64,000 bases of DNA from Podarcis tiliguerta (taxonomy: Eukaryota): assembly GCA_965153285.1 (NCBI GenBank), contig OZ229120.1; one strand, given 5' to 3'. The position numbers and the translations under genes were made by a program. The notes beneath the pieces were generated by a model. The model did not search any database, had not been told where the DNA came from, and saw only the letters and a list, made by a program, of their open reading frames with translations. Shown one piece after another: positions 1 through 64,000 of the stretch (its first letter is position 1; the number at the start of each line of letters is the position of its first letter).

Positions 1-1091
1 CAATTCCCACCATCGCTTCCCTATATGTTCCTATATCCTTGCTTGGCCTTTGGGCTTGTCCCTCAGTCCTGCCTCCTGGCTTTGTTCTCAACTTGTTCTT
101 TGGGCTTTTGGTTCCCAGTTGGTGACTCATCCCAGTCCAGACAGTGGAACAGCAGCAAAAGAAGCAGTGCTGTGGTGAGCTGCTCACATAGCAGTTTTTA
201 TGTTTGTTTGTTTGTTTGTTACATTTCTAACCCCTCTGTTCTACCCAAACGAGCTCAGGGTGGCACCAAAGGAGCACTGCTTTAAAGTTTGCATTTCCTT
301 TACTGTTTTGATTAATGGTGTTGGAACTGGAAGCCAGTAGAAAGCTGCTCAAGTTGCCCATGACTTTGAATGAGTTGGAAATAGCAGCAAAGTACACACA
401 CAGAGATATGCACAAGGAAAGGCTGGCTGACATCTCACTTCTCTATTGGAAATTACCTTCAGGTGCTGATTTGGACTACAGAATGAGGCATTTTCCCAAC
501 AAGAACCACTTCCTATCTTCATTCAGTTCCCATCCACATTACTAAAGTGGAACTGAAGATGTGACAACCCTTTTAAGGGTTGTTGAAGGACACAAGTAAG
601 AAAGACTCAGGATGACTTCAGCAAGGCAGCAATCACGTCCATCCGAAACAATCACATAGAGCAGTACAATTTAGGAAGCGTTCACCATGCCAGACCAAGT
701 GTGCATGGGCCAGGGATTTTTGGCTGCTTCTAGCAACAATTTAGTCACACAAAGGTGTTTGTGGTTCATCTCAAAGGGCAAGATGGAACGTAAAGGATGC
801 TGACACAATATTCACAAAACGCTATGCTATAGAACAAAAGAACATTACCCTCTCATCTCTGACCCTCCTTCTCTCCCCCCAAACTGAATGCAATCTAGAA
901 TGATAGTGTCTCATATAAAATGTAAACCAGCTGTGAAAAAGACTCTATAAATAAAAAATGAATGTGCTATATGTACTTTCCCCTGTTTGCTTGTTTTATG
1001 ACACAGGAAAATCTCTAATTAAACTAATTTTTTAAAAAATGGACTCACAATATTGAATGCACAGCTCCTGTTGGATATGAGCATCTGAGCC

Positions 1092-1445
1092 TAAAGGTAA
1101 AGGTAAAGGGACCCCTGACCGTTAGGTCCAGTCGTGACCGACTCTGGGGTTGCGGCGCTCATCTCACTTTATTGGCCGAGGGAGCTGGCGTACAGCTTCC
1201 GGGTCATGTGGCCAGCATGACAAAGCCGCTTCTGGCAAACCAGAGCAGCGCATGGAAACGCCGTTTACCTTCCCACCAGAGCGGTACCTATTTATCTACT
1301 TGCACTTTGACGTGCTTTCAAACTGCTAGGTTGGCAGGAGCAGGGACCGAGCAATGGGAGCTCACCCCATCACAAGGATTTGAACTGCCGACCTTCTGAT
1401 TGGCAAGCCCTAGGCTCTGTGGTTTAGACCACAGCGCCACCCGCA
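1092..1445 (-). mobile_element. Sauria SINE (Squam1-type), near full length
   Basis: Reverse complement of the element seen six more times in the window, with a tRNA-like head and (ACCTTT)n tail. Confidence 0.9.
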
Positions 1446-2759
1446 TCACTAACAGGGACTCCCCGCAAGACCTGAGTGATCAAGCAAGTATATAAAGCAT
1501 TAGGCAGTCCCTGAACCTTTCAAACACTAAATCCATTTGAAAACTGCTATGAATTAAGCAACAAGTTGAGACAACAGATCTTTAGAAAGCTTTCCAGGCT
1601 GACTGTGCAACGTTTCTGTCCCTTTTTGCTATTCAGCATCGTTTTAGGTTTTCTACTTTTATTGCTTGCTCTTTTTAATGCTTATCATTTTATTGTTGAT
1701 TTCTTTTTACTTTAATCCCTTGTTTTATATTGTTGGGTCCTTACAGGTGCAGTGTTGGGGTGTAAATGTTTTAAATCAGGAAATGAACGATCTGCCTAGA
1801 AATTGTCCATATTCTGCACGGACATCTACATGGCTGTTTCCTCTCAAACAACAGCTACTCTGATTTTATTTGGCACTAAATCTTCCACTCCAGTTTCAGA
1901 AGATTCCCCCCCCCCCCCCGGAATGAAATATTCACAATCTCTGCAAGAATCTACAAGCTAACGTGAAATATTTAATAAATCATTTGATATAAAAATATTT
2001 TTAAAATATTAAACATTTTGAATATTAAATGCAATATAACAATACCAGCAAGAACACATTGTCTCATAAAACACAACACCAGTATAACCTCTAAAGTAAT
2101 GGGGCTACACATTTTGGAAAACTCTTAATATACTTATATATATATATCTTCCAGTATCCATACCTAAGCAATGATATGCAATATGTTGTTGTTCTTCTTC
2201 TCCCTCTCACTTTTCCTTCTTTTTTACTAGAAGGAACAAATAAGCCCATTAACCAACCAACCAAGTAGTCTTATGAACCTTTAAAATGAATTCACGGGGG
2301 GGGGGGGGGCTGTTAAATGCCAGCGGATTACTCAGAAGGTAAACCAAAGATCTAGCATGAAACCTGCATTTCTTTGACACTGGTTCTGTGACTCTCAGGG
2401 TGTTTCCAGATGGGGCTTTCATACTGTAAACAGGTCACTAGCAACAGAGTATTTCATTTTGTTTGTGTGTTTTTTAATTATCAGGATTTCCCCAGAAAGG
2501 GTATGTCTGAATTTTGAAATTTTTCATTAGGTCAACCTGTTCTTAACTTCCAGCTTTTTATCAATAGTTTTAATGTATATTTTATATTTTATGTAAATCA
2601 CTTGCATTGTTTATGATTAAGTGGTGTACAGCTTCTGTTAAATAAAAATTAAATGGGGACTGGCATTTCCCCTGACAATGCCATATGACACTACAAAAAC
2701 ACTTGGACTTATGTGGATCACTGATCCCTCCCCCCCAATAAAAAATACCCTATCTGCAA

Positions 2760-2785
2760 ACACACACACACACACACACACACAC
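2760..2785. repeat. (AC)n microsatellite
   Basis: Read directly. Confidence 0.95.
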
Positions 2786-2864
2786 CCCAATCCTGTCTGC
2801 TTGGCTGCAGTGAGAAACAGACTATATGGACCTTTGATCTGATCCAGCATGGAATCATTTATAC

Positions 2865-2995
2865 CAGAAATGGGGAACCTGTAGCCCTTCAGATGTAGGT
2901 CCCATCCCTTGCCACAGCTCCTCCCAATCTCCCTTACCAGAGGCCATTCAGGCTGGGGCTGATGGGAACTGGAGTCCACCAACATCTCAAGGGGA
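2865..2995. mobile_element. Old foldback (palindromic) MITE; related copies at about 4065-4180, 30936-31388 (split by a SINE), 36073-36209 and 62265-62345
   Basis: Shared self-complementary body CCAGATGT...AACTCCCATCA / TGATGGGAGTT...ACATCTGG. Confidence 0.6.
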
Positions 2996-3547
2996 TTGTT
3001 CTAGAATCTAGATAATACTTGGGGTCCTTTCCAACTCTACAATTCTATGATTCTATGATTTGTTTCCCTTTCCTGGTTTATACCATAAACCTTAACTACA
3101 AGGCAGAGGTAATTACTTGCTCTACTTCAGCGCAACACTGACCCAATTCTTCACGAGGAAAGGCACTGACATGGAAATTCTTAGCCAGAAAACTATTATG
3201 CCATTATGTGGTATGCTTCTAAATACCAGTCACAAACATGAGAGTGCTATTGTGTTCAGGTCCTGATTGTGGGATTCCCATAAGCATCTGGTTGGCCACA
3301 AAACGCTGGACTAGACAGGCCTTTGATCTGGACATTATTATGTTCTTAAGCTGTTTGCTTTGAGGTGTTCGCTATGAGGAAAACAAATTCACAGAATTCT
3401 CTGCAAGGGGAGAGGATGGGCCTCTGCTCCCTTACCACCACTGCCTTGTGCTTGACAGACCACACTAACCATGGCCTTTTGTGGCACTGCCATGCCACAA
3501 CAGGCCAGCAAACAGCTGCTCCCTTTGGGAAATGGTTTCCACTTTGG

Positions 3548-3745
3548 GGATGAAGGGCTGTAGCACAGTGGTAGACAATCTACTTTCCATGCAGAAGGTT
3601 CTAGGGGTTCAGCCTCTGACAACTCCAGGTAGGGCTGAGAAAGGCCCTCTTCTGAAACTCTGAAGGGCTACTACCAGTGAGTGTAGACATCACTGAAGTT
3701 AGGCAGACCAAGGGTTTGATTCATTATATGGAAGTTTTCTATAGT
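3548..3745 (+). mobile_element. Old tRNA(Ala)-like headed SINE (Squam2-like), diverged
   Basis: GGCTGTAGCACAGTGGTAGA...CATGCAGAAGG head; related copies at 35497-35693 (-), 35780-36252 (+) and a 3' part at 34785-34856. Confidence 0.6.
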
Positions 3746-5007
3746 ATTCCAATGTTGCACTAACTATTGACACAAAAGCAGTGATGGGCTTGTGAGTCAC
3801 AGCATTGGAGCTAAGCCCCCCGAGAGATTTTCCCACTTTTTGAAGCATTCAAGGAGGCTTACAATTTCATGACCCAACTGCCTCAAAAAATGGAGACACA
3901 AAAGAGCCCCAAGTCAAATAAAAAGGCATTGATCTAAGACTGCAAAATGGTGGAACTTTAAGGGCTGCTGAACTTCCCATACAAATCAGTGCAGAGGAGT
4001 GAGTCTCCCTTTAGCAGTATAGCTATTTTGGTAATATCTAATGCTGTTGTTATCTAATATATCAGGTAATGTGTTTTGGACCACAACTCCCATCAGTCCC
4101 AGTCAGCACGACTGTGCTAGCTGAATCTGGTGGAAGGCATAGCTGGAAACATCTGGAAAACACTGGGTTGAGGATAGCTGTATTCATCATCATAGTCTGG
4201 TTAGCTTTGAACAACATCACATTCTTCCATTAAGAAAAGACTCAGTGCTAGATCTCTGGGGCAAATCTTCACCAAACATATAGCACCACCCTATGCATGT
4301 TTATTTGTAAGTGTGCTGCTGAGTTCAGTGGGGTGCACTCCACACTAAGTGTATATAGGATTACAGCCGTAATGAAAACACAGCTCTACCCTACAACAGG
4401 CCCCTTACCTGGACTTTGTGTATCATATGAACAATTCATACTCATATTTTAAACACCTTCATTGCATCATCTCCCATAAATTCAGCCTTCTCTATTAAGT
4501 CACATTTTTACTGCACCTAAGCTTCTTACCATGTAATCGGTAGCTGAAAAATACCTCTAACAAGATCCTGGTATGGCACAATTAATGACTGAGCCTACAA
4601 AATCACGACTTGAAGCCTTTATAATGCAATCCTATACATTATAGGATTGAGTCCTGTTGAGTTGAATAGGGTTTACTGCTAGGCTAATGGAATGCAGCCT
4701 TAAAACTCTAATTTCCTTGAGAGAAATATTACCATGGATCAAGATATTGCCTTTTTTTAAAGACAAACACAACCGCTTGCAATTGTTTTTGTACATAACA
4801 GAGTTCCAGAAATCCCTGCTTACGATGCAGTTCAGCAGGTTCACTGGTATGGTACACTCTCAAGAGTGAAGACACATGAGATGTGAAGAATTAACATGTG
4901 AAATGTGAAATAGTGTTCCCATATTATATCCTCTGCTTTATCACAGAAGTAGTAGGGATCAAAAGACCATTCAGTTCTTCACACGTCAGCCACAAGAAAA
5001 AAGCCGA

Positions 5008-5184
5008 TGCGCTCCCATCAGATGTCAAAGAAATAAACAACTACCTGACTTTTAGGAGACATCTGAAGGCAGCCCTGTTTAGGAAAGTTTTTAATGTTTG
5101 AAGTTTTATTCTGTTTTTAATGCTCCGTTGAAAGCAACCCAGAGTGGCTGGGGAAACCCAGCCAGATGGGCGGGGTATAAATAA

Positions 5185-5229
<45 letters not shown>
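5008..5229 (+). mobile_element. L2-type LINE 3' end with (TAA)n tail
   Basis: ALPSDVKEINNYLTFRRHLKAALF plus 3' UTR; the same family recurs in the window. Confidence 0.75.
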
Positions 5230-5230
<1 letters not shown>

Positions 5231-5649
5231 CCCCAGATGTTGTGAGCAGGTGAATCAAGGCATACTACAATTCTAGGCAAGGCAACCCTACCCCTGCTCA
5301 TTCCAGATATATTCACAATGCACACATATACTGTGCACACTTGACTCATGGTTAGGTTTCTACTATAACCAAAATATAACAAGCCAGTTCCTGAGCCTGT
5401 GTAACAGCTACCTACTACAAGACTCCCAAAAGGAACTAGGGAATTAAATTCCATGCCTCCAAAACTTTTCTACTTTCCCACTATTTGGGGCACAAAAAAG
5501 CAAGAACAACAAGAACAACAACTTGTGGTTTCAGAGCAGTGAAACAGTTATATGATTTAGATTTTTCTAGAACAGATGTTTGCAGTACTAAAGGACACTG
5601 GTGCTGCTATGGGGGCAAGCAATCCCTTATAAAGAATGCAGATGTAACT

Positions 5650-6106
5650 AGTGACAGAGGAGGAATTCAATTAAGTTTCCATTTAAAGCCCAATGTATCA
5701 AATCCACACTTTAAAAAAAATTATGTGAACCAAAGCACAGCTATCCTTCAAAATTCGCAATTAACAGAACGTTCTGATGCCGTTCTCCAACCAGCTGGTG
5801 TTTACATAAACGCACGCATTAGGGAAGAGTGTGCACAAAAATGAAAGCTCTTAGTGAAAATAGCATGTAAAAATACATTATATTAGAAAAATGTTGTAAA
5901 AAAAGAAGTATGTAATAGTAAAAACTGCATATAAAAATATGTCTAGTAGGAGAAATTCACACTAAAATGCAGATGAATTTTCATGAGAATTCTTTTTTTA
6001 TTTAAAAAAGTCACAACTTGCTGCAAATGTAGAAAACTGAATTTAAGAGAGGGAAACTGAGAAACTTGAAGAGAAGAACTGAAATTGACAGATCCTTTCA
6101 TCTCTG
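5650..6106. repeat. Old AT-rich interspersed repeat; partial inverted copy at about 12902-13020
   Basis: CACAGCTATCCTTCAAAATT matches the reverse complement of AATTTGAAGGATGGCTGTG at about 12929-12947. Confidence 0.45.
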
Positions 6107-7133
6107 GTCATAACATTCTGTAGTCAAGATGCTCATTTTGTTTTATGTGGCTGGGAGATAGGAATAAACCTTTAAAATAAGAGAATCTGGCTATGTTAAA
6201 ATACACCGAGAAACTTTTAACAGTTCCCTTTCTGCTGAAATTATCCATCTTCCTGTCTCTTAGATCTCTGATCCCTTGCTTCAGTAAATGGAAAACTGGA
6301 GCGTAGTCCAGCCCAAAGCAGCATTTTCATGTGATATCTCCTGAATTTATTAAAGTTTCACATTGCTACCTTCAGTACATTGGGAAGTTTAACTTACCAG
6401 CTGCTGACACTGCTCTGGTGGCCCAAGTTCTGTACCTGCTTCCTAATTGGCAGCCTCTGTCGCTTCTTGAGTAGGGAACTGTGGTTGATTTAGAAAATAA
6501 GGAGGGACAGTGTTTCAAATGACTTAAGAAAGAGAACAGGAACAATCACTTCGTTCTGGGGTTGTTGGTTTTGTTTTTTTTCATTTTCTTCTCTCAGATG
6601 AGTTCTGTACCTTCAGAAAGAAGGAAGGAAGGGAGGGGAGAGGAAGTCAACAGCCCTTTAGCTTTCCTGCAAAAAAAATAAGGAAACGGCAGATAGCCAT
6701 CTCATTTTCTCTCAAACAAAATGGTTGGAAAAATAAATATCACTAAAACCAAAAGAAATTCCTCAAGTATTATATCTTTATGATGGATTTTCGTAGGGTG
6801 TAATTTATAACTCGATGGGTGGAATGCGATCAAAACAAACACAATGTTCCAAAACGTAGAGCCTTGCCTTTGGGGAGTAAGATGCCCATATCCAGAAGCA
6901 TTTTAACAGCCCTAGCCAGAAGAATACAGGCAGGGAAAATATACAAGGCAATTCAAAGACGGGGGAAAGATCTCGGTGTACACAAATAAAACTAATAGCC
7001 TCAATAGAACGTTTGTTAAAGAATAAATGTACATAAAGAAAGAAAATGGGTTCAGGCTTTTTGTGTGCTTTTGATGAGGCGATAATATAAATCTGAAGTG
7101 TAATCATAAGCATGTTTATTCAGTAAGAAAGTC

Positions 7134-7159
7134 ATATATATATATATATATATATATAT
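7134..7159. repeat. (AT)n microsatellite
   Basis: Read directly. Confidence 0.95.
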
Positions 7160-7449
7160 GAATGAGAGAAAATTGCTGCTTGCCACAAGCACTATCCCAA
7201 AAGATCATTTATTGCAATAGTGATCATTGTGCTCTTGCCAGGAGGGGCAGATCTGTTGCCCCTGTGTTGAGGGATGGTTACTACAGGAGTTCTTCTGACA
7301 CATGAACGTGGCTTGAGCAAAGATAGGAATTATTTGTGGCACCTCTCATAGCATGTGTGGCGGATCATTCCCTTCTGTTTTGAGCCTGAATCAGTTGCTG
7401 CCACAGGAGTAGCCAAACTAAGCCTCCTGGTGTATATATTGCTCTAGGA

Positions 7450-7699
7450 CAGGTATAGGCAACCTATGGCTCGGGGGCGAGATGCAGCCCAATCGCCTTC
7501 TCAATCCATCCCACGGACGGTCCAGGAATCAGTGTGTTTTTACATGAGTAGAATGTGTCTTTTTATTTAGAATGCACCTATGGGTTATTTGTGGGGCATA
7601 GGAATTCGTACATTTTTTTTCCAAAATATAGTCCGGCTCACCACATGTTCTGAGGGACGGTGGACTGGCCCACGGCTGAAAAAAGGTTGCTGCCCCCTG
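7450..7699. mobile_element. hAT-type MITE
   Basis: Imperfect terminal inverted repeats (TIRs) CAGGTATAGGCAACCT / AGGTTGCTGCCCCCTG; 8-bp TSD CTCTAGGA. Confidence 0.88.
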
Positions 7700-7774
7700 C
7701 TCTAGGATGCTTAGTTTGGTCAGAATCAGAGTATATACACTTCCACAGTTAATGCTAAATACATTACTTCTGGT

Positions 7775-7933
7775 CAGTGCTTTTTTGGTGGGGGGGTACG
7801 CATACTCCTAAACATTTTGTGAATCTTCGTACTTTTGTCCATTTACAGTATTTATTTTTCCCGATTTGAACTATAAAATGGTGGTACAAAATGAGAGTAC
7901 CCCTAAACATTTTTTTTAGGGGGGAAAGTGCTG
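7775..7933. mobile_element. Short hAT-type MITE
   Basis: CAGTGCTTTTTT left end; 8-bp TSD CTTCTGGT; second copy at 24974-25148. Confidence 0.85.
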
Positions 7934-9310
7934 CTTCTGGTAAATGAGCCATCATAGGCACTAGAAGGCCATGAAAATTTGTGTCCTGGGCTTTTTAGAC
8001 TTGTCTACCCATGTACTCTCTGAAACCAAATGGGTGCACTGGTTGCCAGGTGTGACATTTTTTCCAGCTCTTCTACCCCACTATTCCCCTCCTCCGCAGA
8101 TCTCTGTCTCTCCCCATCCCAACCATTAGTCAGGATTTTGTGGCTACTGAACACGCTCAATCCCATTGAGCTGTTTGGGGGATTCACCCACTAAGGGGGA
8201 TTCACATACATACTTCTGGAGTTCCCCTAGGCTTGCTGACATCTCTCCTCTGTGGGTGAATGACATAAGCAATGACACTCAAGCTTAAGCATTAGAAATA
8301 GCATGAATTGTGCTTCTTCTGGTTTTGTTTTCTAATGGAGGAATCACACAATTGCCAGCCTTCAGCATGGAGTGATACAGCCCAGGATCAGTTTAACGAT
8401 GTGATAAGGCCTATGCTTCTCCGTTAGAAAACATATCTGAAGGTGGTCAGGAGGACCACTGGTATCTACAAGAAAATGAAACCATTAGAATCTTCCCCCT
8501 TCTCCAGTCATTTTCATGGATGAAAATGTGCTGCATTCCCACTGCTCTAAAGAAAGGCTCTTTTATATGCATGTGGCGTAGCAAATGAACACATGCCAAG
8601 CTTCAAAGTAGTTATCAGCATCAGGAGTTGAAAAGGGGCATCAGCCAGAATAATTACGTAGGTGAAAACAAGAGCAGAGTCCTTCAGTCTGCAGCATTTC
8701 CTCAAAACACACAAAAGAAAAGAAGTTAAAAGAGGATAGTTTTGAAGCATAGTTTGCTTAGACTAGCTTTGTTTAATGGAAGAGCATTTTGTTGAAGCTC
8801 ACAGTAAGGGTGCTTGTGTGTAGAACTCGTTCCCATAAACAGATCAGATGGGTTTGGGAAATTCATTACTATGAATACTGTGGACAAATATAAAGAGCAT
8901 TTCAGATAGGTCTAATATTAATACCTAGTAGGGAAAATTAATGCACACTGATTTATCCTTCTATCACCTGTTCAACTGACAGTGTACCTCCATGTCCCTT
9001 GTAAAAATAGGGTGTGGAAATATGTATTGGGTTGAGATAACCAGTTTAATAGTATTACCATGCCAGAGAAACATCTATGTCTGTGAGAGCTTGCAAAAGC
9101 ACAGGGCTTTCAGAAAACTAGCATATCAGGGAGGATATCAGTATTCCTACCCTCCCCCATATTTTCTATAGGCAGACAGGGATTGTGGCTGTATCAGAAT
9201 ATCACAGGCATCTTCTCAGATCAGCCAAAAAGGGGAGCTTCTCGTGCAAATTTAAAACAGAAGCAGGAAATGTCCCTTTTGTGATTTGTAGGATCATACT
9301 GAAGGGGGCA

Positions 9311-9762
9311 TTAAAGCTATGGTTTTCCCAGTAGTGATGTATGGAAGTGAGAGCTGAACCATAAAGAAGGCTGATCGCCGAAGAATTGATGCTTTTGAAT
9401 TATGGTGCTGGAGGAGACTCTTGAGAGTCCCATGGACTGCAAGAAGATCAAACCTCTCCATTCTGAAGGAAATCAGCCCTGAGTGCTCACTGGAAGGACA
9501 AATCCTGAAGCTGAGGCTCCAATACTTTGGCCACCTCATAAGAAGAGAAGACTCCCTGGAAAAGACCCTGATGTTGGGAAAGATGGAGGGCACAAGGAGA
9601 AGGGGACGACAGAGGACGAGATGGTTGGACAGTGTTCTCGAAGCTACCAGCATGAGTTTGACCAAACTGCGGGAGGCAGTGGAAGACAGGAGTGCCTGGC
9701 GTGCTCTGGTCCATGGGGTCACGAAGAGTCAGACTCGACTAAACGACTAAACAACAACAACA
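9311..9762 (+). mobile_element. RTE-BovB LINE 3' fragment, 5'-truncated
   Basis: Encodes LRVPWTARRSN...LQYFGHL.RREDSLEKTLMLGK..., the BovB ORF C-terminus; (CAA)n tail; 13-bp TSD ACTGAAGGGGGCA. Confidence 0.93.
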
Positions 9763-9917
9763 ACTGAAGGGGGCAATCTGCCCTTGAAGTTGATTTGGAG
9801 TTATGACCGTCTGTGGTCTGTGATCTGACTGGCTGGAATCCTCCATGTGGGCAGTCTAGGAAACAGCCCTCAGCCAGTTGCCAGTCTCCCCTTCTTGAGT
9901 AAAGAATTACACTGCTC

Positions 9918-10548
9918 AGGACCACAATACCTCAAGGGCCGTCTCTCCCCATACAAACTGACTGGGACCCTGCAATCGTCATCTGAGGCCACACTGAGAG
10001 CCAGTGTGGTGTAGTGGTTGAGAGCGGTAGTCTTGTAATCTGGGGAACCGGGTTCGCGTCTCCGCTCCTCCACATGCAGCTGCTGGGTGACCTTGGGCCA
10101 GTCACACTTCCTTGAAGTCTCTCAGCCCCACTCACCTCACAGAGTGTTTGCTGTGGGGGAGGAAGGGAAAGGAGAATGTTAGCTGCTTTGAGACTCCTTA
10201 AAGGGAGTGAAAGGCAGGATATCAAATCCAAACTCTTCTTCCTCTTCTTCTTCCTTCGTGTGCCTCCTCCACAAGTGATCTGGAGGGTGGCAACACAAAA
10301 ACAGAGCTTTTCTGTGGTGGTTCCTCACTTGTGGAATGCTCTCTTCAGTGAGGCTCATCTGACGCCTTCGTTACTTATCTTTAGGCGCCAGGCAAAAACA
10401 TTCCTCTTCTCTCAGGCCTTTGGCAAATTGAACAATCTGTGGCCTTTTAAACGATGTGTGGGGTATTGTTTTTGTTTGCTATTATGGTATTTATTTATTT
10501 TTTATGTTGTAAACCGCACTGTGATCTTCGAATGAAGGGTGGTACAGA

Positions 10549-10590
<42 letters not shown>
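9918..10590 (+). mobile_element. L2-type 3' fragment (different subfamily) interrupted by a SINE
   Basis: Reads YLKGRLSPY... before the SINE and ...SFSVVVPHLWNAL...FRRQAKTFLFSQAF after it; (AAT)n tail. Confidence 0.7.
9996..10255 (+). mobile_element. tRNA-derived CORE/MIR-like SINE with (TTC)n tail (Squam3-like)
   Basis: Head GAGAGCCAGTGTGGTGTAGTGGTT, CORE-like GGTGACCTTGGGC, CTT tail; a second copy lies at 17387-17674. Confidence 0.8.
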
Positions 10591-10592
<2 letters not shown>

Positions 10593-10650
10593 CTTCAGTG
10601 ACATCGTGATATAGTTGTGACTGATTGGCTAAATAGTATCATGGATGATG

Positions 10651-10996
10651 GGGATGTGGGTGGCGCTGTGGGTTAAACCACAGAGCCTAGGACTTGCCAA
10701 TCAGAAGGTTGGCGGTTCGAATCCCCACGTCGGGGTGAGCTCCCGTTGCTCGGTCCCTGCTCCTGCCAACCTAGCAGTTCGAAAGCACATCAAAGTGCAA
10801 GTAGATAAATAGGTACCACTCTGGTGGGAAGGTAAACAGCGTTTCCATGCACTGCTCTGCTATGCCAGAAGCGGCTTAGTCATGCTGGCCACATGACCCG
10901 GAAGCTGTACCGTCGGCCAGTAAAGCGAGATGAGTGCCACAACCCAGAGTCGGTCACGACTGGACCTAATGGTCAGGGCTCCCTTTACCTTTACTT
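10651..10996 (+). mobile_element. Sauria SINE
   Basis: A/B-box head and ACCTTT tail; 14-bp TSD TATCATGGATGATG (10637-10650 and 10997-11010). Confidence 0.93.
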
Positions 10997-11893
10997 TATC
11001 ATGGATGATGAGATCGTCAGACAAGGCATGATTAGCGTTGCCCTTGCAGAATATGATCAATCACGCAGATCAGCTGTTTGGCAAGGAGAGGAAGCAGAAG
11101 AGAGCAAATTGTCAATGTTCTGAAAGTCTAAGTGAGTAGATTGGGAAGCAAAACACACATTTCAACCATCATTTACCTCATCCAGGTAGGGAACAGAGGC
11201 TCAGGAGGCTGCTTCCATGTCACTTTCCCCCTACATTGCTTCTTAGCGAAAACAAGTTATCTTGCTCATTTCCATGAACGCAGGGCACTGAATAAACACA
11301 CGAGCTCTTTTTCAAAATTCTGCTGCAAAAAAAGCCAGCATTCCGACTCCTACAGTGAGTCATAAATCATAATGTGCAATATATTATTTTAATTCTACTG
11401 GGATGCAAACACTAACAATGAGGCATTGTGGGCTGTGTGCAAGAACTGCGCACAAAGCTCTGGCTCCCAAAACCAGTGCTCTGGGAAGTGCTCAATATTT
11501 AATTACCCTTCGCAAGAAGGGAAGCGCAGAGGAAGGTGAGGCAAAAAAATATGCTGAGGAATAAGAAAGGAAGGAGGGGGTCATATATCATGTAACCTGA
11601 AGAGCAGTGGGCAAATCTGTCAGATAGATCAGGCTCGCAGCAGTTCCGCTAGGTCAGCTTGCAATTTTGAGCATGTGGGAGGGCAAGTAGGAAGCAAGAC
11701 CTAATCAGGGCTCTTGAGCCTTGAGTCTAAATTTAATTGGCCCTGCTACAGAGTGAGAAAACACCCCCAACAAAACAAAACAAAAACCAGGCTAATTACA
11801 GGATAATAGATCAATCAATTATAGTGCATTTTATTATAAGCACTTTTTTAAAAAAGTAGTGATACAAATGTACTTTAAAATGTAGCATGTTGC

Positions 11894-11894
<1 letters not shown>

Positions 11895-11939
<45 letters not shown>

Positions 11940-12240
11940 TTTTATTATTTATACCCTGCTCATCTGGCTGGGTTGCCTCAGTCATTCTGGACGGCTTCCA
12001 ACACATAAAAGGATAATAAAACATCAGACATTAAAAACTTCACAAAACAGGGCTGCCTTCAGGTCTCTTCTAAAAGTCAGATAGATGTTTATTTCCTTGA
12101 CATCTGACGGGAGGGCGTTCCACAAGGTGGGTGCCACTGCCAAGAAGGCCCTCTGCCTAGTTCCCCATAATTTTGTTTCTCGCAGTGACGGAACTGCCAA
12201 AAGGCCCTTGGAGTTGGTTCTCAGTGTCTGAGCTGAACGA
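11895..12240 (-). mobile_element. L2-type LINE 3' end (same family as 5008-5229)
   Basis: Reverse-complement similarity with an adjacent (AAT)n microsatellite. Confidence 0.75.
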
Positions 12241-12581
12241 TTACACTATAGTTTCTAATGCAAAATATGTCAAAATCATAAATATATTAGGAAGGTGAAA
12301 TTGGCTTCTAGTGAAGTTCTAGTTGATGATGAGCAATGCTCTTTAGAACAGAGAACTGGGATAGGGGGTCATAACATATATGCAGCTGTCATTTACCTGT
12401 GAAGTTCCTCATCCAGGTAGGAATGCTCACCCCAAAGCCTGCCTCCATATGCCCATTAGGCCCATTATGAGTTAGAGATACTTATCCCAACAGGATAGAT
12501 AAGTCATCAGAGGGGTCAAAGCTTTGACAGGTCTCCTTGGATATTCCACAATGAGATACTGCTGTGCCTACCACAAGAGAC

Positions 12582-12890
12582 ATCAGAAGGGCAGTAGTTT
12601 GAATCCCTGTGATGGGGTGAGCTCCCGTTGCTCTGTCCCTGCTCCTGCTAACCTAGCAGTTCAAAAGCACCTCAAAGTGCAAGTAGATAAATAGGTACTG
12701 CTCCAGCGGGGAGGTAAACAGCGTTTCTGTGCGCTGCTCTGGTTCGCCAGAAGCGGCTTAGTCATGCTGGCCACATGACCTGGAAGCTGTACGCCGGCTC
12801 CCTCGGCCAATAAAGTGAGATGAATGCCACAACCCCAGAGTCAGCCACGACTGGACCTAACAGTCAGGGGTCCTTTTACCTTACCTTTAC
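12582..12890 (+). mobile_element. Sauria SINE, 5'-truncated
   Basis: Matches the other copies from the B-box region through to the ACCTTT tail. Confidence 0.88.
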
Positions 12891-14754
12891 TCCTACTAGA
12901 CACATTGCAAAATTTGGAAAACTGCAAAATTTGAAGGATGGCTGTGTTTCAGTTTGCATATTGTTCCATAAAGTGTGAATTAAGTAAGTGCACCTTTAAA
13001 TATGAACCGAATCAAAACCCATACTCAAGAATCTTCTCCTGAATCTTCTTCTTCAGAGAGAATGACTATCAAACCAGTTTAAGGCTGTGGTGTAAGTAGG
13101 GCTATAATGGGACCATAATTTTGCTGCTAGGCTGACCTATCACAGTCACTACCATTGAGAACACCACACTGGCACATGTTCTGGGAAATGCAAATGGCAC
13201 TTGAGCTATTTGCACTTTCCGAGAGGCTCAGCACGGTGTCTTGCATCCTAATGGACTTATGCCAGACATCCACTTACTTACACCTAGACTCTGGAGGTAT
13301 GTGGAGGGTTGGGGCTAAGCTTGTTATGGATGCATCTTACGAAAACCCTTCACACTTTCAAGGAGAGGAGGCAGACAGCCGATGAAGACGTATATTTATG
13401 GTTCCTTTCATGCAGAATGTTCAGACTATGATTTTATTTTATTTTTTTTACAGGGAGGAGGCAGACAGTTCACTGCAGTCTGCACCGAAGGATTCTCATC
13501 TCAGGGGCCTAAGGAATAGAATTATGCATTAGCAACACTTCACAACGCTGTACTGGGGAGGCAGAAGTGAAAAGTTAACATTCATTCTGAAAGTGCAGGA
13601 GAAAATATAGGTCAGCCCAGCAGAGCGTAAATAACCAGGCTGGAATCTGATTAAGACTTAGCCACATATTCTTTCCCAAAAGCACCACTGGATCGCTGAC
13701 TCGTGCATCCTTTCCCATGTAGGTTTTGGTATTCCCCATGTTTGTCATTTTCATTCAGATTTATAGCCTACACTGGCTGGGTGTGTTTGATTTAAAAGTA
13801 GAGCTCTTCTGCTTTGTATTCCATATTAGTAATAGAGAGAAGTGAGTCGTCCAAGAATAAGAAGTGCCCTTAGCATTATTTGCAGAAATGACGGTAGCAT
13901 CTCATATAAGAAGACAGCGCTTCCCAAGGTTGATCATATGAGGTCACCATGTGTTAATTCAAGGACAGAGTGCCATCTATTGACTTTAAGCTTAGCCAAC
14001 ACCTGGAAGAATCCTACAAAGAGCATCATCCTAATAAAGCCTCAGTTTGCGATAATAAAGAAGTCCTAAAGGTTGATCATGATTGTTGCTGGTGGAGCAA
14101 TCCAAACTATAAGGAGCAAGAGCATTTCATGCTGGTGTTAATTATGCTGGTGTAATTTACTCAATTCCAAACCCCTTTCAGGAACGAACCCAAGCTCAAG
14201 CCTAGCAGAGGGGAAACAGGTCTTGAAAATAGGGCTCGATTTGCACCACCAATTTTGCTGGTTTACTAGGTCATGCGATGGATGGAGCTGAATAGAATTT
14301 GGAACAGTGGAAGTCTCTCCTGCCTCACTTGAGCCCCTCCCCCCAGAACACCCCCTTTTCATTATTTACCCTAACCTTGGCTCAGCCAGGGCTTAGCAGG
14401 CTGAGTTCCAACATGACCTGACATATTCATCCCAAATAATGAAGCACATTGCCTCTGTCCATCTAGTGTAATCTTTCTAGTGCAGTGCACCGATGTAACA
14501 TGACGTCATGATGTCATGTTATGTCGTGAGTGCCATTGGGCACCCATAATCTGGAGCCCAAGTCGGCACCCCTGATACCACCCAAATAAAGGCCCATCTG
14601 ATGGCCCTCTAGTATTAGCTGACGTTAGGCCTGTGTTGAAAATGTCTCACTTGGAACTGCCTTCATTCTGACCAATGTCCAACAGCTGTCTGGGCTAAAG
14701 GAGCTGCATGATTCCTATGCAAACCCCCAAAGATGAAGGCTGGGGATGCCCATG

Positions 14755-14982
14755 AACCAGGCAAAGGGCCTTCTCAGTAGTGGCACCCACCCTGTGGAAT
14801 GCCCACCCATCAGATGCTAAGGAGAAGAGTAACTGTATAACATTTAGGAAACATCTGAAGGCAGCCCTGTTTAGAGAAGCTTTTAACAGTTAATGTTTTA
14901 CTATGTTTTTATATGTGCTGGAAGCCGCCCAGAGTGGCTGGAGCAACCCAATCAGATGTGCGGGCTACAAATAATAAATTAT
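14755..14982 (+). mobile_element. L2-type LINE 3' end
   Basis: Similar to 5008-5229. Confidence 0.72.
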
Positions 14983-15641
14983 CATCATCAGCTTACTGGG
15001 AAACGTACCATTTTTCTAGCCAAGGCTCCAAAACTTTTTTCAGGGGTCTAACATAGACTACACAGATCTCCCAGCTAAGTTAGCCACTTTGAGCTTTTTA
15101 TGAGGAAAGGTGGGGGTACAAATGTTTTAAAGAAATAAAATGTTGAGCATGAACTTAGTTGCAGGCATCCGTGAATGTTGTAGCTTCAAAGCTAGGAATT
15201 CCTCAGCTGTGAAACAGCCTTTAAACTGTTGAGTTTGGGCATAGTTTGCCTTTTCTTTCAACAGAGTTCTACATGCTAATTGAAACAAGAGCGATAGCCC
15301 TGTTTATCGCACTTTCTTCCTGGTCCCCAGTGAGTTCATGATGTCAGTGGTTATCTAAACGTGACACCTAGTGTTCAGCTGTGGTGGCAGTAATTAAAAA
15401 GAAATCCTTGGGAAAGTTCAATGCGCTGCGTTTCAAATCATTTCCAAAGCGTGGTACCGTGATAAGGTTATCTTGACTACAATGTAAGTTAAATTTTCTG
15501 TTCTCCCACGGATGGGATGTCATGAAATGACTTCTTTCTTAAAGTAGGAAACAAAATGAAGGAAACAAATGTGACAAGGGAGACGATTGCAGATTTTTAA
15601 AGTTTGCCGCCAACGAAATCCTCAATAAAATAATAATAATA

Positions 15642-15877
15642 CAGTGGTACCTCGGGTTACATACGCTTCAGGTTACATACGCTTCAGGTTACAGACTCCG
15701 CTAACCCTGAAATAGTACCTCGGATTAAGAACTTTGCTTCAGGATGAGAACAGAAATTGGGCTCCGGCAGCGTGGCAGCAGCAAGAGGCCCCATTAGCTA
15801 AAGTGGTGCTTCAGGTTAAGAACAGTTTCAGGTTAAGAACAGACCTCCAGAACAAATTAAGTACTTAACCCGAGGTA
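15642..15877. mobile_element. Tc1/mariner (Tigger/pogo-like) MITE with a clipped right TIR
   Basis: TA|CAGTGGTACCTCGGGTTA left end; same family as 22878-23092 and 54633-54874. Confidence 0.85.
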
Positions 15878-17386
15878 ATTACGAATTGAGAGGGGGCAGG
15901 GGATCTTCTCAGGTGCCAAGGAGGTATGAGGCATCTACCCATTCCAGGCTTTCTCACCTCTTCCAAAATTCCCTGTGAGGCTGCTAAGCCATTAGGAGGA
16001 GCCTGCAAGGCTGCAGCATCTCACCAGCACTTCCTTCCCCCAGCTGCATCCCCCTTCACTCTAAATGCCAGTCAGGCTACTGGTGCATAAGTGGCTGGTG
16101 AGCCAGCTTCTTCCTCCATATCTGTCCTCCCAGAGAGGTGCTTAAGCATGTCTTTGGACAGCTGTCTAGCAGCCCTGGGTGAGCAGAGGATTCATTGAGC
16201 TCTGTGTTTGCTAAGATAATTTAAATATTAACAGTTGCACTTTCAGTAGCCTGGTGCTGCTTCCCAAATGCCTCCTGTGCCTTTGCTGGAGGAATGAGAT
16301 TAAAAAACCTAAATAAATAATAGAGCTTTCTATATTTACACATCAGTGAGCTGGTGGCCCTATAGGTGTTCCCACCCCCGTGCTGAGCAGTGGCAGAGGC
16401 TCAAGAAGGAGCAGTGACTGTGCTAATGCCCTGGAATGGGAAGAGGATCGCTTGTGGACTTCTTTGACTCCTCTGTCCAGGAATGAATCCCGGCCACGTA
16501 GCCAAATAATCTCAGGCATACAGAATTAAGGCTTAACTCCTGGCTTACATAAGCGGTTGCTTTAGGGAAACAAAGATTTTAGATCGGAAAGCCAGCTGCA
16601 TAGCAAGGACAACTGCTTCTTCATCAGAGAAGCCTCTTTCATCGGGGCTATTAATATACGCAGCTTCAAATGTGCCACACAGGAACCTGGGTTCGTTCAA
16701 GTGCTCCTGTATCTGTATTACACTGCATGCAAAGGAGAGACTGTGATCTCGTTCGGCGTCAACATTGGCCTGGGTTGGTATGTGCATATTAGCCACTTAA
16801 AATGCAGTGAGGTAGTTTTCCCCAACTGCATTTCAACTTGCTTTTTAACATCACTGTACACACCAGAGAGTGGACAGGGATGCCTTTGCCCATTACCTGA
16901 TTTGTTTTCATCACACCAAATTCCTGTTCAAGGAAACAGTCGACTGAGCATACACAACAGCTTTCCCAAAAGAACACGCCTCATCAGATGAAATCTGGAA
17001 AACACACCAAACAACAGTATTTTTTGAAAAACTATAAATAGCAGTGCATCACACTGTGACTCCAACATACTGAGTCCCAAAACCAGGATACACGTATTAC
17101 AGGCCATACTCCCATGCAAATCCCATGCAAGATCACAGAACCCAAAAGATGCACTTTTTGGGGGAGCTGTGCTCTTACAGCGCCCAAAAATGCATGTTTT
17201 GGGGAGCAGCATGAGATCGTGATGCAAGGTCTTGGTGCAAAATCATGCAAGATCATGGCACTCAAAATGGCTACTGAACTCTTGCAGGAAAAAGCAGGCT
17301 GTACCATTTTCCCAGGTCACTTGCAGAGTACGGTATTATGGGTAATGTTGTATGCCCTCTGCTTCAAACACCAGCAGCAGAAGCAC

Positions 17387-17674
17387 AGAAGAAGAAGAAG
17401 AAGAAGAAGAAGAAGAAGAAGAAGAAGAAGAAGAGGAGGAGTTTGGATTTGATATCCCGCTTTATCACTACCCGAAGGAGTCTCAAAGCAGCTAACATTC
17501 TCCTTTCCCTTCCTCCCCCACAACAAACACTCTGTGAGGTGAGTGGGGCTGAGAGACTTCAGAGAAGTGTGACTGACCCAAGGTCACCCAGCAGCTGCAT
17601 GTGGAGGAGCTGAGGCGCGAACCTGGTTCACCAGATTATGAGTCTACCTCTCTTAACCACTACACCACACTGGC
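17387..17674 (-). mobile_element. Squam3-like SINE with an expanded (TTC)n tail
   Basis: Reverse complement of 9996-10255; (GAA)n run at 17387-17433. Confidence 0.8.
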
Positions 17675-18298
17675 CAGAGTAAAAAGTCTAAGTGCAGCCC
17701 AGCCTTCCCACCACACCTGCTTTCTGTTACACTGGGGAAAACCTGCTGCAGACCTGCCAGGGAACTCTATATAAGCCTGTTATATAAACCTTTGAGGGTG
17801 CTACCAGATTACCTGTTTAGTGTGCATTCCTCCTGATTTGTTTGCAGAGAGGCTAAATGATGCTGCATCAAGCAAGTGTCATCCCACACTTCCCAGTGCA
17901 TTTTTCCATCACTTTCCTTATTGCAAGAAAGTAATAGTTCAGTGGGAGAAGCAGAGTTGTTGTGCAAGGCCTCCTACTGAACTATTATAGCACAACCCAA
18001 ATTTGCCAGCATGAGATTGAACCCCACTTCAGAATATCTGTGGCCTGGATGTACCCTTAGCTACGAGTACCTTTGTGGAGCCTGAATTCTGTGTAGTCGA
18101 AGTTCTACAGACAACATGGCAGGGTGCCAGGATACATGCAGGAATCCCAGATACTACCCCCTGCTCAGAGCTTGGGGTGCATGCAACAATATATTCAGGC
18201 ACATGTAGCTCCATCTATTCAGGCCTTGATGCATATCCCAGAGAAGGGAATTGCACAGTTGTACAGGAGAAAGCATATGGGCACAACCCTTATTGTTA

Positions 18299-19130
18299 TC
18301 AAAACGACCTTGACGGATTAGAGAACTGGGCCAAAACAAACAAGATGAATTTTAACAGGGAGAAATGTAAAGTATTGCACTTGGGCAAAAAAAATGAGAG
18401 GCACAAATACAAGATGGGTGACACCTGGCTTGAGAGCAGTACATGTGAAAAGGATCTGGGAGTCTTGGTTGACCACAAACTTGACATGAGCCAACAGTGT
18501 GACGCGGCAGCTAAAAAAGCCAATGCAATTCTGGGCTGCATCAATAGGAGTATAGCATCTAGATCAAGGGAAGTTATAGTGCCACTGTATTCTGCTCTGG
18601 TCAGACCTCACCTGGAGTACTGTGTCCAGTTCTGGGCACCACAGTTCAAGAAGGACACTGACAAACTGGAACGTGTCCAGAGGAGGGCAACCAAAATGGT
18701 CAAAGGCCTGGAAACGATGCCTTATGAGGATCGGCTAAGGGAGCTGGGCATGTTTAGCCTGGAGAAGAGGAGGTTAAGGGGTGATATGATAGCCATGTTC
18801 AAATATATAAAAGGATGTCACATAGAGGAGGGAGAAAGGTTGTTTTCTGCTGCTCCAGAGAAGCGGACACGGAGCAATGGATCCAAACTACAAGAAAGAA
18901 GATTCCACCTAAACATTAGGAAGAACTTCCTGACAGTAAGAGCTGTTCGACAGTGGAATTTGCTGCCAAGGAGTGTGGTGGAGTCTCCTTCTTTGGAGGT
19001 CTTTAAGCAGAGGCTTGACAACCATATGTCAGGAGTGCTCTGATGGTGTTTCCTGCTTGGCAGGGGGTTGGACTCGATGGCCCTTGTGGTCTCTTCCAAC
19101 TCTATGATTCTATGATTCTATGATTCTATG
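18299..19130 (+). mobile_element. CR1 LINE 3' fragment (end of ORF2 at 18299-19043 plus 3' UTR), apparently young
   Basis: Motifs QNDLD.LENWA...KCKVLHLG...[19 protein letters not shown]...LEKRRLRGD run uninterrupted to the stop; (ATTCTATG)n tail. Confidence 0.95.
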
Positions 19131-19905
19131 TTAAATAAACAACCTGACTGCCAGGGCAAGGCTGCAGTGATGAGCTTGCACTGTGAGAAGATTGCCATGC
19201 ACGGGGTTATATCAACTTCCGAGGAGTGATTAAAGGTCACCAGACATCATTCAGAGATGGAAGTATTAGACACAGAGTTTCTCAGTCGCAGCACCTGAAA
19301 GGAGCCAGGCCAGTCCTGGTGATTCTTCAGGTCTACAACAGGATGACACAACCAGTACAAAAAGTTCATCACCTATACGCCAATTGTCCTCTGTTTATTT
19401 GCATGCCACATTCTCACAAAGGTGTGCTCAAAGTGTCTCACAACATATCCAACGAACAATATCAATTCAAAAAATGTATTGGAAATAATCTTAGGTCACA
19501 TCCATGCCTCACATTTAAAAGCACATTAACAGCCGTGGCTTCCCTCAAACAATCATGGGGACTGTAGTCTATCCCTCACAGAGCAACAATTCCTAGCACC
19601 CTTTACAAACATTGATTTCTATTGTTTAATGTAGCTATCCTGAGAAGATTCTCACTCCCAACCTTCTTGAAATCCCAGTGACTTCCATTTCCACAGAACG
19701 TCTGGAAACCCCCGTTCACTGTTGTTATACAGAGATATATCAGAGGTAGCTTCCATGTCTGTTTGCTGGGTTTTTCCTTTACCTACTCCTAAGTGTTGAG
19801 GAGAGAGAATGCATTCCAAGAGAGAATGCAGAGGACAGAGGGCTTCATAGGCTCACTGTTAGACTCAGTGGGTATTGATGAACCTTCCATGTACCTTTGA
19901 AAATA

Positions 19906-20408
19906 CAGTGGTGCCCCGCAAGACGAATGCCTCGCAAGACGGAAAACCCGCTAGACGAAAGGGTTTTCCGTTTTGGAGGTGCTTCGCAGGACGAATTTGC
20001 TATGGGCTTGCTTCGCAAGACGAAAATGCCTTGCGATTCCTGGGGTTTTTTCCCCTCCCCCCCTTTTCCCCAAGCCCCTAAGCTGCTTAACAGCTCTTCG
20101 CTAAGCCGCTTAACAGCTGATCGCTGAGACGCTTAACAGCTGATCTAAGCCACTTATCAGCTGATCTAAGCCGCTAATAGCCTTTTAGCAGCTAATCCGC
20201 TAATCCCTTAAGCCTTTAATAGCCACTAATAGCCTTTTAGCAGCTAATCCACTAATCCCTTAAGCCTTTAATAGCCGCTAATAGCCGCTAAACCGCTAAT
20301 AGCGCTAATAGTGCTAATCCGCTAATGGGCTTGCTTCGCAAGACGAAAAAAACCGCAAGACGAAGAGACTCGCGGAACGGATTCTTTTCGTCTTGCGAGG
20401 CACCACTG
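19906..20408. mobile_element. Tigger/pogo-like MITE with an internal minisatellite
   Basis: TA TSD; 22-bp TIR CAGTGGTGCC(C/T)CGCAAGACGAA; internal GCTAAT/AGCC repeats at about 20080-20326. Confidence 0.9.
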
Positions 20409-20559
20409 TATTAAGGAGAAATGGAGGTGATAAAAACACTGAAAAGCAATTTTCCCAGCTGACAGTCACCCCGCCTTCCCATTGCCATGCTGCACCTGTC
20501 TGTAACTCCCATTTTGCAGCTTAGGTTGGAGTGATGAAAGATTTCATCTATGCAGACAG

Positions 20560-20756
20560 TATTATATAGTATATAGTGGACTGAGGAGACCTGTGGGTTC
20601 AAATTCCCACATAAGCCATGAAGCTAGCTCGTTACTCAAAGGACAGCGATCTTAGCCTAACCTTCCTCACAGGGTTGTTGTGAGGATAAAAATAAAGAGT
20701 GTGTGAAACCAGGCACACTGCCTTGATCTCCTTGTAGGAAGTGTGGGGTATAAATT
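20560..20756 (+). mobile_element. Old MIR/CORE-like SINE remnant
   Basis: B box GGTTCAAATTCC and MIR-like CCTCACAGGGTTGTTGTGAGGATAAAA. Confidence 0.55.
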
Positions 20757-20861
20757 CGGTCATTAACTATTATTGGTAATATATAATTTTAGATCAGCAC
20801 CAGACCCATTCACTGGGGCCCAGAAGAAACTTAGTGAGTCATCCCGCATGTTGAATATTAA

Positions 20862-21105
20862 CAGAGGCGGAGCTAGCTGCTCTGGCACCTAGAGCGGCAC
20901 ACATTCTGTGCACCCGGGGGCGGGGCTAGCTGCCTGTGGGGTGGGGCTAGCCACCCATGGGGCAGGGCTAGATGCCCACAGAGTGGGCCTAGCTGCCCGC
21001 AGGGGTGGGGCGAGAGTCCCAAGGGCGTGGCACCCTGATGTCACCCCCCCCATGGATGACACACGAGTCAAACTGCACCTACCACCCCCCTTTCCTCCAC
21101 CAGTG
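20862..21105. mobile_element. GC-rich hAT-type MITE with about 21-bp internal tandem repeats (GGGGCGGGGCTAGCTGCCC-like)
   Basis: Ends CAGAGGCGGAG / CTCCACCAGTG; TSD AATATTAA / AGTATTAA. Confidence 0.7.
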
Positions 21106-22486
21106 AGTATTAATAGTCTCACCAGAGACTTAGAAATAAAGAAAGGAAAGTTTAAAATCTGTAAGTCATCACTGACATCTCATAAGAAGAAAAAGCCATG
21201 GAAAAAGAATTGGTAACAATTTAGTTTGCATTTTGGGGGCTGCTGCTCATATATTCTGGACAACTTTCTTGGGTATCTTATTCTGCTCTGCATGTATTCA
21301 CTCATCTTTAAATTATGTATGGCAGAATATTCATGGTCCATTAAAGTGTCATTCTTATCTCTCTCTCTTTAAAGGAAGAGTTTCTTCATCAGTGCTTTGG
21401 GATGCAAGGATGACTTCTTCTATTTTAAACATGTCACAAAATGACTGCGTGGCAAATGGTGCGATCAAACTTTGAGCTGTGAAGCCATCACTACGGCTGA
21501 TGCATTCAAACCTCTGCATAGTAACAGTTGTTCATCACAGCTATATGCAAAACGTGCATTATTTTCATTACCACTAGGGAAAACAAATCTTAATCATTTG
21601 GAGGTACCTTGTATAATACAAGCGGATTCCATCAAGAAACAACCTTAATAAATTAATGAAACTGGTAGGCAGCTGTACCGCCTTCTGAATAATAATGTGT
21701 ATAGTTCGTTTCATTTATCGTTATGTGCCTTGGTGAAATGCTTTTCATTACTGTTTGCATGAGTCATCTAGTTGAGTAGAACATTTGGTTCCTTAAAATC
21801 ATCTCCCCTGCCTCCACATTTTTAAGGCTGAGACATAAAATTATATGGAAACAGCGCAATAAAGTGAGGCTGGTATGACTGGGGGGAAACACGCAGAGGA
21901 ACCTGATGGAAGTCCAAACTTGGTTTTGTGCTCCAGGGCTTTCCTCCTTCAAGGGCCAATGTGCCTAAGAAGGCTAAAGCATTTCACAATTTAGTTCCCA
22001 AGACGCAGAGGACCAGAGCCTTATGGTAGCTTAGCAACCATCTGCTTATTCATGAGCAGATATTATAGCGACACAGAAGCATCCACTAAGGAAGGTGATG
22101 CTTGATTCACAGCAACATCATTCCAGGTGGTTGTTTGCTTTACCTGGAAACCTCTTATTCACTGCCAACTCCCAGCTGTTGCTTCTCCGCAGCTCAAACC
22201 AGGCAAACCATTTACAGGCTCTCTCAGGTGGATGTGATTTTAGACCCATTCCAAGGGACTGTTTTAGATGGAGAAATCTCTTCAGCCCAAGGCCTGCTTT
22301 CCCTTCCCAGCAACCTTCCGAGGATCATGTGCTGGTGCTGGGCAAGAAAACACTGGGTGGAGCAATTCGTATGAATTCTACCTTTGTTCAGTAACCTAGT
22401 TTCTACAGCCACACAGCTCTCTGTCCTCCATCCAGGCATTTGAGAAGTATCAGAATTCAAGGACACACAGACCACACACAAACTTC

Positions 22487-23308
22487 TGTTGTTGGAATCC
22501 ATCAGTCCCGAAGGACATTGGAGTGCGCCTCCAGGAGTGAAGTCAAACAGCTGCATTAGCAGCACTGAAGTGACCTCTCTGGGGTACAAATCTGGGCAGT
22601 GCGTATGGAGGTCCTGGGCTGCCCAGGCAACAAGATGTGGTCCAAAGAAAAGCAGAGCAATACGTTTGGCACCAGCTTGGCTGCAGGAGTTGCACTAGAA
22701 GGAGGTGTAAAAGGCGCCATCCAAACTCCAGATTTGACTTGTGTAGGGCATACTCCTTAGCCTTTTCTTCTCCCAAAAATATCCCTCAAGGCAACAGAGG
22801 TTTAGGGTCATTTTCCTTCTCCTGGATGGGATACCTTTCCAAGTTGATGAGCCCCATCTGCCTCTCACTTCCCCCTACAGTGGTACCTCGGGTTACAGAC
22901 GCTTCAGGTTACAGACTCCACTAACCCAGGAATAGTACCTCGGGTTAAGAACTTTGCTTCAGGACGAGAACAGAAATCGCACGGTGGCAGCGGGAGGCCC
23001 CATTAGCTAAAATGGTGTCTCAGGTTAAGAACAGTTTCAGGTTAAGAACGGACCTCCGGAACGAATTAAGTTCTTAAGCAGAGGTACGACTGTATAGCAT
23101 ATGCAGAAACCACCTTCTTGACCGTTTGACCCACTATTGGTCTCACCCACTCAATCTGCCAGAGCCTATCTTCACATACAGGGGAAGTCCCTAACTTATA
23201 GAGGGTTTGAGACCCATTGGTATAGCCAGCCAATCAAAGCCGTTTCCAGGAATGTGGCCACTGTCACCTGCTGACAGCTTCTAGGAGCCACAAGTAAGTG
23301 CTGAGTGC
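22487..23308 (-). mobile_element. Interspersed repeat of about 600 bp (excluding the nested MITE), probably an internally deleted RTE-derived element
   Basis: Sequence continues on both sides of the nested MITE; the minus strand ends in ...CCAACAAC like RTE tails. Family assignment is from memory only. Confidence 0.4.
22878..23092. mobile_element. Tigger/pogo-like MITE nested in an older repeat
   Basis: TA TSD; TIRs CAGTGGTACCTC / GAGGTACGACTG. Confidence 0.88.
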
Positions 23309-24223
23309 AAGGTGGGGCCAAAATGGACAAACTACCCCATGACGTGTGTCCATCCCCCCACACCAGAGGTACTCCTCCTCCCCCAACACCCCAACACAGA
23401 GACATAAAAACCCTCAAAGAGGACGAAAAGCAGGGCCAGCGAGAAATGTGGTCTGGGAAAAGTGGGTGTGGCTGGGGAGAGTCTTAAGAGCCAGTTGAAA
23501 AGGTCTTGAGGGCCATATTTGGCCCTTGGTTCTGAGGCTTCCCCTCCTTGGCTTGGATAAAAAGAAGCCTCCTGGCGCATTATACCCTTTCAATAATCAA
23601 GCCAAACCAAACGAAAAGGAAAAACAGCGAAAATCGTCAAAATTGTCCTGAAAATCTTAAAAGATGAAATCCCACATGGATAGCTGACGGCATGCAACAG
23701 TGCTGTAGTGGAATTTCTATAGTGATAAGGAGATTTTCCCCTCCTACTCATGCATTTACTTCTGAAAAAGGGACAATTACATACAGGCAAATTTGAAAGG
23801 AAAGAACACCTACACAAAACGAAGTACATTTTGTTGGCTAAGTTCCCTGAAGTGAGAATAAAGCCTTGGAGAAATCTGGACTCCTTCACAACAGTGAGAA
23901 AAGCAGTTCTCTCAGGCAACCCCTGTGTCTGTTGGGCTCCGAGCGCAATCAGGTTTAGTAAAAAGGGGAAAGCCAACCTCTGCAAAAGAAAGAGTGCTCC
24001 CTTTCATAATTCATCTTCTCCTTGCAGATTAACTGGTAGCATTAGGACTATAGGAGATCTAGCACCAAGCAAACTGGGCGTTAATGTCATCCTTAAGTAA
24101 TGATGCTGAAAGGATAGGTTCAGAGATTGTATGACCCAGCAGCACTTCAGCTGACTTGCATAAAACACAATAGTCCTGATCTTCTGAATGAACTCTAATT
24201 CCACACCATTTTTTCCTTGGCTC

Positions 24224-24271
<48 letters not shown>

Positions 24272-24516
24272 ACGGCTTCCAACATAATATAAAAACACAG
24301 TGAAACACCAAACATTTAAAACTTCCTGATATAGGGCTGCCTTCGTATGTCTTTTAAAAGTCACATAGTTGTTTGACATCAGGCAGGAGGACATTCCACA
24401 GGGAAGGAGCCACTACCGAGAAGGCCCTCTGCCTGGTTCCCTGTAATGTCACTTCCTGAGGGAACCTCCAGAAGACCCTTGCAGCTAGACCTCAACATCT
24501 GGGTTGAACAATGGGG
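24224..24516 (-). mobile_element. L2-type LINE 3' end with (TTA)n
   Basis: Similar to 11895-12240. Confidence 0.72.
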
Positions 24517-24973
24517 GTTACTGCCTACTAACATCATCATCATTTTAAAAAATGTACTCACCATTCACCATCAGCCTAGGACAGCTGAAAACAATTGAAA
24601 ATTGAAAACAGTTTTAACAGATTGTGCTGTCAGAGCAGGAGTTTGGGGAAGAAGTCCAGGGTCCTCCTAGCAGAATTATCAGGAAGACACACACACAAAT
24701 ATACCCCTCCCCCCAAAAAAAATCCCTGTGGAAGGGCTGGTTTGTAACATTTTAAAGTTCAGGAATACACTTTACCATCTAAAGACTGGGGCCCCTGTAA
24801 GCTTATTAAGTTCAGAGTCTAACATCACCTACCTACTCCACTGCTCTTTAAGTTTCTTTCCCTGTTTTGCATAGCTTCTACCAATACTAGTGTTATAGAG
24901 GAGAAGAGGCCATGTAAGAAGTATAGTCCTGTAATCCTGTGGCATTTCTTTGCAAAGCCCAAATGCATATAAG

Positions 24974-25148
24974 CAGTGCTTTTTTCTGGGAGGAACGCAG
25001 GGGTACGCATACCCCTAAACATTTTGTGAATTTTTGTGCTTTTGTCCATTTACTGTATTTATTTTTCCTGATTTGAACTATAAAATGGTAATTTTCTTGA
25101 GTCCAAATGAGAGTACCCCTAAACATTTTTTTAGGGGGGGAACCACTG
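24974..25148. mobile_element. Short hAT-type MITE (same family as 7775-7933)
   Basis: Shared body; TSD CATATAAG / CATAGAAG. Confidence 0.85.
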
Positions 25149-25559
25149 CATAGAAGATACAAAAGGAGTGACTCATCCACAACAGCAGTCCTGGCTGATG
25201 GTGCTGTCTAGCTATGTTAATGTAATGCCTGCAGTGAGAAAGAAACCCAGAGTCCTGATTTAGTCCAAATGGAAAAGAATCAAATTTGCTGATGAATCTT
25301 AGTTCCATTGTGAGTCAAAAAGAAGGCATTCATTAGTTCAAATCCATTAGTTATGCAGTTCCACAACCCAGGTAGAATTTTACATGTTCTCAGCCCTCTT
25401 GCAAACTGACAAAGGAGCCCTAAGGAAGGATAGTGTTAGGGTGTGATTTATTTTATAGCAGTGATTTCTGCATTGCAGGGGGCTGGACTAGATTACTCCA
25501 ACTCTATAATTCTACAATTCTATGATAGTCCTATTTATTTATTCAACTCTACAATTCTA

Positions 25560-25746
25560 NNNNNNNNNNNNNNNNNNNNNNNNNNNNNNNNNNNNNNNNN
25601 NNNNNNNNNNNNNNNNNNNNNNNNNNNNNNNNNNNNNNNNNNNNNNNNNNNNNNNNNNNNNNNNNNNNNNNNNNNNNNNNNNNNNNNNNNNNNNNNNNNN
25701 NNNNNNNNNNNNNNNNNNNNNNNNNNNNNNNNNNNNNNNNNNNNNN
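25560..25746. other. Assembly gap (187 N), preceded by duplicated CR1-tail sequence
   Basis: Run of N; CAACTCTA.AATTCTA is repeated at about 25499-25559. Confidence 0.99.
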
Positions 25747-26449
25747 ACGGCCTTATTGTCAGTCATTTTAATTTAGGATACAAAAAAACCTCATGCGCTT
25801 ACAATATTTTCTGGTTGCATTTTTAGCAGCAACCAGTGACCCTAGAAGTAAACATTTTGCAGAAATAATTCCCCTACTTGGAAATGCCTCTTTCCCGTGT
25901 TTATACAACAATCAGCACTGTTCAGTTCCATGATCAAAATGTGGACTTTGGGAGCTACCATAATATAAATATTTACTGAGGTCTCCATTCTACATCAGTT
26001 AGGCAGGCTGGACTTTTCTAAAATTCAAAGGAAGTGAACCTTTTATGCAAGGTCACGTTTTGGTGCTCTGGTGTTGAAGCTCCCTTGGCCTTCATTGGTC
26101 CAGTGAGATCATTTGCTTGAGCAACTTTTATTTAGCTTGCATAGGAGAAGCTGCTGTTTGGTTTTTGAATCCAACATATTTACAGGTCATCTTACTTCCC
26201 CCCCCCCCAGCCTTACGGCTAGGTCCAAAGTTTGTCTAGCAAGCCCTGAACTACCTTTGCCGCATTCCACTTGCATGAGTTTTGCATTTGCTCTACAATC
26301 TATACGGTGCTTTCTAACAATTCCATGTGCAGCCATTTATATCTGCCACTAGGCGCAAACCTTCTTCTCTGTTCATGAATTGTAGCATTCCAGACAAAGT
26401 TTTAGATCCAGCAAGAGGGATGTTACATAACCATCTGGGGGATAGTGAA

Positions 26450-27832
26450 ACATCGGCTCTGGATCCATTCCAGTCCGGCTTCCGCGCTGGTCATGGGACC
26501 GAGACGGCTCTGGTCGCCCTAACAGATTATCTCCGCAGGCAGCTGGATCGAGGCGGGTCAGGGCTGCTGATTCTTCTAGACCTGTCAGCAGCCTTCGACA
26601 TGGTCGATCATGAACTCCTGGACCACCGCCTTGCCGATGTGGGGATCCAGGGCACAGTCCTTCAATGGCTGCGCTCGTTTCTCTCTGGTCGGGGACAGAG
26701 GGTGGCGCTTGGGGGGGAATTGTCATCCCGCCACTCCTTGGTGTGTGGAGTGCCCCAGGGTGCGATACACTCCCCAATGCTTTTTAACATCTTTATGCGC
26801 CCCCTCGCCCAGCTTGTCCTGAGTTTTGGGCTGGGCTGCCATCAGTATGCTGATGACACCCAACTCTATCTGTTGGGATCCTGACTCGGCCCCAGACACA
26901 TTGATCAGATGCTTGGAAGCTGTGGCTGGATGGTTACGTGGGAGCCGGTTGAAGTTAAATCCTTCGAAGACAGAGGTCCTCTGGCTGGGACGGGACGATA
27001 TGGGATTGAGGGGGCAACTCCCATCTCTTGCGGGGGTGCAATTAGTGCCAGCACCGTCCGTTAAGAGTTTGGGTGTAATCTTCAATACCTCCCTCTCCAT
27101 GGAGGCGCAGATTGCAGCTATAACAAAGGCGGCATTTTTTCATCTCCGCCAAGCTAAGCAGTTGGCTCCTTACCTCTCTCGCCCTGACCTAGCCACTGTG
27201 ATCCACGCGACGGTCACCTCCAGACTGGATTATTGTAACTCGCTCTACGTGGGGCTGCCCTTGAGACTGACCCAGAAACTCCAGCGGGTGCAGAATGCCG
27301 CGGCGAGACTCCTTACGGGGTCTTCGCTGCGAGATCACATTCACCCCGTGCTATACCAGCTGCACTGGCTCCCGGTGGTGTACAGGATCAGGTTTAAGGT
27401 GCTGGTTTTAACCTTCAAAGCCCTATAGGGCCTAGGACCCTCGTACCTACGGGACTGCCTCTCCTGGTATGCCCCACAGAGGAACTTACGGTCCTCAAAT
27501 AAAAACATAGAGGTTAGGCTGGCCTCAACTAGAGCCAGGGCTTTTTCGGCTGCGGCTCCAACCTGGTGGAACGCTCTGTCACAAGAGACAAGGGCCCTGC
27601 AGGGCTTGACATCTTTCCACAGGGCCTGCAAGACAGAGCTCTTCCACCAGGCCTTTGGTCAGGGTGCAGCCTGACTCCCTCCTTTGGCAATATTTACAAA
27701 ACTTTAGTTTATGGTTGCCATCAATTTTGATTTTAATTAATTTTATAATGTTTTATAATGCTGCACTATTTTAGTGTTGTTAGCCGCCCTGAGCCCGGCT
27801 TTGGCTGGGGAGGGCGGGATATAAATAAAATC

Positions 27833-27875
<43 letters not shown>
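26450..27875 (+). mobile_element. L2-clade LINE, 5'-truncated, with reverse transcriptase domain, C-terminus and (TTA)n tail; frameshifted near 26875
   Basis: Motifs LDPFQSGFR.GHGTETAL, LLDLSAAFD, GVPQG, YADDTQLY, then SRLDYCNSL and LHWLP in a second frame; high CpG content suggests a young copy. Confidence 0.92.
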
Positions 27876-28319
27876 GAGTGCCATTTCCACTGAATACTCA
27901 ATTCATTGAATAGTACAGCATACACTGAGGTTGCAACTTGATGCATTTTGAAATGATGTGTTGGAATTTCGCCACATTGGAGCATCTTTCCATACCGAAT
28001 TTGTGAAGGAAAAACCAACAAGGAAAACCTTGTAGGAAGAGGGGTGATTTTTAGCCCTTTCTTGTTCCATTTGGTGCACATATAAAACTTTTATGATTAT
28101 ACAGTAGTGAGTGTCAGATTGCAATGGGAGTTTGTCAAAATTCTGTTATGAGATTGCTGTGTGATTATGGTGTGTGGCGTTATCACCAGGGCTGAATCAC
28201 AGTGTGACAAATGAAATTTAGGAGTGTAGGATCAGTGGTTCATGTTTCCTCAATGGTTGGGAAATACCAGGGATTCTCTTGAGTGACTTGAACAGGAAAT
28301 ACTATGGAAAGGCAACTCA

Positions 28320-28320
<1 letters not shown>

Positions 28321-28367
<47 letters not shown>

Positions 28368-28389
28368 GGGGGGGAGGGAGGGAGAGACG
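28321..28389. repeat. Compound (CA)n(GA)n(GGGA)n microsatellite
   Basis: Read directly. Confidence 0.95.
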
Positions 28390-30962
28390 GAGGGTCTTTT
28401 TGTGGTGGCAGCCTCATATATATGGAACTTCCTCCCAAGGGACGTAACATCTGATTCTTTCAGTGTTGGCTTTTAAACAGGCCTTAAAAGCAGTTCAGAC
28501 AAAGCAGGATTTTAATTAGGGATTTGCCTGTCGAAAATGGTGTCCGGGAGGAATTTCGGAAAAGCAACTTAACAACTTTGTCAAAAAAAAGCTCCAGATT
28601 TTCACTTTTTGAAATATGGCAACCCTAGTGACAATGCTGAAGTGTAGTCCACTGTTTGTTTTCCTGGCGTGTCGTGAACGTCATTGTCGTGCCAATATTT
28701 ACAAACCAACAATGCTGAAAGACATCACTCATTCAAATGTAAGTTGGAAAACACTAGTGTTGCAATTCATTAAATGCTGGAGAAGGTCATGGGAGCCTAG
28801 GAAAGAACTGAGAGTATAAGTGATGGGTGGGAGGACAGCAGATCCACTCTTTGAGAACAAAGTAAGTTTAGGAATGAAATACAAATTTCCTAGGTGCCAA
28901 GTCTACTTAGGCCTTGCCACTGACAGTCCCAGATCTGCCTAGAATGATAGATCTGATCTCTGGTTATAGTTATATTTGTCTGTTTGTTTGGAGTATGTAT
29001 TTGGAGTTTGACCCCCTCCCCTAAAAAAATCCTGCCAACACTCAGGGTCAGCAATTTGAACTACTCTCAGAAATAGTGAAATTGATTAAAAAAAAAAATG
29101 TGTAATGTAGTTCCAGTGATCTCTTAGTGTTCACCAGCCCTAAATATTCCTCTGTGACAGAAATTCTTCCTACTAATTCCATGTTTAATTAATTGACACA
29201 GTGGCTAATTTTAGAAGCCACACGCATGTCAGCTGTTTGATCATGGATAAAGAATACAATCAGTGTAAGGGATATCAGTAATGAGTGCCCCATGAATCCC
29301 TCAGACATTTCGAATGAAACAGCAAAAAGAAAAAAAGTCTGAACTTTCATAAACGAAGTTTACACTTTTAGTGATCCCTAAGAACTTTTGAAGGCCATAC
29401 AGATTAACTGTGGTTTAAAAAAAAAAAAGCAAGCAGTAGATTTGACTTCAAATGTGAAATAAAACATTGAAATTACTCTGGAATAGTATTTCTGGAAACA
29501 AATGAAAATTTAATTTCACTTCTCTGCACTTTTGGCTCCAGTGATCAATGGCCCTTACAGCAGCTTAGCCAGGGTAGTGATCTGGAATGGTTCCAGTGTT
29601 GGGAATTATATACTAATGGAGCTGCATCAGGTTTCAAAGTTACATTTAGCTTTCATGGACTGAGATTGGATGTCCTGGCTCCTTACTGAATCTCATTTCA
29701 ATGAGCTGTAACAGTTATTAAAGCCTTGGGCATGTCTGCTTTGGCTCCTGCCTGAAGCATGTCCAGTGTCCATGCTATCCAGAATAGGTGCACCTGTCGA
29801 AAGTAGTCAAAATCCACTCTAGTGGATTTTACACTTTGGTAATACCAGGCAGAAAAATGAGTTTCAAATGCCAGGCTGATTGTGTTAGTTATTTTGCATT
29901 CATGTTTTAACCTTTATTTCCCCCCAACTTGGTTGTTTTTAAGGTTACACGAGGTTGTGCAAAAGTGATTGAGTTCGCCCTTACGTACATTGCACATCTC
30001 ACACCGTCACAGGGACAGATGATACTTGTTGTGCAAGCGTATGGTGGGGAAATTGTACCCAGGAGAAATAAGGAATGCCATAATGCGGCTGTGTCAACGC
30101 AACACCTGACAACAACAGATAGAGGGTTACAAGATCAGCAAATACTGAGTCCTCCTCAGTGAAATACAACCCCTGTGGGATTCTCGTATACACTGCTTCT
30201 CATATGACCCATTTGGACTGAATCCAGGCCAGATTCCATTGGATCCCATTGTTCGATTTCCAGAGCTTTTGCTGACCTTCCAATACCAACCTTGACCTGC
30301 AGCTACTAAAATAAAGTACGGCTGGAAAGGCAACCCCCGGGAAGATAATTCTAAAAGGGAGAAACTGCACTTTACTATTGTGAGGGAGGGAAGGCAGCTT
30401 CAAGCCAGGCAATAGCCTTGGCTCGATTCTCCTATCTTCCTTCGCTAAGCCACTCTCTGTCAACCTCTCCACTAAGTATGTTGGAGAACCCTGACAGAAA
30501 TGGGAACTGAAATTGCTGGCATTTGCTTTTTCATCCCCTGTCTGGGATGGAAATCAATCTAATGAAAACTGCCAGTATCCACTGCTGTTGTTTTCAGCCC
30601 ACAAGCAATGTGTAGCCGATTACCTTTTTCTTATTCTTATGTTGACTTTGTATTGAAATGAACGGAGTTGAATTCATAGAACTAATTTTAACACATAGCA
30701 GGCCCGCTGATACCAGAAGGAAGAAGCAGTAGCTCTTTGCACACCTCCAGAGCACCTAGCAAGAGGAGGGAACGGCAGTCCTTGTGTCAAGAAACTAGCA
30801 GATAATCTGCTGTGTCATAAATCAGGTGATGCACAGGCTCCAACAGCATGCCGTTCACTTTTGGGAACTTCTCCAGTATGAACAGGGTGCGGAAACTTTA
30901 GCTGCCCGATATTCCATAATCTCCTCCTACATGATTAGGGAAGCTGTAGCCCTCCAAATAGA

Positions 30963-31292
30963 GGGACACGGGTGGCACTGTGGGTTAAACCACAGAGCCT
31001 GGGACTTGCCGATCAGAAGGTCGGTGGTTCGAATCCCCGTGACGGAGTGAACTTCTGTTGCTCGGTCCCAACTGCTGCCAACCTAGCAGTTCGAAAGCAC
31101 GTCAAAGTGCAAGTAGATAAATAGGTACCACTCCGGCGGGAAGGTAAACAGCGTTTCCGTGCGCTGTTCTGGTTCGGCAGAAGTGGCTTAGTCAAGCTGT
31201 ACGCCGGCACCCTCGGCCAATAAAGCGAGATGAGTGCTGCGACCCCAGAGTCGGCCACAACTGGACCTAATGGTCAGGGGTCCCTTTACCTT
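30963..31292 (+). mobile_element. Sauria SINE nested in a foldback MITE
   Basis: 13-bp TSD TAGCCCTCCAAAT (30947-30959 and 31293-31305); internal deletion of about 20 bp. Confidence 0.92.
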
Positions 31293-31845
31293 TAGCCCTC
31301 CAAATGTTGTTGGACTCCAACTCACATCAGCCCCAGCTGGCTAATCGCAAGGGATGATGGGAGTTGGAGTCCAATGACATCTGGAGGACCACAGATTTCG
31401 CATCCTTTGCTACATCTTCTCTAGGGCTGCCAATTTTTTTATTGACTCTTTCCTGCACCTTCAACCCTTGCTTGCCTAGAATGCACTGTTTTAAACGGAT
31501 GAGGTTTTCCTTGTTGCTATATATCTCAATGCCAAGTAAAGCTTCACCTGCTAGTTTTTGTATGTCTGACTGTATGGTCAGTTAGAAAGCTGCTGCCATG
31601 TGCCAAGATGTGCTGGGATCTAAAGTCTTACCCCACATGTACCCACTCAACTGCTTTGATCTGTGGAATTGGCACTATTATAGTTGCCACATAATGCTCA
31701 TTCCACACTTAAAAGAAATTGATATTTTTGCATGGCAGCACTAAACTTTGGAACTCCCTATTGATATCAGGCAGGCAACTTCACTGAACTCTTTTCAGCA
31801 CCTGCTTAAAACTTTTCTATTTGGGCAGGGCTATCCAGACATGTA

Positions 31846-32213
31846 GGGATGTGGATGGTGCTGTGGTCTAAACCACTGAGCCTAGGGCTTGCTGATTGGA
31901 AGGTCGGCAGTTCGAAACCCCGTGACGGGTGAGCTCCTGTTGCTCGGTCCCTGCTCCTGCCAACCCAGCAATTTGAAAGCATGTCAAAGTGCAATAGATA
32001 AATAGGTACTGCTCTGGTGGGAAGGTAAATGGCGCTTCCGTGCACTGCTCTGGTTTCGCCAAAAGCGGCTTAGTCATGCTGGCCACATGACCCGGAAAAA
32101 CTGTCTGCGGACAAACATCGGCTACCTTGGCTTGTAAAGCGAGATGAGTGCTGCAACCCCAGAGTCGTCTGCGACTGGACTTACCGGTCAGGGGTCCTTT
32201 ACCTTTACCATTT
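31846..32213 (+). mobile_element. Sauria SINE (variant with an internal insertion) nested in an old L2-like 3' fragment
   Basis: 13-bp TSD TATCCAGACATGT (31832-31844 and 32214-32226). Confidence 0.92.
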
Positions 32214-32899
32214 TATCCAGACATGTGTTTTGTTTCTTTTTAGCTAGTGTTGATTTTGATCATCTTCTTAATATTTTAATACCTCTTTTAACCGTTCTCA
32301 CTGGCAATATAAATATTTCATTTTGTTGTTGTGGTTGTTGTAAACTCAATTGGGGGTAGTTGCTGTTTTTACAATCAAGTGGTATATAAATATTGTTAAA
32401 TTAATCAATCAGAAAAGCTTTCCCCAACAAATAGAAAAACAGATAGTGATGTCAATAATAAACCAGATCTTAAAAGACATATATAATATGTGCATATATC
32501 ACAACGTCAAACTATTTTCTAGCACTTACCCATTGTTAATAAGTCTGAACTGTAAAAGGGATGTGAATTAGAGGACATGTGTTTCCTGTTTACAGATTAT
32601 TGGCGATTGCAATGTCCTTTGGGGTCCATCTGGATGAAAAGTATGTACGTGCTTCAGTTTAGCAAACAAAAGCAGTTCGCAAGAAGACGGGGGAAAGAGG
32701 GACAAGTACTGGAGAATTTCAGGTTAAGGGGAAGGTGATCAATCGTTCAGAAGTTCAGGAAGTGGTGGCCCAGGTGACAGCATTCTTTGCAGCAACCCCT
32801 AAGTTGTGGAACTCCTTCCCCACAGAATGGGGTCTGGCACCTTCGTTACACAGCTTCCAGCAAATGCTGGAGGTGAACCACTGCACTCTGCCTTTTGAC

Positions 32900-33239
32900 C
32901 AGTGGCGTAGCGTGGGTTGTCAGCACCTGGGGCAAGGCAAGTAATTTGCGCCCCCTAACCCGGGGCAAGGCAAGTAATTTGTGCCCCCCCCGCTGCACTG
33001 TCCCTCCCCCAGATAGTCCCTCACTCTCTCTCCGCACCGCACCGCACGCCTGGCACCCTCCCCTCCACAGTGGGCGGCGACCCGGCGGCTCGGATCGGAT
33101 TCGCACAGCCAGCACTGCAGTGAGAGAGAGTGAGTGAGCCAGGTAGGGGCAGAGAGCTGCGAGTGCGAGCGCGCCCCCCCCCAGATGTTGCACCCGGTGC
33201 GGCCGGGCCCCCCCCTGCACCCCCCACGCTACGCCACTG
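32900..33239. mobile_element. Young GC-rich hAT-type MITE
   Basis: Perfect 17-bp TIR CAGTGGCGTAGCGTGGG; perfect 8-bp TSD CTTTTGAC; CpGs retained. Confidence 0.93.
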
Positions 33240-34141
33240 CTTTTGACACTTGAGGTGAACGTGCACACCGCCTCATTCATACAAGGTTATATGGCACATT
33301 AGGGTTCTGATGTTTCATGCAATTGCTTCGGGGAGTTGATGTAGGTTGTTTTGCTTATTTTATTAGTCTTTTGTTATACCACTTAATTATTGTTAGCTGC
33401 TTTGGGGATTCTTCCCCCCCACCCCACACTCTGTCCAAAAAAGAAAAAGGAGAGCATATAAATGTTTAAAGAAGTTCTGTCTCTTTTTGTTATTCTAAAT
33501 GCATTCAGCCTTGTTCTGTTCCAAGCTCTTTCTTAGTTCGCAGGATAGTAAAGCTTCACAAAAGGAGTATGTGACTCATTTTTCTCCTTAGCAATATAAT
33601 TCATTGTTAGCTCCTTTGGAGTCTTTAGACCTTCTAGCGCTTAGAATGCTTTCAGAGACACAAAAGCAATTTACAGGGCACAATAAGTGGGAGAGCTTCT
33701 AAATGCTTTAATTGTCTTTGTCTGGATGTGATTTTTTTGTTTCTCATAGTGGCCTGCCTGGAATCCTACCAGTTGATCTTCCTGTAATTTGTAGGGTCAT
33801 TGAGGCCAATGCCAAAAATCTGTGAAGGGGCTGTAAGTGTTCAGGTTAGGTCCTGGGGCTGGACTTTCACTGAGAAAGTATAAATTAGGGAAGAGTATGG
33901 TGCACTCCTTCTCATGCCACAGGATACAAGTCTGCTTTTAAAAAATGTGCTTGAAAAATAATGGCAATCTGGAGGTGAACTAATTTAAAATTTACAAGGT
34001 CAACTACTTTAAAAATCTAAAAATTCTCTTTCAAGTGGTGGTTTCATACCAGTCACTATAGAGCTTAGGGTAGCAGAATGTATTAAGAGGAGCATTATGA
34101 AGAACTGTTGCCAGCCATTTTGTAGCACTTCGTCCTATAAT

Positions 34142-34277
34142 CAAGGCTTCTTCTCAGCAGGAACTCACCAGAACTCAGTTCTGGCGCCTCTCAGGTAAGT
34201 GCCATTGCCATTATAAGAGAACAAAGGAGACGTTCATGGTGAGTTCCAGCACCTCTTTTTCTAGAAAAATAGCACTG
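34142..34277. mobile_element. Short hAT-type MITE
   Basis: Right end AAAAATAGCACTG; TSD CCTATAAT / CCTGTAAT. Confidence 0.65.
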
Positions 34278-35496
34278 CCTGTAATGCTTTATTTTTTCTA
34301 ATCAAGAAGGCATGAGAGAAAGAAGAGAGAAGGTACAAGGGAAATAAGTTTCTGTGGCAGACTTTATGTATGGTCAAAATGTATACAAATAAGTTGGGTT
34401 CCAGCCAAGCCATTGCTTTTCTCATTCTGGCCTTCCTTGAATCAATAACTTTTGATCTTCCTATAATTTGTAAGGTCATGGAGGCTTAGGTTGGGTTCTG
34501 GGGCTGGGCTTTCAATGAAACATACTTGTCTGGTGCTGGCCTAAGCCACCAACATATCTTGTAGCAACGAACACCATAACTTTTGGAGTGGGTCTCCAAA
34601 CTTAAGGGGACTGCAGGTGTATTTTTGAGCCAGAGGAACTGTCATGGGCACCACACCACATTGCAATCTAGTCTACTATCTACAGTAGAATGCTCGTTTC
34701 AAGCCTAATTTTGTCAGGGAGGGGACCCTACAGTCTGTACAGACCCCACAGGGATGGCTGTGTGGGCACCACCCTGGCAACACCAGTAACTGTAGACAAC
34801 ACTGAGCTAGATGAACCAATAATCTGACTTCATACACAATGGCTTCCTATGTTCCTCATTTTTAATGTATATATATATGGGGGGGGGTACTAACTTACTG
34901 ATTAGTAAATCAAAACTAATTCACCAGAGCTTATTGTGCTATTTAGGTTGTAATTTAATGTTATTGTTAATAGGAGGAAAAACAGTGTGCCCTAGATACT
35001 GACTTCAATTAAGGCTGTATGATTTAGTTTCGGCAGCACATTTGCCTTTGATAAGATACTGGTGTGCATTTTTTTCCTTCCTGTTTTTTAGATAATTTTA
35101 CTGTGTGGGTGTTGAAAAGTCTAAAAGCTAAAACACTTATGTTTAGTATAATGCATTCTGCCGAAAGCTTTTGAAAGTGCAAGGCTTCGGCTTCTGGTAG
35201 AAATAGTCTCCTACGAAAACAGATGTATGTATGTAATGTTTTGCAAGGTGTTTTAATAAACAACATTTGATTGCTTTTTGATAAACAGCAATAGTTTCTC
35301 CTGATTATCATCAGAACTAAGATGAGATACAGAAGTAGTGCAAAGATACTATGTTCTACTGGGGAATCTCCATAATGTTGTAGGTCACTTTCAACATACA
35401 TAACACTTAGATATTATAGCAATTAAACCATATATAGATTATTGAAATAAATAAAAGGCTGCAGCTGCATAAAGTAATTGTCATAATGGAGGCTGG

Positions 35497-36252
35497 AATA
35501 TAGACATCTGCTTTACACTGAGTCTGATTAGTGGTCAGTTTAGCTCAGTATTGTCTATAATGTCTAGCTGTAGCTCTCTCCCAAGCTACAGAGAGGAGTC
35601 TTTTTCCAGCCCTACCTGAAGGTGCTGAGAACTGAACCTGGGTCCTTCTGCATGCAAGGAAGGCAGATGCTCCACCACTCAGCCATGACCCTGCCCCATT
35701 GTATCTGCAAGATGAAATCACTGCTCTTCCCTGAATTGAACAGCATGCTAATCCAGTACAACAATATCTGGATGCTTTTGGGGAGGGATATTAGCTCAGT
35801 GCTGGAGCAATGACCTTGTGTGCAGAAGCCCCCAGGTTCAGCAGCCCCTGGCATCTCCAGCTTAAAGGATTAAGTAGCAAGGAAGTTGAAGATGTACTTG
35901 CAGGAAGGGGATTAGAAAACCTGCCCTCCTTGTGGCATATGGTGCAGATCAGTCCCACTAGTCCACTGCTGCTGCAGCCTCCCTCCGTCAAGCAGGTGAG
36001 TGAGCTTCTGTCTCTGCCAGAGATGCTGGACAGTTGCTGTCAGTCGGTGTAGTAGACAATATTAGGCTAGATCAGCTTTCACCAAGCCAATGCCTTCAAG
36101 GTGTTTTGGATTCTGACTCCCACCAGCCCCCACCAGCACAGCCAATGATCAGGGATGGTGGGAGTTGTAGCCCAAAACATTTGGAGGACACCAGCTTGGG
36201 GGAAAGCTGATCAGGGTGGTCAATAGTCTATATGGCAGCTTTTTATGTTCCT
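35497..36252. mobile_element. Head-to-head pair of old tRNA(Ala)-like SINEs; the plus-strand copy is interrupted by a foldback MITE (36073-36209)
   Basis: Mutual similarity and similarity to 3548-3745; MITE ends CAGCTTTC...GAAAGCTG. Confidence 0.55.
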
Positions 36253-38483
36253 GAACTGCTTAGGAGAAGGCCTGTGAAGCGCTACTCCAGATTCATGTCA
36301 TACATATTTTTAACTGCCTTATAAGAGGTCAGAACTGAAAGAAGACACTCTTGGGGGTGAAAATATGATCAACCAAAGGCAAGCCGTTCTGCAATTCCAT
36401 GCAAGTAATGAGGCCCACAAGTCTTTGATATTTTAATTTGATGTTAAAAGCAGACTAATTGCTCTTCTAATTAAAAGGTAGTCTTAAACTCCAGTGGCCG
36501 GAAGTGTGCAGAGGCAGATTTAAGGGGGTGCCACTGGTTTGGGTGCACTGGGTGCGGAGCCTCAGGGGTGCTACCAGAGGTGCCACAACCATGATTTAGA
36601 ATGGAGTGTGAGAGTCAGAGGGGCGCTGAAGTTTGGCATCACACAAGGTGCCTCTGAAATCTGAGAGCCCAAGATCTGCCATTGGAGTGTGCTTTCTGTG
36701 TGTAACCTGGCCTCTCTCCCAGGATGGATCAGAAGCAGGATAATTTGTGCAAAAATAAACAAGGAGATATACTTTTACTTACCATGCATCACTTAAACTT
36801 GTACTGGGTTGTTGTTTTTAAATGGTGTGCCGGGAGAGTACAAAGTTCTGGTTTATGCAGTTGCAAGTACACACAGCCCTGATAAAAGCCCCTGCCCAGT
36901 GGGTCTGGTGCACACAGGACTAGAGGGCACAGAGTTCAGTGCAGTGATTTTACTTCAGGTTTGAGGATGGGGAGAAGTTTGCTGCTTGCATTATCTGTAT
37001 ACTGGACAGAGAGCTTTATCCAGCACTGAAACGTATAGGGCAGCTGCAGCTGTGTTTCCATACACAACAGAGCTCCATGGAGTTTTGGATTTCTGCAGGG
37101 GTGGGCAATCTTAGACCCCTCATGCCTCTCTGTTGGGCCTTCAGGGCTCTCCCCGATCATACCCCTGCCTCCCTCAGCCTCACCCCTCAGCAGCTCTGAT
37201 TTCAGCCTTCTTAAGAGATTTTGCCTGGCCTCGAACTCTGACAATGATTCCTGTTTGCTTGCATGGCGGAGGGAGATTTGTGTGAGAGTGGGGGGAGAAG
37301 GTGACATTTATGGTGGTTGTTCTGCCCACTTGCCCATTGGTTCTACTCACTAGCTCATGGAAGTTTTCTGGAAACTGGAGGCTGAGATAAGTTTTCTGTC
37401 CCTGGGTTTTAGTGCAAAGCACTATAGTACAATAACAAAATAGCAGGTTCTATTTTGGGAGATTCTCTTCCCACCCCCCGTTTCTCCCAAGTGTACTTGT
37501 TTGTCTAGTATACTTCTTGAAGGACATTGCCTGCCTACACAGAAATTCCTCTTGCAACGGTATTATTACTCTAATTTGCATGATCCATGCAGCAGAAAGA
37601 AGCTACACTTGTCAGGAGAAGAATCGTTATACCATCTCACTCAGCCTATTATTAATAGACAACAGAGCAGATAAATAACAGAGTTTCAAGAGTCTAACTT
37701 AAAAAAAACACACACAACTTAAACTGGGGTTTTCAAGAAATAAAATCAATGGATAAGTTTTAAAATTTCTGAAGAAATTGTCATTGCATCCATTTTGGCT
37801 TTCTGACCTATTTGGATAAGGGCCAACAAAGTGAAGCTGAATCCCCACAAGATGGAGGTCCTGTTAATTGGTGGTTACCATGCATTTGGTAAGCCGCTTG
37901 TTTTAGCTGAGACTGCATACTCTGGATTCCACCTTGTTGCTGGAAATGCAAGTGATTTCATTGGTTCCTTTCCCTCCCAACCATGGCTTGTTCGCCATCT
38001 ATTGCTGTTCCTGCATAGGAATCTTCTCGTACCGTATTTTAAGTGGGAAATTCCTGGCCGTCCCATCCTCTAAGACTGGGCACTCCATTTCCCCTCTCTT
38101 AGCTTGGAGGCTTTTAGCATTAGCGTATAAACACTTGTACACTCTCTCTCTCTTTTTTAGTGTCTCTGGCTCCAAGGAAGAATAATACATTTAGACCAGA
38201 AGCATGGAACTTCCGACTGGAAGCTCAGAAGTGGCTCTCCACATCTCTCTGTTACTTTCAGACTCTTTTCAGGTCTCACCTCCTCACTAGGCCACACCCT
38301 CTCTTCGCAGGCCACGCCCACAAGCCCACTCCATGCCCTCTTCAATGGCTTTTGCCTGGGTAGATTGTGTTCCTGAAATGTGATAATGTCTCTTGCTTGC
38401 TAGAATTGAGAGGACTCTGTATGTATGTGTAGAAAACCCTGATTTTGCATAGCTGGGATATAACCTGCTCTAAGAAGGTAAAA

Positions 38484-38837
38484 GGGACACGGGTGGTGCT
38501 GTGAGTTAAACCACAGAGCCTAGGACTTGCTGATCAGAAGGTTGGCGGTTCGAATCCCCGCGACAGGGTGAGCTCCCATTGCTCGGTCCCTGCTTCTGCC
38601 AACCTAGCAGTTCGAAAGCACATCAAGCACAAGTAGATAAATAGGTACCACTCCGGCGGGAAGGTAAACGGCGTTTCTGTGCGTTGCTCTGGTTCGCCAG
38701 AAGCGGCTTAGTCATGATGGCCACATGACCCAGAAGCTGTACGCCGGCTCCCTCGGCCAGTAAAGCGAGATGAGCGCCGCAACCCCAGAGTCAGCCACGA
38801 CTGGGCCTAATGGTCAGTGGTCCCTTTACCTTTTCCT
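38484..38837 (+). mobile_element. Sauria SINE
   Basis: TSD TAAGAAGGTAAAA (38471-38483 and 38838-38850). Confidence 0.93.
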
Positions 38838-40469
38838 TAAGAAGGTAAAAGCCACTTCCCTTCTCATCCACCTTTTGCTTGTGGCCCCAACCACCATCAG
38901 CATGAGGCCTCCAGAAGCTTGTCCAGAAGGGAATGTGACCATCTAGCTAGAAAATGTTCCCCCCACCTCTACCCTAGACCAACAAACCACTTGTAAGCCA
39001 ATAAGATTGACAAGAATTGAGCCAACTCAATTTCATTCAAACCAGCACACACACACACTATCCTTCAGGGGCCATGCTTGAATTGATCAATGTCCTGCCA
39101 TCTGCAGCATACAGGCAGAACATTGGTCTCCTCTACCTTGCGGGTAGATGTGATCCGCATGCCAGGCTTTAGAATATCAATTGCCCATTAGCGCAAATTA
39201 AGCAAGCTGTCAAGCTACCAAAAAAAGCATGGAGAGATGACGATCTCCTCATTTTGCACAGCCCTCATGAAATTATAACTGATAATTAGATGGTGAGCCA
39301 GATTCATCTAACATCCACAGTATCAACAAATGACTGCTATGCACGGGCATCGTGCCTGAATCTGCTTGTACCATCTTTCAAGTGGGAAATTCCTTCTGCT
39401 TGAAATGAATGTCACATTGCTACACCACATCTCTGAAAGTTGCTGTGAATATTCTGGCAAGCCATAATTATGGGAGCTAATTTTCAAAAGGCTGTTATTC
39501 AGACAATCTCTTGCATGGACATAAGTGATACTTCAAGGATAACAAAACTAGCGAGCCTAAGCTCAAAGGTGGCAGCAATTGTGGGCAGAATTTTCAGGGC
39601 CTCATACCTGAAACACTGTCTGCCTCTCCAGTCCAGGTGTAGCAAAATAGGTTTTCAAAAAAGTGCAGTCCTTGGGAATACAAATTGTATGGCTTTTTGT
39701 TTCGTTTTTTGGAAATGGCTATATTTTTACATCTCTCAAGTTCGCTATTAAAAGTGATGTGTGTGTTTTCTTCATTTGTTGGGCTCGGACAGTTTATCTT
39801 TGTAGTTTGTATCCTCTATGTTACTGCCAAAAGGAATAAAATGTATTACCCTACCCCGAGGATGATATGCGGATACTTAAAGCTGGAGAAGCAAATTGAT
39901 TCTAGAAACTATAGGTATGATCAAGGCTGTTATGAGAAGAAGAAAAATTCACTGCATAGACATTTTGCATATCAAATACGAGGTTTTGAAGGGCACCTTC
40001 ACCAAGGATATGCTCAGATGTTCTTTTATCTAAAAATATGTGATTTTTGTACTCAGGGATTTCAAAGAGATTCAGCCAATGCTATTTATGTTACTATATC
40101 AGTGACATTTTTGTGGCTTCCAATTAAATATAACAACAACTTATTTATTCTGGACAAGAGCAGGTTTCAGGGTTTAGCAAAATATTGTTGCATGCATCTG
40201 TCTCTGAGTTGTGAGAGATTTTGAGGGTCCCATACCATGGAATGAAGGTCACTGAAGACTAATGGCAGCTATATCTGTGATACAATCCTTATTTACACAT
40301 ATGCACAGGCTGAGCTTGAGATGGACAGATCCAACAGATCCTGTTTTCTATCAAATTTCTAGGTGAGGCACCAAAGTCACAGTTTCTGATTCTCTCAGAG
40401 AGCAACTCTGTGTCTCTTTCTATACCAATTCCAATGCAGTAATGTTTAGTGGTGAGGTAAGACAAGTTG

Positions 40470-40825
40470 GGGACGCGGGTGGCGCTGTGGGTTAAACCAC
40501 AGAGCCTACGACTTGCCGATCAGAAGGTCGGCGGTTCGAATCCCCACGACAGGGTGAGCTCCCATTGCTTGGCCCCTGCTCCTGCCAACCTAGCAGTTCG
40601 AAAGCATGTCAAAGTGCAATTAGATAAATAGGTACCACTCCAGCGGGAAGGTAAACGGCGTTTCCGAGCGCTGCTCTGGTTCGCCAGAAGCGGCTTAGTC
40701 ATGCTGGCAACATGACCTGGAAGTTGTACGCCGGCTCCCTCGGTCAATAAAGCGAGATGAACGCTGCAACCCCAGAGTCGGTCATGACTGGACCTAATGG
40801 TGAGGGGTCCCTTTACCCTTTACCT
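40470..40825 (+). mobile_element. Sauria SINE
   Basis: 12-bp TSD TAAGACAAGTTG (40458-40469 and 40826-40837). Confidence 0.93.
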
Positions 40826-41188
40826 TAAGACAAGTTGAATAAGAAATAGTTTTATTTAAAAAGTATGTATACCAGGTCTTCTCTCCTTTAACTACTTTCT
40901 CATTGTGCTTCTAGCCCAGCCTCCTGCTTGGGCCTAATATTCTAAACTAGACATGGGAGGTATCCAATTGGGCTCCAAACTCAGTGTTATAGATTATTTG
41001 TTTAGTGGATGGCTCAACTTGCATTTTTTGCTCCCCTTTTTATACCCACTACTCTCTCCGTGCTTAAATTTCTTTTCCAGCCACGCTCATAACAATTTCT
41101 AGCACTTGATTTTCTCTTGATTTTCCCATTGATCCCTCAGATTTGCACAAACCAGAACACTGGACAAGCAAACCACATTAAAAAATCA

Positions 41189-41644
41189 CCGTATTTTTCT
41201 GTGTATAAGGCAATGTTTTTTGCTAAAGAAAATTAGGGGGAAATTGGGTGTTGTCTTATACACGGATAGTGAATGCAGAGGAGGGACGTGTGATTAATGG
41301 CAGCAACAAACAGGAGATTGGCACCAGCGACTGGGCAGATGATTGGTGGCTGTGGTAAGGCCTGCTGGCAATTGGCTGTGGCAATTGGGCAGGCGATTGG
41401 CAGCTGCGGCAAGTGGGGAGGTGGGCCGTTGGTGGCGGTGAGCGGGCAGACAATTGGCTGTTGCGGTGAGGTGTGCGATTGGCAGTGGCTGTGGCAAGCG
41501 AGTGGCGGGCAGGTGGGTGAGCGATTGGCAGAAGTGACCTCCCTCACCCCCCAAAAAGCTAAACAACTTAATTTCTCAATTTTGCGTTAAAAAAAATAGG
41601 GGTCCTCTTATACATGGGGGCATCTTATACACGGAAAAATACAG
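41189..41644. mobile_element. Tc1/mariner-type MITE (CCGTATTTTTC ends) with internal GATTGGC-type tandem repeats
   Basis: TIRs CCGTATTTTTCTGTGTATAAG / CTTATACACGGAAAAATACAG, with TA at the right end. Confidence 0.8.
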
Positions 41645-43825
41645 TAATTCTACAGCAGAAATTACACAGCATTTTAATCTGAAAAGTATGTACTGAGGAT
41701 CTACAACTGCTTTAATTTCTTTGACAGCTGTGGTCTACATTATTTCCATTGCTCCTGAACAGAGGAGCATGCATCCCTGCTTTTTCTTTCTCAGATTTGC
41801 ACAAAACCAGAAAACTGGACAAGCAAACCATACTAAGGGGAAATTGTAACGTGACTTCCTTGTACAGTTTTCTGGTTTTGTGGAAAACTGAGGGATCAAA
41901 ACAAAAAGAAAATACATCAGATATTGCACAGCTACCTTCCCCCACACCTTGTTGGTACTTAACCAGCATAATAGAATCAACAGATCCGAAGGTGGAGACA
42001 AGCACAAAAGGGTATAAACAGTAAAGACCGCAGTTGCTCCTCATATACAGATTCAAGCATGTATGGGTGTAGACAACTCTGGTATAATTCAAATGGGGGA
42101 AAGAGGATTAACAGCTTCTATAATGCTCACATGTGGACATGCCCCTCACTCCCAGCCAGGAGAGGAAGAGGAAGACATCTCCTCTTCTGCTTATTTTCTG
42201 GAAAGATCTTCTATTGATTTAGAATACTTTCATTTGCAATCACATGGCAGTATACAGTAAAAAGAAAGAAAAACATTTAATTACAAAACAAAAGAACAGC
42301 TAGTAGGCCAAGAAAGGCGTAACATTAATAAATACTACCAACTGGTATCTGTGGCGACTCATGGCTCTAGCTTGCACAATGAAGCAGATACTTACCAGAT
42401 ATGGCCGGGATAATTACTTAATGTGGAAACTGATGTGTCTATTTTTTGTAGTTCTTCTTTCCAGTGAAGGAGCCCAGCCCAGTCTGCCCTCAGCCATCTC
42501 CTCACCTGTCTGCCATTTGAAGAGGTGGCACTATCAACCTCCTTGTCAGGGTGAGAAGTATCCCTCACCCAGTGCAGGTAGCACTTTAGGATCCCATAGC
42601 CTAGCCCATTATATGAAGAAAACGTCAAAGTCTGACCCTATATCTCTGTGCTGAGTCAACCAGTGCTTAGTTTCTGCCAAAAGACAACTTCTAAGATGCA
42701 CGTGCTGGAAGTTATTTTTGTTTTATTTATATTGTTTTATATCTATTTAGTTATATTGTGCTTTCAAAGCACTCAGGGCTCTGCTAGGAGCTTTCCAGAT
42801 TCTATCAACAGCTTGTAAGTTACTTTAATAAAATAGGCAGAAATAAATCTACCCTATCAATGAGACAGAACCGTCGATGGTATTGTGCAAGACTCAATAA
42901 AATATACACCCTGAGCTACACATCTAAAAAAATGAATTTTCACAACTATCATGCTCATAAAACACATCTCATTGTCTTTTAAATTGAGTTTAAAATAAAG
43001 GTTCAGAACTGAGCCCTACAACGTTGCGCGTTCCCTCTGTCATGCTTTGAATGTGGTTGCGGATAGCATAAGATAGATCATTTCATGGCACCACCAGCAT
43101 ACATATTCACGGAATTTATTACTGAGCTCATGCCAGCTGAATTATGGATGCCGGCCAAAAGACGCTTGAACACAGAACTCTTGGAATGTCTCCCTTGTGG
43201 TGGTTCGGAGGCAGTGAGCTGCATTAGGAAAGAGCGTGGATACCGAGTGAGGCAGCAACTGTTACATTCCTGGATAGTTTGATTTAGTGCGGAATTTTTT
43301 ATAGACAGATTCGGTGGTAACCCTTTCATTCCCAGTGCCCCACAGGGACTCAAAACACTTTTCATGGCGCACACTTTAAAGTTCCTGCAGTGTTTGGAAA
43401 TGTGATATTGTCAATGTTCCCTGGGGCACTCAATTATGAGATCCTTCTGTGGCTGTCAAAAGCCAGTCGTTCAGAAGATTACTCTTTTCCATTCTTGAAA
43501 ATGATGTGGGGAAAGAACCAAATATAGAATCGAGACTTGGTTCTTTCTCTCCTAATTATTTTTGGGGAACATTTTGAAATGTTTGGGTTTCTGAAAAGAC
43601 TGTGCTTCATGCATGGGTGCCAAGTTGACTAAAGTATTGGGCAGGGCGCAGGTTAATCCCTGCCCCACCTAATCGATCACAAGACACTGTGCACATGCTC
43701 CATCTGAATGGCAATGCCAATCAAATGGGGTGGGGCTCCCTCAAATATTGTATTGGGGGGACAACGGGACCTCAGCCCTTAGATGTTAACTCCTGTGCCT
43801 TCATGTTTACAACTATGCATACCTT

Positions 43826-43950
43826 GGGAAAGCTCAGTCGGTAGAGCATGAGACTTTTAATCTCAGGGTCATGGGTTTGGACTTCATGTTGGGGTTAAAC
43901 TAGATGACCCTTGTGGTCCCTTCCAAATCTACAATTCTATGATTCTATGA
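43826..43950 (+). mobile_element. SINE-like element: tRNA-Lys-derived head plus CR1 3' tail
   Basis: AGCTCAGTCGGTAGAGCATGAGACTTTTAATCTCAGGGTC... followed by CTAGATGACCC...TCCCTTCCAA...(ATTCTATG)2. Confidence 0.85.
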
Positions 43951-44306
43951 TCTGTATGAAATATGGGTGTATGTTTGGATAACCAGTACCATCTCATCTT
44001 TTGAGCTAATTGGACATTTATCTTGCAGAAAAGCTTGTTTTCGTATCTGGTAAAGTGACCTGTCAAATATTTTCAAAAGACACAGTGATCAAACATTGCC
44101 AAATATTCTATTAAGCCAAAGATGGCACTTTTGGATTTAATTATGATGTCCTTTGTTAGGAGGGAAGGAGCGTGCAATGCTTGCCCCCTAGCTCTGCAGC
44201 AGTCTGGGAAAAACATAGCAGTACAGCAATGTTTCTCTTAAGGGCCGCTTGCAGTAACTGCAGACATCACCAAACAAGAACAGCATCTATCTGTCATCAG
44301 TGGCAA

Positions 44307-44685
44307 TAATAATAATAATAGTAGTAGTAGTAGTAGTAGTAATTATTATTATTATTATTTATTTATATCCCGCCCATCTGGCTGGGTTTCCCCAAAGAAT
44401 CTGGGCAGCTCCCAACAGATTAAAAACAGAATGAAATATTCATCCTTAAAAACTCCCCTTAAACAGGGCTTCCTTCAGATGTATTCTAAAAGTGGATAGT
44501 TGTTTATTTCCTTGACATCTGATGGGAGGGTGTTCCACAGGTCGGATGCCGCTACCGAGAAGGCCTGGTTCCCTGTAACCTCACTTCTCACAGTGAGGGA
44601 ACCGCCAGAAGGCTCTTGGTGCTGGACCTCAGTGTCTGGGCTGAACAATGGGGGTGGAGACGCTCCTTCAGGCATACTGGGACGA
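44307..44685 (-). mobile_element. L2-type LINE 3' end with compound (AAT)(AGT)(ATT) microsatellite tail
   Basis: Minus strand reads AFSVAA.DLWNTLPSDVKEINNY. Confidence 0.75.
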
Positions 44686-45797
44686 GGACTGCCCATGACA
44701 CCATCTTTATTTTTCTGCAGGAAATGAGGAGAACACCCCTCATTGAAACCTCAGTGTTGAAACCTTTCCCCTCCCCCAAACAATGGAAAATTGGACAGTG
44801 ACTAGTGAAACGCTAGAAATGCTCATTTCAATCTGAGCAAACCTTTGATTTTTAGAAGTCAACAATAAATATAATGACAAATGTGGAGAAGCAGAAGAAA
44901 CAGAAATGGATAGTGGTAGCTCTGAAAAATGAAATTGATTAAATTCCATGTAGTCTTAATTCAGTCTGGCTTTTCTCCTTTTTGCAGCTCTTTCTATGAA
45001 AATGGGTGTTTTATATCTGTTGGGCACTGTGGAGGACTGAAGGAAACTGGGTTGTATTCAATGCTAGTCCTACTACGAGTAGACCTACCAATGTTAATAG
45101 ATAGAACTAACTTAGGGTCATTAATTGCAAGGTCTCTACTTTGAGTAGGAATTCTTCAATAGAACTCATAATAAGTTTCTTTACTATAATATTGATGGTT
45201 TCTTCTACCTTTGTTGTTTTTTGCCTCCTCATAAACTGGCAAAATAAAAGACATGCTAGGTTCCTTACTGTTCAGCAGCTTATAGCTTTGTTTGTATCAA
45301 AATAAAAAATAAAAAGCAAAATCAATTGACTGAATATTGACTAAATAAATTATATTTTTTTAATATACCAAATATTTAGTTGCAAACAGGTTGCACATAA
45401 TACATATTAATGTTCCTAAAGTAACAAAATGACTTTTGATCTGTAAGGGAAGATGGATGGCATGTCCCCAGAGGCAGGGAGCTGTGGTCCTGTAATGAAG
45501 GCTAGCTGTATAAATGATTCCAAGAAGGAAGAATGCAGGGCAAAATTGCATTAGATTGCCCTGGTGTCCAGGGAAAGACCCACGTCCTGTTCCGTGACAT
45601 GGAGCATCTCATAGTAATATATGAAGACTCGCTTTCTCACTGTATTAGGAACTATTTGCAAATATGAATATGAAATATGAAAGTAACAATTCCCCCAAAT
45701 TTTTTAGCTGCACAGCTTGACTGCCTGAAATTAAGTGCAGCAATGGATAACTGAAATAATTTCCTTCTCATAAAATACCACCTGACTATAGGAGTAT

Positions 45798-46130
45798 CAT
45801 TGGCGTAGCGTGGGGGGTGCAGGGGGGGCCGGCCGCACCGGCCGCAACATCTGGGGGGGGCACTCGCACTCGCAGCTCTCTGCCCCTACCTGGCTCACTC
45901 ACTCTCTCTCACTGCAGTGCTGGCTGTGCGAATCCGATCCAAGCCACCGGGTCGCCGCCCACTGTGGAGGGGAAGGTGCCAGGCGTGCGGTGCGGTGTGG
46001 AGAGAGAGCGAGGGACTATCTGGGGGAGGGACAGTGCAGCGGGGGGTGCAAATTACTTGCCTTGCCCCGGGTTAGGGGGCGCAAATTACTTGCCTTGCCC
46101 CGGGTGCTGACAACCCACGCTACGCCACTG
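45798..46130. mobile_element. Second copy of the 32900-33239 MITE in the opposite orientation
   Basis: Near-identical reverse complement; imperfect TSD AGGAGTAT / GGTAGTAT. Confidence 0.92.
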
Positions 46131-47343
46131 GGTAGTATATATCTTTATAAGCTTTTCCAACATATGTGGAGTGCTTTTCAAATATTTTAATTTCAAAGGG
46201 GGCTATTAAGACCCTCTCTTCAGGTCTCCCACATTCTGCTGAAGTAACTCCATTTAAAAAGATGCAAAAATGTATTTCAAGTAAAGAACTTCAAATCCAT
46301 TGCTTCTCTGCAATGCAAGAGACTGTAGGTGAGTCACAAATACTCTGCATCAGCAAAGGGCAAACACAATCCCTATTCCTTTTATAACATATGGTAAATG
46401 TTTATTGAATACATATATTTTCATACTATGGCAGGAATCCACCCAACGCTCATCAGAGAATATGGCATGATCTTTTACAGTACATAATCAAATGAAACTG
46501 CATTATATAGCATGACAAAGGTCTGTTATTTTATCAGAACAAGTTATTTGTTGTTTACTGCAGCAACATTTTTTTCCTCAAAATGTATATTCTGTACCTT
46601 GAAAAAAAAAGTTATTGAAAACACCTCAGAAATGCTCTGCATAACATAAATGAATCCAGAACAGTCAAATGAGTAATATCCACTCAGTACGGGTATAACC
46701 CACTCCTAACTAGCTCCTGCTAGTAAATGAACTTCTCAAAAGGGATAATATTTTTTTTTTAATAGTGAGCAAGGAATTTTGATGATTCATTGAGACAAAA
46801 TTCCAAAGTGCCAAGGTTGCAAGTGGATTTGACTCCAGGTGAATTTGGAGTTTACCTTTGAAACATTTTTTGTTGTTGAATCATAACATCCTGGGAGACT
46901 TAAATGCTACTGTCTGAGAACAGAGGGGTTTTTTTGTGGATTACTTGCAATATCTTGCTTAGCATCACTCAAGTTGGCCCATACATGGCAAACAAGTTCT
47001 GAAGATGAGAGTGCTGGCAGCAAAGGGATTGAAGATTAAGGATCCACATAGACACCCTTGCTGTGAGACTGTCTAGGCCGGACGTTTCAGCCCCAACTCT
47101 TAACCAAGGTGAGGCCCACCAGAATTTTGGGCTGGGCTATTGTTTATTTGGTTGCGTACTTTTGGTGCCTTGTCTATTGCTTATGACTACTTTTGTTATG
47201 TTTGTAGTTATGTGATTTTAAAAAATATTTTGGAAGCTGTCTTAAGCATGGTTTTAACTGCCTCAATGAGGGGAAAATCCCCTAACTGACATCTTATAAC
47301 CTTGAAAACATCCATTAATCTATAACATAGTATAATGAGCCTG

Positions 47344-47690
47344 AGGAGACTCTTGAGAGTCCCATGGACTTCAAGAAGATCAAACCTATCCATTCTGAAG
47401 GAAATCAGCCTGAGTGCTCACTGGAAGGACAGATCGTGAAGCTGAGGCTCCAATACTTTGGCCACCTCATGAGAAGAGAAGACTCCCTGGAAAAGACCCT
47501 GATGTTGGGAAAGATGGAGGGCACAAGGAGAAGGGGACGACAGAAGACGAGATGGTTAGATAGTGTTCTCGAAGCTACCAGCATGAGTTTGACCAAACTG
47601 CGGGAGGCAGTGGAAGACAGGAGTGCCTGGTGTGCTCTGGTCCATGGGGTCACGAAGAGTCAGACACGACTAAATGACTAAACAACAACA
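47344..47690 (+). mobile_element. RTE-BovB LINE 3' fragment
   Basis: Near-identical to the 3' part of 9311-9762; (CAA)n tail. Confidence 0.92.
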
Positions 47691-48865
47691 TGAGATAGAA
47701 AAAAACTTAAGTGTCTTAGTTCCATACAATAATCCTTTGAACAATAAACATGCATATGTAATACAAATGCTTATGATCTGAAATCCCAGAGAAGTAATAA
47801 ACTGTTGTAATCCTGGTAAGATTAGATTAAGTGGTTTGATAGGATGGCTAGCATAGGGACATTTGCTTTCATCAGCGCTTTTTTTCTGGCAGAATGCTCC
47901 GGAATGCAGTTCTTGGACCTTTTTCTTTTCCCAAATCAGAGCCTCCCATCTTCTTCCCAAAGCCCAGGAAGCTTCTGCCCATCTGAGGGAGGGAGGCGCA
48001 ATGCTCTGGCAGAGTCCGGGAGCCCTCCCACCTCCTTCCCAAAGCCCACCCAGGCAGATTCTACCAAAGCAAATTCCCATGGAACTGTCCACAGAGCAGT
48101 GCACCAAAATGTGGCCACTCCTTGCTCGCCTGCCATGTGATGAAGACTGGCATTCGTGCGAGAGCATATTATATCAATAAGAGTATTCAGAAATGCTCTG
48201 CGGCAGCTGAAGACATACATAGGTCATTCAATATTTTTTACGAAGTAGGCTATATGATTCCTGTATCGAGTGAAAAATGCAGTGGTTGGCGCTGCAGTGT
48301 TGCAACTGCCACCATCAATATTTAGCCTTGCATATTTGATGATGCAACTGCTCTGATGGAAAAACACAAGCATATCTTTGCCTGAGCAGTTGTCATTAGT
48401 GACATTTATCTGGAAAGATGTAGACAGTGTGTTAATGGAAGTGGCTGTTACAGTACCATCTCTCTTCTCACCTCTCTTTCCAAAAAGCTTAATGGAGAGG
48501 CAAAAGTGATGAAAGTTAATAAATGCTGCTGTCGGGTCAGGGAGCCTTACCTGTCCGTTTGAGAACAGTTTCTTAACTGCATAGTGATTTGCTGTTCTAG
48601 AGATCCAATGGTTGTATTAAAGCTTTTCAAATTAAATTATGCAATACTTTGGACTGCAGGAACATAAAAAATCATGAAAATATCACGATTTACTGTTTAG
48701 TTCTGTTTCTCCAAACTTTACTACACTAAGATTCTAAAAATGAAATATACTTATTTTTCTTCCTTTCAATGAAGGTTTAGAAGGTGTGTTTTTACTGTTA
48801 TTATTATTTAGATCCACCAGGTATGGCTGGGGCCACCCAGTCAGATGGGCAGCATATAAATGATA

Positions 48866-48901
<36 letters not shown>

Positions 48902-51346
48902 GAGTGACAGCTCTAGATATTATTAAAATATGCTATTTTAAATCTTATGTAATATGCATTGAATATTTCTGAAATATGGGGGAGGGTTATGCACTGACCA
49001 CAGGTGCTGGTATCTTTCTATAATATTCAGTATTATGTGGCAATATTGACTCTTGAGTTTTTAACAAATCCAAATTTGACACAAAGCGTATGGCCCCTTT
49101 AAGTGCAGGGCTGTTATCCCAGTCTGTATTGAATTTGAAATTGTGTTACATATGAAACTGTTTTATATGTATTTATTGTTAAAGTACTTTGAATGGTTTT
49201 GGCGAAGCAATTCACAGTTGGGATTAAATAAAAAGTAAATAAGTATTTATAAGATGGCAACCTAAGAACAGGAATTTCTTAAGTTTATTGCACAGTGTCA
49301 CCTATGTCATATTGGGCCACACACATGCTACTCTTATTGCAAATACAGGAGAGAATATGGAATAAATATGTACTTCTGAACAAATATGCATGTGATGGCA
49401 CTGTATCAATGTGGCCCTAAGTATTAAAGTGGACGTAAGTATAATTTATCTGGGGATTCAGCTAGATTGGTAAAGAAAAAGTGCTTTATATACCATACGT
49501 TGTATATGTGATATAACACTGTGACACCAGATGGTGCTATGGAGTCCTGTCCTTCCCTACCGCATTTCCCCGTATGCGTTTACAACACGTTTAACTGAAT
49601 CGCTTCTTTGACATGTCTGTATGTAGCCTGGGACTGACTGTTAAAAGGAAACCTGCTTAGGATCAGGTTGTTGGTTGGAAATGGGAAAAAAAAATTAAAA
49701 TCAAGAAATAAGGGATAATATGTTATTAGTTAAGAAGAGCTGAGATAGCAACTGGTAAGGGATATTCAGATAATATATCCAAATATTTAGTTGTGAAAGT
49801 TGTGTGAGAATTGTCTGAACAGCAGGTGAAAGGGAAGAGTCCTGGTTGTTTTTGCAAAACTTGAGGTAATTTTACAGAAAGTAAAATCAGTTTTAGGCAG
49901 ATCTGTTGAATAGAAACTCTCTTTTTTGTGTGGAGAATTGTATGCCACTGTAGTGCACTATTTTTCCTAACATATATTGAAAAAGGCTGCTTACCTATTT
50001 CTTTGCCCTAGCTTAACTAAAAAGGCTTTGTCAGTTCAAATTGTGCAGAAAAGGGCCTCACCAAAGAGGTTGCAGTGATCAAAGAGCAAACTGCGTAGGC
50101 CACTATCAAACACAGTTATTTGCATTGAGCCCATTGGCTTCCTTGCTGGATGGCAGCCATAGGGGTGAAGTGAAATGTAAAGGTCCTTTGATTTCATTAA
50201 GGGCTGTTTTGAGTATGATACGCATACTGAAATGTTTTTAATATGCTCTATATCAGATATGCAGAAACTTAAATTATTGTGAAATGTGTGCAAAAGGAGG
50301 GTATTAAGGAACAGTGGGGACGCATGAGAATCTGAGGGGCAATTGTTTTTGGAATTGTGCTTACTCCAAGACCAGGTCCCCTAATGCAATAATTTCTGTC
50401 AATGGTAGAGAAACAGCTACCTTTGTTCCCCAAATAATCCTTTGAGTGGATTTCTCTTGGGAAAACATTGGGTTGATTCAGCTTCCCAAAAATTTTGTGC
50501 GAGAGAAGGGGTTTTATCATGGATTGAGATCTACGGCAAGCCTTCATAATTCCCTTCTTATCAGATCTGAGCGACCACTAATATATATTAATTATTACAG
50601 TCCTAATGAGTCCAGCCCTTATTGTGCTTGCCTATCTCTAGGTTCCACTGAATCAAATATGGGCTTTGATTGAAAATAATTATTTCAAAGGTATTCCCCC
50701 AAGTTATATTGTTTTCATAACCTATATTGCCTATACTAGTTGTTACTGGTAGATGTGCTGTGAAAGACCTAGCTCTTCTAGTTGATCAGATACGAATCAA
50801 CCCGAGTTCCTGGTTCATTTTTACACCCTTGTTTGCACATTGCGCTTTGAGATCATAGGAACCAAAACATTAATTGATTTTTCTTGTGTAAAGACTGAAA
50901 TCATCATTGTGTTGGCCATTGTTATAGGATATGTTATGCAATAAACTTTTTATATTTATAAAAATAAATGTATACATAGATAGATAGACAGACAGACAGA
51001 TAGATAGAAGGGATTTAATCATTATACTACATGGTACCCTAATTATTCTAATTATTATTTATTCTTGGATATTGCTGTGTCAAACTAGATATTTCATTCT
51101 CCTAAATATATCCTTGAAGACTGAAAACAGGTATACAACGCTAGCTTTCAGTGTCCAATCTGATGGAGACATATCTGTAGGAAATAGCATGCTACAACTG
51201 CTGCTGATGGGTTAAGTTGACTTCATGGCATGACTCAACATTATGGTGAATGGGATTAATTTTTAGAAACCTGATGTGCTGTTCTTGAGTACTGCAAAGC
51301 TCTTATATGACATCCAATTATTAACTGATTTTAAAAATCATTTTTA

Positions 51347-51707
51347 CCGTATTTTTCGCTCCATAGGGTGCACCAGACCATAGGGCGCACCTAGTTTTTA
51401 GGGGGGGAAATAAAGGGAAAAATTTATTTCTCCCCCCCCCCAGCCCCAAAGAGCAAAGAAGCCAAGACAGCTGTCTTGGCTTCCTCTTTAGCCACGCACA
51501 ACCTCTCCAGCCGGGAGAACTCCCGCCGGGCTCTGAAGACTTGCGGATAGCTGCCTGAAACCTGGAGAGCAAGAGGGGTCGGTGCACACCGACCCCTCTC
51601 GCTCTCCAGGCTTCAGCGAAAGCCTGCATTTGCTCCATAGGGCGCACACACATTTCCCCTTCATTTTTGGAGGGGAAAAAGTGCGTCCTATAGAGCGAAA
51701 AATACGG
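51347..51707. mobile_element. Tc1/mariner-type MITE (CCGTATTTTTC ends)
   Basis: TA TSD; TIRs CCGTATTTTTCGCTCCATAGG / CCTATAGAGCGAAAAATACGG. Confidence 0.88.
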
Positions 51708-53252
51708 TAATTCATCCTGTTTGCAACCTAAATTGGGAATAATAGCAGGGTGGAAGCAGGGAGAGGGTTAAGTTGCTCCTGAAAGTGGAAGTACATTAAT
51801 ATGAACTGCCTTTTGCTGTAAAGTTGGGTTTTGACTTCTGCCAAAGTTATATTGATCACAAAGCTAGAGCTAGCTTTATTATAAAAATCATAAATCTGAT
51901 TGGACAGTAGATTCTACTTCTCAAGTGGTTTTCCTGGTCTTGGGTCCTCATCTGTGTGACCTTTTTTAAAAAAAAATACTGCTCTGGCTTTTTGCAGAAA
52001 TATTTCAAGCTGCTGCTCCACAATTCAAAATCATATGCATATGCTCATAGAACAGAATCACTTCCATCACTCTCAAAGTTATATTCACAGACATATCTCA
52101 CCTCCGTTTCAGTTCTAGCCATATCCATGGGGATTCTTAGTGAGTTTAATACCCACTGGTATAATACTGCCGTAAAAATATATAAGAGCTGTCTTACTCA
52201 TGGTGTTTGAATTAATTTACAGATTGCTGCCATCATGTTGAGTCTCTGCACTCCTGACAGGAACCACTGAGTGTTCCAGACATCCATTCAGAGTTTACAT
52301 GTCTGCTCCTTATTCAGCATTTGTTCGAATTTGTTTTCAGGGATGTTATAAGACAATAAGCATTTGTTGTTATTTGCATGCCTATAAATCACTATGAGCT
52401 GAGGCGCGCTTTTGACAATGGGGTGTCCCTCTGCGCACACACCTCTGGCGTGCTATTTCCACTCACAGCCTGGGGCAAAGGTTGCAACCAGGAGCAGCTG
52501 CTTCCAGGTTAACGGAGCTCATGACCCAATGCGAGCGTAACCAGAAGTGTTCATAAATGGAGGTACCACTGTATTCTTATATTTCGCCTGATAATGAGCT
52601 AAACTAATCCAAACTGACCAAAACAGATTATGGTTTCTTCATCTTCCTGTCCTAGAGAGTCCCACCAAAGGTGGATTGCCTTACTGAAATTCCAAGGTAA
52701 AGTGTAGATTACCTAACATATCCAGACAGAAAGTTTCACCGTTTAGGAGTGATCACTATAAAAATCCTGGCTCTCAGCCACAACAATTCCCATCTCAAGC
52801 ATTGTCAGTAGGCCCAGCCTTAACTGGTGTGTGGGCTTATTAGATACATTTTAATTGCTTTTGTAAAGGATTACTGCTAACAGAATGCTATGACTAAATG
52901 CTTATTAACAGGATTACGTAGAAGTTGCTTATTATTATCTCTGATGGCAATGGGTCTCTTGTTTTTAATGCGTCTGTACAAAATATGGATTCTAACATTT
53001 TCAGTTAATTACAGTGGTGTTACTTGGAGGTCAGCAGAGCATGAAGTCAGCCCATCTCTGACCCGGTAGAGATGCAGCTCTCAGAACTAACCTAAACTGG
53101 TAAAAGGTGCTCCATGCCAGAGAATAAACCTGCATTCCTAGTGGCAGAGGTGGTCGAAGCAGCATCCCCAAATGCAACCCGAGAGAATGCAATCCTGTCC
53201 ATAACAGAATGCATCCACTCACCTAGGCAGATGAGACACTCACCAATGACAG

Positions 53253-53397
53253 GAGTGAGAGTAGCTCAGTTGGTAGAGCACGAGACTCTTAATCTCAGGG
53301 TTGTGGGTTTGAGCCCCACGTGGGGCAAAATATACCTGTGTTGCAGAGTTGGACTAGATGACCCTCGTGTCCCTTCCAACTCTACAGTTCTATGATT
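53253..53397 (+). mobile_element. SINE-like element: tRNA-Lys(CTT)-derived head plus CR1 3' tail
   Basis: TAGCTCAGTTGGTAGAGCACGAGACTCTTAATCTCAGGGTTGTGGGTTTGAGCCCCACG followed by TTGGACTAGATGACCCTC...CAACTCTACAGTTCTATGATT. Confidence 0.88.
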
Positions 53398-53928
53398 TCA
53401 GGACTCCTTCGTCAAAAGTTGATTATAAACTCCCAGACAAGAGCCTTGACTTGCCTGTGCTACTGCAGAAGAGCCACTCTTTAATTTATACTTTAGTCAC
53501 ATCAGTGCTGCGGCAGAAAAATCTAGTTGATTAAAATGAAGTTATTCAAATATTTGATTAAAGTAAAATGGCTGGTCAATGTGAAAAGAATATAAATTAG
53601 GAAGTGAAGGGTGTTTATAAGTAAAACATGAAGTTTTCTTCCGAATATTGGCATGTTATACTGCACAAGATTTAAAGTGCATTAGTCATTGTGAGATTTG
53701 ACAGTCCCGTATTGTTGACAATATTCAGTGCATTTTATGAAGTACACAGTTTCTCTGTTGACAGGAGGACTTTGTCAGCCTCGACCTCTTCACTTACCGA
53801 CATAATTTCCCTTGCAAGCTGAGGAACCTGGGTAGGTTACGACAGCATAGGCTGACATGATGAAGAGGTTATCAGTTTATCAAGTACTGCTTGTAGCTTT
53901 TAAAAAACAAGCTGTATTATCATTCTTT

Positions 53929-54032
53929 CGTGGTGCTGATAGCACCACGGTTGCAGGTTCGATCCCTGCAAGGGACAGCTGCAGGGAGATGGATGAGATA
54001 ATTTTCAGGGCCCCTTCTAATTCTATTATTCT
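53929..54032 (+). mobile_element. Degenerate SINE-like element: partial tRNA-Ile-derived head plus CR1-like tail
   Basis: CGTGGTGCTGATAGCACCACGGTTGCAGGTTCGATCCCTGCAAGGGACA resembles the 3' two-thirds of tRNA-Ile; the tail CCCCTTCTAATTCTATTATTCT is a decayed CR1 end. Confidence 0.6.
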
Positions 54033-54632
54033 TATCATGCCATATACAAAATAACAGGCCAGATTAGTTTATTATGTGTATCTTAATTTGTACTATATTT
54101 AGAAAGATAAACAAACTAGGAATGGTTGGGGTACTGTGAAGTGGTTGGGGTACTGTGTCTTATATGTAACTGAACAATTCAGACAAACGGGAGGCTTTAT
54201 TCACAAGAGCTGCTGTGTTTGCAGAGTGTACGTGATTGGGGGGTATTTGGCTAATAAGTAGAATAGAAATTTTAGAGAATTGATTTATGTGCATGTTTAT
54301 TTAAAGCATTTCAGCCAAAAAAGGCTTCCAGAGGAGTTAAAGATAATTAAAAAACAAACAAACCAGGAGGCCAGCTTGCAGGCTTGCAATCTAAAAGACA
54401 TGACATAAAGTGGAAGGCAGGGGGGTGGGAACAAACCCAGACACCAGTTCTTAACATTAGAGAGTTCTTTTAGAAACAGCTGAGATGGAAATACTTCAGG
54501 GAGAAGAGGAAGCAAAAGGAGTGGGCCGTTCAGCAGGCCCAATGAAGTGGCCATGATTCCGATCTCTCCCTCTACTGCAGTCTGGTGGAATGGCTGTTGC
54601 CTGTTGGAAGAATAAATAAATGCATGCATGTA

Positions 54633-54874
54633 CAGTGGTACCTCGGGTTACATACGCTTCAGGTTACATATGCTTCAGGTTACAAACTCCGCTAACCCAG
54701 AAATAGTGCTTCAGGTTAAGAACTTTGCTTCAGGATGAGAACAGAAATCATGCTCCGGTGGCGCGGCAGCAGCAGGAGGCTCCATTAGCTAAAGTGGTGC
54801 TTCGGGTTAAGAACAGTTTCAGGTTAAGTACAGAGCTCTGGAACGAATTAAGTACTTAACCCGAGGTACCACTG
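54633..54874. mobile_element. Tigger/pogo-like MITE, complete
   Basis: TA TSD; perfect TIRs CAGTGGTACCTCGGGTTA / TAACCCGAGGTACCACTG. Confidence 0.92.
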
Positions 54875-57068
54875 TACATAGTTTGCATATATCACCAAAA
54901 ATCATTTGTACAGAATCTCCTCATTAGTTGTTAAGTCATTCATTCATTAAAGATAACAGCTTAGTCTTGGATAGGGTTGCCATATTTCAAAAAGTGAAAA
55001 TCCGGACACAAAAGTTGTTGAGTTTGGTTTTTTTGGAATGTCCTTTGTTGCACCGTAGTATTGGAAATCACTAGTAAATAACTAGTTAGGATTGTGTGGT
55101 AAGTTGCCTTGCTGCACGCTTTTTAGGACTCCTTCTGTAACTTCTAAATTACATTTCCACAGACATCAGTAGCACAGCAGAATATTTCACAACTCTAGTA
55201 ACACATTCCACACTGAGGCTATAGGCAGTACTTTATCACCAGCCATGTGTATCGGTCTAGGGTTGCCTTTTTTCATAATATAGCACAAGAACCTAAACTG
55301 TACTACAAATTGCTTCTGAAAAAAAATACTTTTGACTGATCGCTGTCTTTATTTACTTTAGCATAATATTGATCTTATTAAAGATCTAATATTTTTCACT
55401 CTTTGGGTTGTATCTAACTAAGTTATAGTCAAAGCAGACCCACTGAAATTATTGGACCCAGGTTGCTTCCATCGTTTTGCCCAGCCTGCATGCACATAAA
55501 CAGTAAAGAGCTGCTATCTCTGCCCAGTTGCCTGTGATTATTTGGCTGTGGCTCGGTGGTAGAGCACTTGTGTTGAAACAAAATATTGATATTATGTGGG
55601 TCTATTTACAACCATTCCTTTTATTTGCATACTCCATCTAATGGGGCATATTAAGGATTCCAGTGACAACATACAAGAAGAGTTGAGGCAATAGACAACC
55701 CTGCCTGTTTCCTCAATATTACACATAAGAATTTATCCCTGTTCCATCCTCTTCATTGATATTCAAATATGGTATTCCATTCAAGATGGCGATTGAGATA
55801 GTCTGGTGAGAAGAAAGCTCTTCGTTGTACTTCAGAGAAAATCTTTCTAAGCATTGCTTGATTCTTGGGGGAGATATTTGGCAGAGGTGAGAAATACTGT
55901 GTGACTTCTACAGGGCAACACGTTAAGACTTATAACCTTGAAAATATTTACAACCATGTTATAAAGTGCTTTTAGTTACCGTGTTAAAGCAGTTAGAGGC
56001 CTTAGCATGAGGGTTTCTAATTTGCAGCCAGTATTTTCATCTGTTTAGGTACAGCTAGGGTGAACCAGATAGGTACAGATAGGGTGAACCAGCCCTTTGG
56101 AACTTCTTTATTACAGCCAGTTACTTTTAAGGAAAGGGCTGGTGCTCTATTGTTTTTATTGTAACAATCTGTATGTGAACATTTATATGTATATATTGTA
56201 TATGTATATGCATCTATTTGAAAAATTAAATAATAATGATGATGATGTTCAAATATGGCAACTCTACATAGTCAAAAGCTTTAGAAGCATCTAAACTTTA
56301 ATAGGGCAATCAAATCTGAATCTTCGTGGGCTAGTGCATTACCATCAGCATACACTTTGGGTTATCATACCTGCCTTTTTAGCACCTTATTAGCCAGCTT
56401 TTATTAGCAGTTGAGCTGGTAATAGATACATATTGGAAATTTTTAGAGGGTGCAGTGTTGACCATACAGTACCAAAAAGTCCAGCAACTAGTGCTGATAG
56501 AAAAAATAGCTACTAAACTTAAAATACCAAGCAGAATGAAATGAAAAGACACATATTCTGATGATTGGCATAGTCTTATTATATACAGTGTAAAAGATGA
56601 CCTCCACATTATTTTAAAGAATGGTTGCTGACTGCATGTGGTAACAGGAATTGCCACACAACTGGAATATGACTCGGGATATGTGTAATGTAAGAAAATA
56701 TTTAAAAACTATACAAAAAACAGTAATGAAATATCCAATCCAAAAACATTTTAAAAATCATAAGAACACCCCAAAACTTTATTTTCTGCTATTCAAGGTC
56801 AAGACTAATGTCTGTATACAGATAGATTCATTTGGCTTTAAGCAGTAGATGTTTTAATTGTGTTCAAGGGAAATAAGGTTTAGGCCATAATGTCAGTGAA
56901 AGTGTAACAGCCTGATCCTGGGCTTCATCCCTAGTAAAAAATGTTAAAGATAAAAGTGTCAGCATGGAACGCACTTCCTTTTGGAGGAAAGCCCCAGTGA
57001 AGTCCATAGCTGTTCAGGTTGCGTTCCCCCTTAACTTGTTCAAATAGCCTGGGAGGAAGAGGTTAAGG

Positions 57069-57185
57069 CAGGGGTCAGCAAACTTTTTCAGCAGGGGGCT
57101 GGTCCACTGTCCCTCAGACCTTGTGGGGGGCCAGACTATATTTTCCAAAAAGAGAGAGAAAAAGAACGAATTCCTATGCCCCACA

Positions 57186-57228
<43 letters not shown>

Positions 57229-57401
57229 TCTTTATTGTCATTGCCCCCTTCGGGGACAACGAAATTACAACAAATAACCCAGAGACGAATTTTAAATAAA
57301 AGGACACATTCTACTCATGTAAAAACACGCTGATTCCTGGACTGGATTTAGAAGGCGATTGGGCCGGATCTGGCCCCTGGGCCTTAGTTTGCCTACCCAT
57401 G
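57069..57401. mobile_element. hAT-type MITE (inverted relative to 7450-7699) with a nested short LINE-tail insertion
   Basis: 8-bp TSD GGTTAAGG; the body is the reverse complement of 7450-7699 plus about 80 extra bp. Confidence 0.88.
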
Positions 57402-57495
57402 GGTTAAGGCTTCAATCCTTTAACCCTTTACGAGGGAGTAGTTTAACTGACTTAAATTGGACTTTATTCTGAGTATATAAAATGCGTAGATTGAT

Positions 57496-57893
57496 AGGGT
57501 CTTGAAACCAAGCGTTATGAGGAATGTTTGAGGGAGTTGAGTATGTTTAGCCTGGAGGAGACTGACAGGAGCTATGATAGCCATCTTCAAATATCTGAAG
57601 GGCTGTCACATGGAAGATGGAGCAAACTTGTTTTCTCTTGCTCTGGAGGGTAGGAAATGAACCAATGGCTTCAAGGAAGGAGATTCAGATTAAATTGTTG
57701 AGCTTTTTTTTTTTCCAGTATGGCAAGCCTAAACAATGTGACAGTGGAACAGAGTTGGTGGACTCTCCTTCCTTGGAGGTTTATTAAGCAGAGGTTGGTC
57801 GGCCATCTGTCATAGATGCTTTAGCTGAGATTCCTGCATTGCAAGGGGTTGGACTAGATGACTCTGGGGGTCCCTTCCACCTCTACGATTCTA
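57496..57893 (+). mobile_element. Degraded CR1 3' fragment (older subfamily)
   Basis: Diverged homolog of roughly 18700-19110 with indels; ends with the CR1 3' motif GGGGTTGGACTAGATGA...CTACGATTCT. Confidence 0.85.
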
Positions 57894-58074
57894 AGTGTGC
57901 ACCAAAATTGCTGTTAGGAAAACGGTGCAATGACGTTTTGGTTTTTTTTTTTAGGCCTGTGGGGAGACTCAAGGAGGGAAACTGGTAGGGAATTTCTCAA
58001 ATGTAGGTAACAGGCATTGCTTCCTTTGGGCAGGAGAGGACGTCGCCTGCATCCTGGCCTGCTTAGATAACATG

Positions 58075-58537
58075 TTGTTGTTGTTTAGTCGTTTAGTCAT
58101 GTCCGACTCTTCGTGCCCATGGACCAGAGCACGCCAGGCACTCCTGTCTTCCACTGCCTCCCACAGTCTGGTCAAACTCATGCTGGTAGCTTCGAGAACA
58201 CTGTCCAACCATCTCATCCTCTGTCGTCCCCTTCTCCTTGTGCCCTTCATCTTTCCCAACATCAGGGTCTTTTCCAGGGAGTCTTCTCTTCTCACGAGGT
58301 GGCCAAGGTATTGGAGCCTCTGCTTCAGGATCTGTCCTTCCAATGAGCACTCAGGGCTGATTTCCTGAAGAATGGAGAGGTTTGATCTTCTTGCAGTCCA
58401 TGGGACTCTCAAGAGTCTCCTCCAGCACCATAATTCAAAAGCATCAATTCTTCGGTGATCAGCCTTCTTTATGGTCCAGCTCTAACTTCCATACATCACT
58501 ACGGGGAAAACCAGAGCTTTAACTATACGGATAACTA
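58075..58537 (-). mobile_element. RTE-BovB LINE 3' fragment immediately upstream of the TNPO1 CpG island
   Basis: Reverse-complement BovB C-terminus; 11-bp TSD TAGATAACATG (58064-58074 and 58538-58548). Confidence 0.93.
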
Positions 58538-58849
58538 TAGATAACATGAGACCCTCCCCCCCCCAATGCTCTCTGCCGCCCCCTAGAGCCTGGTCGGAGG
58601 GGGTGAGTCTAGATTAGCAGGCCTCCCAGCGACAAGCGCGGGTTGAAGGGGCGGCCTCTTCTGCCTCCCGCGGCCTCCTCTCCTCTCCCTCAGCGCTCGG
58701 CTGGGCGGTCCGAGGGGAAGCTCTCCTCTCTCTCGGCGAGGGCGGGGGGAAGAAGCCAGCAGCCCGGCGCGGGAGCGGCGGCTCTAGGACCCAGGGGGAT
58801 GCGGCGCGGCCGGGTTCTCCGAGCCAGATTGCCAATTCTCCTCCGTGAC

Positions 58850-58920
58850 TCAGTCGGCTCTGCGCAGCGCACAGTAGGCGGCGGCAGCGGCAGCCGGGGC
58901 TGAGCGCAAGCGAGCAGCAG
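58850..58920 (+). other. TNPO1: Probable non-coding first exon (5' UTR) of TNPO1, start approximate; followed by a 177-nt GC-rich intron at 58921-59097
   Basis: Donor CAG|GTCCGT at 58920/58921, and acceptor CTGTTGTCTTTGCAG| ending at 59097, 9 nt upstream of the ATG. Lies inside the CpG island. Confidence 0.55.
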
Positions 58921-59106
58921 GTCCGTGGGGCTCGGGGGGAGGCGGCCGTGTGGGGAGGGGGGGAGGGGGAGGGAACTAGGCCGGGCCCACCCGCCCGGAG
59001 CGCCGCCGCTTCCTCCGCCGCGCTGCCCTCCCCGCTCGGGCCTAGCGTCGCCTCCGCCGCCGCCGCTAACGGCGGCCGCCGCCTGTTGTCTTTGCAGAGC
59101 GCCAAG

Positions 59107-59211
59107 ATGGAGTACGAGTGGAAACCCGACGAGCAGGGGCTCCAGCAGATCCTGCAGCTGCTCAAGGAGTCGCAGTCCCCGGACACCACCACGCAGAGAG
59201 CCGTGCAACAA
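59107..59211 (+). CDS. TNPO1: Transportin-1 (karyopherin beta-2), first coding exon, residues [35 protein letters not shown]; the exon probably starts at 59098 after the acceptor TGTCTTTGCAG
   Basis: The translation matches the vertebrate TNPO1 N-terminus ([10 protein letters not shown]..., whereas TNPO2 begins MDWQPDEQ...). Strong Kozak context GCCAAGATGG. Phase-0 donor GTATCCTC at 59212. Confidence 0.97.
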
Positions 59212-62200
59212 GTATCCTCCTCCCGAAGGGGTGGCGGCGCCGGGAGGGAAGGAGGGAGCGCCAGGCCGGGCGCCAGCGGCGGGAGCCCGGCCGGGCCCAA
59301 GGTCTGGGCCCCCCGCCGCCGGAAGGGCAGAGGAGCCGCGCAGGAGGGAGAGATTCCGCCGGGCGGAGGAGGAGGAGGCCGCTTCCCTTCGGGGTCGCCG
59401 GCTGGCGGAGGCCGGGGGCGTTGTAGGCCCGGCCTCCGCCCGGCCGTGGCGCGGGCTTTGAACCGCCAGGAACGGAGGCGGCGACCCTGCTCTGGCCCCG
59501 CGAGGCTTCGCGGCCTCGCACCTGTTGCCAGCCTGGCGCCGAGCCCCGTTTGGCTTTTTAAAGGCTTGGCAGCTCCGGTGTCGGGATCTCCCCCCCCCCT
59601 CATCTCCGGGCCTGGGCAGGAGGACCTTTTCGGCCATGAATTCTTCCCCCAGCTCAGCCCTCCGCCGGTGGTTCCTCTGGATAACCTGGTTGGCTTTGGA
59701 CGAGACACGTGTGGAAGCGGTCCTTTGTACCCCCGGGGCACGGAGTCGTGTCGGACCACCCCGGCGCACGTGTGATTTGTTGGCATTTGGCTTTGTTGGC
59801 ATTTCGTTTAACAGGTAGAAAGGACGGCAAGGCGCTATTGCAGACGAAGAGGGTAAGGGTCACCTTCAGAAGTGGGGAAATAGGCTGCAAACCGTTAGTT
59901 CCCCGTTTCCTTTTGTTGCATTGTGAAGACCCATTGTCTGTTGTGGACTCGGTAGAGAGCTGATGGAGGGGCTTGCTTGTTGAATGTCGGTGTATAGGAG
60001 ACACTCATACTTCTGCTAAAGGCTGGATGAAATCAAAGGTTTCTCGGTTGAAACCTCCTAAAGTTCTTACATGTGCATTGGTATGGTTAAGACAAAGCTT
60101 GCGGATGTATGTTTATAGCATTAGGGTCCAAAGTTACAGTGTTTGTTTTCCCTTGGACTAGAGATCTGGGTATGATTCAGAAGGCTGAACCAAAGTAAAA
60201 AGCATGCAGCTAATCAAACATAAAATGTATGACAAGGCACAGTGCTGCTAAAATGAAATGATTGAACAACTGGTGGTTGATAGGTATGGTTTGTTCAGAT
60301 TTTCAGTTTACAAATGTGTGTTTTATCCCCATTAAATTCAGATTTCCAGAGTACTTTACAATGAAATATCACTGAGCATGGTGTAGTAAATGGACGGGAG
60401 AAATGTAAAAAAAAATCTCATTTTTTACAAATAATGGTCATGATGGGTGACTTTTACCCACAACTCTCCAATTTTATGAGTCTATGCTGGGTCACACTAG
60501 ATTGCCTTATTTCGTTTTCCCATCTGCACTCCCTCGGGGTAGGCTATTATCAGGGATAACGAACTATTTTGGAACCTAATTGCAGAAAAGTGTCACAACA
60601 GTCCATGGGCGTAGCTAAGGTGGTAGATTTCCCTATGAGTAGAAAATCATAGAATTGTAGAGTAGGAAGGGACTTGAGGATCATCTAGTCCACCCCTTGC
60701 AATGCAGGAATCCTGCCCATGACCATCCCTGGGTGGGCTCAAACCACCAGCCTTCTGGTTAACTGCCAGATGCACTGACCCATTGTGCCACTAGCCTGCT
60801 TTTTGGCTGACCAAATGGGACGAACTTACTACTTTTTTGACATGAATGTCATGACCTGCATCTTGCAAAAGGATCAGTGAGAAATTTGATCCTTACTTGA
60901 CAACTGTCTAGGCTTCTCTGCTGAAGTTCTTACACTTTGAGAACCATTGACAAAGCAGTGGGAACATAAGGAATTTTCTACTTAACTGGAGTCCTTGTAG
61001 CACCTTAACCATTATTTGTAAGGAACCTTAATTACAAATTCCAAAAATAATATGCTTTTATATAGATAGTAGGAAGATACAAGCAGATATTGTTTTCAAA
61101 GCATTGCTCAATGGCTGGAATATTTGATATGTCCCTCCTACCTCTTTGACAGTTAAGTGGGTGTAGGAAGGGCTTAGCTAACAGCCCATATTCAGAAGTA
61201 ATGTACACTCTTATTATTATTCATTAAATTTGCATACTGCCCTATACCCGCAGGTCTCAGGGCAGTTCACAGTTTCTCCTATTGTTTTGTGCCCAATCTG
61301 ATAATCTGATTGCTGGGTTGGTTCGTTTCTGGTTAGAAGTATGATATCACAGCTGCTGATAGATGGTGAAGCTGCACCTTTTTAAAACATACATTCTTGA
61401 AATAGGTATGTGTTTGACCACTTTCTACCATCTTGAGTTTGATACATCAACATGCAGTATGCTCGGTTGATGTTTTGTAATAGGGAAAAGTAATTGGGTA
61501 CATTGCATTGCCTAGAATGCCAGACTAATTTTGCTAAAATAGATTCATTGGCTTTCTTCAACATCTCTGAAAGTGACAAGAACACTGGAAAATAACTTGG
61601 GAGTAATCAAACTCAATAGAAGAGAACAGAAAATACTCCTGTAGCGACACCACACTGTTTTCTATGGCTTGCACATCTTTCTGACATTGTTAGTAAGATG
61701 AACTATAACAACCATATGTCTACATGTGTACATACGAATATTTATTTAAAATACTTACAATGCTATTGTATACATGCCTTCAAAGGAGTTAAATTTAATT
61801 CAATGGGGTCTGCTCCCATGGATGGGCTTACAAGATTGTATCTTTACTGTCAGCAACAGCATTTTACTAGAATACTTTATCAAGGTTTTATTTATTTCTA
61901 AAATGTCTGAATTCTTCACATTGCTTCAGATTTAGATTGCAATCCTAGACATGGGTACAAATCTTTCAAAGCTGGCGTGACTCTGAGAGTGTGAGTAGCT
62001 TTCATTGCAGCCTAAGGCTGCAATCCTATCACTCTCAAGAAGGTTCCATTGGACCCCGTGGGACTTGTTTTTGAATAGGTGTGCATGGGATTAAACTATA
62101 GGATGTATAAGCATGCATAGTGTAAACAGGTATGCTCACTTAATCTTGAAATGAGTCTCTATGCATTAGTTGATTCTCGCAGTAGTCAGTCTGCGAGTAA

Positions 62201-62886
62201 TTTAACTTTAAATGACAGCAAAAATCTAGGTGAGTTGCAAAAGTTAGCACTGGGTTTCTGCCAATGTGGTACTCACCAGATGTTACAGACTATAATTCAC
62301 ATCACCCCTGACCATTGCCGTGGCTTGGGGCTGATGGCAGTTGTGTTTCATTGCTTGAGTCTCATGGGTTGAGCCCAGCAGAGACACTAATTTGCTGCCA
62401 TTTGCTTTGGATTTGACAAGGCCTAAGGCAAGTGATGGGGAGGAATGGTTTCTGTATATGCTAACCCCTACTAAGCAGGGAGGAGCAATGATCTGCATTG
62501 CATTTGCATCCAACAGAGAGCTAGGAAACTGTGTATGGGAAGCTCTTAACAGCAGAAGGGAGACATAGCTATGCATGCTTCCACATGGTACTGCGTTAAA
62601 TTTCCAGTTTTTTCTATTGTGGTGGTTGGTGGCAAATGTTCCTTGTTATTGACAGCCAGTTAAATGGCAAATAACAAGACCTCCAGATTTGTACTGAAGT
62701 ACCTTGCTGTGTTTGCTGTCCTGATCACACTTTGTCAGTATTGTAGTTAGAAACTTTTTACTTCCAGCTTTGATCTTTTAAAAAACAACCAACCAAACCA
62801 AAACAGTTTCAGCTGCATGTTTAAATGTATTGAGAACTTGCAAACAATGCACAAGAAATGGTCTTTAACAGAATGCTCTACTGTAG
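59212..62886 (+). other. TNPO1: U12-type (minor spliceosome) GT-AG intron of TNPO1, 3675 nt
   Basis: 5' end GTATCCTCC (U12 consensus RTATCCTT). Branch box TCTTTAAC at 62862-62869 (consensus TCCTTAAC), about 18 nt before the AG. No polypyrimidine tract. Confidence 0.85.
60645..60795 (-). mobile_element. SINE-like element: tRNA-Asn(GTT)-derived head plus CR1 3' tail, antisense within the TNPO1 intron
   Basis: Minus strand GTGGCACAATGGGTCAGTGCATCTGGCAGTTAACCAGAAGGCTGGTGGTTTGAGCCCACCCAGGGATG aligns with tRNA-Asn, followed by GATTCCTGCATTGCAAGGGGTGGACTAGATGA...ACAATTCTATGATT. Confidence 0.82.
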
Positions 62887-62962
62887 AAACTGGAACAGCT
62901 CAATCAGTATCCAGACTTCAACAACTACCTGATATTTGTTCTTACGAAGCTAAAATCTGAAG
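62887..62962 (+). CDS. TNPO1: TNPO1 second coding exon (76 nt): [25 protein letters not shown] plus the first base of the next codon
   Basis: In-frame continuation of the TNPO1 protein. Acceptor CTGTAG ends at 62886 and donor GTGAGT starts at 62963. The expected next exon (DEPTRSLSGLILKNN) was not seen in the window. Confidence 0.97.
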
Positions 62963-64000
62963 GTGAGTCACTAGCTCTATACCATTTTTAATAAGCACTC
63001 ACAAAACTAGAAAAAATACGCAGGCACTTTTCATGTTTGGGGGCTTTTTACTTGCAATTTTGTAGATTACAATCATCCTGTGTTTGCTGTGTGTGATGAA
63101 AGGCACTGTAGGAATTCAGTGCATACATAAATATAGTCTGTAGACTTGATTATAATCAAATGTTCCTTATGCTGTGGTCCCAAGATCAGTTGTTTTGAAA
63201 TAAATGGAATTTGCTTTCAAGCACATCTGTTTAAGTTAGGGTTGTGAGTAACAGGTATTGGTGGAGCTTTCCAAGATTCTTACTAAAAAACCCAGATGTT
63301 TTCATGTCAATGAAACTAGTCATGGTGTTAACATGGCTACAATATCTTACAGAAAAGCAAAAGTTGTTCAAGGGCAAGGGTTCCCCCCCCCCCCAACATT
63401 TATAAAATGATGGTGATGTTAAATAGTACAGATATTTTAACTGTGGAGGGGAGAAGCAGAGAAGCTTTGCTTACGGGAGTGCCCAAAATTATGCACTTTT
63501 GCTAGTCTTCATTTATTTTGAGCTACTGTTATTCCTGTGTGCAAGTCAGTTCTGCCAATTGTTTAGATATTTTATGCCCCCTTTAGTAATCTAGCTCCCT
63601 ATACATTAACATTGGCTCTGTAACAATGCACCCATCTTTAAAAAATAAAGCATTCTTTTCTGATCCTGATTTTGATGCAAGGCTCCCTGTTAGAGCCTTC
63701 TAAAGGCCAGTGTTTGGATCCATAACCATGTATTTCATGCTAAATTATTCAAGCTCCGGATTCTTACTAAATGTGGCATTTGGATAATAAAAAAAGCACT
63801 GGTTTTTGTGACGGTAGGATTTGGTCTTTATGCAGGAAGTGTACCTCTAGTTTGGGTTTTGTGCTTGGCTATTTTATTTCCTGTTGCAGTGGAATCCTAT
63901 TCATGGCCTGCTTAGAACTAAAGACACGTTAAGTTCTATTAAATTTATTCTCAGGTAAGTGTATGCAGGCTTAGTCTGGGTGTTCAAATCATGGAATGTT

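Follow-up and report, generated by a model that had tools for sequence, protein, structure and literature searches.

Three bodyless SINE families that join different tRNA heads to an old CR1 tail in Podarcis tiliguerta

The four short tRNA-headed elements in a 64,000-nt stretch of Podarcis tiliguerta DNA (GCA_965153285.1, contig OZ229120.1; hereafter the window) are members of three dispersed SINE families of 143–152 nt that have no body. Our preferred reading, which we consider reasonably probable, is that three old families were built on the 3'-terminal 66 nt of the old CR1, and that the Asn family arose when the CR1 reverse transcriptase (RT) jumped onto a tRNA-Asn-plus-trailer RNA through an 8-nt match. 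SINEs made of a tRNA and a CR1 tail are in themselves an already known kind of element.

Three families and their CR1 tail

The following copies were compared in the window:

43823..43950, + strand: Lys(CTT)-head CR1 SINE copy with a 24-nt internal deletion, head/tail junction lost, anticodon mutated to TTT
53253..53397, + strand: Lys(CTT)-head CR1 SINE copy from a minor subfamily that differs at the 5' end and has T in the linker
53929..54032, + strand: Ile-head (anticodon GAT) CR1 SINE copy, 5'-truncated, with a 15-nt internal deletion
60645..60795, − strand: Asn(GTT)-head CR1 SINE copy with a variant tRNA-Asn head, an 11-nt trailer-derived linker, an 8-nt overlap and a CR1 tail
57498..57896, + strand: old CR1 copy, truncated at its 5' end; this lineage is the partner, and its final 66 nt or so make up the SINE tails
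18705..19130 (at least), + strand: 3' end of the young CR1, not the tail donor

All four elements of the original prediction were located, the start of the first Lys copy moving from 43826 to 43823. Their description as essentially bodyless stands. Two copies carry internal deletions (24 nt at 43826, 15 nt at 53929), and the copy at 53929 is also 5'-truncated. The first Lys copy lies 13% from its family consensus. The left junction of the second is spanned by contigs from two other organisms, and the junctions of the Ile copy by contigs from three. ARAGORN called none of the four elements as a tRNA gene, and the Rfam tRNA model matched the two Lys heads only (42.2 and 31.3 bits). Three head types within 17 kb had been read as a sign of abundance. 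Four elements per 64 kb is what the usual density would give, and their local clustering does not reach significance (P = 0.09).

The abundance itself is confirmed by own-genome searches, a census and copy estimates. For every query (2889, 2668 and 1413 candidates), 39 of 40 scored matches were non-self, which shows families and not chance juxtapositions. The census of 120 evenly spaced 10-kb stretches contained 15 Lys, 13 Ile and 4 Asn heads and none in the reversed control; three low-scoring "Asn" matches had been removed as cross-hits to a different SINE, which we take to be Sauria. The copy numbers are estimated at 18,279 for Lys(CTT) (10,230–30,148), 4,874 for Asn(GTT) (1,328–12,480) and 15,841 for Ile (8,435–27,090). 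Alignments of genome copies showed that the head/tail junction is fixed within each family, as had been asked of a true family, with short linkers of about 3, 11 (Asn) and 7 nt; the counts from these alignments include a single true tRNA gene in the Lys set and another in the Ile set, both left out of the consensus and divergence set. Nor do the heads collapse to one tRNA type. Against a set of 50 tRNA sequences of the same genome, in which Glu, Phe, Tyr and some others are absent, the best matches to the head consensuses were Lys-CTT (65/68), variant Asn-GTT (64/68) and Ile-AAT (64/71). The A and B boxes are conserved in the heads of all three families.

A fourth head type was found neither among 106 tails in 1.2 Mb, where rare families or other tails could escape, nor by eye among the matches listed (100 of 199, with 30 heads printed) to a B-box-plus-tail pattern. 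One head labelled Ala proved to be a Lys copy that had been truncated, and one labelled Asp was a weak match arising by chance.

The older and not the young CR1 had been named as the partner of the Asn copy, and this holds for all three tails at the family level: the family tails differ from the old CR1 by 1, 1 and 4 mismatches per 66 nt, and from the young CR1 by 9, 11 and 10. The tails keep the same two predicted hairpins as the old CR1, and the SINE 3' end consists of the CR1 hairpin and a terminal 8-nt microsatellite, as in elements of the TguSINE1 kind. The 20-mer reported as common to the Asn copy and the CR1 at 57829–57848 is real, although at one position it has a base that only a minority of Asn copies carry (A in 6/33). 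Divergence was 12.6% for Lys (n = 10), 14.2% for Asn (n = 3) and 11.5% for Ile (n = 11), compared with 12.6% for the old CR1 (n = 28) and a mean of 0.8% for the young CR1 (n = 22), so the activity period of the SINE families overlaps that of the old CR1. All three families, about 12–14% diverged like the old CR1, are probably extinct. Direct repeats of at least 6 nt flanked 10/54, 4/33 and 11/67 full-length copies in the three families (shuffled mean 10–11%, maximum 21–31%); target-site duplications at these copies were thus not above the shuffled range. A T4 run is absent from all three family consensuses.

The Asn family and the tRNA-Asn–tRNA-Ser gene pair

The Asn family traces to a variant tRNA-Asn gene that is located 19 nt upstream of a tRNA-Ser gene; no terminator separates the two. 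Nine variant Asn genes on one contig (C2) carry the derived stem bases of the SINE, all five in seven genes and four in the other two; unlike the SINE, they retain the ancestral T21 and C24 and the native 5' end. The changed stem bases of the head are those of the variant genes, and we therefore rejected both a Trp or Arg mosaic and a SINE under structural selection. Four units consist of Asn, the 19-nt spacer and an intact Ser(GCT), and the first run of at least four T follows 4–5 nt after Ser. All four carry a private A48 that is absent from the SINE, so the donor was an ancestor of the present-day units.

The linker of the Asn SINE equals the Asn–Ser spacer, the last 8 nt of which are identical to the start of the CR1 tail, and this linker is absent from 28/28 old CR1 copies examined. 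The majority bases of the SINE agree with the Asn–Ser unit at trailer offsets 1–19 in 18 of 19 positions, the exception being a CpG site, and with CR1 at offsets 12–31 in 20 of 20. The two matches therefore overlap by 8 nt, ending at Ser +1, and the crossover falls exactly at this base, the predicted RNase P cut. Because the Asn family carries the trailer of its own source gene up to the CR1 microhomology, it is a separate fusion. An earlier candidate for the junction, in which the 3' end of canonical tRNA-Asn shared a microhomology with a CR1 variant, was dropped, since the source spacer explains the entire linker.

Template switching had been suggested as the origin of these SINEs, and the Asn junction fits it; the crossover at Ser +1 points to an RT jump onto a processing intermediate. 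The Asn–Ser pair would give a single precursor RNA, which RNase P would cut at Ser +1, and both the dicistronic transcription and the intermediate are predictions of the model. The CR1 RT would then jump, via the 8-nt common sequence, onto a tRNA-Asn-plus-trailer intermediate ending at this cut. Pol III presumably transcribes the tRNA heads, and CR1 ORF2 would retrotranspose the SINE RNA in trans, recognising it by the terminal microsatellite and both hairpins of the tail. An RT stall hot spot was also considered: of 47 tails without a head, 13 begin at positions −8..+5 relative to the junction, and since many of these may be truncated SINEs the count was not used.

The same sequence, with trailer offsets 1–19 followed by CR1, would result from a birth at the DNA level, in which a 5'-truncated old CR1 was inserted in the spacer behind tRNA-Asn and joined by the 8-nt microhomology, and the Pol III promoter of the gene drove the chimera as a master. 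Microhomologies are common at the 5' ends of LINE insertions, such an insertion would also provide a working upstream flank, and a weak similarity of CR1 to the unit continues beyond this point in the upstream direction. However, a homology that ends exactly at Ser +1 is not predicted by this route; it is the sole counterargument from the junction, with a coincidence of about 1 in 12. Moreover, a CR1 tail was seen in the spacer of 0/10 Asn–Ser units. We regard a DNA-level birth as unlikely, and as the best of the alternatives to an RT jump.

The Lys and Ile families

With the narrow search patterns used, neither the Lys nor the Ile family yielded a source gene. The Lys family probably arose by a fusion of its own at the same hairpin base. 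It may be the Podarcis sicula SINE of 2004; that element is reportedly named P.s.1/SINE and is said to have a Lys head.

In the Ile family, G34 and A7 each occur in 88/98 non-gene matches among the matches listed (100 of 346), whereas the canonical Ile genes are 9/9 AAT with T7. Among 21 Ile copies from the B-box-plus-tail matches listed, G34 was found in only 14/20. The Asn-type A72 is present in 73/90 Ile copies and is followed by the same four bases that begin the Asn trailer. Copies with the native C72 are rare (12), and G34 is still found in 10 of them; an ancestral subfamily with native A34/G52/C72 was searched for and not found. Taken together, G34, the Lys-type 5' end and the Asn-type 3' base suggest that the Ile family may be a mosaic. 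It would have been built by further jumps, from seven 5' bases of Lys-TTT type, an Ile core with inosine-34 copied as G, and Asn-type last bases. G34 is possibly inosine read as G, and it could also be a plain point mutation; that Ile arose by a swap onto the Asn SINE has about an even chance. The fuller version of the RT jump is held tentatively, at somewhat less than an even chance: the CR1 RT would have captured the RNase P product of the Asn–Ser precursor by pairing of its last 8 nt, the same lineage would have built the three-part Ile SINE with inosine-34 fixed as G, and the linkers would be fossil pre-tRNA trailers.

It had been proposed that heads were repeatedly swapped onto one CR1 tail; in the form of the PittSINE model, one ancestral tRNA-CR1 SINE would have changed heads twice. 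All three families join CR1 at the same hairpin, give or take a few bases, which agrees with this, but the hairpin requirement by itself can impose a common entry point. The Asn-type A72 of Ile and the four bases after it also favour swapping, but the same four are also found in CR1, and one Ile gene (L269) has them in its trailer. No derived tail base absent from the LINE and common to all three families was found; Lys and Ile have private bases instead (Lys T in 42/59 copies against 2/26 in the old CR1, Ile T in 52/60 copies), and the Asn linker derives from its own gene. Swapping onto one SINE tail is not supported in this form, Ile being the only possible case, and serial swapping as a whole is improbable. 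CR1 stubs are common in the genome, but an origin as internal-deletion derivatives of tRNA-headed CR1 LINEs, or as many independent tRNA-CR1 chimeric retrocopies, is largely refuted and very improbable, since the tail lies within 90 nt of 186/195 non-gene heads, the other nine show no CR1 body in the 50–75 nt printed, and the junctions and diagnostic bases fixed per family require master copies.

The way in which a tRNA head and a LINE tail first come together usually has to be reconstructed from decayed consensus sequences; here the gene pair that served as donor is still present. With the crossover narrowed to 8 nt and lying at a predicted processing site, the template-switch model gives testable predictions of RNA ends. 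Furthermore, the three families together (about 39,000 copies) offer insertion markers common to related species, and they will make counts of tRNA genes too high, spurious Ile-GAT genes among them.

Comparison with known tRNA-CR1 SINEs

In the openly accessible article text searched, no account was found of Asn- or Ile-headed lizard CR1 SINEs or of a trailer-derived SINE linker. The available text on the tRNA-related squamate SINEs Squam1/Sauria, Squam2 and Squam3 describes elements of about 190–350 nt that have bodies, with a Bov-B tail in Sauria and an L2 tail in Squam3 (PMC10702118, PMC7983390, PMC13295347); the families described here are bodyless, 143–152 nt long and end in CR1, and do not belong to Squam1/2/3. 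A tRNA-derived SINE paired with a CR1-like LINE is known in Podarcis sicula (Fantaccione et al., 2004, as cited in PMC5063351); going by the title of that paper it is one family, compared with three here. The tortoise Pol III/SINE, a tRNA-Lys with PsCR1 (PMC3747384), and tuaCR1-SINE1a/b of the tuatara (PMC7116210, 10.1101/867069) are likewise reptilian tRNA heads on CR1 tails, in other lineages.

In the bar-tailed trogon, the tRNA-Ile head of ApalSINE1 reads GAT, and the other G34 types Ala GGC, Val GAC, Thr GGT and Leu GAG are also over-represented (available text of PMC8044555). This element is bird-specific and resembles the Ile family here in its Ile-GAT head; a tie between G34 in a SINE and inosine read-through is our own suggestion and is not drawn in that text. 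TguSINE1 and PittSINE of passerine birds carry Ile and Asp heads on one CR1 lineage, for which template switching was proposed (PMC5729268). As in the present families, the head sits directly on a CR1 tail with an RT-binding hairpin and an 8-nt microsatellite. Bird genomes hold about 2,000–2,500 TguSINE1/PittSINE copies each, compared with about 5,000–18,000 per family here, and the accessible part of that paper points to neither a source gene nor a trailer microhomology for this pair; here both are present for Asn. Moreover, TguSINE1 and PittSINE have four derived tail bases in common, which marks a true head swap (PMC5729268), whereas the three lizard families share none.

Elements, families and copy number

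The original prediction placed four tRNA-CR1 elements in the window, and all four were found there:

43823-43950, plus strand, tRNA-Lys head
53253-53397, plus strand, tRNA-Lys head
53929-54032, plus strand, tRNA-Ile head
60795-60645, minus strand, tRNA-Asn head

The three distinct heads it had proposed were borne out as Lys-CTT, Asn-GTT and Ile-AAT, each far ahead of the runner-up type. Compared with 50 tRNA sequences of the same genome, the family consensuses agreed with Lys-CTT at 65/68, a variant Asn-GTT gene at 64/68 and Ile-AAT at 64/71 positions. A genome-wide search resolved the elements into three dispersed families, within each of which the head/tail junction is fixed. The window insertions of Ile and of Lys 53253 are bridged by contigs of three and two other organisms, respectively, with flanks 2-7% different, and words from an Ile copy were present in sequencing runs of nine organisms. 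A minor Lys subfamily (window 53253-53397 and loci L034, L042, L043, L053, L055) has a different 5' end and a T in the linker, the T occurring in 5/5 scored copies with that 5' end in a sample biased to the query. At the junction of Ile copies (L062-L089), a stretch of 9-15 nt flanked by repeated TGCA motifs is frequently missing, as it is in the window copy. The 5' ends of Asn copies (L002-L030) are mixed, some resembling the upstream flank of the source genes joined to base 8 and others having the native start.

In a census of 120 evenly spaced 10-kb stretches of the 1.46-Gb vertebrate assembly (~20 large contigs), the head counts were 15 for Lys, 13 for Ile and 4 for Asn, with none in the reversed control. 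The estimated genome copies are ~18,000, ~16,000 and ~5,000, respectively, with wide intervals, and four elements per 64 kb is an unremarkable density (P=0.09). No fourth head type was seen at the tails in the census stretches or among the matches listed for a B-box-plus-tail pattern. The Rfam tRNA first pass over the genome gave 269,450 candidates; many matches (L104-L120) belong to a long-bodied, Ala-like SINE, which we take to be Squam2-like, and some assembly repeats are presumably Sauria SINE. Rfam mir-5408 matches on both strands, under the gathering score, at 31303-31381 and 36099-36182 of the window are probably inverted-repeat MITEs and not microRNA genes. GC reaches 63% in 58001-60000, versus ~42% elsewhere, possibly a CpG island or exon.

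Anatomy and the CR1 partner

The Lys, Asn and Ile consensuses are 143, 152 and 147 nt long. All three heads end at the discriminator base without CCA and are followed by linkers of ~3, ~11 and ~7 nt, respectively, and by 66 nt of CR1 comprising two predicted hairpins and an 8-nt microsatellite; a T4 run is absent from all three consensuses. The Lys, Asn and Ile tails differ at 1, 1 and 4 sites from the old CR1 (window copy 57498-57896, plus strand), and at 9, 11 and 10 sites from the young CR1 (at least 18705-19130, plus strand). Divergence is 11.5-14% in the SINE families, 12.6% in the old CR1 and 0.8% in the young CR1. Since tails and divergence both fit the old and not the young lineage, the former is the partner LINE, as had been anticipated from the Asn copy. 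The three families look extinct, and target-site duplications of SINE copies were not above chance. Two more old-CR1 tail stubs without a head lie at 25463-25520 and 2983-3054 of the window. Ends of inverted-repeat elements, which we assume to be hAT-type MITEs, often adjoin the CTAG of the CR1/SINE tail (L202:679, L228:8421, L254:4609, L311, L323, L332), which suggests that this CTAG is a preferred target.

Source and junction of the Asn family

At several fixed sites, the Asn head is unlike the four canonical Asn genes found. On contig C2, nine variant Asn(GTT) genes were located by motif; they have the SINE-type changes at positions 29, 30, 42 and 43 (9/9) and 17 (7/9). They retain the ancestral T21, C24, CpGs and native 5' end, so the direction was from gene to SINE. 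A tRNA-Ser(GCT) sequence stands 19-21 nt behind all nine (3 intact, 6 decayed), and a tenth unit with intact Ser was also found.

Asn-Ser array on contig C2
Units: at least 10 (L334-L342, L348)
Position: G000:C2:9.487-9.504 Mb and 9.892 Mb
Ser: 4 intact, 6 decayed

No terminator lies between Asn and Ser in the array units, and the first T4+ run stands 4-5 nt behind Ser in the four intact ones. Pol III starting from Asn is therefore predicted to read through both tRNAs, which would make each pair a single vertebrate Pol III unit with two tRNAs. The intact units have in common a private A48 that the SINE lacks; thus, the donor was ancestral to them.

The Asn SINE agrees with the Asn-Ser unit at 18/19 trailer bases and with CR1 at 20/20 of trailer offsets 12-31. 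Unit and CR1 overlap in the 8-mer GATTCCTG, whose end is Ser +1, and the Asn linker was absent from all 28 old CR1 copies checked. RNase P cleaves at +1 of a tRNA. A cut at Ser +1 would release Asn together with its trailer, whose free 3' end would carry GATTCCTG; the CR1 reverse transcriptase, its tail already copied, probably annealed to this end before carrying on copying. Insertion of CR1 into the Asn-Ser spacer DNA would yield identical junction letters, but leaves the coincidence with Ser +1 (~1 in 12) unexplained. The value lies in the survival of the donor unit and in the 8-nt resolution of the junction, which coincides with a predicted processing site.

Lys and Ile families and known systems

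The Lys linker is short and A-rich. Lys has a private tail T (42/59 copies versus 2/26 in old CR1) and Ile a different one (52/60 copies). With narrow search patterns, neither family could be matched to a donor gene by its trailer. The Ile head has four non-CpG differences from all nine canonical Ile genes (AAT). C2 and A7 make its first seven bases equal to tRNA-Lys(TTT), and A72, in 73/90 copies, is the Asn base, the next four bases being the start of the Asn trailer. The few copies with native C72 already have G34, so the head changes were in the Ile founder. Inosine is read as G by reverse transcriptase, and G34 was found in 88/98 copies among the matches listed and in 10/10 unbiased copies that have a base at this position, but in just 14/20 of another set. 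Editing converts A34 of tRNA-Ile(AAT) to inosine, and G34 Ile SINE heads are known from a trogon, according to the available text of one source (PMC8044555). A mosaic made at the RNA level is the likeliest origin of the Ile head, with point mutations as the rival account; against the mosaic, the four bases shared with the Asn trailer are also present in CR1 and immediately after one Ile gene (L269). In this gene, one of the nine tRNA-Ile(AAT) genes (G000:C13 near 43.39 Mb), the first 9 nt of the trailer are identical to those directly ahead of the junction in an old-CR1 variant, and the gene is a possible donor of the Ile family.

The elements are real and of a known kind, tRNA-CR1 SINEs; a SINE of this kind was reportedly described in Podarcis by Fantaccione in 2004. 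One tuatara supplement searched gave no match, and nothing on Asn/Ile CR1 SINE families or trailer-derived linkers was found in the literature searched, mostly outside subscription journals. As far as the available text of the sources goes, short or bodyless forms are known in passerines (PMC5729268), turtles (PMC3747384) and tuatara (PMC7116210, 10.1101/867069). Of the proposed head swapping, three heads on one CR1 lineage held, whereas swapping on a single tail did not, as no derived tail base unites Lys, Asn and Ile. Heads were, on this evidence, joined to one CR1 lineage at least twice and probably three times, Ile possibly being a later mosaic. The lizard families differ in this from the passerine TguSINE1 and PittSINE, whose different heads share a tail united by four derived bases, according to the text available (PMC5729268).
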